This document shows, one piece after another, positions 1 to 64,000 of a stretch of DNA of 64,000 bases. The stretch is from Mobula hypostoma (taxonomy: Eukaryota): the NCBI RefSeq assembly GCF_963921235.1, contig NC_086097.1, forward strand, positions 109,866,001 to 109,930,000, in the 5' to 3' direction. The first letter of the stretch is position 1. Each line of letters begins with the position of its first letter. Below the pieces are notes generated by a model. The model ran no database searches. It was not told the DNA's origin and worked only from the letters and a program-made list of their open reading frames with translations. A program made the position numbers and the translations under genes.

Positions 1-186
1 GTGATTTTATATGCTTCTTTAAGGTCACCCCTTAGTGTTCCACGCTCCAAAGAATTAAGTCCTAGCCAGCCCAATTTCCCTATAGCTCAGGCACTCCCAG
101 CAGTGCTTTTTTTGCAGCCTTTCCAGCTGAATTATATTTTCCATATAGCAGTGTGACCAAAACTCTACACAACGCTCCAAGTGAGG

Positions 187-1378
187 AACACACTAAATGC
201 TGGGGAGCTCAGTAAGCCAGGCAGCATCCATTGAAAAGAGTAAACAGTCGGCGATTCGGGCCAAGACCCTTCGTCGGGACTGGGAAAGAAAATGAAGAGT
301 TAGAGCAAGAAGGTGTTTGGGTGGGGGTTGTCAGGGAGAGGAAGCACAAGGCGATAGGTGAAGCTGGGTGAGGGACGAGGTGCAGGGGCAGGTATGGCAC
401 CTGCTCAGCATGCAAGATAAGCAGCTGGAGGGAAATCAATGGGGAGAGATGAATGGACAAGGGAGTTGCGGAGGGAGTGATTGCTGTGAAAAGCAGAAAG
501 TTGGGGGGTGGTTGGGGAGGGAAAGACCCACCATCAGGCACCATCACCTTACCCTTGCAAGTGGAACAAATGCCACACTTGCACCTACATCTCCTTCCTC
601 ACTACCATTCAGGGACCCAAATAGTCCTTCCAGGTGAGGAGGCACTTCACCTGTGAGTTTGTTGGGGTCGTGTGCCATGTTCAGTTCTCCCAGTGTGGCC
701 TCCTGTATATCAGTGAGACCTGACATAGATTGGGAGACCACTTCACTGAGCACCCACACTCCATCCATCGGGAAAAGCGTGATCTCCCGGTGGTAACCCA
801 CTTCAATTCTATTTCCCATTCTCATTCTGACATGTCAGTCCATGGCCTCCTCTACTGCTGTGATGAGGCCACACTCAAGTTGGAGGAGAAACACCTTATA
901 TTCCATCCGGGTAGCGTCCAAACTGATGACATGAAACTCGAGTTCTCAACTTCTGATAATTGCCTCCCCTTCAACATTCTCATTCACGATTCCCTCTCTC
1001 ACCTCATCTCCTAATTTTCCCAACACCTCCCTCTGGTGCTCTGCCCCCTTCCCTTTCTTCTATGGTCTTCTACCCTCTCCTATCAGATTCCCCCTTCTCC
1101 AGTTCTTTATCTCTGTCATCTATCAGCCTCCTAGCCCTTTACTTCAACCCTCCCTCTCTCTCAGGTTCACCAATCACCTACCACCTTGTACTTCTTCATC
1201 CCCTCCCCCCACCTTCTTGCTCTGACCTCTTCTTTTTTCCAGTCCTGAAGAAGGGTCTCGGCCCGAAACGTCAACTGTTTACTCTTTTCCATAGATGGGG
1301 CCTGGCCTGCTGAGTTCCTCCAGCATCTTGTGTGTGCTGTTTTAATTTTCATCATCTGCAGATGTTCTCATCTTTGTG
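187..1378 (+). mobile_element. Penelope-like element remnant: GIY-YIG endonuclease C-terminus between inverted pseudo-LTR copies
   Basis: ~540-960 translates (with stops) as ...FQVRRHFTCE..GVV.....CGLLYISET..RLGDHFTEH...DLPVVTHFNS..HSHSDMSVHGL. 187-290 is an inverted copy of the 1235-1340 terminus. Confidence 0.85.
1240..1277 (+). ncRNA. Minimal type-I hammerhead ribozyme motif in the Penelope pLTR
   Basis: CAGTC-CTGAAGA-A-GGG-TCTCGG-CCC-GAAACGTC-AACTG: CUGANGA and GAAA cores, GGG/CCC helix II, GUC cleavage triplet, helix I with one mismatch. Confidence 0.75.
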
Positions 1379-2139
1379 CTACTCCCGAAGCAGCCTCACC
1401 AATTCCGTGTACAGTTGCAACGTAACATCTCAACTCTTGTACTCAGGGCCTTGATTGATGAAGACCAATAGGTCAAAAACCTTCTTCACCATCCTGTCTA
1501 CCTGTGACATTACTTTCAGGGAAACATTCACCTTACTTTTAAGTTCCTCTATTCTACAGCACCCTGCTAGGTACTACCATTCACTGTATAATTTCTACCT
1601 TGGTTAAACTTACCAAAATGCATCTTAGCTGGATTGGACACCATTTACCAGTCCTTTGCCCACTTACCTAACTGATCAGAACTGGCTTGTAATTTTTGAT
1701 ATTTTTCTTCACTTATTATCACCAGCATATATACTAGCCATGCCTCGTACATTTTCATTAAGTCATTTATATAAATAACATACAACAATGTTTCCACCAC
1801 AGACCACCAGACACAGGCCTCCAGTCGAGGAAATAACTTTCCACTATAAACTTCTGCCTCATAACATCAATTACGAATCCAGTTAGCTAGTTCCTCCCAG
1901 ATGTCTCGCAATATTATCTCCAGACTAGCCTACCATTTGGGCCTTTTTGGGGATTTTTGCTAATGCTCACCATAACAACACCCGCTGCTCAGCGCCTTGG
2001 ATGCCTTTTCAAAAGTACTTAACATATTTGTCATACACAAATTCGCATGCGCAGTTATGATGAGTATTCCTAATCAGTCTTTGTCTATTGAAATGCTGCC
2101 AAGATTCCCTTCCTCAGAATCCACTCCAGTAACTTACCC

Positions 2140-3963
2140 TGTCACTGGGTTCAGAAATGGCCCAAGTGCAAAGCGAGAATCACTGAAGCTCACAGACTTT
2201 AAGGCGAACAGAGTTAGAGGGAATAGAATCAGAATCAAAATCCTTTATTATCGCCAAGTATGTGGTCACATACAGGGAATTTGATGCCGGTTTCCCTGAG
2301 CTCTCGCTGTACAGAATCAAAAAGCAAACAAAAGAATAGTGCAAATAATCATGAACTGTATACAATGAGGTATACCTGTGTATGCACAGGTTTATAATAG
2401 ACTAAAATTCAAGTGTTCATAAGACTGATGGCATAGAGAAAGAAACTGTTCTTGTACCTATTTGTCCTGGCATACAGTGATCTAAAGCGCCTACCAGAAG
2501 GAAGGAGTTGGAACAGGTGATGTCCAGGGTGTGATGGGTCTACAATGATGCTGCTTGCTTGCTTCCTGACTCTAGATGCATATAAGTCCTGGATCAAGGG
2601 CAACTTCACACCAATAATCCTTTCCGCAGCCCTGACGGTTCTTTGGAGTCTATTCTTGTCTTGTTTGGTAGCTGATCCAAACCAGACAGTGATGGACGAA
2701 CAGAGAACAGACTGGATTATTCCTGAATAGAATTGAATCAGCAGCTCCTGAGGTAGGTTGTACTTCCTTAGTTGACGTAGGAAATACAACCTCTGCTGAG
2801 CCTTTTTGATAAGAGTGTCCGCGTAGGGTGTCCACTTCAGGTCCTGGAAGATCGTGACACCCAGAAACCTGAAGGTCTCCACAGCAGACACAATACTGTT
2901 GAGTATAGTGAGTGGGGGAAGCATTGGGGGGCTCCTCCTGAAGTCCACTGTCATCTCCACAGTCCTGAGCGTATTTAGCTCCAGATTGTTCTGACCACAC
3001 CAGAGGGCCAGCCGTTCCACCACCTGTCTGTATGCAGACTCATCACCATCTCGGATAAGACCAATGACAGTTGTGTCGTCTGCAAACTTCAGGAGTTTAA
3101 CAGATGGATCCTATGAGGTGCAGTCATTAGTGTAAAGGGAGAAGAGCAGTGGGGAGAGCACACATCCCTGGGGGGCACCGGTACTGATTGTACAGGTGCT
3201 AGAAATGATGCTCCCCAGCCTCACTTGCTGCACCCTGTCAGTCAGGAAGCTTGTGATCCACTGACAGATGGCGGGGGAGACTGTGAGCTGGGTGAGTTTG
3301 GAGTGGAGGATTTCTGGGACGATGGTGTTGAACGCCGAGTTGAAGTCAACAAACAGGACCCTCGTAGAAGTTCCTGGGTTGTCGAGGTGTTGTAGTATGT
3401 AATGCAGTCCCATGTTGACTGCATCATCCACCGACCTATTTGTCCGATAAGCAAACTGCAGGGGGTCCAGCAGGGGGCCTGTGAAGTCCTTCAAGTGAGC
3501 CAACACCAGTCTCTCAAAGGACTTCATGACCACAGATGTCAAGGCAACAGGCCTGTAGTCATTTAGTCCCTTGATAGTGGGTTTCTTAGGGACTGGAATG
3601 ATAATGGAGTGCTTGAAGCAATGAGGGACTTCACACAGAAAACAATAAACACTAAGCCAAACAGGACCATTAACTAAAACTCTCAAATAGAAAACAAAGG
3701 CTGAAAGGAATAACTAAATATAATATGAATACCAGTAGTCTTCAGAGTCAGTTGACTCACTAGTCCAATTTCTCAGGCAAAGCCGAATGCAAGCAGGCAG
3801 CAAAGCATTGCTGTGCTGTGCCCACTTCTCAATAAACACTATGACAGAATGAATGGAGTTAAATACTATCACAATGAAATAATAATTAGCTGACACTTGC
3901 ATATTCATGAGTGCACGTGTCAGCTAATTATTCTACTGCACTGCCGAATCCTTGGTAGTGACA
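2140..3963. mobile_element. Solo LTR (~400 bp net) interrupted by a Rex1/Babar LINE
   Basis: Termini TGTCAC...GTGACA. Flanks TACCC/TACCT form a 5-bp TSD with one mismatch. The host CR1 rejoins across it. Confidence 0.6.
2222..3640 (-). mobile_element. Rex1/Babar LINE, 5'-truncated RT plus 3' tail
   Basis: ORFs 3111-3686 and 2409-3023 ([58 protein letters not shown]), with FADD between them after a premature stop. (GATTCT)n tail reads agaatcagaatc at ~2226. Confidence 0.92.
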
Positions 3964-4189
3964 TACCTAACAGTGGTATCAGGCTCACCATCCTGTAGGT
4001 CCCTGACCTGATTTTGATGCTTTTCTTAAATACTGAGAATTCTCCTTCTCTTACGCCCTTGTCACATAATTGCAGTTGATTTACAAGATCTAGACTCTAC
4101 AATCATACTGCTTTGACAATCATAAAGTTTATGCAGTTCAGCACCATCCAACTCTCCTCAGGTAATGAAATCTGCAACCAAACTCAGCC

Positions 4190-4930
4190 AGAGCCAAACA
4201 CTATCCAGGCTGGGCTGTCAGATTGCAAGTAACATTCACGTTACATGTGTGCCAGGCAATGATGCTATCAAACAAATGAAAATCTCACTATCATTCTCAG
4301 ACATTCAATGTCATTATCTTCACTGAATCCTCCTTTGTCAATACCCTGGGGGTTACCCTTGACCAGAAACTGAACTGGTCATATACATAAGAAACTCATC
4401 TCCCAACTCCGCAAAGCCTAATGTCTGCCCCTCGTCTACAAGAATACATTTCACCTGCCTGGATGACTGTAAATTCAGCAACAGTCAAGAGATTGACACT
4501 GAACAGGATGCAGTAACCCACTTGACAGGCACCCTATCCACAACCATTCACTCACTCCACCACCAATGCACAGCAGCCATTGTTTGTAGCATCTACAGGG
4601 TTCACAGCAGCAACCCACCAAGACTCCTTGGGCAGCACTTTCCGAACTGAGGACCCCTCCAGCTAGAAGGATAATGGAGGCAAAACGATGGAAATTGACA
4701 AGCAAACCACACACCATCTGGACTTGGAAATTATTAACTATCCCTTCACTGTCATTGGGTCAAAACCCTAGGGCTCTGTCCCTCATAGCATTGTGGGTAC
4801 AGCCACATCTGAAGGACAGCACCAATTCAAGAAGGAAGCTCACCATCTCCTTCTCAGAGCCAGTTACGGATGGCCAATTAAATGCTAGATCAGTCTGTGA
4901 AGCTAACATCATGTAAGTGAAAAATAAAAA
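4190..4930 (+). mobile_element. Degenerate CR1-group (L2/Crack-like) LINE 3' portion
   Basis: Decayed RT-thumb-like phrases (ccaggctgggctg...caagtaacattc...ctgggggttacccttgaccagaaactgaactgg) and an A-rich end. Confidence 0.55.
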
Positions 4931-7085
4931 ATGATCCACCTCTTAATCATAAACATTTATCTGCCCTACTTGGTTTAAGCTCTCAGGCTCTCCCTAGTCC
5001 AGATCCCAGCTTTTGGGCAAGTGGACACGAAATCAAATTGGAGGAAGGGGAAGAGTCAGGTACTAGAGAGCACCCCTGTGGCTGTACCCCTTGACAATAA
5101 GTATTCCAGCTTGAGTACTGTTGGGGGGGTGGCCTACCTGGGGGAAGTGACAGTGGCCGTGCCTCTGGCACAGCGTCTAGCCCTGTGGCTCAGAAGGATA
5201 GGGAAAGGAAGAAGATGGCAGTAGTGATAGGGGACTCTATAGTTAGGGGGTCAGACAGGCGATTCTGTGGACGTAGGAAAGAAACTTGGGTGGTAGTTTG
5301 CCTCCCAGGTGCCACGGTCCGGAATGTTTCAGATCGCGTCCAAGATATCCTGCAGTGGGAGAGAGAACAGCCAGAGGGGTCGTGGTACATATTGGTACCA
5401 ATGACATAGGTAGGAGTTAGGAAGGAAGTTGAGAAGCAAGACCGCAAAGGTAGTAATCTCGGGATTACTGCCTGTGCCATGCGACATTGAGAATAGGAAT
5501 AGAAGGAGGTGGATGATGAATGCCATCATTGTCTTGGCTATCCGTCAAAATCATAACTGAGGGATTGGAGCAGGGGGCAAGGATTCAGATTTCTGGATCA
5601 TTGGGACCTCTTATGGAGCAGGTGTGACCTGTACAAAAAGAATGGCTTGCACTTGAATCCCAGGGGGAGCAATATCCTGGTGGGTAGGTTTGCTAAAGCT
5701 AGTGGGGAGAGTTTAAACTAGAATTGTTGGGGGGTGGGAACCGAACTGAAGAGACTGGGGAAGAGGAGGTTGCTCACAAATAGAGAAAGCTTGTAGACAG
5801 TGCAAGAGGGAGGATAGGCAGGTGATAGAGAAGGGACGCGCTCAGACTGAAGGTTTGAGATGTGTCTATTTTAACGCAAGGAGTATTGATTGTGAACAAA
5901 GTGGATGAGCTTAGAGCATGGATCAGTACTTGGAGATACGATGTTGTGGCCATTACAGAGACTTGGATGGCTTAGGGACAGGAATGGTTACTTCAAGTGC
6001 CAGGTTTTAGATGTTTCAGAAAAGACAGAGAGGGATGCAAAAGAGATGGGGGCATGGCACTATTGATCAGAGATAGTGTCACAGCTGCAGAAAAGGTGGA
6101 CGCCATGGGGGGATTGTCTATGGAGTCTCTGTGGGTGGAGGTTAGGAACAGGAGGGGGTCAATAGCTTTACTGGGTGACTTTTTTATAGGCCGCCCAATA
6201 GTAACAGGGATATCGTGGAGCAGGTAGGGAAACAGATCCTGGAAAGGTGTAATAATAACAGAGTTGACGTGATGGGAGATTTTAATTTCCCAAATATTGA
6301 TTGGCATCTCCCTGGAGCAAGGGGTTTAGATGGGGTGGAGTTTGTTAGGTATATTCAGGAAGGTTTCTTGACCTTGTAGATAAGCCTACAAGAGGAGAGG
6401 CTGCACTTGATTTGGTATTGGGAAATGAACCTGGTCAGGTGTCAGTTCTCTCAGTGGGAGAGCATTTTGGAGATAGTGATCATAATTCTATCTCCTTCAC
6501 ATTAGCATTGGATGGAGATAGGAACAGACATGTTAAAAAAAGCATTTAATTGGAGTAAGGGGAATTATGAGGCTATCAGGCAGGAACTTGGAAGCATAAA
6601 TTGGAAACAAATGTTCTCAGGGAAAAGTATGGAAGAAATGTGGCAAATATTCAGGGGATATTTGTGTGGAGTTCTGCATAGGTACGTTCCAATGTGACAA
6701 GGATGTTATGGTAGAGTATAGGAACTGTGGTGTACAAAGGCTGTAATAAATCTAGTCAAGAAGAAAAGAAAAGCTTACAAAAGGTTCAGAGAGCTAGGTA
6801 ATGTTAGAGATCTAGAAGACTATAAGGCTAATAGGAAGGAGCTTAAGAAGGAAATTAGGAGATCCAGAAGGGGCCATGAGAAGGCCTTGGTGGGCAGGAT
6901 TAAAGAAAACCCCAAGGTATTCTACAAGTATGTGAGAGAAAGACGTGAAAGAACAGGACCTATCAAGTGTGACAGTGGGAAAGTATGCATGAAATCGGAG
7001 GAAATAGTAGAGGTACTTAATGAATACTTCAATATTCACTGTGGAAAAGTGGGAAAGGTGTAATAATAACAGAGTTGACGTGATA

Positions 7086-7344
7086 AAGGGGTAGGGGAAG
7101 GGAGGCAGGGAGGTGATAGGCAGGAAAGGTTTCCTGCCTCCCTTCCCCCACCCCTTTATCTTTCCCCTTACTGTTTTTTCAGCTGGAACCTAGCAGCCTT
7201 CTCCTTCCCACCCTCCCCCCACCTTCTTTATAGGGCCTCTGCCCCTTCCCCCTACAGTTCTGATGAAGGGTTCCGGCCCAAAACGTTGACTTATCGTTTC
7301 CACGGCTGCTGCCCGACCTGCTGAGTTCCTCCAGCGTGTTGTGA
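7086..7344 (+). mobile_element. Penelope pLTR fragment with decayed hammerhead
   Basis: CTGATGAAGGGTTCCGGCCC-AAAACGTTGAC at 7260-7290 (GAAA core mutated to AAAA), followed by the typical gacctgctgagttcctccagc end. Confidence 0.7.
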
Positions 7345-7668
7345 GTGTCCCTCATCCTGCGCTGGAGTTCCCTCATCTTGTCCAGGAGTCTCTTGTCCAG
7401 TTCAGGAGTCCCTCATCTAGTCCAAGCCACAACCAAGTACCACGTCCAGTCCTGTGGCCTAGACACATCCAGTCCTGTAGCCATGTCTTGTCCTCATCTA
7501 GATCTGGGGACCAAGCCTGAGTCAAGACTTAGGTTCCAGGTCCCTGTCCAGTCTCTGGCTCGGAGTCCTAGTCCAGACTCCTAGTTCCAAGTTCCTTGTC
7601 CTGGTCCCGTTTTCCTAGTACTTCAGTATCTTGCATTTGGGTCCATCATCAATGCCCCCCTTATGACA
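7345..7668 (+). mobile_element. 3' part of an LTR-like element
   Basis: Repeated (t)ccagtcc/ccaagt motifs; ends ttgcatttgggtcc...TTATGACA, resembling fish Gypsy LTR 3' ends. Confidence 0.45.
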
Positions 7669-9049
7669 TATAGTGTATACGGATTTCAGCAAAGCATTTG
7701 ATAAGGTACCCCATGCAAGGCTTATTGAGAAAGTAAGGAGGCATGGGATCCAAGGGGACATTGCTTTATGGATCCAGAATTTGCTTGCCCACAGAAGGCA
7801 AAGAGTGGTTGTAGAAGGGTCATATTCTGCATGGAGGTCGGTCACCAGTGGAGTGCCTCAGGGATCTGTTCTGGGACCCCTACTCTTCCTAATTTTTATA
7901 AATGACCTGGATGAGGAAGTGAAGGTATGGGTTAGTAAGTTTGCTGATGCCATAAAGGTTGGAGGTGTTGTGGATAGTGTGGAGGGCTGTCAGAGGTTAC
8001 GGTGGGACATTGATAGGAGGCAAAACTGGGCTGAGAAGTGGCAGATGGATTTCAACCCAGATAAGTGTGAAGTGGTTCATTTTGGTAGGTCAAATATGAT
8101 GGCAGAATAAGTATTAATGCTAAGACTCTTGACAGTGTGGAAGATCAGAGGGACCTTGGGGTCCGAGTCCGTAGGACGCTCAAAGCAGCTGTGAAGGTTG
8201 ATGCTGTGGTTAAGAAGGTGTACGGTGTATTGGCCTTCATCAATTGTGGAATTGAATTTAGGAGCCAAGAGGTAATGTTGCAGCTATATAGGACCCTGGT
8301 CAGACCTCACTTGGAGTACTGTGCTCAGTTCTAGTCACCTCACTGCAGGAAGGATGTGGAAGCCATAGAAAGGGTGCAGAAGATATTTACAAGGATGTTG
8401 CCTGGATTGGGGAGCATGCCTTATGAGAATAGGTTGAGTAAACTCGGCCTTTTTTCCTTGGAGTGACGGAGGATGATAGGTGACCTGATAGAGGTATATA
8501 AGATGATGAGAGGCATTGATCGTGTAGATAGTCAGAGGCTTTTTCCCTGGGCTGAAATGGTTGCCACAAGAGGACACAGGTTTAAGGTGCTGGGGAGTAT
8601 GTACAGAGGAGATGTCAAGGGTAAGTTTTTTACTCAGAGAGTGGTGAGTGCATGGAATGGGCTGCCGGCAATGGTGGTGGAGGCGGATACGATAGGGTCT
8701 CTTACGAGACTTTTGGATAGGTACATGGAGCTTTGAAAAATAGAGGGCTATAAGTAAGCCTAGTAATTTCTGAGGTTGGGACATGTTCGGCACAACTTTT
8801 TGGGCTGAAGGGCCTGTATTGTGCTGTAGGTTTTCTATGTTTCTATGTTTCTAATATACTCATTACTTGATCTGACATTCTTAGTCACCAGCTCAAATAC
8901 TGAAGATGTTGGATCTACACATGTTGAGTCACAAGGTGTAGTTATTATCCAAGCCAAGGAGTAGGGACAACCTGTGGTCCAGATCCTGTGTAACTTGCGT
9001 ACAGATTTTGTTCCAGACCCTTCAAGAGGGCCACAACCTTATTTTAGGT

Positions 9050-9413
9050 TTTGGAGGCCTATGTGCCTCAAAGACCTGGAGAGCTATGCTGCTTGGAGTC
9101 AGGGCTTTACGCATTGGCTCTTGGTAAGGTCACCCATGCCAAACAGGTCAAAGCGTAGACACTAGACTAAGAATGGTCCATCGGTTCTCCAGGTTCGGGG
9201 GTTCAACTCAGGGCTAACAGCCCTGACTGGTAAACAAAACTACTGTGAAAAAGCAATGTAGAATCCTTCTACATCTGAGTGTGAGGGTATTCAGGACTAA
9301 CATTACTGAAAGCAGTGAAAATTGAGAAGAAGCTACTGACACAATGAAGGAAGCCCTGAACACTTCCAGGGTTGGAAGACCTTCATTGCTGCCCTAAAAG
9401 GCAGTAAGTAATC
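9050..9413 (+). mobile_element. Non-autonomous RTE-derived short element (5' UTR joined to 3' end)
   Basis: RTE-like 5' region (ggtcacccatgccaaacaggtcaaag...ggttcaactcagggctaacagccctgactgg) followed by an RTE-like end (cttcattgctgcccta...ggcagtaagtaa). Confidence 0.55.
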
Positions 9414-9522
9414 AATTTTTTGCTCTAGAGAATGCTGACAAGAATTTTGGGCCTCGCTTATTAAACTAAGATTGATGCTCCTGCAGCTTGAAGCTTGGGA
9501 CATTGTCAGTCTTACCTGAAAT

Positions 9523-10150
9523 GTTCAAAGATTCAAAAGTTCAAAGTGCATTTATTATCAAAGTAGGTATGCAGTATACAACCCTGAGATTTGTCTCCCC
9601 CACAGAAAGCCACGAGACAAAGAACCACCATGAAACCAACCCATTCAAAGAAAAGCATCAAACATCAAACCCCCTCCCACCTCACGCAAACGGCAGCAAA
9701 GAAGAAGAATGAAAACACAAAAGGCACATTTCAGTACAGTTCAGCTCACTGTTCACTACCTGCAGGCCACCCCGATTCAAAAATGGCCCAAAATTAGTAA
9801 CAAAGGAAGAGCGACCAGAACTAGAACTAGAAATAGAACCATCATAAAAAGTAAATTAGAAAACAAATCGACAATCCGCACTGATTAAACCTCGCTCCGG
9901 CCCCGTCTGTTGACAGCATTAAGGAAGAGAGAGAGATCACGCAAACATAAGGACCTTCCATTGGGAGCAGACACCTTCTTCGGCAGCTGCACGCGAGAGG
10001 CAGGTAGATGAGGCTGAGCACTTGCTCGTCTCTGCACCCACCTCAATGATCTTGGTCTTGCTCGGTGCCTTAATTGCTTTAATAGTGACGGGCATGTGGA
10101 AATCCTGCCCAACTCATTGTGCACATGGCGATCTGCAGAACCTGGAGTCT
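9523..10150 (-). mobile_element. Non-autonomous retroelement with (TTTGAA[C/T])n tail
   Basis: ttcaaagattcaaaagttcaaagtgcatttattatcaaag...accctgagat end; the same end type recurs at 45961 and 55932. Confidence 0.55.
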
Positions 10151-10429
10151 ATCCTTTACAGCACAGAAGAAAGTAACTGACCACAATGTCTAATAGTCAG
10201 AGTTTCTGCTTCTATTGCAAGCCAGCAGAAACAGCTTAGTTTGAGATCCTGGGGTGAATAAATTGATGGTGTTCAGTTCTTCCTGCCCTTCACAGCAGGT
10301 GTCTTTTGTGTGGTTCAAAGAGTAGTTTAGATGCATCCACTCGAAACAATTTGGCAGGCCAGTCATCACATCAGTATAGCTCAAGAATAACGTCCTGATT
10401 GGAAACAAGCAATTCAGCCTGATAAGGAA

Positions 10430-11110
10430 TACAAGTTAGACCACAATGCTGTAATGCTGCAATCCACCCAAGGACGCAGCCAAGAAGATGAGCAAAGCTT
10501 CGGCGTTCCGAGGTTTTGTGGTCCTGGGGACAAGCTGATTCTGTGCTGGTGCCACAGGAGAAAACGGAACATCAGGAACCACGGATTGGCTCTCGGGGGC
10601 TCTGTACTTGGCGAATTGCACACTCTCTCTCTATCTCTCATTCATTGGTGAGAGTTTGTTGCCACTTCTTGAGTTGAAAAACTCAGAAAAAAGGCGGCGT
10701 GGCAGACTTTAACAATGTAAATCAGTGAATTGCTTTCTTTATGTGTCTCCTCTCACTGCAAAGGGGTGACACCTCCCTGTCCCTTTATTAGGGAGAGAGA
10801 GAGCCTGTGGTATGTTGAATGGTTGGTTGAACAGTTAGTTCTTGTTGTAGTGCAGATCATGGTCTTTCTTGGGGGCTTTGCCATTCCTTGCCTGTTGTGT
10901 GGAGGGTGCAGATACTGAAGTAAGTGGGAAGGGGATGGGAGGATCATTGTTTTGCTGCTGCTTGTGAATGGGAGGGGTGAGCTTTAGGGTTCCAACATTT
11001 TTACTGTCACTCATTCTTTGGGGCACTTCTTGGATGTTTGTAAAGAACAAGAATTTCAGGTAGAATATTGTACACATTCGCTGATATTAAATGGAACTAT
11101 TGAAACTGTT
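10430..11110 (+). mobile_element. Non-autonomous retroelement with LINE-type tail
   Basis: Ends aagaatttcagg...tgtacacattcgctgatattaaatggaactattgaa, similar to the tails at ~19480-19548 and ~21340-21398. Confidence 0.45.
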
Positions 11111-11251
11111 GAATTATGAACCACAAATTAAATTCCAATCAAATCAGGATCCACAGCACAGAAATATGTGTCACTTCAAAGTCCCATTTCTAAGCCATTT
11201 AGTATTGCTAATATTGAACTTTCCATTATTTGCATTAGCTTGGCTCAATCT

Positions 11252-13351
11252 TTGAGACGTGAATTAGCTAAGATAGACTGGCAAATGACACTTAAAGGGT
11301 TGACGGTGGATATGCAATGGCAAGCATTTAAAGGTTGCATGGATGAACTACAACAATTGTTCATCCTAGTTTGGCAAAAGAATAAATCAAGGAAGGTAGT
11401 GCACCCGTGGCTGACAAGGGAAAATAGGGATAGTATCAATTCCAAAGAAGGAGCATACAAATTAGCCAGAAAAAGTGGCTCACCTGAGGACTGGGAGAAA
11501 TTCAGAGTTCAACAGAGGAGGACAAAGGGCTTAATTAGGAAGGGGAAAAAAGATTATGAGAGAAAACTGGCAGGGAACATAAAAACTGACTGTAAAAGCT
11601 TTTATAGATATGTGAAAAGAAAAAGATTGGTTAAGAGAAATGTAGGTCCCCTACAGACAGAAACAGGTGAATTGATTATGGGGAGCAAGGACATGGCAGA
11701 CCAATTGAATAATTACTTTGGTTCTGTCTTCACTAAAGAGGACATAAATAATCTTCCGGAAATAGTAGGGGACAGAGGGTCCAGTGACATGGAGGAACTG
11801 AGGGAAATGCATGTTAGTAGGGAAGTGGTGTTAGGTAAATTGAAGGGATTAAAGGCAGATAAATCCCCAGGGCCAGATGGTCTGCATCCCAGAGTGCTTA
11901 AGGAAGTAGCCCAAGAAATAGTGGATGTATTAGTGATAATTTTTCAAAACTCTTTAGATTCTGGACTAGTTCCTGAGGATTGGAGGGTGGCTAATGTAAC
12001 CCCACTTTTTAAAAAAGGAGGGAGAGAGAAACCAGGGAATTATAGACCGGTTAGCCTAACATCGATGGTGGGGAAACTGCTAGAGTCAGTTATCAAAGAT
12101 GTGATAACAGCACACTTGGAAAGTGATGAAATCATCGGGCAAAGTCAGCATGGATTTGTGAAAGGAAAATCATGTCTGACGAATCTCATAGAATTTTTTG
12201 AGGATGTAACTAGTAGAGCGGATAGGGGAGAACCAGTGGATGTGGTATATTTGGATTTTAAAAAGGCTTTTGACAAGGTCCCACACAAGAGATTAGTGTG
12301 CAAACTTAAAGCACACGGTATTGGGGGTAAGGTATTGATGTGGATAGAGCATTGGTTGGCAGACAGGAAGCAAAGAGTGGGAATAAACGGGACCTTTTCA
12401 GAATGGCAGGCAGTGACTAGTGGGGTACCGCAAGGCTCAGTGCTGGGACCCCAGTTGTTTACAATATATATTAATGACTTGGATGAGGGAATTAAATGCA
12501 GCATCTCTAAGTTTGCGGATGACAGGAAGCTGGGTGGCAGTGTTAGCTGTGAGGAAGATGCTAAGAGGATGCAGGGTGACTTGGATAGGTTGGGTGAGTG
12601 GGCAAATTCATGGCAGATGCAATTTAATGTGGATAAATGTGAATTTATCCACTTTGGTGGCAAATACAGGAAAACAGATTATTATCTAAATGGTGGCCGA
12701 TTAGGAAAAGGGGAGGTGCAACGAGACCTGGGTGTCATTATACACCAGTCATTGAAAGTGGGCATGCAGGTACAGCAGGCGGTGAAAAAGGCGAATGGTA
12801 TGCTGGCATTTATAGCGAGAGGATTCGAGTACAGGAGCAGGGAGGTACTACTGCAGTTGTACAAGGCCTTGGTGAGACCACACCTGGAGTATTGTGTGCA
12901 GTTTTGGTCCCCTAATCTGAGGAAAGACATCCTTGCCATAGAGGGAGTACAAAGAAGGTTCACCAGATTGATTCCTGGGATGGCAGGACTTTCATATGAT
13001 GAAAGACTGGATGAACTAGGCTTATACTCGTTTGAATTTAGAAGATTGAGGGGGGATCTGATTGAAACGTATAAAATCCTAAAGGGTTTGGACAGGCTAG
13101 ATGCAGGAAGATTGTTCCCGATGTTGGGGAAGTCCAGAATGAGGTGTCACACTTTGAGGATAAAGGGGAAACCTTTTAGGAGCGAGTTTAGGAAAAACTT
13201 CCTCACACAGAGAGTGGTGAATCTGTGGAATTCTCTGCCACAGGAAACAGTTGAGGCCAGTTCTTTGGCTATATTTAAGAGGGAGTTAGATATGGCCCTT
13301 GTGGCTAAAGGGATCAGGGGGTATGGAGGGAAGGCTGGTACAGGGTTCTGA
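11252..13351 (+). CDS. CR1 ORF2 reverse transcriptase, open frame of ~700 codons lacking the APE domain
   Basis: [80 protein letters not shown]. The first 28 aa of the predicted 727-aa ORF are flanking DNA. Confidence 0.9.
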   Translation: MRRELAKIDWQMTLKGLTVDMQWQAFKGCMDELQQLFILVWQKNKSRKVVHPWLTRENRDSINSKEGAYKLARKSGSPEDWEKFRVQQRRTKGLIRKGKKDYERKLAGNIKTDCKSFYRYVKRKRLVKRNVGPLQTETGELIMGSKDMADQLNNYFGSVFTKEDINNLPEIVGDRGSSDMEELREMHVSREVVLGKLKGLKADKSPGPDGLHPRVLKEVAQEIVDVLVIIFQNSLDSGLVPEDWRVANVTPLFKKGGREKPGNYRPVSLTSMVGKLLESVIKDVITAHLESDEIIGQSQHGFVKGKSCLTNLIEFFEDVTSRADRGEPVDVVYLDFKKAFDKVPHKRLVCKLKAHGIGGKVLMWIEHWLADRKQRVGINGTFSEWQAVTSGVPQGSVLGPQLFTIYINDLDEGIKCSISKFADDRKLGGSVSCEEDAKRMQGDLDRLGEWANSWQMQFNVDKCEFIHFGGKYRKTDYYLNGGRLGKGEVQRDLGVIIHQSLKVGMQVQQAVKKANGMLAFIARGFEYRSREVLLQLYKALVRPHLEYCVQFWSPNLRKDILAIEGVQRRFTRLIPGMAGLSYDERLDELGLYSFEFRRLRGDLIETYKILKGLDRLDAGRLFPMLGKSRMRCHTLRIKGKPFRSEFRKNFLTQRVVNLWNSLPQETVEASSLAIFKRELDMALVAKGIRGYGGKAGTGF

Positions 13352-13450
13352 GTTGGATGATCAGCCATGATCATACTGAATGGCGGTGCAGGTTCGAAGG
13401 GCTGAATGGCCTACTCCTGCACCTATTTTCTATGTTTCTATGTTTCTATG
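11253..13450 (+). mobile_element. Young 5'-truncated CR1 LINE (family A)
   Basis: Uninterrupted ORF2 frame to the stop at 13351, CR1 3' UTR and (TTCTATGT)n tail. Near-identical to the minus-strand copy at 33975-36421. Confidence 0.97.
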
Positions 13451-13849
13451 TAATACAGATATGGGCATATAATTCAGGCTCACTCCTTAGTTTGGTGTGG
13501 AAGGAGTATTCACAAGCAGCAGCTGTGATCTAAAACCTACCTTTCAAATACCTTGTACATGTGGAGAAGGGTGGACACACTCTCCTTGCATCAAAAGTGG
13601 AAAACTGCCAGCTATCGTATAGATTGTTTCTTCATATAACTTTGAGGACACAACAGATTAATTAATTGTCTCTGAAGCCAATTGCATTATCCTGAAGTTC
13701 TGAATGATAATATGTAAATACATTTTTTCCCTTAACTTCTTGGATTCCACCCAAAGTCACCATGGGAGGTGTGGTTCACATTCTCATTTTTCATTCTTAC
13801 AATATGTACAAATACTAAGTTAAGTTTTAAATAAGTTTCCAATCCTCAC

Positions 13850-16800
13850 TGGAGGAGAGACTAAAGAATGGGATTTTTTTTCCTTTAAACAGAGGAGGCA
13901 GAGGTATACAAAGTTATGAAGAGCATACAGTAGAAGTGGACTTTTCTCCATAGTAGAGGTATCTGAAACAACAGTTAATGATTCAGATTAATGGGTCAGA
14001 GGTTGAGAAAGGATCTGAGAATGAATATTTTCATGCAGAAAGTTGATGTAATCTGGAATTCATTGGATGAGAGGATGGTGAAGTCAGGTGATCTCACAAC
14101 ACTTAGGAAGTATCTTGATGAAACATTGTACCACTAAGTTATGGAAGTATACACAAGTATAGAACAAACAAAGGGTAGGTAATATGAGATGGAAAATGCT
14201 CTCAGAAATAAGAGAGGGGGCTACTAGGGACCTGATCGATATTTTAGCATCTTCATTAACCACAGAAGGTATACTAGGAGACTTGAGAATGGCTAATGTT
14301 GCTGCTTTATTTAAAAAGGGCAGTGGTGATACCCCAGGTTTGTAAAGCTGTAGTCAGTGGCAGGGAAATTCCTGGAGAAAATTTGAAAGGACAAGATTGT
14401 TAACATTTGGAAAGGCAGGAATTGATTAGGAAAAGGATGGTTTTATGCAGAATAAATACTATTTCAATGATTTGATTGAATTTTTACAAAGGAGTTTCAT
14501 TAAGCAGGGCAGTAAGTGTTGCCTATGTGGAGTTAATAAGCCATTTGACACAGTCCCTCAAAGTTGCTTGGTCAGATGGTTAAGATATCTAATTGGCTTT
14601 TTAATAGGAGCATAACTGTGCTGACTGGCGGTCTGTGACTAGTCATGTACCACAGGGATGGGTGCTGGGACATAAATGACTTGGATGTGAATGCAGAAAG
14701 TATGATTAATAAGTCAATGGATGATGGATTGAGTTTTAGTAGGAAGTGATGAAGGTGAGTATGGAGCAGTGGATGTTGTCTTTATGAATTTTAGGAAGGT
14801 GTTTCAAGTCATTCATGGTAGGTTCATCCACAAGATTAAGATGCTTGGGCGTCCATAGAGTCATAGATGCAGAATTGGCCAGCCCATAGAAGCCAGGGGG
14901 GAGTGGTCAATGAGACTTATTCTGGCTAGAGGTCTGTGACTAGTTATTTTCCTTAGTGGAGCATATGCGATTTATGCTATGTGCAGTAATACCGACTTGG
15001 ATGAAAACACAGATGGGTGGTTTAGTAAATTCAGATGACACGAAGATAGGTGGAAACATGGATAGTTCAGAAAATTGGTTAATGATCCAGAGGAGTTTAG
15101 ATCAGTTGTAGATATGGACAGAGAGATGGCAGATAGAGTTTAATCCAGCCAAGTATGAGGTGTAGTACATTGTGAAATCAAATGTAAAGGGAAAGTGCCC
15201 AACACTTAACAGTGTTGATGTACAGAAGGATCTTATGGTCCTAGTTCATATCCCCTTGGAAGTGGCCACACAAGTTGATAGGGTGGTAAAGAAGCTCCAT
15301 GGCATCATTGCCTTTATTGTTTGAGGCACAGAGTTCAAGAGTCAGGAAATTATGTTACAGTTTTATAAAATTCTGTTCAGGCCACTTCTGGAGTTCAACA
15401 TTCAGTTCTGGTTGACCTGTTATAGGGAGGGTGCAGAGGCTTTGGAAAAGGTACAGAAGAGATTTACCCGGATGCTGCCTGGATTAGAGGGCATGTACAA
15501 TATGGACAGGTTGGACAAACTTGGGTTGTCTTCCCTGGAGTGGCAAAGGCTGAGAGAAGACCTGACGGAAGTTATAAAATGATGGAAGTCATATAGCAGA
15601 CAGTCAGTATCTTTACCCCAGGTCAAGGTCTGGGCTTGCATTTAAGGTGAAAGTGGGAGAGTTCAAAGGAGATACACGAGATGAGTTTCTTTTACACAGA
15701 AAGTGTTGGGTCTCTTACGCAGGGAATGCTGGGAGTCTGGAATGTTCTGCCAGGCATGGTAGTGGAGGCAAATACAACAGAGGTGTTTCAGAGGCCCTTA
15801 GATGGGCATCTAGATATACAGAAAATAAAACAATGTGGACCATGCACAGACATAAGTGAGTAGGTAGGTCAGGGAGGATTAGTTTGGCAAATTTAGTTCA
15901 TTGCAGGCTGAAGAACTTGTACCTGTGCCCTACTACTCTATGTTGTATGACACGGAAATTGTGATGTTGCGGATACCAAGGAAATTTTCTACGGCTACAG
16001 CAGAACAGAGATCAGATGGAAAGCTCGGTAGAGCGCTGGCAAATGGAATTTAATACTGACAGTTGTGGGGCAATATAGTTGGGAATTCAAATAGGGATGG
16101 GGTGTATGTGGTAAAAGGAATCCTTGAACAGATAGACTTAGGGTCAAAGTCTGTAATTCCTTGAAAATAGCAACACATGTTGATAGGTTGGTTAAGAAGG
16201 CACATTGCATATGTCAGGGCATGAAATAGGAAAACTATGAAGCTTTACATCTTCACTAAACATTGCTTAAGGCATTCTTGGTATTGTATGTAATTCTGGT
16301 TGGCATACTACAGGAAGGATGCTATTGTACTGCAGTGAGTGCAGAGGAGATTCACCAACATGTTTGGAGGACTTTGGTTATGGGAAGAGACTGGGCTGAT
16401 TGGGCTTGAAGAAAGAAGACTTGCAGGTGACTTGATTAAAGTACGGAACAGGGTTGATAGTCAAATTCTTTATCCTGCTATGGGAGTATCAGAAACAAGA
16501 ACACATGGGTTTAAGGTGAGAGGTAGGAGTTTTCAAGGGGATCTGAGGGCTAAGAATTTTACACAGAGAATCGTTGATACCTGGAATGCATTTCCAGTGG
16601 AGGGTGTGAATTTAGATACAGTGATAATGTTTGAGAAGAATTGAAGCAGATATGGTAGACAAATGTACTTGTTTCTGTGTTGTATAATTCTAAGGATCCA
16701 GGAGTCTGGCTCAAGTGTGATGCCAAGCAATTAGACATTGCTCCTGTGCTTTTTCTTTCAGCGAGAATGGGATGGAGTAGGTGAGAACAGATCTAATCAC

Positions 16801-17270
16801 TTAACAACTCTGTAAAAGTAAGGAACATTTGGATCATTGGAGGAAATTCTGAGGGATGATATATATCACTTACAAAGCTGCAAATTAGTTAAGAACCATC
16901 ATCACAGAAATATCATGCCTAATAAATTACATTTTCTGATGTGCTAACAATGAGTTTAGCACATTTAATGTTGTCTACATGAATTTTAGAAAGGCTTTTG
17001 CTGAGAATGCTGTCTGCAAAGATATTCTATAGGTCCTGGTGGGTCTTCTGTTGCTTTGCCTGGCATTCATCAATTATTTAGTGTTAAATGTAGTGAGCAT
17101 GATAATAAATTGTAGAAGAGACTAATTAATAAATAGCCCAAGGTTTTGGAAAGATATCTTTGAAAAAGAAAAGAGGAACTGGATTTCGCTGTGGTATTGG
17201 ATGAGCAAATGCAACTGAGAAGGAAATTTTTTTAAATGGTGAAAAGGCTAATTGAATATGTGCATTTATA
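13850..17270 (+). mobile_element. Tandem cluster of very old CR1 RT/3'-end fragments
   Basis: Recurrent decayed motifs (LEKVQKRFTRMLPGL, QRRFTNM, HGFKVRG, FTQRIVDTWN). Confidence 0.75.
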
Positions 17271-17319
17271 GATGGTAGAAAAAGGGATATTAGTTGCCCA
17301 TGGGTGGCATCATGGAGGG

Positions 17320-19548
17320 TGAACCTACAGAAAGCATCCGGCACAAACAGGGTACCTGTCCGAGCACTAAAGACCTGTGCTGATCACCTGTCTGGAGTGT
17401 TTACTGATAGCTTTAACCTCTTGCTTCAGCAGTCTGAGGTAGCAAAATGCTTCAAGTGCCTTCTGTTATACCAGCGTCTAAGAAAAGCATGGTAACTTGC
17501 ATCAATGGCTATCTTCCAGTAAAACTTCCATCCACAGTGATGAAGTGCTTTGAGAAGTTGGTGAAGAAACATATCAACTCTGGCCTGAGAAGTGACTTAG
17601 ATCTGCTCCAATTTGCATACCAGCATAACAGGTCCACAGCAGATGCCATTTCATTGGCTCATCACTTAACCCTGGAACATCTGGACAAGATGCTTATATA
17701 AGGATGCATTGTATTGACTACAGCTTGGTATTCAATACTATCATCCCCTCAAAACTAATCAATAAGCTTCAAGACCTTGGTCTCAATGTGCAATTGGATC
17801 CTTGATTTCCTCACTTGCAGACCCCAGTCAGTTTGGATTGACATCTCCCCCACAATCTCTATCAGCTCCGCTGCGCCACAAGGCTGTGTGCTTAGCCCCC
17901 TGCTCTACATGCTTTACACATATAACTGTGAGGCTCTCAGCTCCAATGCCATAGTTAAGTTTGCTGAGGGCACCACTGTCATTGGCCAAATCAAAGCTGG
18001 TGACGAATCAGCAAATAGGACAGAGATTGAAAATCTGGCTGAGCGGTGTCACATCAACAACTTCTGACTTAATGTCAGCAAGATCAAGCAGCTGATTACT
18101 GGCTTCAGGTGGGAAAAACTGGAGGTCTATGAGTCAGTCCTTAATGGGGGATCAGAGGTGGAGAAGGTCAGCAACTTTACATTCCTCATTTCAGAGGACC
18201 TGTCCTGAGCCCAGCACATAGTGTAAGTACAATTGTGGAGAAAGCACGGCAGCACCTCTACTTCCATAAGTGTTTGTGGAGATTCGACATGACATCTAAA
18301 ACATTGACAAACTTCTATAGATATGTGATGCAGAGTATATTGACTGGCTACATCACAGCCTGGTATGGAAACACCGATACCCTTGAATGGAAAATCCCAC
18401 AAAAAATAGTGGATAAAGTCCTGTCTATCACAGGTAAATCCTTCCCCACCACTGAGCAATGTTGCAACAAAGCAGCATCTCACATCAAGGACTCCTGCAC
18501 CCGGCCATGCTCTCTTCTCACTGCTGCCATCAGGAAGAAGGTGCAGGAGCCTCAGGACATACAACACCAGGATTCAGGAACAGTTATTACCCCTCAACCA
18601 TCAAGCTCTTGAACCAGTGAGGATAACTTCACCCAACTTCACTTGTCCCATCACTGAACTGCTCCCATAACCCATGTACTCGCTTTCAAGCACTCTACAT
18701 CCAATGTTCTCTCTAATTTATAATGACCAGTGTGCACAAAAATCTTGTGCTGTGCAATTTTTTGCCCAGTGACAACAACATGTGCATGCTGAATTGTATG
18801 TGATTTCCTTGCTAAATGATGCTTTAAAAAGTCAAGTTTCTGAATATCACCACGCTTCTTCCCACTTGCAAATTCTCCAGTAACTTTTGCATTGCAAAAA
18901 TACGCATAGATAACACCAGTTTCTGTATTGTGCATAAATATTTTTCATAGCAGCATGTTCCTGATCTCATGAACTTTCAGTGTAGTAGTTTCTTTTGTTT
19001 CAATAAGCCATTCTGCAATTCTTTTGCGCTTCATGCCCTTTGCTTCTTTGGAATTCAACACAGTGAACCAATAATTTCTTCAATAAAAACAGTATAAATA
19101 AGCCACTTCTAAAATCTGCAGACAAATCATTGCAAACTCCACATTGTCAACGCCATTAGCATCAGAAGCTGAAAAAGGAAATGTGATTGTGTGCGATCAT
19201 GAAGTGTACTTAATATGCCAATGAGGTAGAGGGTGACAAACTTTTGTGTGCAGTTTAAATTCCTTTGTGTGTTAGATGCAAAAGATGTGTGCATGTGCAC
19301 ACCTTCGAGGCAACATTGTCTACATCTCATGTTGTTGATATTTATTTCTTCTTATTATTTGTTTTTTTCTTCTGTATTTGCACAATTTGTTGTCTTTTGC
19401 CCATTGGTTGTTGTTACGTTCTGCTGAGTGCAGCCTTGACTCTATTGTTTTTTGGATTTACTCTGTCTGCCCACAGGGAAATGAATCTCAGGGTAGTACA
19501 TGATGACATATATGCAATTTGATCATAAATTTACTTTGAACTTTGAAC
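17320..19548 (+). mobile_element. Degenerate Rex1/Babar LINE with a hAT element nested in its 3' UTR
   Basis: [57 protein letters not shown]; tail tttgaactttgaac at ~19535-19548. Confidence 0.85.
18702..19318 (-). mobile_element. Non-autonomous hAT transposon carrying a transposase N-terminal zinc-finger relic
   Basis: Exact 8-bp TSD TCTACATC (18694-18701 and 19319-19326). Imperfect TIRs CAATGTTCTCTCTAA / TTCGAGGCAACATTG. Minus-strand FCNAKVTGEFASGKK..KLDFLKHHLARKSH. Confidence 0.85.
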
Positions 19549-19689
19549 ATTTCCAGTCACCACATTATGGGAAAGATATGATGGTTCAAAGAAGACTTTT
19601 GAGGTTGATGCCATGGATGGAGGTTAATAGCATTTGAGAAACACATTGCATAGCCTACTAGGCCTAATACCTCACAGAACCAGACACCA

Positions 19690-20235
19690 AGGAAATCAGT
19701 CCTGGGCTCAGGTGCAGTCTGTATGAAGTTTATATATTCTCTCCGTGATCACCCAAGATTCCTCTGAGTGCCCTGGTGTCCACTCACATCCCGAAGACAT
19801 TCTGGTTGGTAGATTAATTGGCTGCCATAAATTGTCTAAGTGGCAGAATTTAAGGAAAGTTGTTGAGAATGTAAGGCAAAGTTTTTAGAAGGCATTAATG
19901 TAAATGGGCGGTTGATGATCAGTGCAGACTCATCCAACTGAAGGTCCTGTTTTATGAGTCTCATAGCAAAGCAACCCACCTTGTCAATAACAACCATCAA
20001 ATGCTCATTTGCACTAATCCATTTTTCTTTCCCATATTCAAAATCCAGAAGCCCCTCTGCTCCCACCCCCCTTCTTTGACCCCACCTGCGCAGGGGAGCA
20101 TTAGCCTACCAACCAACATGTCTGGCATTTGGAAGGACAGCAAACCACCATATACAGAACACCCAAGCTCAGGATCTAACTCAGGTCTCTTGGACCTGTG
20201 AGGCAACAGAACAAACTGCTGTGTCCACTGTACGG
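19690..20235. mobile_element. Two HE1/V-SINE-like elements in opposite orientation
   Basis: Plus copy: tgtatgaagtttatatattctctccgtg...ttcctctgagtgccctggt...acatcccgaagac. Minus copy: cctaccaaccaacatgtctggcatttggaagg...gaactcaggtctcttggacctgtgaggc-like segment. Confidence 0.55.
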
Positions 20236-20684
20236 ATTTCAGTGTCAGACTTAGTGAGCCCTGAATCCATAGCAAACATACACAGAGTGGGGACCTGGTT
20301 CCACTTGATTGACCAATTACTGACAGTTCCCTTTGATACTGCTGGCAACAGATAGCTAGATCTCACTCACGTTTCCTTTTAATTAGCTGGCATGGTCAGA
20401 TGATCTTCTCCGCTGTGGATTTCTATGATTCCATTGTTTAATTCAAATGAATTATTGCTCAGTTCTTACAGTAAAGACTTTCCTCACTGGCAGGCATTAG
20501 AACATGAAAGATAAGGATGATTTTAGAAGAAATGTAGAACTGAAAAGTTGTGTCCTCTTGAATGATTACGAGTGATTTACAAAGTAACGCAGTGACTGCC
20601 AAATGCTTCTGCAAGGCCTTGCATTGAGGATACAATTTTTGCCCAAAACAAAGAGAGCAATAAAAGAAAAATAGCTATCATAGA

Positions 20685-20890
20685 AACAACAGATACTGGA
20701 AATCTGAAATAAAAGCAGAAAACGCTGGAAAAACTCAGCAGGCCAGGCATCATCTGTGGAAAGAGGAACAATTAATGTTTCAGATTTAACCTCCTTCATC
20801 AGAAATGACCTTTCTGGATCCTCCAGCTGTTAACTGTTTTTCTTTCCATGCGCGCTGTCTGACCTACTATGATTTTTCAGTATTTTCTTC
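20685..20890. mobile_element. Old Penelope pLTR fold-back with a minus-strand hammerhead relic
   Basis: gctggaaaaactcagcaggccaggcatcatctgtgga... and a decayed inverted copy. Minus strand ~20772-20803 reads CTGATGAAGG..TCTGAAACATT. Confidence 0.6.
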
Positions 20891-20939
20891 CTGTGAATCT
20901 AATAACAGGTAAATATATTAACAGTAATGGTGAGGTAGT

Positions 20940-21398
20940 CAGGGTCTCCTAGGCTCAGATTGTTTCCTTGTACTGTCCTTCATTGAACTGAGGCTGAGGC
21001 TGTGATCTGCTCCCGCTATTCCGAGCTCCGTGTCTGAGGGTTCTGCGTTGGACTGAGGCTGAGGCTGAAGATGTGGCCTGCTCTGGCCGCTCTGATCTCA
21101 GTGTCTGAGGGCTCTGCAACGTTTACTTGGTTCTGCGCTGGATTGAGACTGAGGCTGTGATCTGCTCCCGCTATTCCGAGCTCCAGGCTTCATGTCTATG
21201 GACTTACTTTTGTTCTGAACGTTACTTGCTTACTTTTATTGTTTGCACAATTTTTCTCTCTCTCAGCACATTGGGCGTTTGACTTGCCTGTTTTTGTGGG
21301 TTCTTTTGGGTTTCTTTGTTTTGTGGCTGCCTGTAAGGAGACAAATCTCAAGATTGTACAATGTATACACTTTGATAATAAATGTACTTTGAACTTTG
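20940..21398 (+). mobile_element. Non-autonomous retroelement with internal direct repeats
   Basis: ctgaggctgtgatctgctcccgctattccgagctcc occurs twice (~20994 and ~21149); tail aataaatgtactttgaactttg. Confidence 0.55.
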
Positions 21399-23059
21399 GT
21401 AGAAAGCCAGTGATCCCATTCCTTGACTAACTATCATTCTTCAAAGCTGAACACATGGAAATCCATGTCCGGTTCATGGCATACATTCCTAGAGGTAACA
21501 AGTATTTTAGAATCCTCTTTCTTTCCACCCGTAGGATTTATCTCTCAGTATCAGGCACTTGCCCAAATCAGAGTGCACTGTAATTTGCAGGTGAGCCTTG
21601 TTATGCAAGTTCAGACATTGATGGGTTTTATGCCAAAATCAGTTTAGTGCTTGTTTAATTTAACAATTTTTTTCATTTGACTGATGCATTAGTTTACTTA
21701 GAAGTTAGGAATAATAGGAACATAGAAATAGGAATCCTACATTTAAACCTGTTTCAGTGACATCTCTGCATCCTGGATTGATCCAGTCACCTTGTTCTAC
21801 ATCTCCTAAGACCACCGTCTTACAGAAAATATATAAAGTTAAAATGACTTGCAGCTTTCTGTGTGAATATTTTGTGTTTCTAAAACCCTTCGCACAAAGA
21901 AATGCTTCTAACTTCTCTAATGAATGACCCCAAACTAAATCTGCTGTGACTCATTATTCTAGATGCTCCTATCCAAATATTTATATAGATAGTATTACGT
22001 ATGACATTAAATGTAACACGATGCAGAAAGGGAGCAAATGCAGTAGCAATCTTTGACTTTCCATATTGCAATGGGTTGCTATTGCCTAGTATAACACAAT
22101 ATTCTTCCCTAATTATAAATTGTACAGTACACATTAATTAATATATTTAAATGGTTCCCAAGTTTCTTTCCAATCTCATCCAGTTCTAAAACTTGTAGAC
22201 ATATCTTACAGTTTTTTTGGTAAAATTGTCATAACTACATGTAAAAGTGAAGAGTGCAATCTCATTATCTGTGAGGATCTGCTGCTGCCTCATATTTCAG
22301 CACCTCAGATCAGATTTAGCACTAGACTTCATTAGGTGTCAAACTGAATCCTGACATGCTAGAATTTTTTTATAATGACACACTGTCTCATTTCATTTTT
22401 GTTAACAAAGAAATCATCTTTCCACAAATGCTGAAGTAAAAAAATAAAGCTCTCTTGCAAATAACCACCTTCCATTTTGCATGGATTTGATGCCCACAGT
22501 TGAAAGCTGTAAGTTTGAATGCTTTGGAAATGTTTTTGGTTACATGTGTTGAGTGTGCAGTTTCAGCAAACCATTTGAATATATGTCATTTTGTAATGAA
22601 CTTGCAAGTACCTGTTTTGTTGCCTTTACTGATCCACTTTAACAAGACCCACTGCAGAAACAGGTAACCTGGTGAGCATCAAAGCACTTCATTAGATATT
22701 TGAATCACAGGATGTCCATTCGGCATCCTAAATGTGTTCATTTGCTTCTTTTGCACGGCGAGCATAAAGATTTTGCTATTTGGTTAAATGTGCGAACATA
22801 CAAGCATTCAGCATCAGCCTCAAGCACAGCAAATTTGCTTTTTTGGAAGCTGATAATGTGATAATTAAATTGCTCACAGACACCTTGTTGATGGCATTTG
22901 CTGAAGATTTGAAAACCCTTTTACAATTATACCTTCCTGCGGGGGAATCATCACTGGAAGCGCAATGATCAGATTGGAGTTATTTTTGAAGGCATGTATT
23001 AAAATTTTATGTGGAGTGAAATGGGACAAGACCCGTTTCCTTTCTACTGCACAATGATT

Positions 23060-23300
23060 TATTACTCCAAAAGACCACAGAACTAATTAGCAGAGTAATT
23101 AATTAATATAAATTTGCATATTTGCATTCGCAATTAGTGCAGTCAACTGATTAGTCTGAAATGGGAAGTTTGACTCATCAGATGTTAGTGTCTGCTGGAC
23201 CGGAAAAATACTGCCAGATGAGGCAGATAAATAAACAGGGCGCATGTGCAAAAGTCGTCTTTGTTGTAAAAATGAACTCACTCAAGTAATGAGGTCCTTA
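23060..23300. promoter_or_regulatory. Candidate conserved non-coding element / enhancer
   Basis: Repeat-free island with tandem octamers ATTTGCAT-ATTTGCAT (23112-23127), several TAAT/ATTA cores, TGACTCA (23171), two CAGATG E-boxes (23179, 23215) and a forkhead-like ATAAACA (23231). Motif content only. Confidence 0.35.
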
Positions 23301-23949
23301 TACCAAAGCAGATGAAAAAATTCACTGTGATTATTATAAAGACTACAAAATTATTGAACTTCACTGAGCTATGCCTGTGAAGGTAGTGTTGCAACCTTCA
23401 TGACTTTACAATAAGATGATTACCAGCACTTTGTTTAAAGAAAGTAAAAGATTAAAAGGCTATACTTAACCTACATCTTAAATTATATTTGTATATTTCC
23501 TATTCAGTACTGTTAAATTTCAATCCTCCTTAATTCACCTATTAGGCCAGTTTTCCCTCCAGCATAATCTTAATCTTTACCCACAGCCTGTCTACCCCAT
23601 TTTTGTTGTAGTGTCATCCAGAGAGTATTTTTCCTTGCCTCACATAAGTCAAAGAATCACATAGTATCAAAGAGGTCATTCAATCCATTATGTTTGGGTT
23701 ATTCATAGAAAGAGTTACTAAATAAATCCACTACCCTTCCATTTCCTGGAAATAATGTATCTACTTCCTTTCTGAACGCTTGAGTTGAAGCTGTGGTCAA
23801 AATAATTCAAATCTTTCTCTTTTCTTTCCCCTTGTGTGTGCACTGAACTTACTGGCAATGGGGAAAAAAAAATCTCCCCACCTACACTTCTAGGATTCCT
23901 GAAGAATCTTCCCCTAATTGTTCTTGCTCAAAGAACAATAATACAAGTT

Positions 23950-24178
23950 CAATATTCAGGAACACTGTCTTCCCCTCTACTATCTGATTTCTGAACGGAC
24001 ATTGAACCCATGAACACTAACTCACTAATTTTTAATTTCTTTTTTTGTACTACTTATTTGATTTAACTATACTTACTATAATTCATGTTTTTTCTCTATT
24101 ATTATGTATTGCAAAAATTGTCACAAAGACAACAAATTTCACGACATATGCCAGTGATATTAAACCTGATTCTGATTC
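23950..24178 (+). mobile_element. Rex1/Babar 3' terminal fragment
   Basis: ttcaggaacactgtcttcccctctac...aacaaatttcacgacatatgccagtgatattaaacctgattctgattct, matching the end of the 41762-42626 element. Confidence 0.8.
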
Positions 24179-25429
24179 TCTTCATTATATTTCTACTATC
24201 AATCTGACTAACAAAATATAAACCAAGAACAAAGTTAATTGTTTTTATATGCCAAACTTTTCCCCAAGTACTCACTAATATTTTATTACAAAGTTGATTG
24301 TGTAGCAACTCCATAGCCATAATGTTTGTCTGGAGTCTTCTTTGGGACTGTTCCTACAAAGACCAGTCAGAGGTTTTAGAATTGTCCATTCTCTTGTTGT
24401 CTTCTCATTGATTAACTTGATGTTTATCATTTCACTTAATCCTAAACAATACTGTTCTATGTCTTCAGTCATTTTTCTTTCTTTTCCATCCACAGCTTGG
24501 ATGCTCAGCAGGTAAAACCTTTGTAACACCTGACTTGAAGACACCATAGTGGACCCCTACCACTAAAAATTTGAATGAAGATTCAGGTGCACACTTCCAA
24601 CTGCAGGTATGCATGATGCTAACGTGAATGAAGATACTCAAGTTCACACATTAACTGCAAAAAGATAAATATCGGGTAAATTATGATGTCAGTCAGCCCT
24701 GATGTGATGTGAACCGAGTTATTTTCAAATGTATAATATAAATGGCATTCACTTCAGCTATGCTCCTCATGCTACTATACACCTCTATAAAGTCACTTCT
24801 CAGTCTCCTATGCTCCAGGGAATAAAGTCCTAGCCTGCCCAACTTCTCCTGGTAAGTCAGGCCTCAAGTGCAGGCAACATTCCCGTAAATGCTCGCAACT
24901 GGAGTCTGTCAGTGCTAGCTAATTATTGTTGGACACTTAAGCAAGAAGCCTCAGATACTGAGTACAAATTAAAATCATCAACAAAACATTTTTAAACTTG
25001 TTGAACTATTGCAAAGCATCAACATCGTTAAGCAATTAAACTTCATATTCAATAAAAGTTAATTTCTTGCTTCTTCAAATTCCTATGTAGTCTGATGTTA
25101 TATTTGTGTTCAGCTTCAAGCAGTCTCTCATAAACAGAAAAAACTCTGTGGAAGCAATGCCTCAGGAAAAAAAATTGCTGTCCAGTGCTGTTAGTGGAGG
25201 AACAGTCATAGTAAGAAAGACTATACCACAGCGTCTTTACAGCCATTCTCTAAGTGATGTAATAATTCACTTGCAATCCATAAACTCAGCTGCTCCCCCC
25301 ATTTCCCAGGTCTCACATTTCTTTCCTCTATCACTGGCCATCACATCTTCCCTCCCAACAGCAGAGAAACACTTATTGGAAAACGTGCACTCTGATCAGT
25401 TTTTGTAAATTTGATTATTACTGACCTAT

Positions 25430-26330
25430 CGTCAAGGAGAGCATATGAAAGGTTTAAAGCTCTAGTGTGAGAGGCCATTCTGAAGAAAGGACTGCTTTGA
25501 GGTTGAAGTGCTGAGTTTGAGGCTGTAGAAAGGGAGGCTGTGGTGAGAAGTCTAAGTGGTGACAAGATAAGGTCTTTCCTCTTCTTCTGAACAGAGTAGT
25601 AACTTGAGAAGTAGTAATAACAGTCAGTGGCTTGGTATGGTCCTCCATGAAATGTGGGAGATTGGTGAGGGGACGCCCAGCATCTCTAATGATTATGTCC
25701 ACTGCTATCCTCTAAGTTGCGTGGGTGCATGGCCGTACAGTAACTGCAAAGCTTCCACGCACATAGCCCTTGTTGCCATGCAGCTGGAATATTCTTTTAT
25801 ATTTAATATACAGGAAGTGTAAAAAATTCCTGCTCAGAATAATTGTTGGTCTGCGCGGCTGTAAAAAAATTTAGAGGGAACATTGATGTCCACAGGAAGC
25901 TGCACTTCCTGTCAGACTGCATGGATCGATAGGAGTGACAGCTGGACTCACTGAGTCACAAGCAGGAGGCTGTAAACACCTTGGACAGAACTGTCAGGGA
26001 ACTCCTGCGCCTCTCCCCCAACTGGTTCAGCCAGAGGGTAGGTGGGTGACCACCAGGAGAGGTCTGCAGGCAGTGCAGGAGTTCCCTATGGCTAGGACCC
26101 TCTTTAAGAGATAAACTAGTTGGGGGAGAGGTCGCTTGAGAAAGATGACCAGAAGCTAAGTCACAACTGATTGTGTTGTGTAGCAGGAAAGGACAATGTC
26201 CATACAATCAGTTGTGACAGGAGATTTGATAACCAGGGTACAGAAGGATGTTTCCGTAGCTATGAAAGATACTCCAGGATAATGTATTACTTCCCCAATG
26301 CCAGAATCAATGAGTGGTTTCAGATCATTT
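25430..26330 (+). mobile_element. Degenerate CR1 5' region (ORF1 zinc-finger/esterase relic)
   Basis: EMWEIGEGTPSISNDYV..RK motif and an IGDS-like relic (gtgacaggagatttgataaccaggg). Confidence 0.5.
25703..25885. mobile_element. hAT MITE with the same TIR type as 18702-19318
   Basis: Right TIR TTAGAGGGAACATTG; left TIR decayed (tgctatcctctaag); 8-bp TSD ATGTCCAC at 25695-25702 and 25886-25893. Confidence 0.7.
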
Positions 26331-26589
26331 CGAAAGGACATTAAACACACATCCTTCAGTACTTGACATTTCTCTCCAGGGAAAATGATCTTGTCTCCCC
26401 TTTCTATGCCTCTCATCACTTTATAAACTTATATCTCGTCTCCCTGCAGCCTCTGGGGCTCCAGTGAACTCAACCTAAGTTTGTCTAACCTCATCTTATA
26501 GCTTCCTTGCTTTAATCCAGGCAGAATTCTGGTTAAAGCCCTTCTGCACTTGGCAATTAGAGTCAATGTACAGTAGTAAAGGAGTGCTT

Positions 26590-28530
26590 TTACTTATTCT
26601 AAACAGTACCACAGGGATTGATACTGGTGCCAATGTTGTTTACCGTGTGTATCAGTGACTGGACAGAATGTAACGTGAACAATGTCAAAGAGCAAAAGAA
26701 TACCCCTACACTTCTTAGCTAATGGGTACAAGAACAGCCAGTCTCTTAAGCAACTTGGTAAACCCTGCAAAGCCAGCAAGCAAGACGTTTGATGAAATCA
26801 TTACAACTTTACAAAATCACTTGAGCTATAAACCATTGGCAATAGTAGAAGCCATTCACGTATGTGTAGATTTCAAGGTGAGAATCAACCCAGTTCTGCG
26901 CACTGTGCAGTATCCCCTGCCACAAATAGAAGACATTTTTGTATCTTTGGCAGGCAGGGAGAGCTTTTCAAAGATTAACTTGTCACAAGCCTATCTTCAA
27001 ATGGAGATCAAGGAGTCAAGCGTTGATTGTGAGGAACTTTCTAACACTCATAAGGGGTTGTTTCAGCATAATTGCCTAGTCTTTGGCATTGCACCAGCTC
27101 CAGCAATTTGGCAAAGAGCATTGGACCAAGTGCTCCAAGATATCCCAGGAACACAATGTTACCTTGGTGACATCTTCTGACTGGCAAAAATGATGACGAG
27201 CACCTCCAGAACCTCGGTAAAGTTCTTACCAGACTGAGTGAGTATAGTCTGCACGCAAAGAGAGAGTAATGTGTGCTTTTCAAGAATGAAATCTCACAAT
27301 GTAGACATGTCATTGACAAGTACGGCTTACATAAGTCACAAGAGAAGACTGAAATAGTGCTATGGTCACCCATACCAGAAAATGTGTCATAACTCAGGTC
27401 ACACTTGGGCCTTGTAAACTACTACCACCAGTTTCTCCCAGACATTGCTGCAGTGCTGCATCCATTGAACACACTGTTACAGACAGGAGCAAAGTGGGAA
27501 TGGTCAGAATGGTCAGAAAGATGGAAAAAGTATTCAAGGAAACAAAGAGACTAGTAACATCTGATAAACTGCTTACCCATTATGTCCCATCCTTGCCCAT
27601 CAGACTGGCGTGCGATGTGTCTCCTTATGGCATTGGAGTTGTTTTGTCACACATTTTGAAAGATGGATCTGAATGCCCAATTTTATTTGCTTCAAGATCA
27701 CCAACGAGTGCAGAATGCAACAGAACACAGATCAACCGAGAGGCCCTTAGTCTAGTATGTGGAATAAAGAAGCAAATAAAGCAAAAGAGCTACTATGACA
27801 GACATACAAGACAGTTGCCAGATCTGCATACAGGTGAAAGTGTCAGAATACAGATAGGAGACACTTGGCAACCAGCTGTGGTAGTGAACAGACAGCAGCA
27901 ACCAAGATCCTTCATAGTTCGCATGCCGGATGGAAGAGTCTACAGGAGGAACAGGAAGCATCTGTACAACCACTACATCTATGGACAAACATTTACTCTT
28001 GTGACAGATCACCAGCCCCCTGTGTCCATTTTCAATCCCAGGAAGGGAATTCCAGTGATGATTGTGTCCCAGTTACGACATTGGGCACTATTCCTAGGAG
28101 CCCTCTCTTATGACATGGGTACCAAACAACACAGCAAAGATGAAGGCTTGTCATGTCTTTCACTATTAGCAACTGAAGAAGGAAAGCTGGCAGAAGTGTT
28201 CCATACCACATAGGTGGACCAGTTGCTGGTAACAAATTCTGAAATACAAAGGGTAATTAGGAATGACCCGTCATTGCCAAAGTTCGATGCAATCACCATG
28301 CAAGGATGGCCAGCTCATGGTAACTCTATGTTCTCAGAGTTCTCAGCAAGACAAGACCAACTGTCGGTATGTCAAAGAATGCTGATGTGTGGATCTCGTG
28401 TTGTGGTTCCCTCTAAACTACACAGCAGAGTGGTAGAAAATCTGCATGAAGGACACCTGGGTACACTCTTGATGAAGAGCCTCACTCAGAGCTAAATGTG
28501 GTGGCAGGGTATAGATGAACTGATTGAAGA
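26590..28530 (+). mobile_element. Ty3/Gypsy internal relic, copy 1 (gag, RT, RNase H, integrase zinc-finger region)
   Basis: KTFDEIITTLQNHL (gag) fused by deletion to DFKVRINP..QYPLPQIEDIF..LSQAYLQ (RT); LACDVSPYGIGVVLSH (RNase H); LHEGHLG..MKSL..WW (integrase). Confidence 0.88.
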
Positions 28531-28539
28531 ATCATGCTA

Positions 28540-29820
28540 TATGGGTATGTGTTTGTCTATCTCAACGACATCCTCACCTTCTCCAAAGACCTCCAAGACT
28601 ACGTCTGACACAATCTGTTCAGTCCTTCGGAGTCTCCTCAAAAACCAACTGTACTGGAAGTCAGAAAAATGTCAGTCATTTCCTTCTGGGGTTATGTCCT
28701 TTCACTCCAAGGCATAACCATGGACCCAGAAGAAGTGTGCGCCATTGTTGAATTGTCCTGACTGCGCTCCCATAAACAGCTACAGAGATTCATGGGCTTC
28801 TCCAACTTCTACCACTATTTCACCAGGAACTACCGACAAATCACCTGCCTCATGGATAACCTGATCTACTGCCATGGACCACACTTTTAAGGAGCTCAAG
28901 AGACACTTCACCTCTGCTCCCATTCTCTACCATCCAAACCCCTCTGGACCTTTTCTGGTAGAGGTGTATGCATCTGACGTGGGCACCAGGGTCATCCTCT
29001 CCAAGTGAGGACCAAATAATTTTGTGCCTTCTTCTCACATAAGCTCAACTTTACAGACCACCGTTAAGGAGTAGGAGACTGGGAGCTACTCATCATTAAA
29101 TGGGCCTTGGAGGAATAGAGACATTGGCTGATGGGAAACACTGAGCCCTTCCTGATCTGTCTGGCCACCAGATCCTCATATCAATTCAACAGACCCACCA
29201 ACTCAACCCACGTCAGGCTCACTGAACGCTCTTCTTGAAGCAATTCCACTTAACCATCTCCTACCAACCTGGCGCTAAGAACACTAAGGCGGACACCCTG
29301 TCATGACAGCTTGAGCAGGCGGAAACGGACATCGACCCTCACCCCATCATTCCATCCTTGCAGTTCCTCATTCCAATTGCCTGGAGCCTTGAGAACGAGA
29401 TCTGCCAGGCCATGCACTAATTAATTAATTAATTAATTAGCGATACCCCATGGAATAGACCCTTCTGGCCCTTATAACCACTCCTGAAAACCTTGAATTA
29501 ACTCTAACCTAATCACAGGACAGTTTACAATGATCAATTAACGTACCTGATACATCTTTGGACTGTGGGAGGGAACTGGAGGACCCAGAGAAAAACTGTG
29601 GGGAAGACATATAGAGACTCCTTACAGAGGACGGCAGGATTGAACCCCGAACTCCAAAGCCCTGAGCTGTAATAGCTTTTTACTAATCACTATGCTTCCA
29701 TGGTCCCACATTGCCATGGATTTTATCATGGGTCGCTTCATTGCTTTCCCCAGAGTTCTGTCAGCCACTGAGACGGACCTGATTCTCCAATATATAGTTC
29801 ACCTCCATTGCTTCACCTCA
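28540..29820 (+). mobile_element. Second Gypsy family (Sushi/chromovirus-like) pol relic, interrupted by a SINE
   Basis: VFVYLNDILTFSK (YLDD region), [12 protein letters not shown] (RNase H), PWSHIAMDFI (integrase). Confidence 0.75.
29420..29695 (-). mobile_element. HE1/V-SINE-like element
   Basis: ctttggactgtgggagggaactggaggacccagagaaa...gcaggattgaaccccg (antisense V-domain and tRNA-like head). Confidence 0.65.
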
Positions 29821-29821
29821 G

Positions 29822-31390
29822 AGAATCAGAATCATAGTCAGAATCAAGCTTTTATCATTAACATATGTCGTGAAATTTGTTGGCTTATGGCAACAGTACA
29901 GTGCAATACATAAACGTTACTATAAAATAAGGATATATTTCTTAAAATTAGTGTAAAAAGACAGCAAAATAAGCAAGCTGTGTTCATGGATCATTCAGAA
30001 CTCTAATGTTGGAAGGGAAGAAGCTGTTTCTAAAACATTGCAAATTGGGGGACCACTAGGTCGAACACCTCTGCTCCATCCACCAAAAGTGGAAATTCCT
30101 GCTGGCCAAACATTTCAATTCCAGTTCCCATTCCTGTTCTGACATGTTGGTCCATGGCCTCCTCTTAAGCCAAGATGAAGGAACAACACCTTATATTCTG
30201 TCTGTCATGCTATTCTGATGGCATGGGCATCGATTTCTCCTTCAGGTAAAAAAAAATGTTTTCTTCCCCACTTCCCTCTTCCTCCGTTCCCCACTCTGGC
30301 CTTTTACCTCTTCTCACCTGCGTATCACTTTCCCTTGGGTTTCCTCCTCTTCCCTTTCTCCTATGTTCCACTCTCCTTTTCTATTAGATTCCTTCTTCTC
30401 CAGCCCTTTACCTTTCCCACCCATCTGGCTTCACCTAGCACCTATCACCTTCCATCTATCCTCCTTCCCTTCACCCAACCTTTTTAATCTGGCATCTCCC
30501 CCCTTCCTTCTCATTCCTGTAGAAGGGTCTCAGTCCAAAATGTCAACTGTTTACTCAACATTCCTCCAACATTTTGTGTATGTTGCTTTTCAAATGCTCA
30601 GTGTGTTTCTTCAGGCTTGTGTACTTCCTCATCCTCATTGTAATGGATGCCACCTTCTTGAGGCCTTGCCTTAATGCTGGGGAGGCTAGTTCCCATGATG
30701 GAGCTGGCTGCGTTTGCAACCCTTTGTAACTTTTACCAATGATAGTTATTGGATCCTACATGCCAGACAGTAATGCAACCAGTCAGAATTCTCCCCATGG
30801 TTCATCTGTGGAAATTTACTAGAATCTTTGGTGACAAAGCAAATCTCCTCAAACTCCTAATGAAATATAGCCACTGCATGCCTTCTTCATAATTGCATCA
30901 ATATGCTGGGGCCAGGTTAGTCCTTTGGAGATGTTCACACACAGGAACTCGAAACTGCTCACCCTTTCCACCGCTGACCCCTTGATCAGGACTGATGTGT
31001 ATTCATTTGATTTCCCCTTCCTGAGGTCCACAATGAGTTCCTAGATCTTCCTGATGTTGAGTACGAGATTGTTGTTGTGACTCCACTCAGCCAGCTGATC
31101 TGTCTCACCCCTGCACACTTCCACTTCACCATCTGAAATGCTGCTAACAGCAACGCGTGTTATTGGAGAATTTATAGATGGTGCTTATGTTGTACCTAGC
31201 AACACATTCATGCGTGTAAAAAGAGTAGAGCAACAGGCTAAACATGGAGCCTTGAGGTGCACCAGTGTTGAATATCGACGAATATCAGTGAATGTTATTT
31301 CCAATCCACACTGACTGTAGTCTCCTGACGAGGAAATCAAGGAACCAGTTGCAGAAAGAGATATGGAGGCCCAGGCCAGGCATTGGGTGT
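29822..31390 (-). mobile_element. Degenerate Rex1/Babar LINE with a nested Penelope fragment
   Basis: agaatcagaatc tail at 29822; minus-strand AVERVSSFEFL..ISKGLTWPQHIDAIMKKA. Confidence 0.8.
30040..30590 (+). mobile_element. Penelope-like GIY-YIG end plus pLTR (hammerhead decayed)
   Basis: Similar to 730-1330 (catttcaattcc...tcccattcctgttctgacatgttggtccatggcctcc; agggtctcagtccaaaatgtcaactgtttactc). Confidence 0.75.
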
Positions 31391-31794
31391 AGGTGGAAAG
31401 TACAGCCATTGTAAAGGAGAGGACATGGCATCAGATTCACAGCTTGAGTTGAAATAGGACAAGCAGTTCATGCAGCAAAAGATTATGTTCAAGCCAAGAA
31501 AGCAACTTTAAAGGAGATAAGGCTCTATGTAACCATGTGAGTCCAAATCATGTGACTGAATAAGCAAAGGCTAAACGCAGTTTGCCCTATGTGAACTTAA
31601 GAAAGCACAAAATATTTGCTTATTTCCCTTCAGGACAATGACAATGAATGATACATTCAATTACTCCTCCCTAATTGTTCTCTGTGCTTCCCAGATGTAC
31701 GATCTGTAGCAACTTTTTCCCTTTCACAGTAACTCTGTGAAAGTCCTCTGCTTTAGAAGCCCGGTAATGTCATCAAAGTGCCACTTGAAAGATG

Positions 31795-33151
31795 CTTTCT
31801 GGAAATCAAATCATTAGAAAGAGGTGACATAGGGGCGGAAGGTGTTGAATCATTGTGGATAGAGCTAAGGAACTGCAAGGTTAAAAGGACACTGATGGGA
31901 GTGGTATACAGACCCACAAACAGTAATAAGGATGAGGCCTACAAATTAAAACAGAAGATAGAAAAAACATGCCAAAAGGACAATGTTACAATAGCCATGG
32001 GGGACTTCAATATGCAGCTAGATTGGGAAAATCAGGTTGGTGCTGGATTACAGGAGAGGGAAATTCTAGACTGCCTATAAATTGGCTTTTTAGAGCAGCT
32101 TGTCGTTGAGCCCACTAGATGATCAGCTGTCCTGGACTGGGTGTTCTACAATGAACCAGAATTGATTAAAGACCTTAAAGTAATAGAATTGTTAGCAGAA
32201 AGTGATCATATTATGATTGAATTCACCCTGAAATTTGAGAAGCAGAAACTAAATCAGATACATCAGTATTACAATGGAGTAAACAGAATTACAGAGGCAT
32301 GAGAGAGGAGTTGGCCAGAATTGATTTGAAAAGAATACTGGCCAGGATGATGGCAGAGCAGCAATGGTTGGAAGTTGGAAGCTACAGCATATATACATCC
32401 CAAAGAGGAAGAAGTATTCTAAAGGCAAGGTGACACAACCACAGCTAACACAGGAGGTCAAAGCCAGCATAAAAGCCAAAAAGAGGACATATAATAGATC
32501 AAAATTACTGGGAAGTTAGGGGATTGGCAAATGGTTAAAAACCAACAGAAGGCAACTAAAAATGTCTTTAAGAAGTTAAAGATGGAATTTGGAAGTAACT
32601 ACAGTAGTCAATAATATTAAAGAGGATACGAAAAGTTTCTTCAGATACATAATATATAAAAGAGAAGTGAGAGTGGATTTTGGACCACTGGAAGACAATG
32701 TTGGAGGGGTAGAAATGAGGGGAAATGAAATATTGGACCAACTGAACAAGTATTTTACTTCAGTCTTCGCTGTGGAAGACACCAGCAGTAGGACAGAAGT
32801 TCCAGATGTCAGGCGTCATGAAGTGTGTGAAGTTACCATAACTAGAGAGAAGCTTTTGGGAAACAGAAAGGTCTGAAGGTAGGTATGTCACCTGGACCAG
32901 GTGGTATACACCATAGAGTTCTGAAAGAGGTGGCTGAAGGGATTGTGGAGGCATTAGTAATGATCATTAAAGAATCTCTATATTCTGGAAAGGTTGTAGT
33001 GGACTGGAAAATTGCAAATGTCACTCCACTTGTCAAGAAGGGAGAGAAGTGGAAGAACAGAAACTGTAGGCCAGTTACCTCCAACCTCAGTGGTTGGGAT
33101 AATGTTGGAGTCGATTATTAAGGCTGAGGTTTCAGGGTACTTGGAAGCACG
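31795..33151 (+). mobile_element. Degenerate CR1 LINE (family C), APE to start of RT
   Basis: VESLWIELRN..GVVYRP..MGDFN; SPGPGGIHHRVLKEVAE; DWKIANVTPL. Confidence 0.85.
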
Positions 33152-33974
33152 TCATTGGTGAGGTGATGGAGAAGATCCTGAGAGGCAGGATTATGAACAT
33201 TTGGAGAGGCATAATATGATTAGGAATAGTCAGCATGGCTTTGTCAAAGGCAGGTCATGCCTTAAGAGCCTGATTGAATTTTTTGAGGATGTGACTATGT
33301 GTGTTTGTCCATCGTCGACGTCGATGAGGACCTTGATACCATTATGATGGTGTCGAGACTAGCGCATGATTTGGATTAAAGAGAGGGAGAGTTGCGCAGC
33401 GTCAGCCTCACCCTCCTCTTCCCAATTCCCATCTGGATCCAGTGGCAAAACAGAGTTGAGACAATTGGAGATGGGACTAGGCACAGTGGATGACAAGGAC
33501 GTCTTCTGTGTCTTGTCCTGTTCTACACGTTCCACAGTGCTTGCAGAGACCGCCTTCTTGACCGTTAGACCTTCAATTGGTCTCATCCACTCAATCCGCC
33601 AGAGTCTGTCTTCAATGTGACAGAACACATTAATGAAGGTAGGGCAGTAGATGTAGTGTATATGAATTTCAGCAAGGCATTTGACAAGATACCCCTTGCA
33701 AGGCTTATTGAGAAAGTAAGGAGGCATAGGATCCAAGGGGACATTGCTTTATGGATCCAGAACTAGCTTGCCCACAGAAGGCAAAGAGTGGTTGTGAATG
33801 GGTCATTTTCTGCATGTAGGTCGGTCACCAGTGGTGTGCGTTCACGGATCTGTTCTGGGACTCTGACTCTTCATGATTTTCATAAATAACCTGGATGAAG
33901 AAGTGGAGGGATGGGTTGGTAAATTTGCTGGTGACACAAAGGTTGAAGGTGTTGTGAATAGTGTGGAGGGCTGT
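33152..33974 (+). mobile_element. Internal RT segment of CR1 family B, with a short insertion at 33297-33614
   Basis: MEKILRGR...NSQHGFVKGRSC..LIEFFEDVT...FSKAFDK...gagggctgt; the 3' part matches 7670-7990. Confidence 0.85.
33297..33614 (-). mobile_element. Short RTE-derived element with a 7-bp TSD
   Basis: TSD ATGTGAC (33289-33295 and 33615-33621); minus-strand end GATGGACAAACACACA typical of RTE tails. Confidence 0.65.
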
Positions 33975-36421
33975 CATAGAAACATAGAAACATAGAAAAT
34001 AGGTTCAGGAGTAGGCCATTCGGCCCTTCGAGCCTGCACCGCCATTTATTATGATCATGGCTGATCATCCAACTCAGAACCCCGCCCCAGCCTTCCCTCC
34101 ATACCCCCTGATCCCTGTAGCCACAAGGGCCATATCTAACTCCCTCTTAAATATAGCCAATGAACTGGCCTCAACTGTTTCCTGTGGCAGAGAATTCCAC
34201 AGATTCACCACTCTCTGTGTGAAGAAGTTTTTCCTAATCTCGGTCCTAAAAGGCTTCCCCTTTATCCTCAAACTGTGACCCCTCATTCTGGACTTCCCCA
34301 ACATCGGGAACAAGCTTCCTGCATCTAGCCTGTCCAATCCCTTTAGGATTTTATACGTTTCAATCAGATCCCCCCTCAATCTTCTAAATTCCAACGAGTA
34401 CAAGTCCAGTTCATCCAGTCTTTCTTCATATGAAAGTCCTGCCATCCCAGGAATCAATCTGGTGAACCTTCTTTGTACTCCCTCTATGGCAAGGATGTCT
34501 TTCCTCAGATTAGGGGACCAAAACTGCACACAATACTCCAGGTGTGGTCTCACCAAGGCCTTGTACAACTGCAGTAGTACGTCCCTGCTCCTGTACTCGA
34601 ATCCTCTCGCTATAAATGCCAGCATACCATTCGCCTTTTTCACCGCCTGCTGTACCTGCATGCCCACTTTCAATGACTGGTGTATAATGACACCCAGGTC
34701 TCGTTGCACCTCCCCTTTTCCTAATCGGCCACCATTCAGATAATAATCTGTTTTCCTATTTTTGCCACCAAAGTGGATGACTTCACATTTATCCACATTA
34801 AATTGCATCTGCCATGAATTTGCCCACTCACCCAACCTATCCAAGTCACTCTGCATCCTCTTAGCATCCTCCTCACAGCTAACACTGCCACCCAGCTTCG
34901 TGTCATCCGCAAACTTGGAGATGCTGCATTTAATTCCCTCATCCAAGTCAGTAATATATATTGTAAACAACTGGGGTCCCAGCACTGAGCCTTGCGGTAC
35001 CCCACTAGTCACTGCCTGCCATTCTGAAAAGGTCCCGTTTATTCCCACTCTTTGCTTCCTGTCTGCTAACCAATTCTCCATCCACATCAATACCTTACCC
35101 CCAATACCGTGTGCTTTAAGTTTGCACACTAATCTCCTGTGTGAGACCTTGTCAAAAGCCTTTTGAAAATCCAAATATACCACATCCACTGGTTCTCCCC
35201 TATCCACGCTACTAGTTACATCCTCAAAAAATTCTATGAGATTCGTCAGACATGATTTTCCTTTCACAAATCCATGCTGACTTTGTCCGATGATTTCACC
35301 GCTTTCCAAATGTGCTGTTATCACATCTTTGATAACTGACTCCAGCAGTTTCCCACCACCGACGTTAGGCTAACCGGTCTATAATTCCCTGGTTTCTCTC
35401 TCCCTCCTTTTTTAAAAAGTGGGGTTACATTAGTCACCCTCCAATCCTTAGGAACTAGTCCAGAATCTAATGAGTTTTGAAAAATTATCACTAATGCATC
35501 CATTATTTCTTGGGCTATTTCCTTAAGCACTCTAGGATGCAGACCATCTGGCCCTGGGGATTTATCTGCCTTCAATCCCTTCAATTTACCTAACACCACT
35601 TCCCTACTAACATGTATTTCGCTCAGTTCCTCCATCTCACTGGACCCTCTGTCCCCTACTATGTCTGGAAGATTATTTATGTCCTCCTTAGTGAAGACAG
35701 AACCAAAGTAATTATTCAATTGGTCTGCCATGTCCTTGCTCCCCATAATAAATTTACCTGTTTCTGTCTGTAGGGGACCTACATTTGTCTTCACCAGTCT
35801 TTTCCTTTTTAAATATCTATAAAAGCTTTTACATTCAGTTTTTATGTTCCCTGCCAGTTTTCTCTCATAATCTTTTTTCCTCTTTCTAATTAAGCCCTTT
35901 GTCCTCCTCTGCTGAACTCTGAACTTCTCCCAGTCCTTAGGTGAGCCACTTTTTCTGGCTAATTTGTATGCTTCTTCTTTGGAATTGATACTATCCCTAA
36001 TTTCTCTTGTCAGCCACGGGTGCACTACCTTCCTTGATTTATTCTTTTGCCAAACTGGGATGAACAATTGTTGTAGTTCATCCATGCAACCTTTAAATTC
36101 TTGCCATTGCATATCCACCGTCAATCCTGTAAGTGTCATTTGCCAGTCTATCTTAGCTAATTCATGTCTCATACCTTCAAAGTTACCCCTCTTTAAGTTC
36201 AGAACCTTTGTTTCTGAATTAACTATGTCACTCTCCATATTAATGAAGAATTCCACCATATTATGGTCACTCTTACCCAAGGGGCCTCTCACGACAAGAT
36301 TGCTAATTAACCCTTCCTCATTGCTCAAAACCCAGTCCAGAATGGCCTGCTCTCTAGTTGGTTCCTCGACATGTTGGTTCAAAAAACCATCCCGCATACA
36401 TTCCAAGAAATCCTCTTCATC
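33975..36421 (-). mobile_element. Young 5'-truncated CR1 LINE (family A) with a single frameshift
   Basis: ORFs 35321-36487 and 34074-35324 join after restoring one base at ~35352 (tttccc vs tttcccc). Includes the APE C-terminus (GKSDHNMV) and FADDTK; (CATAGAAA)n at 33975. Confidence 0.97.
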
Positions 36422-37609
36422 AGTTAGGAAAGAAGTTGAGAAGCAGGACCTCAAAGGTAGTAATCTCAGGATTACTGCATGTGCCACATGACAGTGAGTA
36501 TGGGAATTGAGTGAGGTAGAGGATAAATGCGTAGCTGAGGGATTGGAGCAGGGGGCAGGGATTCAGATTTCTGGATCATTGGGACCCCTTTTGGGGCAAG
36601 TGTGACCTGTATGAAAAGGACAGGTTGCACTTGAATCCCAGGGGGACCAATATCCTGGTGGGAAGGTTTGCTAAGACTATTGGAGAGAGTTTAAACTAGA
36701 ATTACTGGGAGGTGGGAACCAAACTGAAGAGACGGAGGAAAGTGAGGTTGGCTCACAAATAGAGAGAGTTCGAAAGGAAGGATAGACAGGTGATAGAGAA
36801 GGGATGCACTCAGACCAATGGTTTGAGATGTGTCTATTTTAATGCGAGGAGTATTATGAATAAAACGGATGAGCTTAGAGTGTGGATCAGCACTTGGAGC
36901 TATGATGTTGTGGTCAGTATAGAGACTTGGATGGGGCAGGGGCAGGAATGGCTTCTTCAAGTGCTAGGGAGGAAGGCAAAAGAGATGGGGGTGTGGCACT
37001 GTTGATCAGAGATAGTGTCATGGCTGTAGAAAAGGAGAAAGTCATGGAGGGATTGTCTACAGAGTCTCTGTGGGTGGAAACTAGGAAAAGGAAGGGGTCA
37101 ATAACTCTACTGAATGTTTTTTATAGACCACCCAATAGTAACAGGGACATTGAGAAGCAGATAGGGAGACAGATTCTGCAAAGGTGTAGCTGGTTGTTGT
37201 GGTGGGAGATTTTAATTTCCCAAATATAGATTGGCATCTCCCTAGAGTGAGGGGTTTAGGTGGGGTAGAGTTTGTTAGGTGAGTTCAGGAAGGCTTCTTG
37301 ACACGATATGTAGATAAGCCTACAAGAAGAGAGGCTGTATTTGATCTGGTATTGGGAAATTAACCTAGTCAGGTGTCAGGCCTCTCAGTGGGAGAGCATT
37401 TTGGAGATAGTGATCATAATTCTATCTCCTTTACCATAACATTGCAGAGGGATAGGAACAGACAAGTTAGGGAAACGTTTAATTGGAGTAAGGGGAAATA
37501 TAAGGCTATCAGGCAGGAACTTGGAAGCATAAATTGGAAACAGATGTTCTCAGGAAAATATATGGAAGAAATGTGGCAAATGTTCAAGGGATATTTGCGT
37601 GAGGTTCTG

Positions 37610-37962
37610 CATTATCAAGGATGCATCTCATCCTAACTATGGACTTTTTATTCTCCTCCCATCCGGTCGGTGCTACTAGAGCCTCTGCTCCCACACCAAC
37701 AGGCTCAGGAAGAGCTTCTTCCCTGAGGCTGCGACTGTGCTGAACCTCTCATCACAGCGCTAAGCAGTATTGCACCCATATTGTACTGTTTCAGTACTTT
37801 CATAATTGTGTTCTGTAGCACTTACTTTTTATTTGCAGTTATTTTGTAAATAATACTATCCTTTTGCACTTCTGGTCAGATGCTAATTGCATTTCATTGG
37901 CTTTGTTTCTGTACTTGGCACAATGACATAAAAAGCTGAATCTAATCTAATCTAATCAAATC
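37610..37962 (+). mobile_element. Rex1/Babar-type 3' fragment inserted in CR1
   Basis: IIKDASHP..LLPSGR..SFFP-type end, (AATCT)n tail; host rejoins as gttctgcat|aggtacgttcc. Confidence 0.8.
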
Positions 37963-39076
37963 ATAGGTACGTTCCAATGAGACAGGGAAAATATGGTAGG
38001 GCACAGGAACCGTGGTGTACAAAGGCTGTTATAAATCTAGTCAAGAAGAAAAGAAGAGCTTATGAAAGGTTCAAAAAACTAGGTAGTGATAGCGATCTAG
38101 ATGATTATAAGGCTAGCAGGAAGGAGCTTAAGAAAGAAATTAGGAAAGCCAGAAGGGGCCATGAGAAGGACTTGGCAGACAGGATTAAGGAAAACCCCAA
38201 GGTATTCTATAATTATGTGGAAAGCAAGAGGATAAGACATGACAGAATAGGACCAATCATGTGTGACAGTGGAAAAGTGTGTATGGAACCAGAGGAGATA
38301 GCAGAGGTACTTAATGAATACTTTGCTTCAGTATTCCCTATGGAAAAGGATCTTGGCAATTGTAGGGATGACTTGCAGCGGACTGAAAAGCTTAAGCATG
38401 TAGATATTAAGGAAGAGGATGTGCTGGAGCTTTTGGAAAGCATCAAGTTGGATAAGTCACCAGGACCAGATGGGATGTACCCCATGCTACTGTGGGAAGT
38501 GAGAGAGGAGATTGCTGAGCCTCTGGCGATTATCTTTGCATCATCACTAAGGATGGGAGAGGTTCCGCAGGATTGGAGGGTTGCGGATGTTGTTCCCTTA
38601 TTCAAGAAAGGGAGTAGAGATAGCCCAGGAAATTATAGACCTGTGAGTCTATAAACTGGGCTGAGAAGTGGCAGATGGAGTTTAACCCAGATAAGGGTGA
38701 GGTGGTTCATTTTGGTAGGTCAAATATGATGGCAGAATATAGTATTAATGGTAAGACTCTTGGTAATGTGGAGGATCAGAGGGATCTTGGGGTCCGAGTC
38801 TATAGGACACTCAAAGCTGCTACGCAGGTTGACTCTATGGTTAAGAAGCCATACGGAGCATTGGCCTTCATCAACTATAGGATTGAGTTTAAGAGCCGAG
38901 AGGTAATGTTGCAGCTACATAGGACCCTGGTCAGACCCCACCTGGAGTACTGTGCTCAATTCTGGTCGCCTCACTACAGGAAGGATGTGGAAACCATAGA
39001 AAGGGTGCAGAGGAGATTTACAAGGATGTTGCCTGCATTAGGAAGCATGCCTTATGAGAATAGGTTGAGTGAACTC

Positions 39077-39368
39077 GCAAACACGAGGAAATCTGCAGAT
39101 GCTGGAATTTCAAGCAACACACTTAAAAGTTGCTGGTGAACGCAGCAGGCCAGGCAGCATCTCTAGGGAGAGGTACAGTCAATGTTTCGGGCCATGACCC
39201 TTTGTCAGGACTAACTGAAATAAGAACTAGTTATAGATCCACTTTCAAATCTCTTACTAGTTCTTCCTTCAGTGAGTCCTGACGAAGGGTCTCGGTCTGA
39301 AATGTCGACTGTACCTCTTCCTAGAGATGCTGCCTGGCCTGCTGTGTTCACCAGCAACTTTGATGTGT
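39077..39368. mobile_element. Penelope pLTR-only fold-back insertion with a 13-bp TSD
   Basis: GTTGAGTGAACTC at 39064-39076 and 39369-39381; ~115-bp inverted arms, each with a hammerhead-like motif. Confidence 0.88.
39275..39310 (+). ncRNA. Minimal hammerhead ribozyme motif
   Basis: AGTC-CTGACGA-A-GGG-TCTCGG-TCT-GAAATGTC-GACT: core boxes intact, helix I AGTC/GACT, helix II weakened to G-U pairs. Confidence 0.65.
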
Positions 39369-40509
39369 GTTGAGTGAACTCAGCCATTTCTCCTTGGAGC
39401 AACGGAGGATGAGAGGTGACCTGATGGAGGTGTACAAGTTGATGAGAGGCATTGATCGTGTGGATAGTTGGAGGCTTTTCCCAGGGCTGAAATGGCTAGC
39501 ACGAGAGGGCATAGTTTTAAGGTTCCTGAAAGCAGATACAGAGGAGATATTAGGGGTAAGTTTTTTTACGCAGAGAGTAGTGAGCGCGTAGAATACGCTG
39601 CTGGTGGTGGTGGTGGAGGCAGAAACGATAGGGTCTTTTAAGAGACTCCTGGATAGGTACATGGAGCTTAGAAAAATAGAGGGCTATGGGTAAGCCTAGG
39701 TAGCTCTAAGGTAAGGACATATTCGGCACAGCTTTGTGGGCCGAAGGGCCTGTATTGTGCTGTAGGTTTTCTATATTTCTAATGAGCCTTGGGAGCAATG
39801 AAATATTGAAACCTGGAAGCATGTCGCAAGACCAATCCAGGTCTTCCATGCAGTAATGTAATTTGCAGCCTTGTTACAATCTCCAGGTCTATGCATCTTG
39901 CATTATGATCAATGTAACCTCAGTGGCACATCAATTCACAGCATAATGGCATAAAATGGGAGCTATCTCTCAAGGGTCAATAAAACCCAACTGCACCCTC
40001 TGTCAAGAAGAAAATTGGCATAACCTAAGCTTTTTTGGTACTTTCAGCTATTTCTACTTTTTTGGATTGAAACTTTTCCACAACCATTTGGTTATGAACA
40101 ATAATGTGCCTTTATTTAATACCTGCAGCCACATAAATTGCCCCACAGTTGTACATAGCATTATTAAACAAATTTTCATAAAGGAACATAAGAGTCAAAT
40201 AATAATACAGAGCTCTTAAGGAGTAGCGTAGAGGACAGGAGTGTGTAGTATTATGAAATAAATTTTAAGGCAGAGGACCAAATAAACTAAGACAATGATG
40301 AACCATGGTGAGCAAGGAAGATCAGTAATGTGGAAGTGCAGAAAACACAAAGGTATAGAGGACTGAGAAAAGATCTCAGAGTCAAAAGTCACATTAACAG
40401 GTCTTTCAGCTCATTAAGTGAATGCAGACCATCAACCAGATTTTAATGCTAACTCTACTCGTATCCTATTTTCAAAGATCAAAGGTTATTGTGGAAAACA
40501 ATTCCCCAT

Positions 40510-40800
40510 GATGTAGGTAGCATAGCAGTTAGTGGAACCCTTTACACCACCTAGGATCAGGGTTCAGTTCGTGACACTGTCTGTGAGGAGTTTGTACATT
40601 TTCCCTGTGATTGTGTGGGTCTCTTCCAGGTGTTCTGGTTTCCCCACACGTTCCAAAGATGAACAGGTTATAGTTAGTTGCTTGTGGGCATTCTTTGTTG
40701 GCAGCAGATTCATGGCATCACTTGTGGGCTGCTCCCAGCACATCCTCAGAAAGGGAAATGAGGCTTCTCACTGCATGTTTCGATACACATGTGACAAATT
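40510..40800 (+). mobile_element. HE1/V-SINE-like element
   Basis: gtagcatagcagttag...gggttcagttc...ggagtttgtacattttccctgtgattgtgtgggtctcttccaggtgttctggtttccccacacgttccaaag. Confidence 0.7.
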
Positions 40801-42800
40801 AGGAGCATGCAAGGAATAGAAGATTAGCTAACAGACAAAGTCAATGTGGCTTTGTCAAAGGAAAATCACGTTTATTATCGTCTTTTGAAGAAGTAACGTA
40901 TGCTATGAATAAAGGCAAATTTGTAGGTGTCCACAAGATTTCCAGGAGTGATCTAAAAAGGGGTTCATATGAAAGGTTATTGTGTTATATCTAAATTTAA
41001 GGTGCAGAAGGGGATTCATTGCCATGGAGAGAAGAGTGGATTGTAACAGGAGACAGTAAGCATTACGGATCATTTTCTGGTTGGCAAGATTTGCCTTGTG
41101 GTGTGCTACAGGAATCAGTGCTCACTTCAATATTTCACAATTTATATAACTGACTAAGGCGAAGACACCTAAAGACATCTGAGAGGCATAGCTGCTAAAT
41201 TTGCTGATGGGTAAGTATGTGGTAATGAAGCCACAACAGAACAGTTTGGTTTAAGTGAGTGACCAAAAAAATCTAGTAAATGCAAAATAATGTAAGAAAA
41301 TGTGGAATTATCCATTTTGAAGGAACGCAATTTGTCTCACTGCTAAGAGATTGCATAGTTCTGTGATGGTCAGAGATCTAGTGAGCAATAGCCCAGGTAC
41401 AAATATATCGCACATAATTTGGAAGGCTAACAGAATGTGGTTTATTGCTACAGGAGTGAAATTTTAAAATTTCAAGGGTCTGCTTCATTGATGAGATCAC
41501 ATCTGAAGTAACGATGTGGAAGTATGTAATGCATTTGAGTCAGCTGGGAAATGATTTACCCAAATAATTACAGAGAAGAGGTAGAGTATCTTATGAGGAA
41601 AGGCTGGGTAAGCTAAGTCTTGCATCTGCCTGGAGTTCAGAAGAGTGAAAGGGGGTGACTGAAAAATATAAGATCCTGAGCAGTCTTGACAGGATGGAGA
41701 TTTTGTTTTCTTAAGGAAGAAAGTTTAGAAGTAGTAATCACAGTTTTAAAAAAGGTTTAAAAGGTACGAGAGGGCGTACAGGAGTGAGATATGCCAACTA
41801 GTGGAACGGTGCCGCAGCAACAACCTGGCACTCAACATCAGTAAGATGAAAGATCTGATTATGGACTTCAGGAAGGATAAGACAAAGGAACACATACCAT
41901 TCCTCACAGAGGGATCAGAAGTGGAGAGAGTGAGCAACTTCAAGTTCCTGGGTGTCAAGATCTATGAGGATCTAACCAAGTCCCAACATATTGATGTAGT
42001 CATTAAGAAAGCAAGACAGCAGCTATACATTATTAGGAGTTTGAAGACATTTGGTATGTCAAGAAATACACTCAAAAACTTCTATAGTTGTACTGTGGAG
42101 AGCATTCTGACAGGCTGCATCACTGTCTGGTATGGAGGGGCTACTGCATAGGACTGAAAGAAGCTGCAGAAGGCTGTAAATCTAGTCAGCTCCATCTTGG
42201 GCACTAGCCTACAAAGTACCCAGGACATCTTTAGGGAGCGGTGTCTCAGAAAGGCAGCATCCATTATTAAGGACCTCCAGCACCCAGGGCATGCCCTTTT
42301 CTCACTTTTACTATCAGGTAGGAGATACAGAAACCTGAAGGCACACACTCAGCAATTCAGGAACAGCTTCTTCCCCTCTACCATCCGATTCCTAAATGGA
42401 CATTGAAGCTTTGGACACGACCTCACTTTTTTAATATACAGTATTTCTGTTTTTGCATATTTTTAAAAATCTATTCAATATATGTAATTGATTTACTTGT
42501 TTGTTTATTATTGTTTTATATTTTTTTTTCCTCTTTCTGCTAAATTATGTATTGCATTGAACTGCTGCTGCTAAGTTAACAAATTTCACGTCACATGCCA
42601 GTGATAACAAACCTGATTCTGATTCTGTTTATCCATTCAAGAGAGCAAAGAGTTGAAGATTCCTCTCTGAAGTTTATGATTTCTGATTTCATTCAGATAA
42701 AAGCTTAAAACAGGAACAGGGAAATGCAGAGCTGAAGTTACAATCAAATAAGCAGACTCAAATGACCAAGCAGTACAATCCTGTTTATATTTTGCATATT
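40800..42800 (+). mobile_element. Very old CR1 RT/3' relic hosting a Rex element
   Basis: Decayed ggctttgtcaaaggaaaatcacg, ctacaggaatcagtgct and aaatttgctgatg motifs. Confidence 0.65.
41762..42626 (+). mobile_element. Rex1/Babar 3' portion
   Basis: NNLALNISKMKDLIMDFRK, EVERVSNFKFLGV, KARQQLY, HPGHALFSLLLSGRRYR, FRNSFFP; (GATTCT)n tail. Confidence 0.92.
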
Positions 42801-44782
42801 TGTATAACATTTACAGAAATATTACCATTCATTACAGTCAGAGTTCACTTGTATCTTGCCATTACATCTGGCACTGCCTCTGCAAGCTCAAGCTCAGCAG
42901 GACAGCAGACATTACAGGCTTCTTAGGCTGTCCCTCAGGGTTGCAGATGACTTGAAGATGGAGTTCAGTGACTTCCGAGGTCTATGTAGGACTTATAACT
43001 TCTGTCAAGATGGGTAAAAGGAGCTTGATGAAATGGTCCGTTTGGAAGAAAGTTTTCTCCTCCCACTGTGTTTACTGTATTTCTGCACTCAACAAAGGAA
43101 TTCAAGGCTTTAACGCTCTCCTTAATGCTCTTTCTCAGCTTTGAATGGCCAAGCATCAGTAGGAAGGTAAACATCTATTCAAAGGCTTTGAGAACATCTA
43201 TGAATCATCTCCCCCGTCCAGTGATCCAATATCCACTCTTGCCTCTCTTTTACTCTTTATACATTTGAAAAATCTTTTTGTATCCTCTTTTATATTATTG
43301 ACTAGCTTCATGTTTCACTTTTTCTCTTCTTATGGCTTTTTAGTTGCCTTCTGTTGATATTTAAAAGCTTCCCAACCCTTTGGCTCCCAACATCCAAACT
43401 TGTATCAAGGAAATGGCAAGAGCTTTTTGTGAGGAAGAAAATCTTAAAAATGGGTTAATATGAACATATGATATGGACATTGATGCATCATCACATTTAT
43501 GGAAAAATTATCATGGTAGCAGTCCTTTGTGGTTTCAGAAATGTGTGTAGCTGATTGTAAGGAAGTGAGTAATCTAAAGCAAAAATCACCCAGAAACACT
43601 TACATTGGGAAGTTCTCAGTGTGTCTTTGAGCATTGGATCAAGGAGAGCTCTTCTAGCATTGGTAATCTATTGCCACATCAAAGCTTGGAATTTCAGAAA
43701 TCCAGGATCAACATTCCTTGCCCTCAAGATCTGGCTGAGTGGAACCAGATTCACGTTGCTGAGAATGCTATCTTGGGTGAGAATGGTGGTGTTGGTTTGC
43801 TGTGGATATAGAACATTTTGTGGAAATAGTACTAGGTAGTATCCCTCCAGTGCAATGAGCTATGACCTGTAGATAAGCCAGGTCTCAGAATCACACGGGA
43901 CAGCAGAAATCACTGCTATCCTGTCCAATGTGAATGTTGCGCCAAGGTTGAGATTTTGATTTTTAAATGCCCTCATCCTTAGTAGGCCGGTAATTGTGCT
44001 GTCACAATAGAACAGGAAGAATTTTATCTGCAATATCCGCCTTTGCTGACAGGTGGCTGTTGGGTAATGAGAGAGTGATTTAGTGTTACTGGAGTTTTAA
44101 TGTGGACCTTTATTATCCCAGGTAAAAGGGGAGGAAGTATCTAGAGTATGACATTTTTAGTACAGGCTGGTTGATTTAGAACTTTTGGTTTGTAAAGACT
44201 TCATGTAAATGTCTATTATGTTATATGTTTAAATCTCACATATACAAGCTTTGTCTATGTATTGTTGCTCTTTGACTTCAACTTGAGTGAACAATAGTTC
44301 TGTAGTATATGAGATGCAGAATAAACAGCTTTCCATTTGTAAAGTAGATTAGACACACTCCAGCACAGTGCTTGTCCAAGCAAGGCTCACCACTGCAGCA
44401 AAAACAAAGCATTGAGAAAAGTTTTGGGCATAGATGGAGCTTTGTTTGAAGCTCTGCTCTATTATGGGTGTCTCCCATTGGATAGAACATGTGTTTTGTT
44501 GTATTTTTACAGTTTCTCACTGCAAAACTTTCATCAGAATTTAAATGCTGACCCTTCCTTTTTTATAGAATTATTTCTGACCTGGTAATTACTTACAGAA
44601 TTTTCTGCCTTTCATTTCAGATTTCCAGCATTGGCAGTTACTTTTATCTATTTTCAGAACCCTAACTTTCATTGCCTCCAGTATAAAACCCATTTAACAG
44701 TGCAGGAGTTAACATGTTTTCAAGAGCACACTGGAGTGCTAAGGAAGTATTCAGCAGTTGTGGGCTGTGGACACATCCAAAA

Positions 44783-45143
44783 GACCATAAGACCATAAGA
44801 TATAGGAGCAGAAGTAGGCTTTCGGCCATTGACTCTGCTTCGCCATTCGATCATGAGCTGATCCAGTTCTTCCAGTCATCCCCATTCCCCTGCCTTCTCC
44901 CCATACCCTTTGATGCCCTGGCTAATCAAGAACCTATCTATCTCTGCCTTAACTGCACCCATTGACTTGGCCTCCACAGCCACTCGTGGCAACAAATTCC
45001 ACAGATTTACCACCCTCTGACTAAAGTAATTTCTCCGCATCTCTGTTCTAAATAGACGTCCTTCAGTCCTGAAGGCGTGTCCTCTTGTCCTAAACTCTAC
45101 TACCAATGGGAAGTAACTTTGCCATATTTAATCTGTTCAGGCC
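44783..45143 (-). mobile_element. CR1 3' fragment
   Basis: RGHAFRTEGRLFRTEMRRNYFSQRVVNLWN; (AGACCATA)n tail; same subfamily end as 62200-62580. Confidence 0.9.
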
Positions 45144-45864
45144 ATCGCTGTGGCCTTCCTTGTTGTGGACCAGATCCGTGATGAAGTCAACTAATCCAGA
45201 TAATGCAGCAACTGTTTGGACTCTCTTCAGTGCTTGAAAATATGTTTAATCCTTTAGTGATACAGTAGGGGGACATTATGGTGCAATTGATGGCACTGCA
45301 GATTCAGCATCTTGGGTTCAACCCTGCCCTCAGGTGCTAGCTGTGTTTGTGTCCCCCCCCCCCGACAGTGTAGATTTCCTCCCACGCCTAGAGACATGTG
45401 AGTTAGTAGGTTCATTACCGTAAATTGTCCCCCAGGGTGTTGACGAGTGGCAAAACCTGATGGGAGTGGCCCATCAACTCAGAAATGGGTCGTGGCCCAT
45501 CATGTCCATGCCAACCATTTTGTCACCAACAATAATCAGTAAGCCTTGGCTTCTTCGAAACAGCTGGCACCAAGGCAGTATTACTGAGAGGTACTACATT
45601 TCTGAAATTGTAGAGCATGTGAAACTGGGCAGGCCAGCAATCATTCTGTTCCAGGGTCCCTTGGATCCAAATCGCCTACTGCTTTATCTACGACTTTGTG
45701 TTCAAAACCATTCCTTCACATAGCGGATCAAACAAGCTAGTATGATCGCTGTTATGCCTTACTAATACAAGAACTTTTATAGATTTTCCTAAAACTTCAT
45801 AGCTTGGAAGCTGAAAGGTAAAACATTGTACTGGGAATTAGGAGAAAGGCAATCCTAAACTTCA

Positions 45865-46372
45865 CTCTGTCCCCCAAACCAGCTCCTGCCAGGACCCCAT
45901 CCCCTGCACCGGCTGCTGTTGGGTTCCTATCCCCTGGTTCCCACCTAGGGTGCTGCCAAATTTCAAAGTATGAAGTTCAAAGTAAATTTAATTATCAAAG
46001 CACATAGATGTCACCATATACAAACCTGAGATTAATTTTCTTGGGGTCCCTGTCTCCAAAGCTGTTACTATAGGTCCTCATCCCCTGCACCGGCTGCTGT
46101 TGGGTCTCATCCCTTGAGCCAGTACTATAGGACCCTGCACCCACACTGGGTACTGCTGGGATCCCGTCCCCAGAGATAGTACTATAGATTCCCATCCCCA
46201 GACTGGGTGCTGCTGGGTCCCCGTCCCCTGAACAAGTAATATAGGATCCCATCCCCACACTGGGTGCTGCTGGGTCCCCATCCCCTGAGCCGATACTATA
46301 GGACCCTGTCCCCACACTAGGTATTGTTAGGTCCCTGTCCCCAGAGCTGGTACCATAGATTCCCATCCCCGG
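45865..46372. repeat. 57-bp minisatellite (dimer of ~28/29-bp subunits), interrupted at ~45960-46040 by a retroelement tail
   Basis: About 6 units of ggatcccatccccacactgggtgctgct-gggtccccatcccctgagccgatactata; 19-aa periodicity in ORF 45995-46390. Confidence 0.85.
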
Positions 46373-46634
46373 ACGCGAATCACTTGGCATGATTATAATG
46401 TTGTCATGTTAAGGAAGTTGACATTATAACAAACAAAATGACTGAAAAAAATTACCCCAGATTTCAGTTCATATACATGTGGAAGTTACTGATTATTTTT
46501 CTATTCTAATAGTGTTGTTTTCAGAATATTTGGGCAGATTGTGGTGATCCTAGGGAATTGTTGGGTGGTTGTGAAAATAATGACTGTTCCACTCAGTCTA
46601 CAGCAGAATTTTAAGTTTAAGACATTTTTTTTTT

Positions 46635-46890
46635 TGTTTCGAGATGCCTCATGGTAACAGGCCCTTCCATCCCAGTGAGCCTGCATCACTCAATTACATC
46701 CTTTCGACTGAGTAACCAACTAACCTATACGTCTTTGGAATGTGGGAGGAAACCAGAACTCCCGGAGGAAACCAGAACTCCCGGAGGAAACCCACTGGGA
46801 GAACGTACAAACTTCTTAAAGACCACAGCAGAACTGAACCCATATGGCCAGCACCGTAATATTATTACGTTACCATGCTGCCCTATGTTG
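46635..46890 (-). mobile_element. HE1/V-SINE-like element with a 19-bp tandem duplication
   Basis: gtctttggaatgtgggaggaaacc...; ggaggaaaccagaactccc twice at 46745-46782. Confidence 0.75.
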
Positions 46891-47049
46891 ACATGCCGCC
46901 CTGACATGTTGTAAAATAAAGCATGGGATCAGAGAACATTTGTGGCACAGAGAAAGGTTATTTAGGTTAAAAGCGAGCCACCCAGTCTCATACCGTTTGC
47001 CACATGCTTTATGGATTATACTTTTCTAGTATACGTCCAATTACCTATT

Positions 47050-48960
47050 TAAGCTAATGTTACAGTGATCACGGGGGACTTCAATATGCAGGTAGACTGG
47101 GGGAAAATCAGCATGGTAGTGGACCTCAAAAAAGGAACTTGTGGAATGTCTATGAGATGGCTTTTCCAAGCCACTTCTGATAGAGCCCAAAATGGAACAG
47201 ACAATCTCAGATTTGGCGTGGTATGAGGCAGACTTGACAAGGGAGCTGTAGGTGAAGGATCCCTTGGGAAGCAGTGCCCATAATATTATAGGCATCTTGC
47301 TGTAGTTTGAGGGGGAGAAGCTGAAATCAGATGTAATGGCATTACAGTTGAGTAATGGTAAGGCAGACTCATGAGAAGGAGCTGGCCAAAGCTGAGTGCA
47401 AGGAGACATCAGAGCAGCAATGGCTGGAGTTTCTGGGAGCAATTCGGGACGAAAAGCAAACTTTTACCCCAAAGAAGAAGAAACACTCTAAGGCAGGGTT
47501 CCCAACCTTTTTAATGCCATTGACCCCCTTACCATTAATTGAGGGATCCATCGTCAACCCCACGTTGGGAACCACTGCTCTAAAGGGAGGATGAAGCAAC
47601 CACTGTTGACAAGGGAAGTTAGGGACAGTATAAAACAAAAGGGAGGCATAAAATATTGCAAAGATTAGTGTGAAACCAGAGAACTGGAAAGCCTTTAACA
47701 ACAGGACAACTGAAAAGGCATTGGGTGTGGGGCAGGGGTAGAGAAGACAAAATATGTGGGTAAACTAGCCATAACGTAAAAATATCAGAAGTTATTTTTT
47801 CAGAAACATGGGGTAAGAGAGAGTCAACAGTGGAACATGATGTTGGAGAAGTAGTAATGGACAAAAGTATTGGCAGACCAACTGAATAGATACTTTGTGT
47901 CAGTTCTGACAGTGATGTGCCAGAAATTCAAGAGAGTCGGGGCAGAGGTGAGTGTAGTGGCTGTTACTAAGGAGAAGGTGCTTCCAGAAGCTAAAAGCCC
48001 AGAAGGTAAATAAATCATCTGGATCAGATGGACCTCAACTTTTCTATTTATATGTTAATGATCTGGATGAAGGAACTGATGGCATTGTGGCCAAGTTTGC
48101 AGAGAATACAACAATAAGCAGAGGAACAGGTCATGTAGTCAAGGCAAGAAGTTTGTAGAAGGACTTGGAATGAGGGCAAAGAAATGGCAGGCAGAGTACA
48201 GCAGACAGAAGTGTGTGGTAGGAAGAATATAGGTTATTTTCTAAATGGGTGAGAATGCAGAAATCAGGGGTGCAAAGAATTCCCTCAATATTAACTTGCA
48301 GGGTGAGTTGGTAGTAAGGAAAGCAAAAGGAATATAATCATCAATTTTGAGAAGACTAGAGTATAAAAGCAATCATGGCATTATATGGCATCAGTCAGAC
48401 CACATTTGAAATATTGTGAGCAGTTTTGTGCTCCATATCCAGGAGAAGATGTACTGGCCTTGGAAACAGTCCAGGGTAGGACCACAAGAATGACTCTGGA
48501 ATGGAAAGTTTAACATATGATGAGTGTTTGATAGCACTGCGCCTGGTACTTGATGGAGATCATAAAGATGACTAGAGAATCTCATTGAACCTTACCAAGT
48601 ATTGAAAGACCTGGATAGAGTGGACCTGTAGAGGATACTTCCATTAGTAGAAAAGTCTAGGATCCAAGGGCATAGCCTCAGAATAAAAGAATGTCCCTTT
48701 AGAACTGAGAGAAGGAGGAATTTTATCACCCAAAGAGTGGTGAATCCGTGGAACTCATCGCCATAGAGAACTTTGGAGGCCAAGTCATGAGGTATATTCT
48801 AAAGTAGATATTGATAGATTCTTGAATGGTAAATCAGTTAAAAGTTGTGGGAAGAAGGCAGGAGAATGGAATTGGAAAGAAAATTAGCTATGATTGAATG
48901 AAGAAGCAGGCTCAGTGGGCCAAATAGCCTAATTCTTCTCCTATATCTCATGTTCTTATG
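47050..48960 (+). mobile_element. Old, internally deleted CR1 LINE
   Basis: GDFN (ggggacttcaatatg), cagaccaactgaatagatacttt, aagtttgcagag, CR1 3' UTR ending tctcctatatctcatgttcttatg. Confidence 0.8.
47494..47577. mobile_element. 84-bp hAT-Charlie MITE
   Basis: TIRs CAGGGTTCCCAAC / GTTGGGAACCACTG; TSD CTCTAAGG / CTCTAAAG. Confidence 0.85.
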
Positions 48961-49429
48961 TACAGTCAAAAGAGATTTAGTTTAATTCAACTTCATGTTC
49001 ATTACAGACATTGCGGACCCTAGGTGTTTGTTGCTGTACTATACTGTTCTATGTTCTAATGACAAACTTGTTATTATTCATACCATTTTTGTATTCCAGA
49101 TTATACAGATACCTAAATTCAATTCCCCAAATATAATTGAATTTGAAGGCATCTATGCTTTCAAGTGCAGTTCTGCGTAACTGGCATATTGTATTATATG
49201 CAATTCCTATCCAGTGACTGGCATCCGAACCAAGGCCTGTAATGCCCATACCAATCTCAGTCGATCTGTCTGAGAGCATCTCTCAATAATCACTCTCCTC
49301 CCCTATCCAGCAACAGAACTGCAAGAGCTGCATTTTCCTATTCGGACTTGCACTGTTTCTAAGGCCTAGAAATCACTCCTCCAAACCAAACAAATGCACA
49401 AAGTAACTTAATATGCAACTGAATCAGAC

Positions 49430-51910
49430 AGCACAGAGTCTGACAAAGGTGAGCTGTCATGCCTAGAACTGCATAGTGTGATTGAAGCAGATCACAAAAT
49501 CATATAGATCACAATAGATGTGCCTGGTGTAAAACAGAAAATGGAGCTGGATACAGGGTCAGCTTTGTCTATAATTTCAGAGTCTGACTACAACAGACTG
49601 CTTTCTAAGCTACCATTAGAAAAGACCTTGGTGATGCTAAAGACCTACACAGGCTAAAAAGTGTCTCCCAAGGACAAACTGAAAGTAAATGTGAAGTATG
49701 GAGGCCAAACACAGCAATTATAGCTTTATGTGTTGAAACGTGGAGGGCCAGCACTTTTCAGACATGAATGGTTGAGAAAAATCCAGCTAGACAATCAAAG
49801 CTCTCAATGTGTTATCAACAGGAAACTGCAGCCCAGATGGTAGCATTAACTAGAGAATGTCACAGCTACTTAATGCTAATGACAAGGTGTTTGAGAAGGG
49901 GATTGGTAAACTCAAAGGCAAGAAGGCCAGATTTGAACTGGATGAAGAGCAACACCAAGATTCCATAAGCACGTCCAGTGCCTTGTGCACTATGTCCTAA
50001 AGTGGATGCTGAACTTCAGAGTCTGGCATACCCTCCAAGGCTGGGTGGAGCAATTGGTCCACACCCATTGTCCTGGTGATCAAGAACAGGAAGCCAGAGC
50101 TGTTCACATCCGGGCGGACTTCGAAATGAGTTTCAACTCTGTGCTGCGTACTGTGCAGTATCCCCTGCCCCAAATAAAAGATATTTGCGTGCTTGGCAGT
50201 CAGGAGAGATTTTCAAAGATTTACTTGTCACAAGCCTATCTACAAATGGAGATTGAGGAGTCAAGCAGGAAGTTCCTCACAGTCAACACTCATAACAGAA
50301 TGTTCCAGTATAATCGTCTCATCTTTGGCATCAGATCAAACCCAGCAATCTGGCAAAAAGCAATGGACCAAGTACTCCAAGATATCCCAGGAAAACAATG
50401 CTACCTTAATGACATCATTGTGACCGGCAAGAATAATGAAGAGCACCTCTATAACCATGGTAAAGTGCTTCTCAGGCTGAGTGAGTATGGTCTGCATGCA
50501 AAGAGAGAAATGTGAGTTTTTCAGGAATGAAATCTCATGTTGGGGACACGTCATTCACAGGCCTGCTTACATAAGTCACAAGAGAAGGTTGTTTAGTTGC
50601 CACAGACATCCAAACCAGATTATGTGTCATAACTCAGGGCACACTTGGGTCTTGTTACCTACTACTCGGTTCCTCCCAAGCATAGCTACAGTGCTGCATA
50701 CATTGAATGCACAGTTACAGACAGGAGCAAAGTGGGAATGGTCAGAAAGATGTGAAAAAGCATTCATGGAAACAATGAGACAAATTACATCAGATGAACT
50801 GCCCACATATTATGACCCATCTCTTCCCATCAGACTGGCGTGCAATACATCCTCCAATGGTGTTGGAGCCATTTTGTCACACATTATGGAAGATGGATCC
50901 GAATGTCCGATTACATTTGCTTCAAGATCACTGGTGAGTGCAGAACACAGCTACACGCAGATTGACCAAGAGGCCCTTAGTTTAATATGGGGAATAAAGA
51001 AGTTCCACCACTACCTCTTCTCCAGTGACAGACCACCAGTTCCTTGTGTTCATTTTCAATCCCAGTGATGTCTGCTACCCAGTTGCAACATGGTACACTA
51101 GTCCTAGGAATAGAGTACACTCTTATGACATAGAGTTCAGGGGTACCAGACAACACAGCGGTGCTGATGGTTTGTCATGTTGGCAACTCAAGAAGATAAG
51201 TATTCATACTGTGACCCAGCAGAAGTGTTTCTCACAGCACTGGTGGACCAGTGGCCGGTAACAAATTCCGAAATACAAAGAGAAACAAGGAATGAACTGA
51301 CATTGTCAAAAGTCTATGACATCACCATGCAAAGATGGCCCGCTCATGGTAAGCCCATGTTTCCAGTGTTTTCTGTAAAACGAGACCAACTGTCTGTATG
51401 TCAAAGAACACTGACGTGTGGATCTCATGTTGTGGTTCCCTCTAACTGGCACACCAGAGTGTTAAAAAATCTGTACGAAGAACACTTGGGTACAGTCAAG
51501 ATGAAGAGCCTCACCTGGAGCTATGTGTGGTGGCCGGGAATAAATAGACAGATTGAAGACATGAACGAAAACTGTTCAGGATGCACTAAGTTCAAAATGC
51601 ACCCCCACAAGCACCGTTACACCCGTGGGAGTGGCATAGACTTCATGAAACTAGATCTACAGGAGAAGTGCAGAATAAACAGTTCAGCCAGTTGCCAAGT
51701 GAAGCAGCAAGGAGCTTTGAGATTGGACAGGAAGTCCTAACAATGATAGCCGAGAAGACAAGTACACAGTGTTCCCTGATGTACACAGTGAATGATGGAG
51801 ATCATACATGGGGACATTATGTGGACTAGATGCTGGATGCTAAGCCAAAGAACACACCTGAGTTGATGTATCCAACAAGATGGACACATTACAGCCATCG
51901 GACCAACCTC
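49430..51910 (+). mobile_element. Ty3/Gypsy pol relic, copy 2 (protease, RT, RNase H, integrase); same family as 26590-28530
   Basis: KMELDTGSALSIIS (protease, ~49540), QYPLPQIKDI, CYLNDIIVTG, LACNTSSNGVGAILSH, EHLGTVKMKSL..YVWWPG..CSGC. Confidence 0.9.
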
Positions 51911-51914
51911 TCAG

Positions 51915-52900
51915 TGATGATCATCAGGTGCCTGTGTGCTTGGAGGACTTTCCCAAGACAGCTGTGATAACCCCATTTGGCCTTTTTGAGTTTCTGAGCA
52001 TGCCGCTTGGGCTAAAATATACAGCACAAACTTCCCAACGGCTGCTGGACTCTGTATTAAAAGATTTACATTGCTTCCCTGGATGACATACTTGTTGCCG
52101 GTGCATCCAAATCCAAACACGTATCTCATCTCCACACACTTTTCATGCCAACACGGGTTGATTATTAACCCAGCTAAATGCAAGTTTGGGTTGTCAACCA
52201 TTGGCTTTCAGCCATCACACCTCCACAGAAGGTGCAGAGCCCCTCCAATCAAAAGTAGCCGATATTATGGATTTGCACTACTCAAAAACTACAGGAGTTC
52301 TGAGGTATGGTGAATTTCTATCATCTCTTCATTTTGCGAGCTGCTGAACTTGTGCTCCCCAAATAGTGTGCCCAAAGGCAATACTCCTCGTCAAATGCTT
52401 GACTGGTCAGCCACATGGCCAGAGCATTTGATGATATCAAATTAACTTTTTCTAACATTACCCTACTGGGGCACCCTCTCCCAATGCACCCAGAGCCATT
52501 ACACTGACGCCTCAGGCTATGCTGTGGGCGCTGTGCACAAATGGTTGGTTGGAAGCGTGTGGCAGCCGCTCGCCTACTTCAGTCAGCAGCTCCGGCACCC
52601 CAAAAGGAACTACAGCACATTTGACAGTAAGCCATTTTCATTTTCTTCTGGGGAGGGAGGTCACCATTTCACAACACTCATTGACCACAAACCCTCATGC
52701 ACACAATGGCCAAAATATCAGACCCTTGGTCTGCACAGCAGCATTGCCACCTGACCTACATATCAGAGTTCAGAAATGATATATGACATATAAAGGGGGA
52801 AAATAATGCTGTGGCCAATTGCCTCTCATGGCCAACCCCTACGTATCAGGGTTGACTATGCTGGCATGGCAGTCAACCAAGTTATTGACCCAGAGGTCCA
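51915..52900 (+). mobile_element. Third Gypsy family pol relic
   Basis: PKTAVITPFGLFEFLSMPLGLK, TDASGYAVGA, WQPLAYFSQQL, DHKP. Confidence 0.8.
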
Positions 52901-52929
52901 GGTTTATTGTGTAGCCATTCTATAGAACA

Positions 52930-53340
52930 GGTGTGACTAAGATTGGAGAAAAGATTCATAATGAAGTTGCTGGACCTGAAGTGCTTGAGTTATAAGGACA
53001 TATTTGGTAGGCTAGGATTGTTCTTCTTGGAACAAAGAAATCTGAAGAGTGGGGTTACTTTACAGAGGTTTATAAATTCATGAGGAGATAGATGAATCTT
53101 TACCCAGAGTTGAGAAATCTAAAATTTGACACCAGTGATTTGAGGTGAGAGGGAATAAGCTGAAGGGGATCTGAGAGGCAAGTTTCTCCCAAACGGAGTG
53201 TGCCAGGTTGTGCGGAATGAACTGTCAGAGCTAGGTACAATGACAGCACTTAAAACATTTGGACAGATATATGAATAGGAAAAGTTTAGAGCTGTCATCA
53301 GCAAATTTATAGATGGCATTTGAGCTGTGGCTCTTCACAC
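52930..53340 (+). mobile_element. Old CR1 3' fragment
   Basis: gagaaaagattcataatgaagttgc...ggggatctgagaggcaagtttc...ttaaaacatttggacagatatatg. Confidence 0.65.
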
Positions 53341-55149
53341 AATACCAGCTTGTGTGTGATAGCTATATCCTATGACTGAATTGCAAAATTTCCTTTTCCA
53401 GTACTGGTCCTATGTTACATTCCCCGTGTTCTTGATCATCGTTGGGTCAATTTAATTGAAAATCTTGTAAACACAAACTTAAAACGATCTTAAACCATAT
53501 TAAGTAACCAATCAAGGTAAAAGCAAATCATAGACTTTTGTACAGAGCCTCAGTGCATATCACCACGATACCATGGTGTACCTCCCTAGTAACAGTAACC
53601 AGACCAGTGGAAGGCAATTAGGAAACTAGGTAGGCTGTTAAGAGTGGACACAAAGACTTCCAGGCCTAGACTACTCAGATACAGACTTTCATCTCACTGC
53701 GAGCAGCTGCACTTGTGCAGGTTTAAGGATTCAAGCTGAACTCACATTGGCCCACCTAGAACGTACAATATGATACCACTGGGTTTGCTGACCGCCGAGT
53801 TCTAAACTCAAGTGAAGAACTTAAGCCCTACCCAATACACTGCAGATAGCTATGGGTAACTTCTCTAAAGGGATGTTATACTATATCCACTTACTCCTCA
53901 AATGCTAAATCACTTCCCTGTTTATCCATCACAGAGAGCTTACCTGCCAATACCCACTATTTGAGCAGAGGGTGCTCCCCTTCCTCCCAAGGAGGAGATG
54001 CTTCCACCTACAAAATAGTTTAAATACAGTTTTTTTTATTTTTAGTGATACACATTTAATTCCAAGCAATATTCTTGAAGCATGTTTAAACCTCACAGAG
54101 GTTTTCTATCTTATAAAAGATTTACAAATTACAAAGGATTTCCAAAACACAGGTACAATTCCGTAAAGCTAAAAAGACATGCCAATGAGTTGCAGAAAAA
54201 CAAATTGTCCATCACAGATATTGAAGATAGAGGAATGGATCTAGTCACCCTATTTTTCTGTTATTCTCCTTGCTGTTCTGTGACCATTTCTACCATGGCT
54301 GATAATTGGGTGACTTCAGAAACATGTGATATTTCTTCAGACACCGTTTTACAGAAACAGTCCAGAAACTTCTGGAGAGAGAGTTCCCAGATTCCAACAA
54401 TTAATGCTGTGAAGCTGACTCTGAGCGCACGACCTTCCAACTATCAACATATCAGCTTTTTGATGTGCTATTGATAGTATCAACCTGGTCTGCAAGCTTC
54501 CTTGAATGAATTAACTTAGCTAACGTTGCCTGGTTTGAAATAGGCTAATTAACATAACCCCATTATCTTACACTGCATCTATTGAGCAGGCAGCCTAGAT
54601 GCTGCTGGCCCAGCATCCTGTCCTCTATAGACAGTCCTGTTTGTTTGTAAAGCTGCCCTTTTAACTTCAGACTGATTATTGCTTTCCATTTACATTAAGA
54701 ACTCAAGACTGGCTCCCATTAATGGCAAGAAGTTGAACAAAGAATATTGGTTGGAATTTTAACTTCCTCAAAAACAACACTTTGATCTCTACAAGTGTGA
54801 GTTGCTAAGTTAGAAGGCTGAGCACGGCAAAAAAAAAGAAGGTCTCCCAGTCCTAGGCAGTGAATATCCTTCACACCCCACTCTTTCTAAGCAAAGGTTT
54901 CTAACACAATTTCTTCCTACAGAAATATGTTTTGCATTTATCACATATCTTTCCTTAAAACTGGCCATGCATTTCTGTCTTCAAATATGCAACATCAATT
55001 GACCAATCAGATTTACTCCCAGAGTTATTTCCTCTATAAACCTTCAAAAGTGGATGAGCCTCTGATGTCAGTGTGTCTGAACAACTTTTGTCATCAGAAA
55101 TTTCTCCCTTCCAAATGAACTGAATCATCAGTGCTATTGTGAGAGTGAG

Positions 55150-57560
55150 CACGTTTAAGGCATGGCGGTATAGACAGTTTTACGTTTATGAAAATATCAT
55201 GAAAATTGTTCAGGGCTAAATTATTTTTTCCTCACCTATTGATAATGCTATGCAACTGTATACATAGCAATAATTGAAGGCTTGTCTGAATATGTAATAT
55301 TGTCCATTTAGAGATATGCTTTTAGTGCAACCACAACATTTAGTATTATCAATTGGTCCCCAACAGTACATTTGTTATAGTTTTGTTTACCCCATTTTTC
55401 AACTTGTTAGTCGAAGCCTATCTGAAATATAATTGGATTTGTAAGGACACTATTAGGTCAGAATTAATTTCGTTGTAAGTTATTATTCGCAGCACAGCTC
55501 AAACTATTCCTGACTGTTTGATAATGGGAAATTTGGGTCTCTAGAAGCTGATTAGACTTAACAGTCTCAGTTGACCAGAGAGGACAATATTTTCATTTTA
55601 TCATACATTCTGCTCAGTGCATCTTTCCATCTTATCTCCCCATGCAAAAAACAAATCCAGGGCTTCAGTGTACCATTTAGACCATAATCCAGAAATTCAG
55701 AAAATTGTCCTGTTACCTTGACATTTAACAATAGAGTGGAATAGTGACCATATTTGGAGAAATGGAAATGTCTATAGTCTTTGTATTAAGTATGTTCATA
55801 AACTATACCTGTTGGCCATAAAGGGAAAGTGCAATGAGATATCCATCAAATATAGAAGAGTCTTCAGTAAAAAATGGTTTATGACAATGTTCTAGTTTAA
55901 CAGTTTCAATGTCTTCCCATGAGTGTGACCATTCAAGATTCAAGATTCATTTGTTATCAAAGAATGTATAAATTATATAACCTTGAGATTTGCCTGCTTA
56001 CAGGCAGCCAAAAGCATGAAACCTGAAAGAACCCAATTAAAAGAAAAAAGAATTAAAAAGATAAAAATAAAATAAAATCAATGCGCAAGAGAAAAAAAGA
56101 CAAGTTATGCAAACAACTGAAGTGAACAACAGCATTCTGAACCTAAATTGAGTCCTCAGATCCGAACCCTGGAACAGCCAGGCCCAAAGCCTCGCTTATC
56201 AGTTCATCATGTTAGCAGGCACAGAGCACAGCAGCCGGGCAGTCTCCATAGCCTCTGTGCTATGGAGATGACCATCGCAGAGAATGAGAGAAACCAGCTC
56301 TCATCCCGACTGACACCATGTAGTTTCAGTCTATCTGGGCCGGTGTTTAAATTGACCCAACGACAGAACAGTGAGAGGCTTCAATGGTCTGGAAAGAGGA
56401 GTGAAGACTGCGGAGGATGAGCAAAATTGGCTCACATGTTTAAATTGTCTAAACAGTGTAAAGTACCGGGCAGTGGGCCTGGACCACCTCGCCCAGTGAC
56501 TCACTCCAGGCCTGGATTCCATCACCCAGCCTGAAGCCGCTCTCAAGCTCTTCAGATCAGCTCAACCCCCAACCTCACTTCTGGACCAGTTCAATCAGCA
56601 TCAGAACTTCTTTGCTCGGGCCTTGACTTCTTCTTTCAATGCTCAGAGTGATACAGCCTTGCTCCCGGGCCAGCTGCTGGTCCAGCTGTACAGGCATCGG
56701 AACCCCAACTGCAACGATTCTGTAACAAACCATCTTGACTCATCCTCTGAACTTGCCTCACCATCGCTCATCCCTTCACTATTTGCGGCAATAGTTTAAC
56801 ATAACTTTCCACAGAAAAGCTATTTTTAGTGATGTTTTTAGTTGGGTTTCTTTTCTTTTCGACCACCAGAAGCTGCAGCACACATTTGGATGGTAGCGTC
56901 ATCTTATTCAGAAGCCGCCATTAACAATATCTATTGGGGGGATCTATAGCAAGGAATTCCTCTATTAGTTTACCTTCAAAATCTGGGGTGGAATTTTTTA
57001 CATTTGTTGGAGTGTCATTAATAATTTTCAGAAGTGATTTTTTTTTGCCCTCCCATGTATAGATGTTCATTTCGTCAGCAATATAGTCAGTGACTGTTTA
57101 AGTGGACAGGAACAGTCACTTTGCCAGAGGCAAGGTTGTATAAGTTCAGTGTATAAGTTCACATATGACCAAAGGGCAAGGGGTATTTTGTAATATTTAA
57201 AGTAGAATTATCATTGCTCGAAGATCCCCTTAATCTAATATTCTCTGAGTCATTACATTTTAAAGGTGGCCAAGCCAGAAGAGACAATTTCCACAGCAAA
57301 TGCAACTTCATCCGCTAAAAGACAATTGGCAAGTAAGACAGCATTGAACAATATTACTGTAGGCATGAGTATTAAAGTAAAATACAACAAAAGAAACATT
57401 TCTTCCTGGAGTTTAAGTCTTGTTTACTCTGAAAACAAAAGTGCATTCTGGATGCATGATCCCTGGTTAATCGACCCATGAGATCTTCCTTAAATGAACA
57501 AAATTTTTATATTTCTTTTTAGATCTAATCATGTGGTTTTGTCTTTACAATACATCCACT
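55150..57560 (-). pseudogene. env: Putative degraded retroviral env downstream of the foamy-like integrase (interrupted at 55932-56905)
   Basis: Lies directly 3' of the integrase. Hydrophobic MFLLLYFTLILMPTVILFNAVLLANCLLA (~57400-57315), then frames with N-X-S/T sequons (NDS, NST, NIT, NDT, NST, NGT) and Cys-rich segments (CWGPIDNTKCCGC). Multiple stops and frameshifts; no firm alignment recognised. Confidence 0.4.
55932..56905 (-). mobile_element. Non-autonomous retroelement with (TTGAATC)n tail
   Basis: ttcaagattcaagattcatttgttatcaaagaatgtataaattatataaccttgagatt end, as at 9523. Confidence 0.6.
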
Positions 57561-57609
57561 CCCCCTTCCCATCATGGTGTAGGTGTTACGTACTCATTCT
57601 GTGGTGGGG

Positions 57610-58030
57610 GGGGGGATAAGTCCTGCTGGGGCAGGTTTGATGTTATCTATGTAGATGGTTTAACTTATAGTATTATTTCCCCTCCTGGTCTCGGTTACTA
57701 CAGTTCTATTGTTGATAACCTGGGTAATGAGACAAGGGGGACTCCATCTAGCATGGAAAAAAGGATCAGAATTATGTTTATGTAATTTTTTTCCTTGGAC
57801 ACAGTTCCCTTTTTGTGTACTCCTATTTTCACAATTGGCATATTGTTTACAGACAATTGCACTTCAGGGACAAACATAGCCTACTTTTGGCCTCTAGAGT
57901 AAACCAGTTTTGCCAAGCCTTGCTTAATCTCCTGATTCCCTCATTCCACTGTGCCACTTGATTGGGGGTGGAATGGAGTGCTTTTCTGCACTTGTATACC
58001 TATTTGTTCACACGGGGCCTGAAAGCCTTT
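57610..58030 (-). pseudogene. pol: Foamy-virus-like integrase, C-terminal half (core E motif plus CTD)
   Basis: Manual translation: KGFQAPCEQIGIQVQKSTPFHPQSSGTVE*GNQEIKQGLAKLVYSRGQK*AMFVPEVQLSVNNMP, then after a deletion/frameshift GNCVQG...ARWSPPCLITQVINNRTVVTETRRGNNTIS*TIYIDNIKPA. Absent from the ORF track because of stops. Confidence 0.82.
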
Positions 58031-58356
58031 ACAGGGGTCGGTGTTGGGACCTCTGCTTTTTAGATGTATCTCAGTGATTGGACTACGGTATTAATGGATT
58101 TGTGGCTAAATTTGCCAATGATACAAAGATAGGTGGAGGAGCGGGTAGTGTTGAGGAAACAGAGAGCCTGCAAAGAGACTGAGGCAGTTTAGGGGAATGG
58201 GCAAAGAAGTGACAAATGAAATACAATGTGGGAAAGTGTATGATCATGCACTTTGCTGAAAGAAATAAACAGACAGACTATTATTTAGATGGGGAGAGAA
58301 TTCAAAATGCAGGGATGCAAAGGGATATGGGAGTCCTTGTGCAAGACACCCTAAAG

Positions 58357-59575
58357 CAGGGGTCCCCAACCTTTTTTGCACCACAGACCGATTTATTATT
58401 GACAATATTCTTGCGGACCGGCCGACCGGGGTGGGGGGGGCGGTGGGTAGGGTTGCCAACAGACAAGAGTAGCAGTCAAATAAGTTGTGTTTACCCCGAG
58501 AAAGACTACCATGACCATGAAGCCTTGGGCGGGCACCTGTGTGCGCATGCGTGACATGTGCATCCATGTACGTGCCGATTTTTGGCGGTTCTTTTCGGCG
58601 GGGGGGGGGTGCTAATCGCAACCGGAATATAGGTGATAAGTGGCAATACACTTAATTTCATTTCTAAAAGGGTTTATGTAATGAATTTAATATTAAACAC
58701 ACAGCGCATATTTTCCTCGTATGAATATAGTGATAAGTCAATTATCAGGGGAGGACAGGGGAGCTTGAAGTAAGTGTTGAATGAACTTCCAGTAGAAGTG
58801 GTAGAAGCAGGTTTGATATTATCATTTAAAGAAAAATTGGATAGGTATATGGACAGGAACGGAATGGAGGGTTATGGGCTAAGTGCAGGTTGGTGGGTCG
58901 AGGTGAGAGTAGCGTTCGGCACGGACTAGAAGGGCAGAGGTGGCCTGTTTCTGTGCTGTATTTGTTATATGGTTATATAAGTCACTTATAAGTCAATGGC
59001 GTCATAACATTTTAAGTAATGTTTGGATATTAAACACACAGCACATATGTTCCCCGTATGAACATATAAAATCATTGCAACACATCAATATCGCTGAATC
59101 AGTGGGAGCCCTGGGCTTGTTTCCCTGCAACAAGACGGTGCCATCGAGGGGTGATGGGAGACAGCGATACTCGAAGGGGGTTCGTTATGTCCAGTCTATT
59201 CTGCAATTTAGTTTTCGTTGCATTCATTGCAGAGATATGTTGGAAATGGAAGCAACGTTTTCAGTGCTTTTGTGGCTATCTCAGGATATTTAGCCTTGAC
59301 TTTGAGATCCGGAATGCCGGCAGAGATGTTATGTCAAACATACTTTTCAGCCCGCCGTCATTTGCAAGCTCAAGGAGTTGAACACCTTCCCGCGCTGACA
59401 TGGATGACGCGTGGGTAATGACCTCGCGTGCGTTCAAGCTCAACAGTGCGCGTGACAGGGAATGGGGAAAGGTGCAGCTGACTCATATCGCCAAATCATA
59501 TAGTTTCCTCGCGGCCCGGTAGCACATACTTTCCGGCCCGGTATCGGTCCGCAGCCCGGTGATTGGGGACTGCTG
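58357..59575. mobile_element. hAT-Charlie non-autonomous element (MER1/Charlie3-like) containing a CR1 3' fragment (~58775-58978)
   Basis: TIRs CAGGGGTCCCCAAC / ATTGGGGACTGCTG; TSD CCCTAAAG / TCCTAAAG. Confidence 0.88.
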
Positions 59576-59751
59576 TCCTAAAGGTTAACCTTCAGGCTGA
59601 GTTGGTTGTGAAGAAGGTGAATGCAAGTTTGGCATTCATTTCTAGAGGTATAGAATATAAGCAAGGATGTGATGTTGAAGCTCTGTAAGGCACTTGTGAG
59701 ACCACACTTGGAGTATTGTGTGCAGTTTTGGGCTCCTTATATTAGAAAAAA

Positions 59752-62070
59752 CTAGACAACAGGGTGACCCATTGAGGCACCCTTTGAGAGAAAGGTAGTG
59801 CTGTCTGATGTGACCAGAATGAACAGTAAATTTCCCTGAATGCTATTGCTATCGCTTTGCTTTGGAAATTAAAGAAGAAAAGCTCAGTTTATTAAAGAAG
59901 AAAGACACGTAGCAAAACAAATATAGCTCCTCCTCGTTTAACGAAGGACACTTTTGATGACAACATTTCTGGTTGATCTGCCACCCTTCAAGAATACTCT
60001 AACATTTTTTTTTCCCTGGTTTAAAGCCACATACATCTGACCATGCTGGAATACCGGTTTCTTCAGATAAATCAATACGTTCTCCATGGTTTGGCCTTGC
60101 GCCTTATGTATAGTCATAGCAAAGCATGACTGTATTGGGAACTGGCTCCGCCGAAGAGGGACATCTTCCCCTTCTGATAAATTGAGAGTAATTCTTGGGA
60201 TCATGACAATGTCATCTTTGAACGCACCAGTGTTTATCTTTGCTGCAATGAGATTGTCGTGCAGTTCTTCCACCATCATTCGCGTTCCATTGCAAAGCCT
60301 TGGTGAATACAAGTTCCTCATTGAAATGATGGGAGATCCCCTCTTCAATTCCAGTTTATGTGGTGGCATTTCAGAGAGTTCGATCAAATCAAGGAATTCT
60401 GTTGGAAAATGAGTGGTGTTAGCTCCTTCACTTACGGCATTGAAGGAACAGTATTCTTTCATGATTCCAGGGAAGCATCTAATGCATGTGAAGTTTATTT
60501 TTCGCATCATTTCATTGAGAGGAACCGAGATAGAATTCCTCAAGAGCAGTTCTGCAGGATTGTCGAATGTCTGCTAGCTGAAATCAATACATTCTTCCAT
60601 AGTTTTTGCTGGCAGAACCATATCTTCCAGTAATTCGATTTCATCATTTTCATTTTTCTCAATCTTATCTTCTCCAACATCCAATAAGAACTCAGAATAT
60701 TGTCCTTCTCCCTCACTCAATCGCATGATTCTCTTCATTTGAAACTTGATGAAGCTTCTCCATAGGTAGGGTTTTTTTATGCATGAATTCTCCACATCAG
60801 CATCATTTCCTTATTTCACAACTGCTAGAAGCTGACAGAAATCGCCACAGCAAATGGTTAAAATACCCGCAAAAGCCTCATTCTTGCCGCATACATCATG
60901 AAGAATCTGGCCCACAGCTTCAAAGCTCTCCCTCCTAATCATGGGGCATTCATCCCAGACAATAAGCCTCGCATTTTGGAGTAAATTTGCAGTAGTGGTA
61001 TTTTTATCGATGTTACAAAGGGCACATTCATTGACTTTGAGGAGTATCTTGAATTTTGAATGCGCTGTCCTACCATGGGGCATCAATGTTGCTGCAATAG
61101 CAGATGATGCTACAGCGATAGCAGCACTTCCATCTCCCCTAACTTTAGTGAGGATCAAATTGATGATAAATGTCTTGCCTGTTCCTCCTGGTGCATCAAT
61201 GAAAATCATTGAAGAGCGATTCCTTTCCAAGCAGTCGCACACATATTTATGTACTTCCCTTTGCTCATTATTCAACAGGGGCTCCTTCTGTGAAACAAAT
61301 TCCTGCTGTTTGTCTCTGTTGTATTGCAGTTCATGCAATAATTCCAGAATGCCAGCACTTTGAGTAATTGTACTGTTCTTGGTGTTGGCAAGTTATACTC
61401 TTCAAGTGATTTGCCCAAGTTCTCAAGTTTCTCTTGGAAATACAGGAGAGCTTGTCCATGATGTCTCTCAATTAGGCTGGTCATATTTTTGTACCTTAAT
61501 GCTGGATAAAAGATACAAAGCAGTAACACCAAAGCCTCCAGGATGCTGATTTCTCTTGATGATGTGGTTGGCACTCTCCCAAATGGACGTGATATCGTCA
61601 CTGCTGTCCTTTGACTGCAGCAAAGGGTTTTATGGGTGTTTTGAAGTACCTCATTACAATAAGATTTAATTATCTCTTATTGATTGGTCACAGTTTGATC
61701 TGTCTCAATCCTGCACATGCTGATGGTGATTAGCAGAATGTGACCGCTCGAAATAGAGCTGCCCTGCCCTTTTGCTCCAGTAGGTGTCGCTGCTGTGAGC
61801 ATCATGAGGTGCTGCTAAGGCTGGCCATGCGCATGCGATGTGGTGTCACGTCACGGTTTCCATGAAAGCTGCAATCGGGTGATGACAAGTGAGCAATTTT
61901 ATACGAATATAACCCTGACCTATACGAATATAACCCTGACCTTTGCATGCATTCTGTAAGTTAGCGCATTTTAAGTCCATTTAGTCAAAAAAAGTGCTGC
62001 TGTTTGGGCTAATTTGAGGGCACAAACAGACAAACAGATAAACAGAATGAGAATTTTAGTAATGTATAGA
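59752..62070 (-). mobile_element. Helitron, internally deleted, both termini intact
   Basis: Minus strand starts TCTATACATTACTAAAA with (CTGT)-like repeats and ends AGGGTG-cctcaatgggt-CACCCT-gttgtCTAG (subterminal hairpin plus CTAG). Inserted between A and T with no TSD. Confidence 0.92.
59938..61470 (-). pseudogene. Helitron PIF1-family helicase, disrupted
   Basis: IDAPGGTGKT (Walker A), GRTAHS, IVWDECPM (Walker B), CGDFCQL, RLCNGTR, QFPI, AMTIHKAQGQT, HGQMYVAL; split over several ORFs. Confidence 0.93.
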
Positions 62071-62580
62071 TATGCTGACATTGGAGAGGGTTCAGAGAAG
62101 ATTCACAAGAATGAATCCAGGAATGAAAGGGCTACCGTATGAGGAACATCTGGCAGCTCTTGGGCTGTATTCCCTGGAGTTCAGGAGAATGAGGGGGGAT
62201 CTCATAGAAACATTCTGAATGTTAAAAGGCCTGATCAGATTAGATATGGCAAAGTTATTTCCCATGGTAGGGGATCCTAGGCCAAGAGGGCACAACTTCA
62301 GGATTGAAGTACATCCTTTTAGAACTGAGATGAGGAGAAATTACTTTAGTCAGAGGATGGTAAATCTGTGGAATTTGCTGCCACAAGCAGCTCTGGAGGC
62401 CAAGTCATTGGGTGTATTTAAGGTAGAGATAGATAGGTTCTTGATTAGCCAGGGCACCAAAGGGTATGGGATGAAAGCAGAGGAGTGGGAATGACTGGAA
62501 GAATTGGATCAGCCCATGACTGAATGGCGGAGCAGACTCAATGGGCCGAATGCTCCTATATCTTATGGTCTTATGGTCTA

Positions 62581-63020
62581 TTGAAGGAAAACCGTCAGTT
62601 GACATTATTGCAGCTGGGGATGCCAGCATGTGAAATTATAGAGCTTTGGAGTGTAGTGATGCTTGTGGCCTCACTACAAGAATTTGTGGGAACTAACCAT
62701 GTATATTCCGTACAAAGATCAGCTATCACAAGAATATACTTATTAGGTTTTCAGTAAGATGGATTGCTTTGGGATGCCAAAATAGACCTATATAATCAAC
62801 CTCCCACACCTGCATTGGTGCAGTTGGTTTTATTTGTCTGAGAGGAGATGGTCTTGTGACTGTTCCCTTATGATAGGTCAGACATTCTTTACAATTTGCA
62901 ATGAGTTGCTTCCAGTCACTCAACTTCTAAGGCCACCAGTCTAACATTGATAATTTTGCATGCCTGTTCCCACCAGGATTATGTTGGAATTCTCAGTGGG
63001 CATCTTGAAACAATTATGTG
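62581..63020 (-). pseudogene. pol: Foamy-virus-like integrase, N-terminal half (HHCC finger plus first part of the core)
   Basis: Manual translation: LFQDAH*EFQHNPGGNRHAKLSMLDWWP*KLSDWKQLIANCKECLTYHKGTVTRPSPLRQIKPTAPMQVWEVDYIG, then after frameshifts NKYILVIADLCTEYTWLVPTNSCSEATSITTLQSSIISHAGIP and IMSTDG. Confidence 0.82.
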
Positions 63021-63049
63021 CACTCCCAGCTTTGTGCTCCTAACTCTCT

Positions 63050-64000
63050 CTATAGAGAAGCCATGTATATGCAGAGATGAGCATCTTCCTGAAGTCCACA
63101 ATACTCTCTTTGGTCTTGTCCATGTTGAAACTTAAGTTGTTGAGCTCTCATCATTCTACCAGCCCTCTACCTCCTCTTTGTGTGTCATCTCGTTGTCGCT
63201 GTTCATGAGACCAACCACTGTTATGTCAGCAGTGAACTTGATGACTCAGTCTGAACTGGATCTAGCAGTGCAGTCATGTGTCAGCAGCATGAACAGCGGT
63301 GGGCGGAGCACGCATCTTGGGGAGCGCCAGTGCCCAGCGTGATGGAGCTAGAGATGTTTCTGCCAACACGGACTGACCTGGGCCTTTCTGTCAAGAAGTC
63401 TAGGATCCAGTTACAAAGAGAGGTGTTGAAACTGTTTATCTACCAGCTTCTGAGGTATGGTCATATTGAATGCTGAGCTGAAGGCAATAAACAAGTCTTG
63501 ACATATAAGGCACCATTTTCCAGGTGGGACAGGATTGAGTGCAGAGGCTACAACATCATTAGTGGACCAACTTGAGCGATAAGTGAACTGGAAATGGTCC
63601 AATGTAGCAGGAAAATTCTATCCCTGACCAGCCGTTCAAAGCACTTCATCATTGTTGAGGTCAGTGCCACTGGATGGTGTCACTGAAACAGGTTTCTGTT
63701 GCTCTCCTGGGTGTCAGGATGATGGTGGCCACCTTGAAGCGTGAGTGGACAGTGGACTGTTCCAGAGAGATATTGAAGATGTTTCTTAGATTCTCCGTTA
63801 ACTGAGCTGTACAGTCCCTCTGCACCCGACCAGGTGTGATGTCAAATCCCGCAGCATTATATCAGTTGATCTTGGCTGGGGTCTTCCTCACATCAACTGC
63901 GACCCGACAGAGTGCCCACTCCTCAGAAGGAAGGGGAGCCTTTCTCGTCGGCACATTGTTCTGTACATCAAAATAAGCATAAGACACATTCTGCCTATCA
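63050..64000 (-). mobile_element. Degenerate Rex1/Babar RT fragment running off the window
   Basis: MDHFQFTYRS..STNDVV; antisense of GAPQ and ..DFRK (cttcctgaagtccacaat). Confidence 0.8.

Follow-up and report, generated by a model that had tools for sequence, protein, structure and literature searches.

A LINE-split integrase from a probable ancient foamy-virus-like provirus in the genome of Mobula hypostoma

Results

Two minus-strand segments form a decayed integrase of foamy-virus type

Two stretches of Mobula hypostoma DNA flanking a LINE insertion read, on the minus strand, like parts of an integrase, which raises the question of whether they were once a single gene and, if so, to which kind of element it belonged. 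In the window (the whole 64,000-nucleotide stretch analyzed), the two halves lie at 63010-62582 and 58032-57612, separated by a 4,549-bp insertion (58033-62581). The motifs listed in the first-pass annotation are all on the minus strand: H-x4-H (62998-62981, interrupted by an in-frame stop), WWP (62938-62930), CKEC (62893-62882), and DYIG (62797-62786), HPQSSGTVE (57970-57944), and IDNIKP (57650-57633), whose coordinates had been given exactly. We conclude, with a probability of roughly 0.9, that the locus represents the integrase end of an ancient, now dead foamy-virus-like (spumaretrovirus-related) provirus on the minus strand that was later split by a LINE. The integrase features are as follows.

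62582..63010, minus strand: integrase zinc-binding N-terminal domain and N-terminal half of the catalytic core, with H-x4-H, CKEC, DYIG, and YILVIAD..TWLVPT in its translations (matching residues 76-135 and 144-182 of the integrase of prototype foamy virus, PFV)
57810..58032, minus strand: C-terminal half of the catalytic core, with the DDE glutamate motif HPQSSGTVE (PFV 202-269, E 1e-10)
57612..57818, minus strand: integrase C-terminal domain, foamy-type SH3 (SH3_11, PF18103; PFV 336-375)

Four pieces of the integrase were searched one by one against the PDB sequences. PFV integrase was the best or sole match to all four, in PFV order: piece P0001 to residues 76-135 (E 4.2e-4), the middle piece to residues 144-182 (E 0.01-0.02), P0002 to residues 202-269 (E 1e-10, the best HIV integrase reaching 8.4e-4), and P0003 to residues 336-375 (E 1.6e-3), where it was the only integrase matched in the PDB. 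The C-terminal piece also matched Pfam SH3_11 with 27.3 bits (E 4.2e-6; cut-off 25), a family that passed its cut-off in four paralogues as well; together with the sole PFV match, this bears out the earlier view that the C-terminal domain points to spumaretroviruses over Gypsy. The Pfam rve core model matched none of the pieces at E ≤ 1, and Integrase_H2C2 remained under its cut-off at the locus (16.9 vs 25.5 bits). A paralogue read through with X matched PFV integrase at 1.7e-25 (92.7 bits), Ty3 at 6.5e-7 (31.4 bits), and HIV integrase at 3.5e-4, so that PFV integrase was the top structural-database match for the locus pieces and for the paralogue alike.

The copy is heavily decayed. The upper half (62582..63010) carries three stops and at least one frameshift and has lost the second catalytic Asp, the C-terminal half of the core carries two in-frame stops, and the C-terminal domain one. 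Read in the ancestral frame, the counterpart of the second catalytic Asp codon encodes Asn, with a stop after it; the "STDG" motif that had been read there is a shifted-frame coincidence. Paralogue coordinates and PFV numbering further indicate a deletion: the stretch linking the catalytic core to the C-terminal domain is approximately 145-165 bp shorter here than in every paralogue compared. The integrase copy is dead, and the locus no longer has a coding function.

The two halves are contiguous in paralogues

In every one of the 11 paralogous loci (L002-L012), the upper and lower halves occur together and in the same order, and in the uninterrupted paralogues L003, L006, and L008, the DNA matching them is just 3-4 nt apart. 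That the halves are instead pieces of two different elements that met the LINE by chance is a thought invited by the dense repeat mosaic of the region, but this spacing speaks against it, as do the equal divergence of both halves from the paralogues (71-84% DNA identity overall, 71-77% for 63010-62582 and 77-84% for the core C-terminal half) and PFV integrase coordinates that continue without overlap, from 144-182 to 202-269. We consider it so improbable as to be negligible. The halves did not match unrelated families, and the proposal that the two segments are one integrase holds.

The insertion itself had been described as one CR1 element at 58031-62580. Its bounds agree with ours to within 2 nt (58033-62581); its content proved more complex, a 5′-truncated CR1-like LINE tail broken into three colinear pieces by two further nested inserts. 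A second LINE fragment lies on the other side of the upper half.

58033..58356, plus strand: CR1-like LINE 3′ fragment, piece 1, 5′-truncated and antisense to the provirus (80% to L014 4039-4365)
58357..59575, strand not assigned: 1.22-kb interspersed repeat lying within the LINE (86% over 1,248 columns to L026 5873-7106)
59577..59752, plus strand: CR1-like LINE, piece 2 (colinear with L014 4359-4516)
59753..62067, minus strand: 2.3-kb Helitron-like fragment, likewise within the LINE, with PIF1-family helicase ORFs
62069..62581, plus strand: CR1-like LINE, piece 3, to the 3′ end with short tandem repeats (colinear with L014 4518-5039)
63011..64000, minus strand: LINE reverse-transcriptase fragment in place of the proviral RNase H (continuing to position 87 of L013, the sequence beyond the window end)

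In the host DNA examined, piece 1 has at least five other copies and piece 3 up to 21 matching copies. Tandem 8-mers, a hallmark of CR1, can be read from the sequence at the LINE's 3′ terminus. The helicase ORFs of the Helitron-like fragment (60811-61392 and 59938-60573) gave Pfam matches to PIF1 (E 2.9e-46) and Pif1_2B_dom (E 2.1e-11), and no Pfam Rep domain was found in the ORF upstream of them. The second LINE fragment was recognized by tblastn with a LINE RT query (L014 9369-9998), which matched 63718-63317 (E 7.5e-19); proviral family homology ends at ext 64088 and restarts at 63010, and RNase H is kept in paralogues cB, cE, and cF.

Phylogenetic placement with foamy viruses

A careful integrase tree with 54 rows grouped the locus and eight paralogues in one clade (support 99/95), and this host clade, together with a catshark protein and the foamy-like Pol P0006, was sister to ten foamy-virus Pols (support 100/99). 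A quick tree of the RT, which lies just past the window, recovered the same foamy/foamy-like clade (SH-aLRT 100). In both trees, all 22-23 Gypsy references and the class-I ERVs fell elsewhere; the reference sets were without class II, ERV-L, lokiretrovirus, and named fish foamy-like ERV sequences. Placement within Gypsy had been named beforehand as the outcome that would count against a foamy origin; the integrase tree instead groups the locus with foamy viruses, and the RT agrees.

Among 1.84 billion representatives, the core C-terminal piece had 23 matches, the nearest being GCB74397.1 (P0004; 49%), a hypothetical protein of Scyliorhinus torazame, and P0006 (45%), a Logan-derived protein of 1,687 aa; in the integrase tree, these two are successive sisters to the host family. 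P0006 has RVP, RVT_1, RNase_H, H2C2, rve, and SH3_11 domains, with approximately 520 residues ahead of the protease vs approximately 90 in the host family, and the part of P0004 downstream of the integrase has no counterpart in the host copies. Feline foamy virus Pol ranked eighth (8.8e-6), after a fern protein and Gypsy/Copia-type proteins. Taken on its own, the short catalytic-core piece cannot tell these groups apart.

It is on this piece, whose matches to Gypsy/Copia-type proteins are about as good as those to foamy Pol, and on the weak match to Integrase_H2C2, a model common to Gypsy, that an origin from a Ty3/Gypsy retrotransposon, a GIN1-like domesticated gene, or a Ginger DNA transposon could be argued. 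Such an origin is very improbable given the position of the Gypsy references in both trees, the lead of PFV over Ty3 in the paralogue's bit scores, and a C-terminal domain of the foamy SH3_11 type rather than a chromodomain or p58_C module. The presence of protease, RT, and LTRs around the integrase excludes Ginger, and the many stops exclude an intact domesticated gene.

The remainder of the provirus

The first-pass annotation had seen no LTR in the window; one is present, as the 3′ LTR at 53769-54875. Beyond position 64000, RT and protease lie 88-1,917 bp past the window end, including a protease-like ORF with a DTGA motif (L013 1597-1917), and the 5′ LTR lies approximately 3.1 kb past it. 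Downstream of the integrase we distinguish the following.

56939..57611, minus strand: proximal post-integrase internal region (66-74% colinear homology in six copies, directly after the integrase)
55937..56938, strand not assigned: approximately 1 kb of additional sequence that copies cA and cH lack at this point
54932..55936, minus strand: distal post-integrase internal region, possible env remnant (72-78% colinear to cA, cC, cE, and cH)
54876..54888, minus strand: purine-rich, polypurine-tract-like stretch abutting the 3′ LTR, read from the sequence
53769..54875, minus strand: 3′ LTR of approximately 1.1 kb (75% over 981 aligned columns to ext 67106-66155, i.e., L013 3106-2155)

The 3′ LTR and the matching repeat beyond the window are direct repeats; the 3′ LTR starts with TG and ends with CA, as defined by comparison among copies. 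The repeat lies downstream of the integrase in five of eight other copies and just upstream of the protease in 9 of 12 protease loci, where the family pol directly follows the LTR with no gag between LTR/PBS and pol. Genome-wide, the repeat is present in many copies: a first look gave 4,815 candidates, and the 40 that were scored yielded 49 matches. The position of 54876..54888 fits a putative polypurine tract. Feline foamy virus Pol (P0011) matched ext 65081-64351 with residues 254-500 and 58024-57830 with residues 947-1011, showing that the locus is colinear with a true foamy-virus Pol.

One PBS is common to six foamy-virus genomes (L049-L054). Copies of the host family have it 2 nt past the end of the LTR, L038 and L046 differing at 2 of 15 positions and L028 and L044 at 3 of 15; at three mismatches or fewer, it had only six matches in the 341 kb of host DNA examined, four of them at family LTR ends. 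At the window locus, the PBS and the 5′ LTR end are missing, and no target-site duplication was recognizable.

No Pfam family was found in the ORFs of the proximal post-integrase region. The flanks of 55937..56938 are contiguous in cA (12758/12795) and cH (12387/12436), and this segment had no informative match to other host DNA examined. In the distal region, the paralogues gave weak foamy-virus Env profile matches: ten at E < 1, every one of them in sense orientation within the post-integrase region (best antisense E 2.5), with four copies matching the same profile positions, approximately 340-418. The window copy itself had no match to this profile. Foamy Gag and Env Pfam models had no match genome-wide in a strict first look, which does not show absence, and foamy-virus Gag, Env, and accessory ORFs used as tblastn queries had no match under E 1e-3.

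These results bear on a further reading, in which a retrovirus-like lineage outside our reference set (ERV-L-like class III or lokiretrovirus-like) merely attaches to the foamy viruses. Foamy-type gag and env were not clearly found, and ERV-L, lokiretrovirus, class II, and the named fish foamy-like ERVs were absent from the comparisons. On the other side stand the family PBS, which is that of the six foamy-virus genomes, whereas ERV-L is named for tRNA-Leu, the passing of the SH3_11 cut-off at the locus and in four paralogues, and the strand, location, and shared positions of the Env profile matches. In favor of this reading, PMC7947760 describes published integrase trees as unstable, with ray-finned-fish foamy-like integrases not grouping with tetrapod ones; against it, the abstract of that paper does not list cartilaginous fishes for lokiretroviruses. 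Overall, we judge this reading unlikely.

Family size and age

The integrase had 88 matches at ≥43% identity among 150 scored, nearly all with stops, a lower bound since 150 of 2,781 candidates were scored; the protease had 132 matches in the genome. The decayed copies in this genome, the locus among them, number at least about a hundred. The LTR-LTR K2P distance is 0.245 over 916 sites, and the integrase-core K2P among seven copies has a median of 0.25, i.e., the family is approximately 25% diverged. Because the LTR pair (75% identical) is no closer than unrelated LTR copies are to the window LTR (71-81%), the LTR divergence cannot prove a single integration.

Discussion

The PDB and Pfam matches, the integrase and RT trees, and the continuity of the paralogues uphold the original proposal of an ancient endogenous foamy-like provirus. 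The whole element would run from the 5′ LTR beyond the window to the 3′ LTR at 53769-54875 and would contain protease, RT, tether, then integrase, followed by approximately 1.7 kb of family-specific sequence. By analogy with known families, its DNA copy was presumably reverse-transcribed from a tRNA-Lys-type primer site and inserted into the germline by the DDE integrase of the locus itself or of a sister copy. A single ancient burst may have produced some hundred or more copies along with numerous solo LTRs, after which this copy would have decayed neutrally. Later, a CR1-like LINE, 5′-truncated and antisense, probably entered the integrase catalytic core and was in turn struck by the 1.2-kb repeat and the Helitron-like PIF1 fragment, while another LINE fragment appears to have taken the place of RNase H.

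Exogenous foamy viruses (PFV 3L2Q, Feline foamy virus, and L049-L054) likewise have the order protease-RT-tether-RNase H-integrase; the family shares with them an integrase made of a zinc-binding domain, a DDE core, and an SH3_11-type C-terminal domain (45% identity to Feline foamy virus Pol in a 65-residue HSP over the core C-terminal half), a PBS of the same type, and a pol that starts with its own ATG. Unlike foamy viruses, the family lacks gag between LTR/PBS and pol, has the protease motif DTGA and at best a faint env remnant, and consists of decayed copies approximately 25% divergent from one another. By description, it also resembles the mammalian class III ERV-L/MaLR elements, which are old, high-copy, and foamy-related, with abundant solo LTRs and defective derivatives. 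ERV-L has a tRNA-Leu PBS, hence its name, and a gag; the family differs in its foamy-virus PBS and in having no gag upstream of pol.

Foamy-like ERVs are already known from Chondrichthyes, namely the CmiFLERVs of the chimaera Callorhinchus milii (Aiewsakun & Katzourakis 2017, PMC5512871) and ERV-Spuma.0-Sca of the catshark Scyliorhinus canicula (PMC10699275). In the literature searched, the 12-species supplement of PMC10699275 aside, we found no foamy-like ERV from rays or skates. As described in PMC5512871 and PMC10699275, the chimaera and catshark elements have nothing detectable beyond pol, and our family resembles them, by description, in being endogenous, defined by pol, and clearly recognizable only there. 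In contrast to those accounts, the family described here has defined LTRs, a defined PBS, and a defined junction between LTR and pol.

An integrase gene split by nested insertions

The first-pass annotation had proposed that two minus-strand segments of the window are the halves of one integrase gene, separated by a single CR1 insertion of about 4.5 kb. To follow this up, we compared the locus with its paralogues, and the upper and lower pieces were found together and in the same order in all 11 paralogous loci fetched. Paralogue DNA aligned to 63010-62582 and 58032-57810, with 3-4 nt between the two blocks in three loci (L003, L006, and L008). Because the paralogue blocks are only 3-4 nt apart, the inserted DNA can be delimited as 58033-62581 (4,549 bp), and the two halves are one gene, contiguous in the paralogues. 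Three colinear plus-strand pieces of the insertion match one LINE copy elsewhere in the host (L014 4039-5039), which upholds a single CR1-like LINE as the interrupting element and adds two inserts nested within it.

Components of the insertion in the integrase gene
58033-58356, plus strand: LINE tail piece, colinear with L014 4039-5039
59577-59752, plus strand: LINE tail piece, colinear with L014 4039-5039
62069-62581, plus strand: LINE tail piece, colinear with L014 4039-5039
58357-59575: nested repeat of 1.22 kb, 86% identical to a second host locus, L026
59753-62067: nested 2.3-kb piece whose minus strand carries PIF1-helicase ORFs (Pfam PIF1, 2.9e-46)

The LINE insert is a 5′-truncated tail that ends in short tandem repeats (8-mers at 62560-62581, read from the sequence at its 3′ end); many copies of it exist, and Pfam searches of the ORFs of the tail gave no match. 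The PIF1-family helicase ORFs at 59938-60573 and 60811-61392 (minus strand) are open over 211 and 193 codons. They look far better preserved than the provirus, which suggests a Helitron-like insertion of younger age; a Rep domain was not found with the PIF1-helicase piece.

Identity and decay of the integrase

All the integrase motifs quoted in the first-pass annotation were recovered by three-frame translation of the minus strand, with DYIG at 62797-62786, HPQSSGTVE at 57970-57944, and IDNIKP at 57650-57633, exactly as it had placed them. The integrase pieces were then read with stops as X, and each was searched singly against all PDB sequences. Prototype foamy virus (PFV) integrase was the best or sole PDB match for each of the four pieces, with aligned PFV residues that rise from the first piece to the last.

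PDB matches of the integrase pieces of the window copy
Zinc-finger/DYIG piece: PFV residues 76-135; best PFV integrase E value 4.2e-4
YILVIAD piece: PFV residues 144-182; best PFV integrase E value 0.01-0.02
HPQSSG piece: PFV residues 202-269; best PFV integrase E value 1e-10 (best HIV integrase 8.4e-4)
C-terminal piece: PFV residues 336-375; best PFV integrase E value 1.6e-3

The C-terminal piece also scored above the curated cut-off of the Pfam model SH3_11, the retroviral integrase C-terminal SH3 domain (27.3 versus 25 bits), so the assignment of this domain to the foamy type stands; among 81 candidates scored, SH3_11 exceeded the cut-off at four paralogous places. The Pfam rve core model matched none of the integrase pieces of the locus, and Integrase_H2C2 scored under its cut-off on them. 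Taken alone, the core piece is not discriminating: foamy Pol ranked 8th of its 23 protein matches. In a search with this piece against longer homologous proteins, none of 44 candidates was significant, and in a search against viral contigs, none of 94 pattern matches was confirmed.

Some details of the earlier reading had to be revised. The STDG motif is a shifted-frame reading, as the corresponding Asp-Gln-Gly motif of the paralogues shares its frame with YILVIAD...TWLVPT. In this ancestral frame, the window copy has Asn at the codon of the second catalytic Asp, and the next codon but one is a stop; as read from the nucleotide sequence, the second catalytic Asp is lost. In the stretch that links the catalytic core to the C-terminal domain, the window copy is also about 145-165 bp shorter than every paralogue examined. 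Its integrase is broken by six in-frame stops and has at least one frameshift.

The remainder of the provirus

To find the rest of the element, we fetched 20 kb past the window end (locus L013; extended coordinates, ext, are 64000 plus the L013 position). Feline foamy virus Pol (P0011) aligned colinearly over both parts of the locus, with RT residues 254-347 at ext 65081-64797, RT residues 358-500 at ext 64785-64351, and integrase residues 947-1011 at window 58024-57830. A protease-like ORF with a DTGA motif lies at L013 1597-1917 (minus strand). This ORF is open over 107 codons and the rest of pol is full of stops; it has 132 genomic matches, many of which span only its first ~55 residues. 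Pfam searches of the protease, RT, and tether ORFs past the window and of the LINE-like ORFs gave only chance-level matches at E ≤ 1. RNase H was found in three of the other genomic copies of the family (cB, cE, and cF) and is absent from the window provirus, where ext 64088 to 63010 (1.08 kb) is taken up by a LINE RT fragment (tblastn, 7.5e-19).

The provirus is flanked by a direct repeat whose two copies, at ext 67106-66155 and window 54864-53921, share 75% identity over 981 columns. With 4,815 candidates genome-wide, the repeat is high-copy, and its best copies are not beside integrase, which had made us doubt early on that the 944-bp repeat was an LTR. The doubt was reversed by linkage to both ends of the element: the repeat lies 3′ of integrase in five of eight other copies, and in nine of 12 protease-bearing loci a gap of 153-240 bp separates its end from the protease ORF query that follows downstream. 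Since it is attached to both the integrase side and the protease side of copies, we identify the repeat as the family LTR, and its many further copies would most simply be solo LTRs. By comparison with other copies, the 3′ LTR spans 53769-54875 and is preceded by a purine-rich tract; the earlier statement that no LTR is visible in the window is therefore withdrawn. The 5′ LTR lacks its last ~150 bp, and the primer-binding site (PBS) and leader are absent at this locus. No target-site duplication was recognizable at the inferred provirus ends, and ARAGORN found no tRNA gene in the window. A stretch of about 1 kb (55937-56938) interrupts the post-integrase region. At the matching junction, another genomic copy of the family, cC, carries a LINE-like insert of about 1.08 kb that is unrelated to this stretch; the site may be an insertion hotspot.

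The two LTRs differ by a K2P distance of 0.245 (916 sites), which falls to 0.229 when CpG columns are left out; for the integrase core, the median K2P distance across seven copies is 0.25. Such equal divergence within the element and between copies fits one old burst. If neutral change is assumed to run at 0.5-2.5e-9 per site per year, the age would be roughly 50-250 million years. Of the words sampled from the junction stretch, 27-32% occurred in four sequencing runs of a second organism and at most 12% in those of six further organisms, figures that are not taken as evidence for a shared orthologous insertion.

Phylogenetic placement

To place the locus, we built trees with ten foamy-virus Pols, P0006 (a Logan-derived foamy-like polyprotein of 1,687 aa with RVP, RVT_1, RNase_H, H2C2, rve, and SH3_11 domains), the Scyliorhinus torazame protein GCB74397.1 (P0004), seven MLVIN_C-type (class I) ERV proteins, 22-23 Gypsy proteins, and four others. 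Breaks in the host copies were bridged with X. In the quick RT tree (50 rows), the locus and eight paralogues grouped with an SH-aLRT support of 99, joined P0006 (86), and then joined the ten foamy-virus Pols (100). Foamy viruses and the host family together fell within a retroviral clade (99), with the class-I ERVs outside the foamy clade and the 22 Gypsy references outside the retroviral clade. The careful integrase tree, built from 366 columns and 54 rows after the long Gypsy row P0114 had been set aside, gave the topology (foamy viruses 100/98, (P0006, (P0004, host family of nine rows 99/95) 96/86) 99/92) 100/99, and a quick tree of all 55 rows agreed with it. An integrase phylogeny had been proposed as a check in the first-pass annotation; the one built here groups the locus with foamy-virus integrases (100/99), with Gypsy outside. 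The sampling behind both the RT and integrase trees is confined to the groups listed above, leaving aside ERV-L, class II, and lokiretrovirus sequences as well as named foamy-like ERVs of fishes. Rival retroviral lineages are treated in PMC9040795 and PMC12440569, and PMC7947760 warns that integrase trees are unstable.

A Ty3/Gypsy (Metaviridae) identity is at odds with both trees, in which the Gypsy references lie outside the clade, and with the pairwise scores of a paralogue read through in one frame (P0027), which gave 92.7 bits with PFV integrase (residues 25-356), 31.4 with Ty3, and 22.4 with HIV integrase. A Ginger transposon, for which terminal inverted repeats and no RT are expected, was rejected on domain content, as the integrase at this locus has RT, protease, and LTRs attached. 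PMC5512871 gives grouping of the RT with foamy viruses in phylogeny as a criterion for foamy-like ERVs. The locus shows this grouping, along with integrase grouping and a PFV-type SH3 domain; gag upstream of pol, also expected of a foamy-like ERV, is lacking in the family.

Structure of the family

The host genome searched comprises 3.48 Gb in 200 contigs, in which the window is C1:109866001-109930000. For the core piece, 150 matches were scored of 2,781 candidates, and at least 88 had at least 43% identity, nearly all with stops. One 18-nt PBS is common to six foamy-virus genomes (L049-L054), directly after the LTR, and the PBS of foamy viruses is described in PMC5512871 as being of the tRNA-Lys1,2 type. 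At the family level only, a 15-mer 2 nt after the LTR end differs from the foamy PBS by two mismatches in two copies (L038 and L046; 13/15 positions identical) and by three in two others (L028 and L044; 12/15). Across 341 kb of host DNA, there were six matches with up to three mismatches, four at family LTR ends and two in another LTR family. In eight loci, the ATG of the protease-pol ORF lies about 95 nt past the PBS, a spacing of LTR, PBS, and ATG that leaves no room for gag between LTR and pol. Pfam Gag_spuma_N had no match in the genome, and searches with foamy Gag, by profile and by tblastn, gave none.

For env, the post-integrase regions of nine copies were translated (54 frame translations) and searched with a profile of six foamy-virus Env proteins. 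Ten matches had E < 1, on the sense strand only (best 0.001, 0.012, 0.017, and 0.15); the best antisense E value was 2.5. Four copies were matched at Env positions ~340-418, and in cA and cH the matches are colinear. This profile matched nothing in the window copy, Pfam Foamy_virus_ENV had no match genome-wide under a strict first look, the best tblastn match to env had an E value of 0.045, and Pfam searches of nine post-integrase ORFs gave chance-level matches only. Nothing in the family copies corresponds to the portion of P0004 that follows integrase. The family may carry faint traces of env.

With a probability of about two in five, we consider that the family is a gag-less foamy-like element (LTR, foamy-type PBS, ~95-nt leader, pol with its own ATG, env remnant, and LTR), present in a ray-type genome as at least 100 copies and thousands of solo LTRs and bearing an SH3_11 integrase of the tetrapod-foamy type. 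Such an element would presumably have moved with the aid of a helper virus or have originated from a subgenomic RNA.

Other retroelements

Further retroelements lie in the window and elsewhere in the genome. A second LTR-element family occupies 47497-47585 (minus strand) and 49383-51924 of the window. At 47574, a sequence with two of 15 mismatches to the foamy PBS follows a different LTR end, common to position 5332 of locus L025. The plus strand has weak RT-like (50282-50500) and integrase-like (51528-51593) matches, and 49383-51924 contains colinear pieces 76-89% identical to DNA downstream of copy cD. MLVIN_C, the C-terminal domain of gamma/epsilon-type ERV integrases, is abundant in the genome, as all 150 matches scored, of 1,235 candidates, were above the cut-off. 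Many of them are stop-free, and one (G000:C1:109572000-109572152), about 294 kb ahead of the window, falls in an open frame of 550 codons. Copy cF is followed, 4-6 kb further downstream, by a second element with a Pol (cF 15872-18079; G000:C58, ~60.671-60.673 Mb). This Pol is 22-28% identical to foamy-virus and P0006 Pols over long HSPs, and the element is probably of another retroelement family.

Comparison with known foamy-like elements

The locus is a real and correctly interpreted viral fossil, non-functional by itself, and foamy-like ERVs as a kind are already known. Its history holds a lesson for annotation, as a retroviral gene split by nested LINE and Helitron insertions can escape ORF callers. 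Foamy-related retroviruses across jawed vertebrates are a subject of PMC6001957 (see also PMC4422223). Full-text literature searches turned up no report of a foamy-like ERV from rays or skates, a result to which the supplementary species list of PMC10699275 may be relevant. Foamy-like fossils of cartilaginous fishes support a marine, Palaeozoic origin of retroviruses and have so far been described as pol fragments only; the locus and its family add an LTR-delimited example, a foamy-type PBS, a defined LTR-to-pol junction, possible faint env traces, and a rough age signal. The absence of gag is a testable oddity, and the gag-less structure is the sole part that might be of wider interest. For the foamy-like ERVs of Callorhinchus milii, PMC5512871 states that 'no genes other than pol' were detected, and a gag-less design, if true, would give a structural reason for the restriction of published foamy-like ERVs from Chondrichthyes to pol. 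According to PMC7947760, foamy-like integrases of ray-finned fishes do not group with those of tetrapods and coelacanths; if our reading of the family is true, viruses of cartilaginous fishes already had the tetrapod-foamy-type integrase, which was then not a gain of the tetrapod/coelacanth line.
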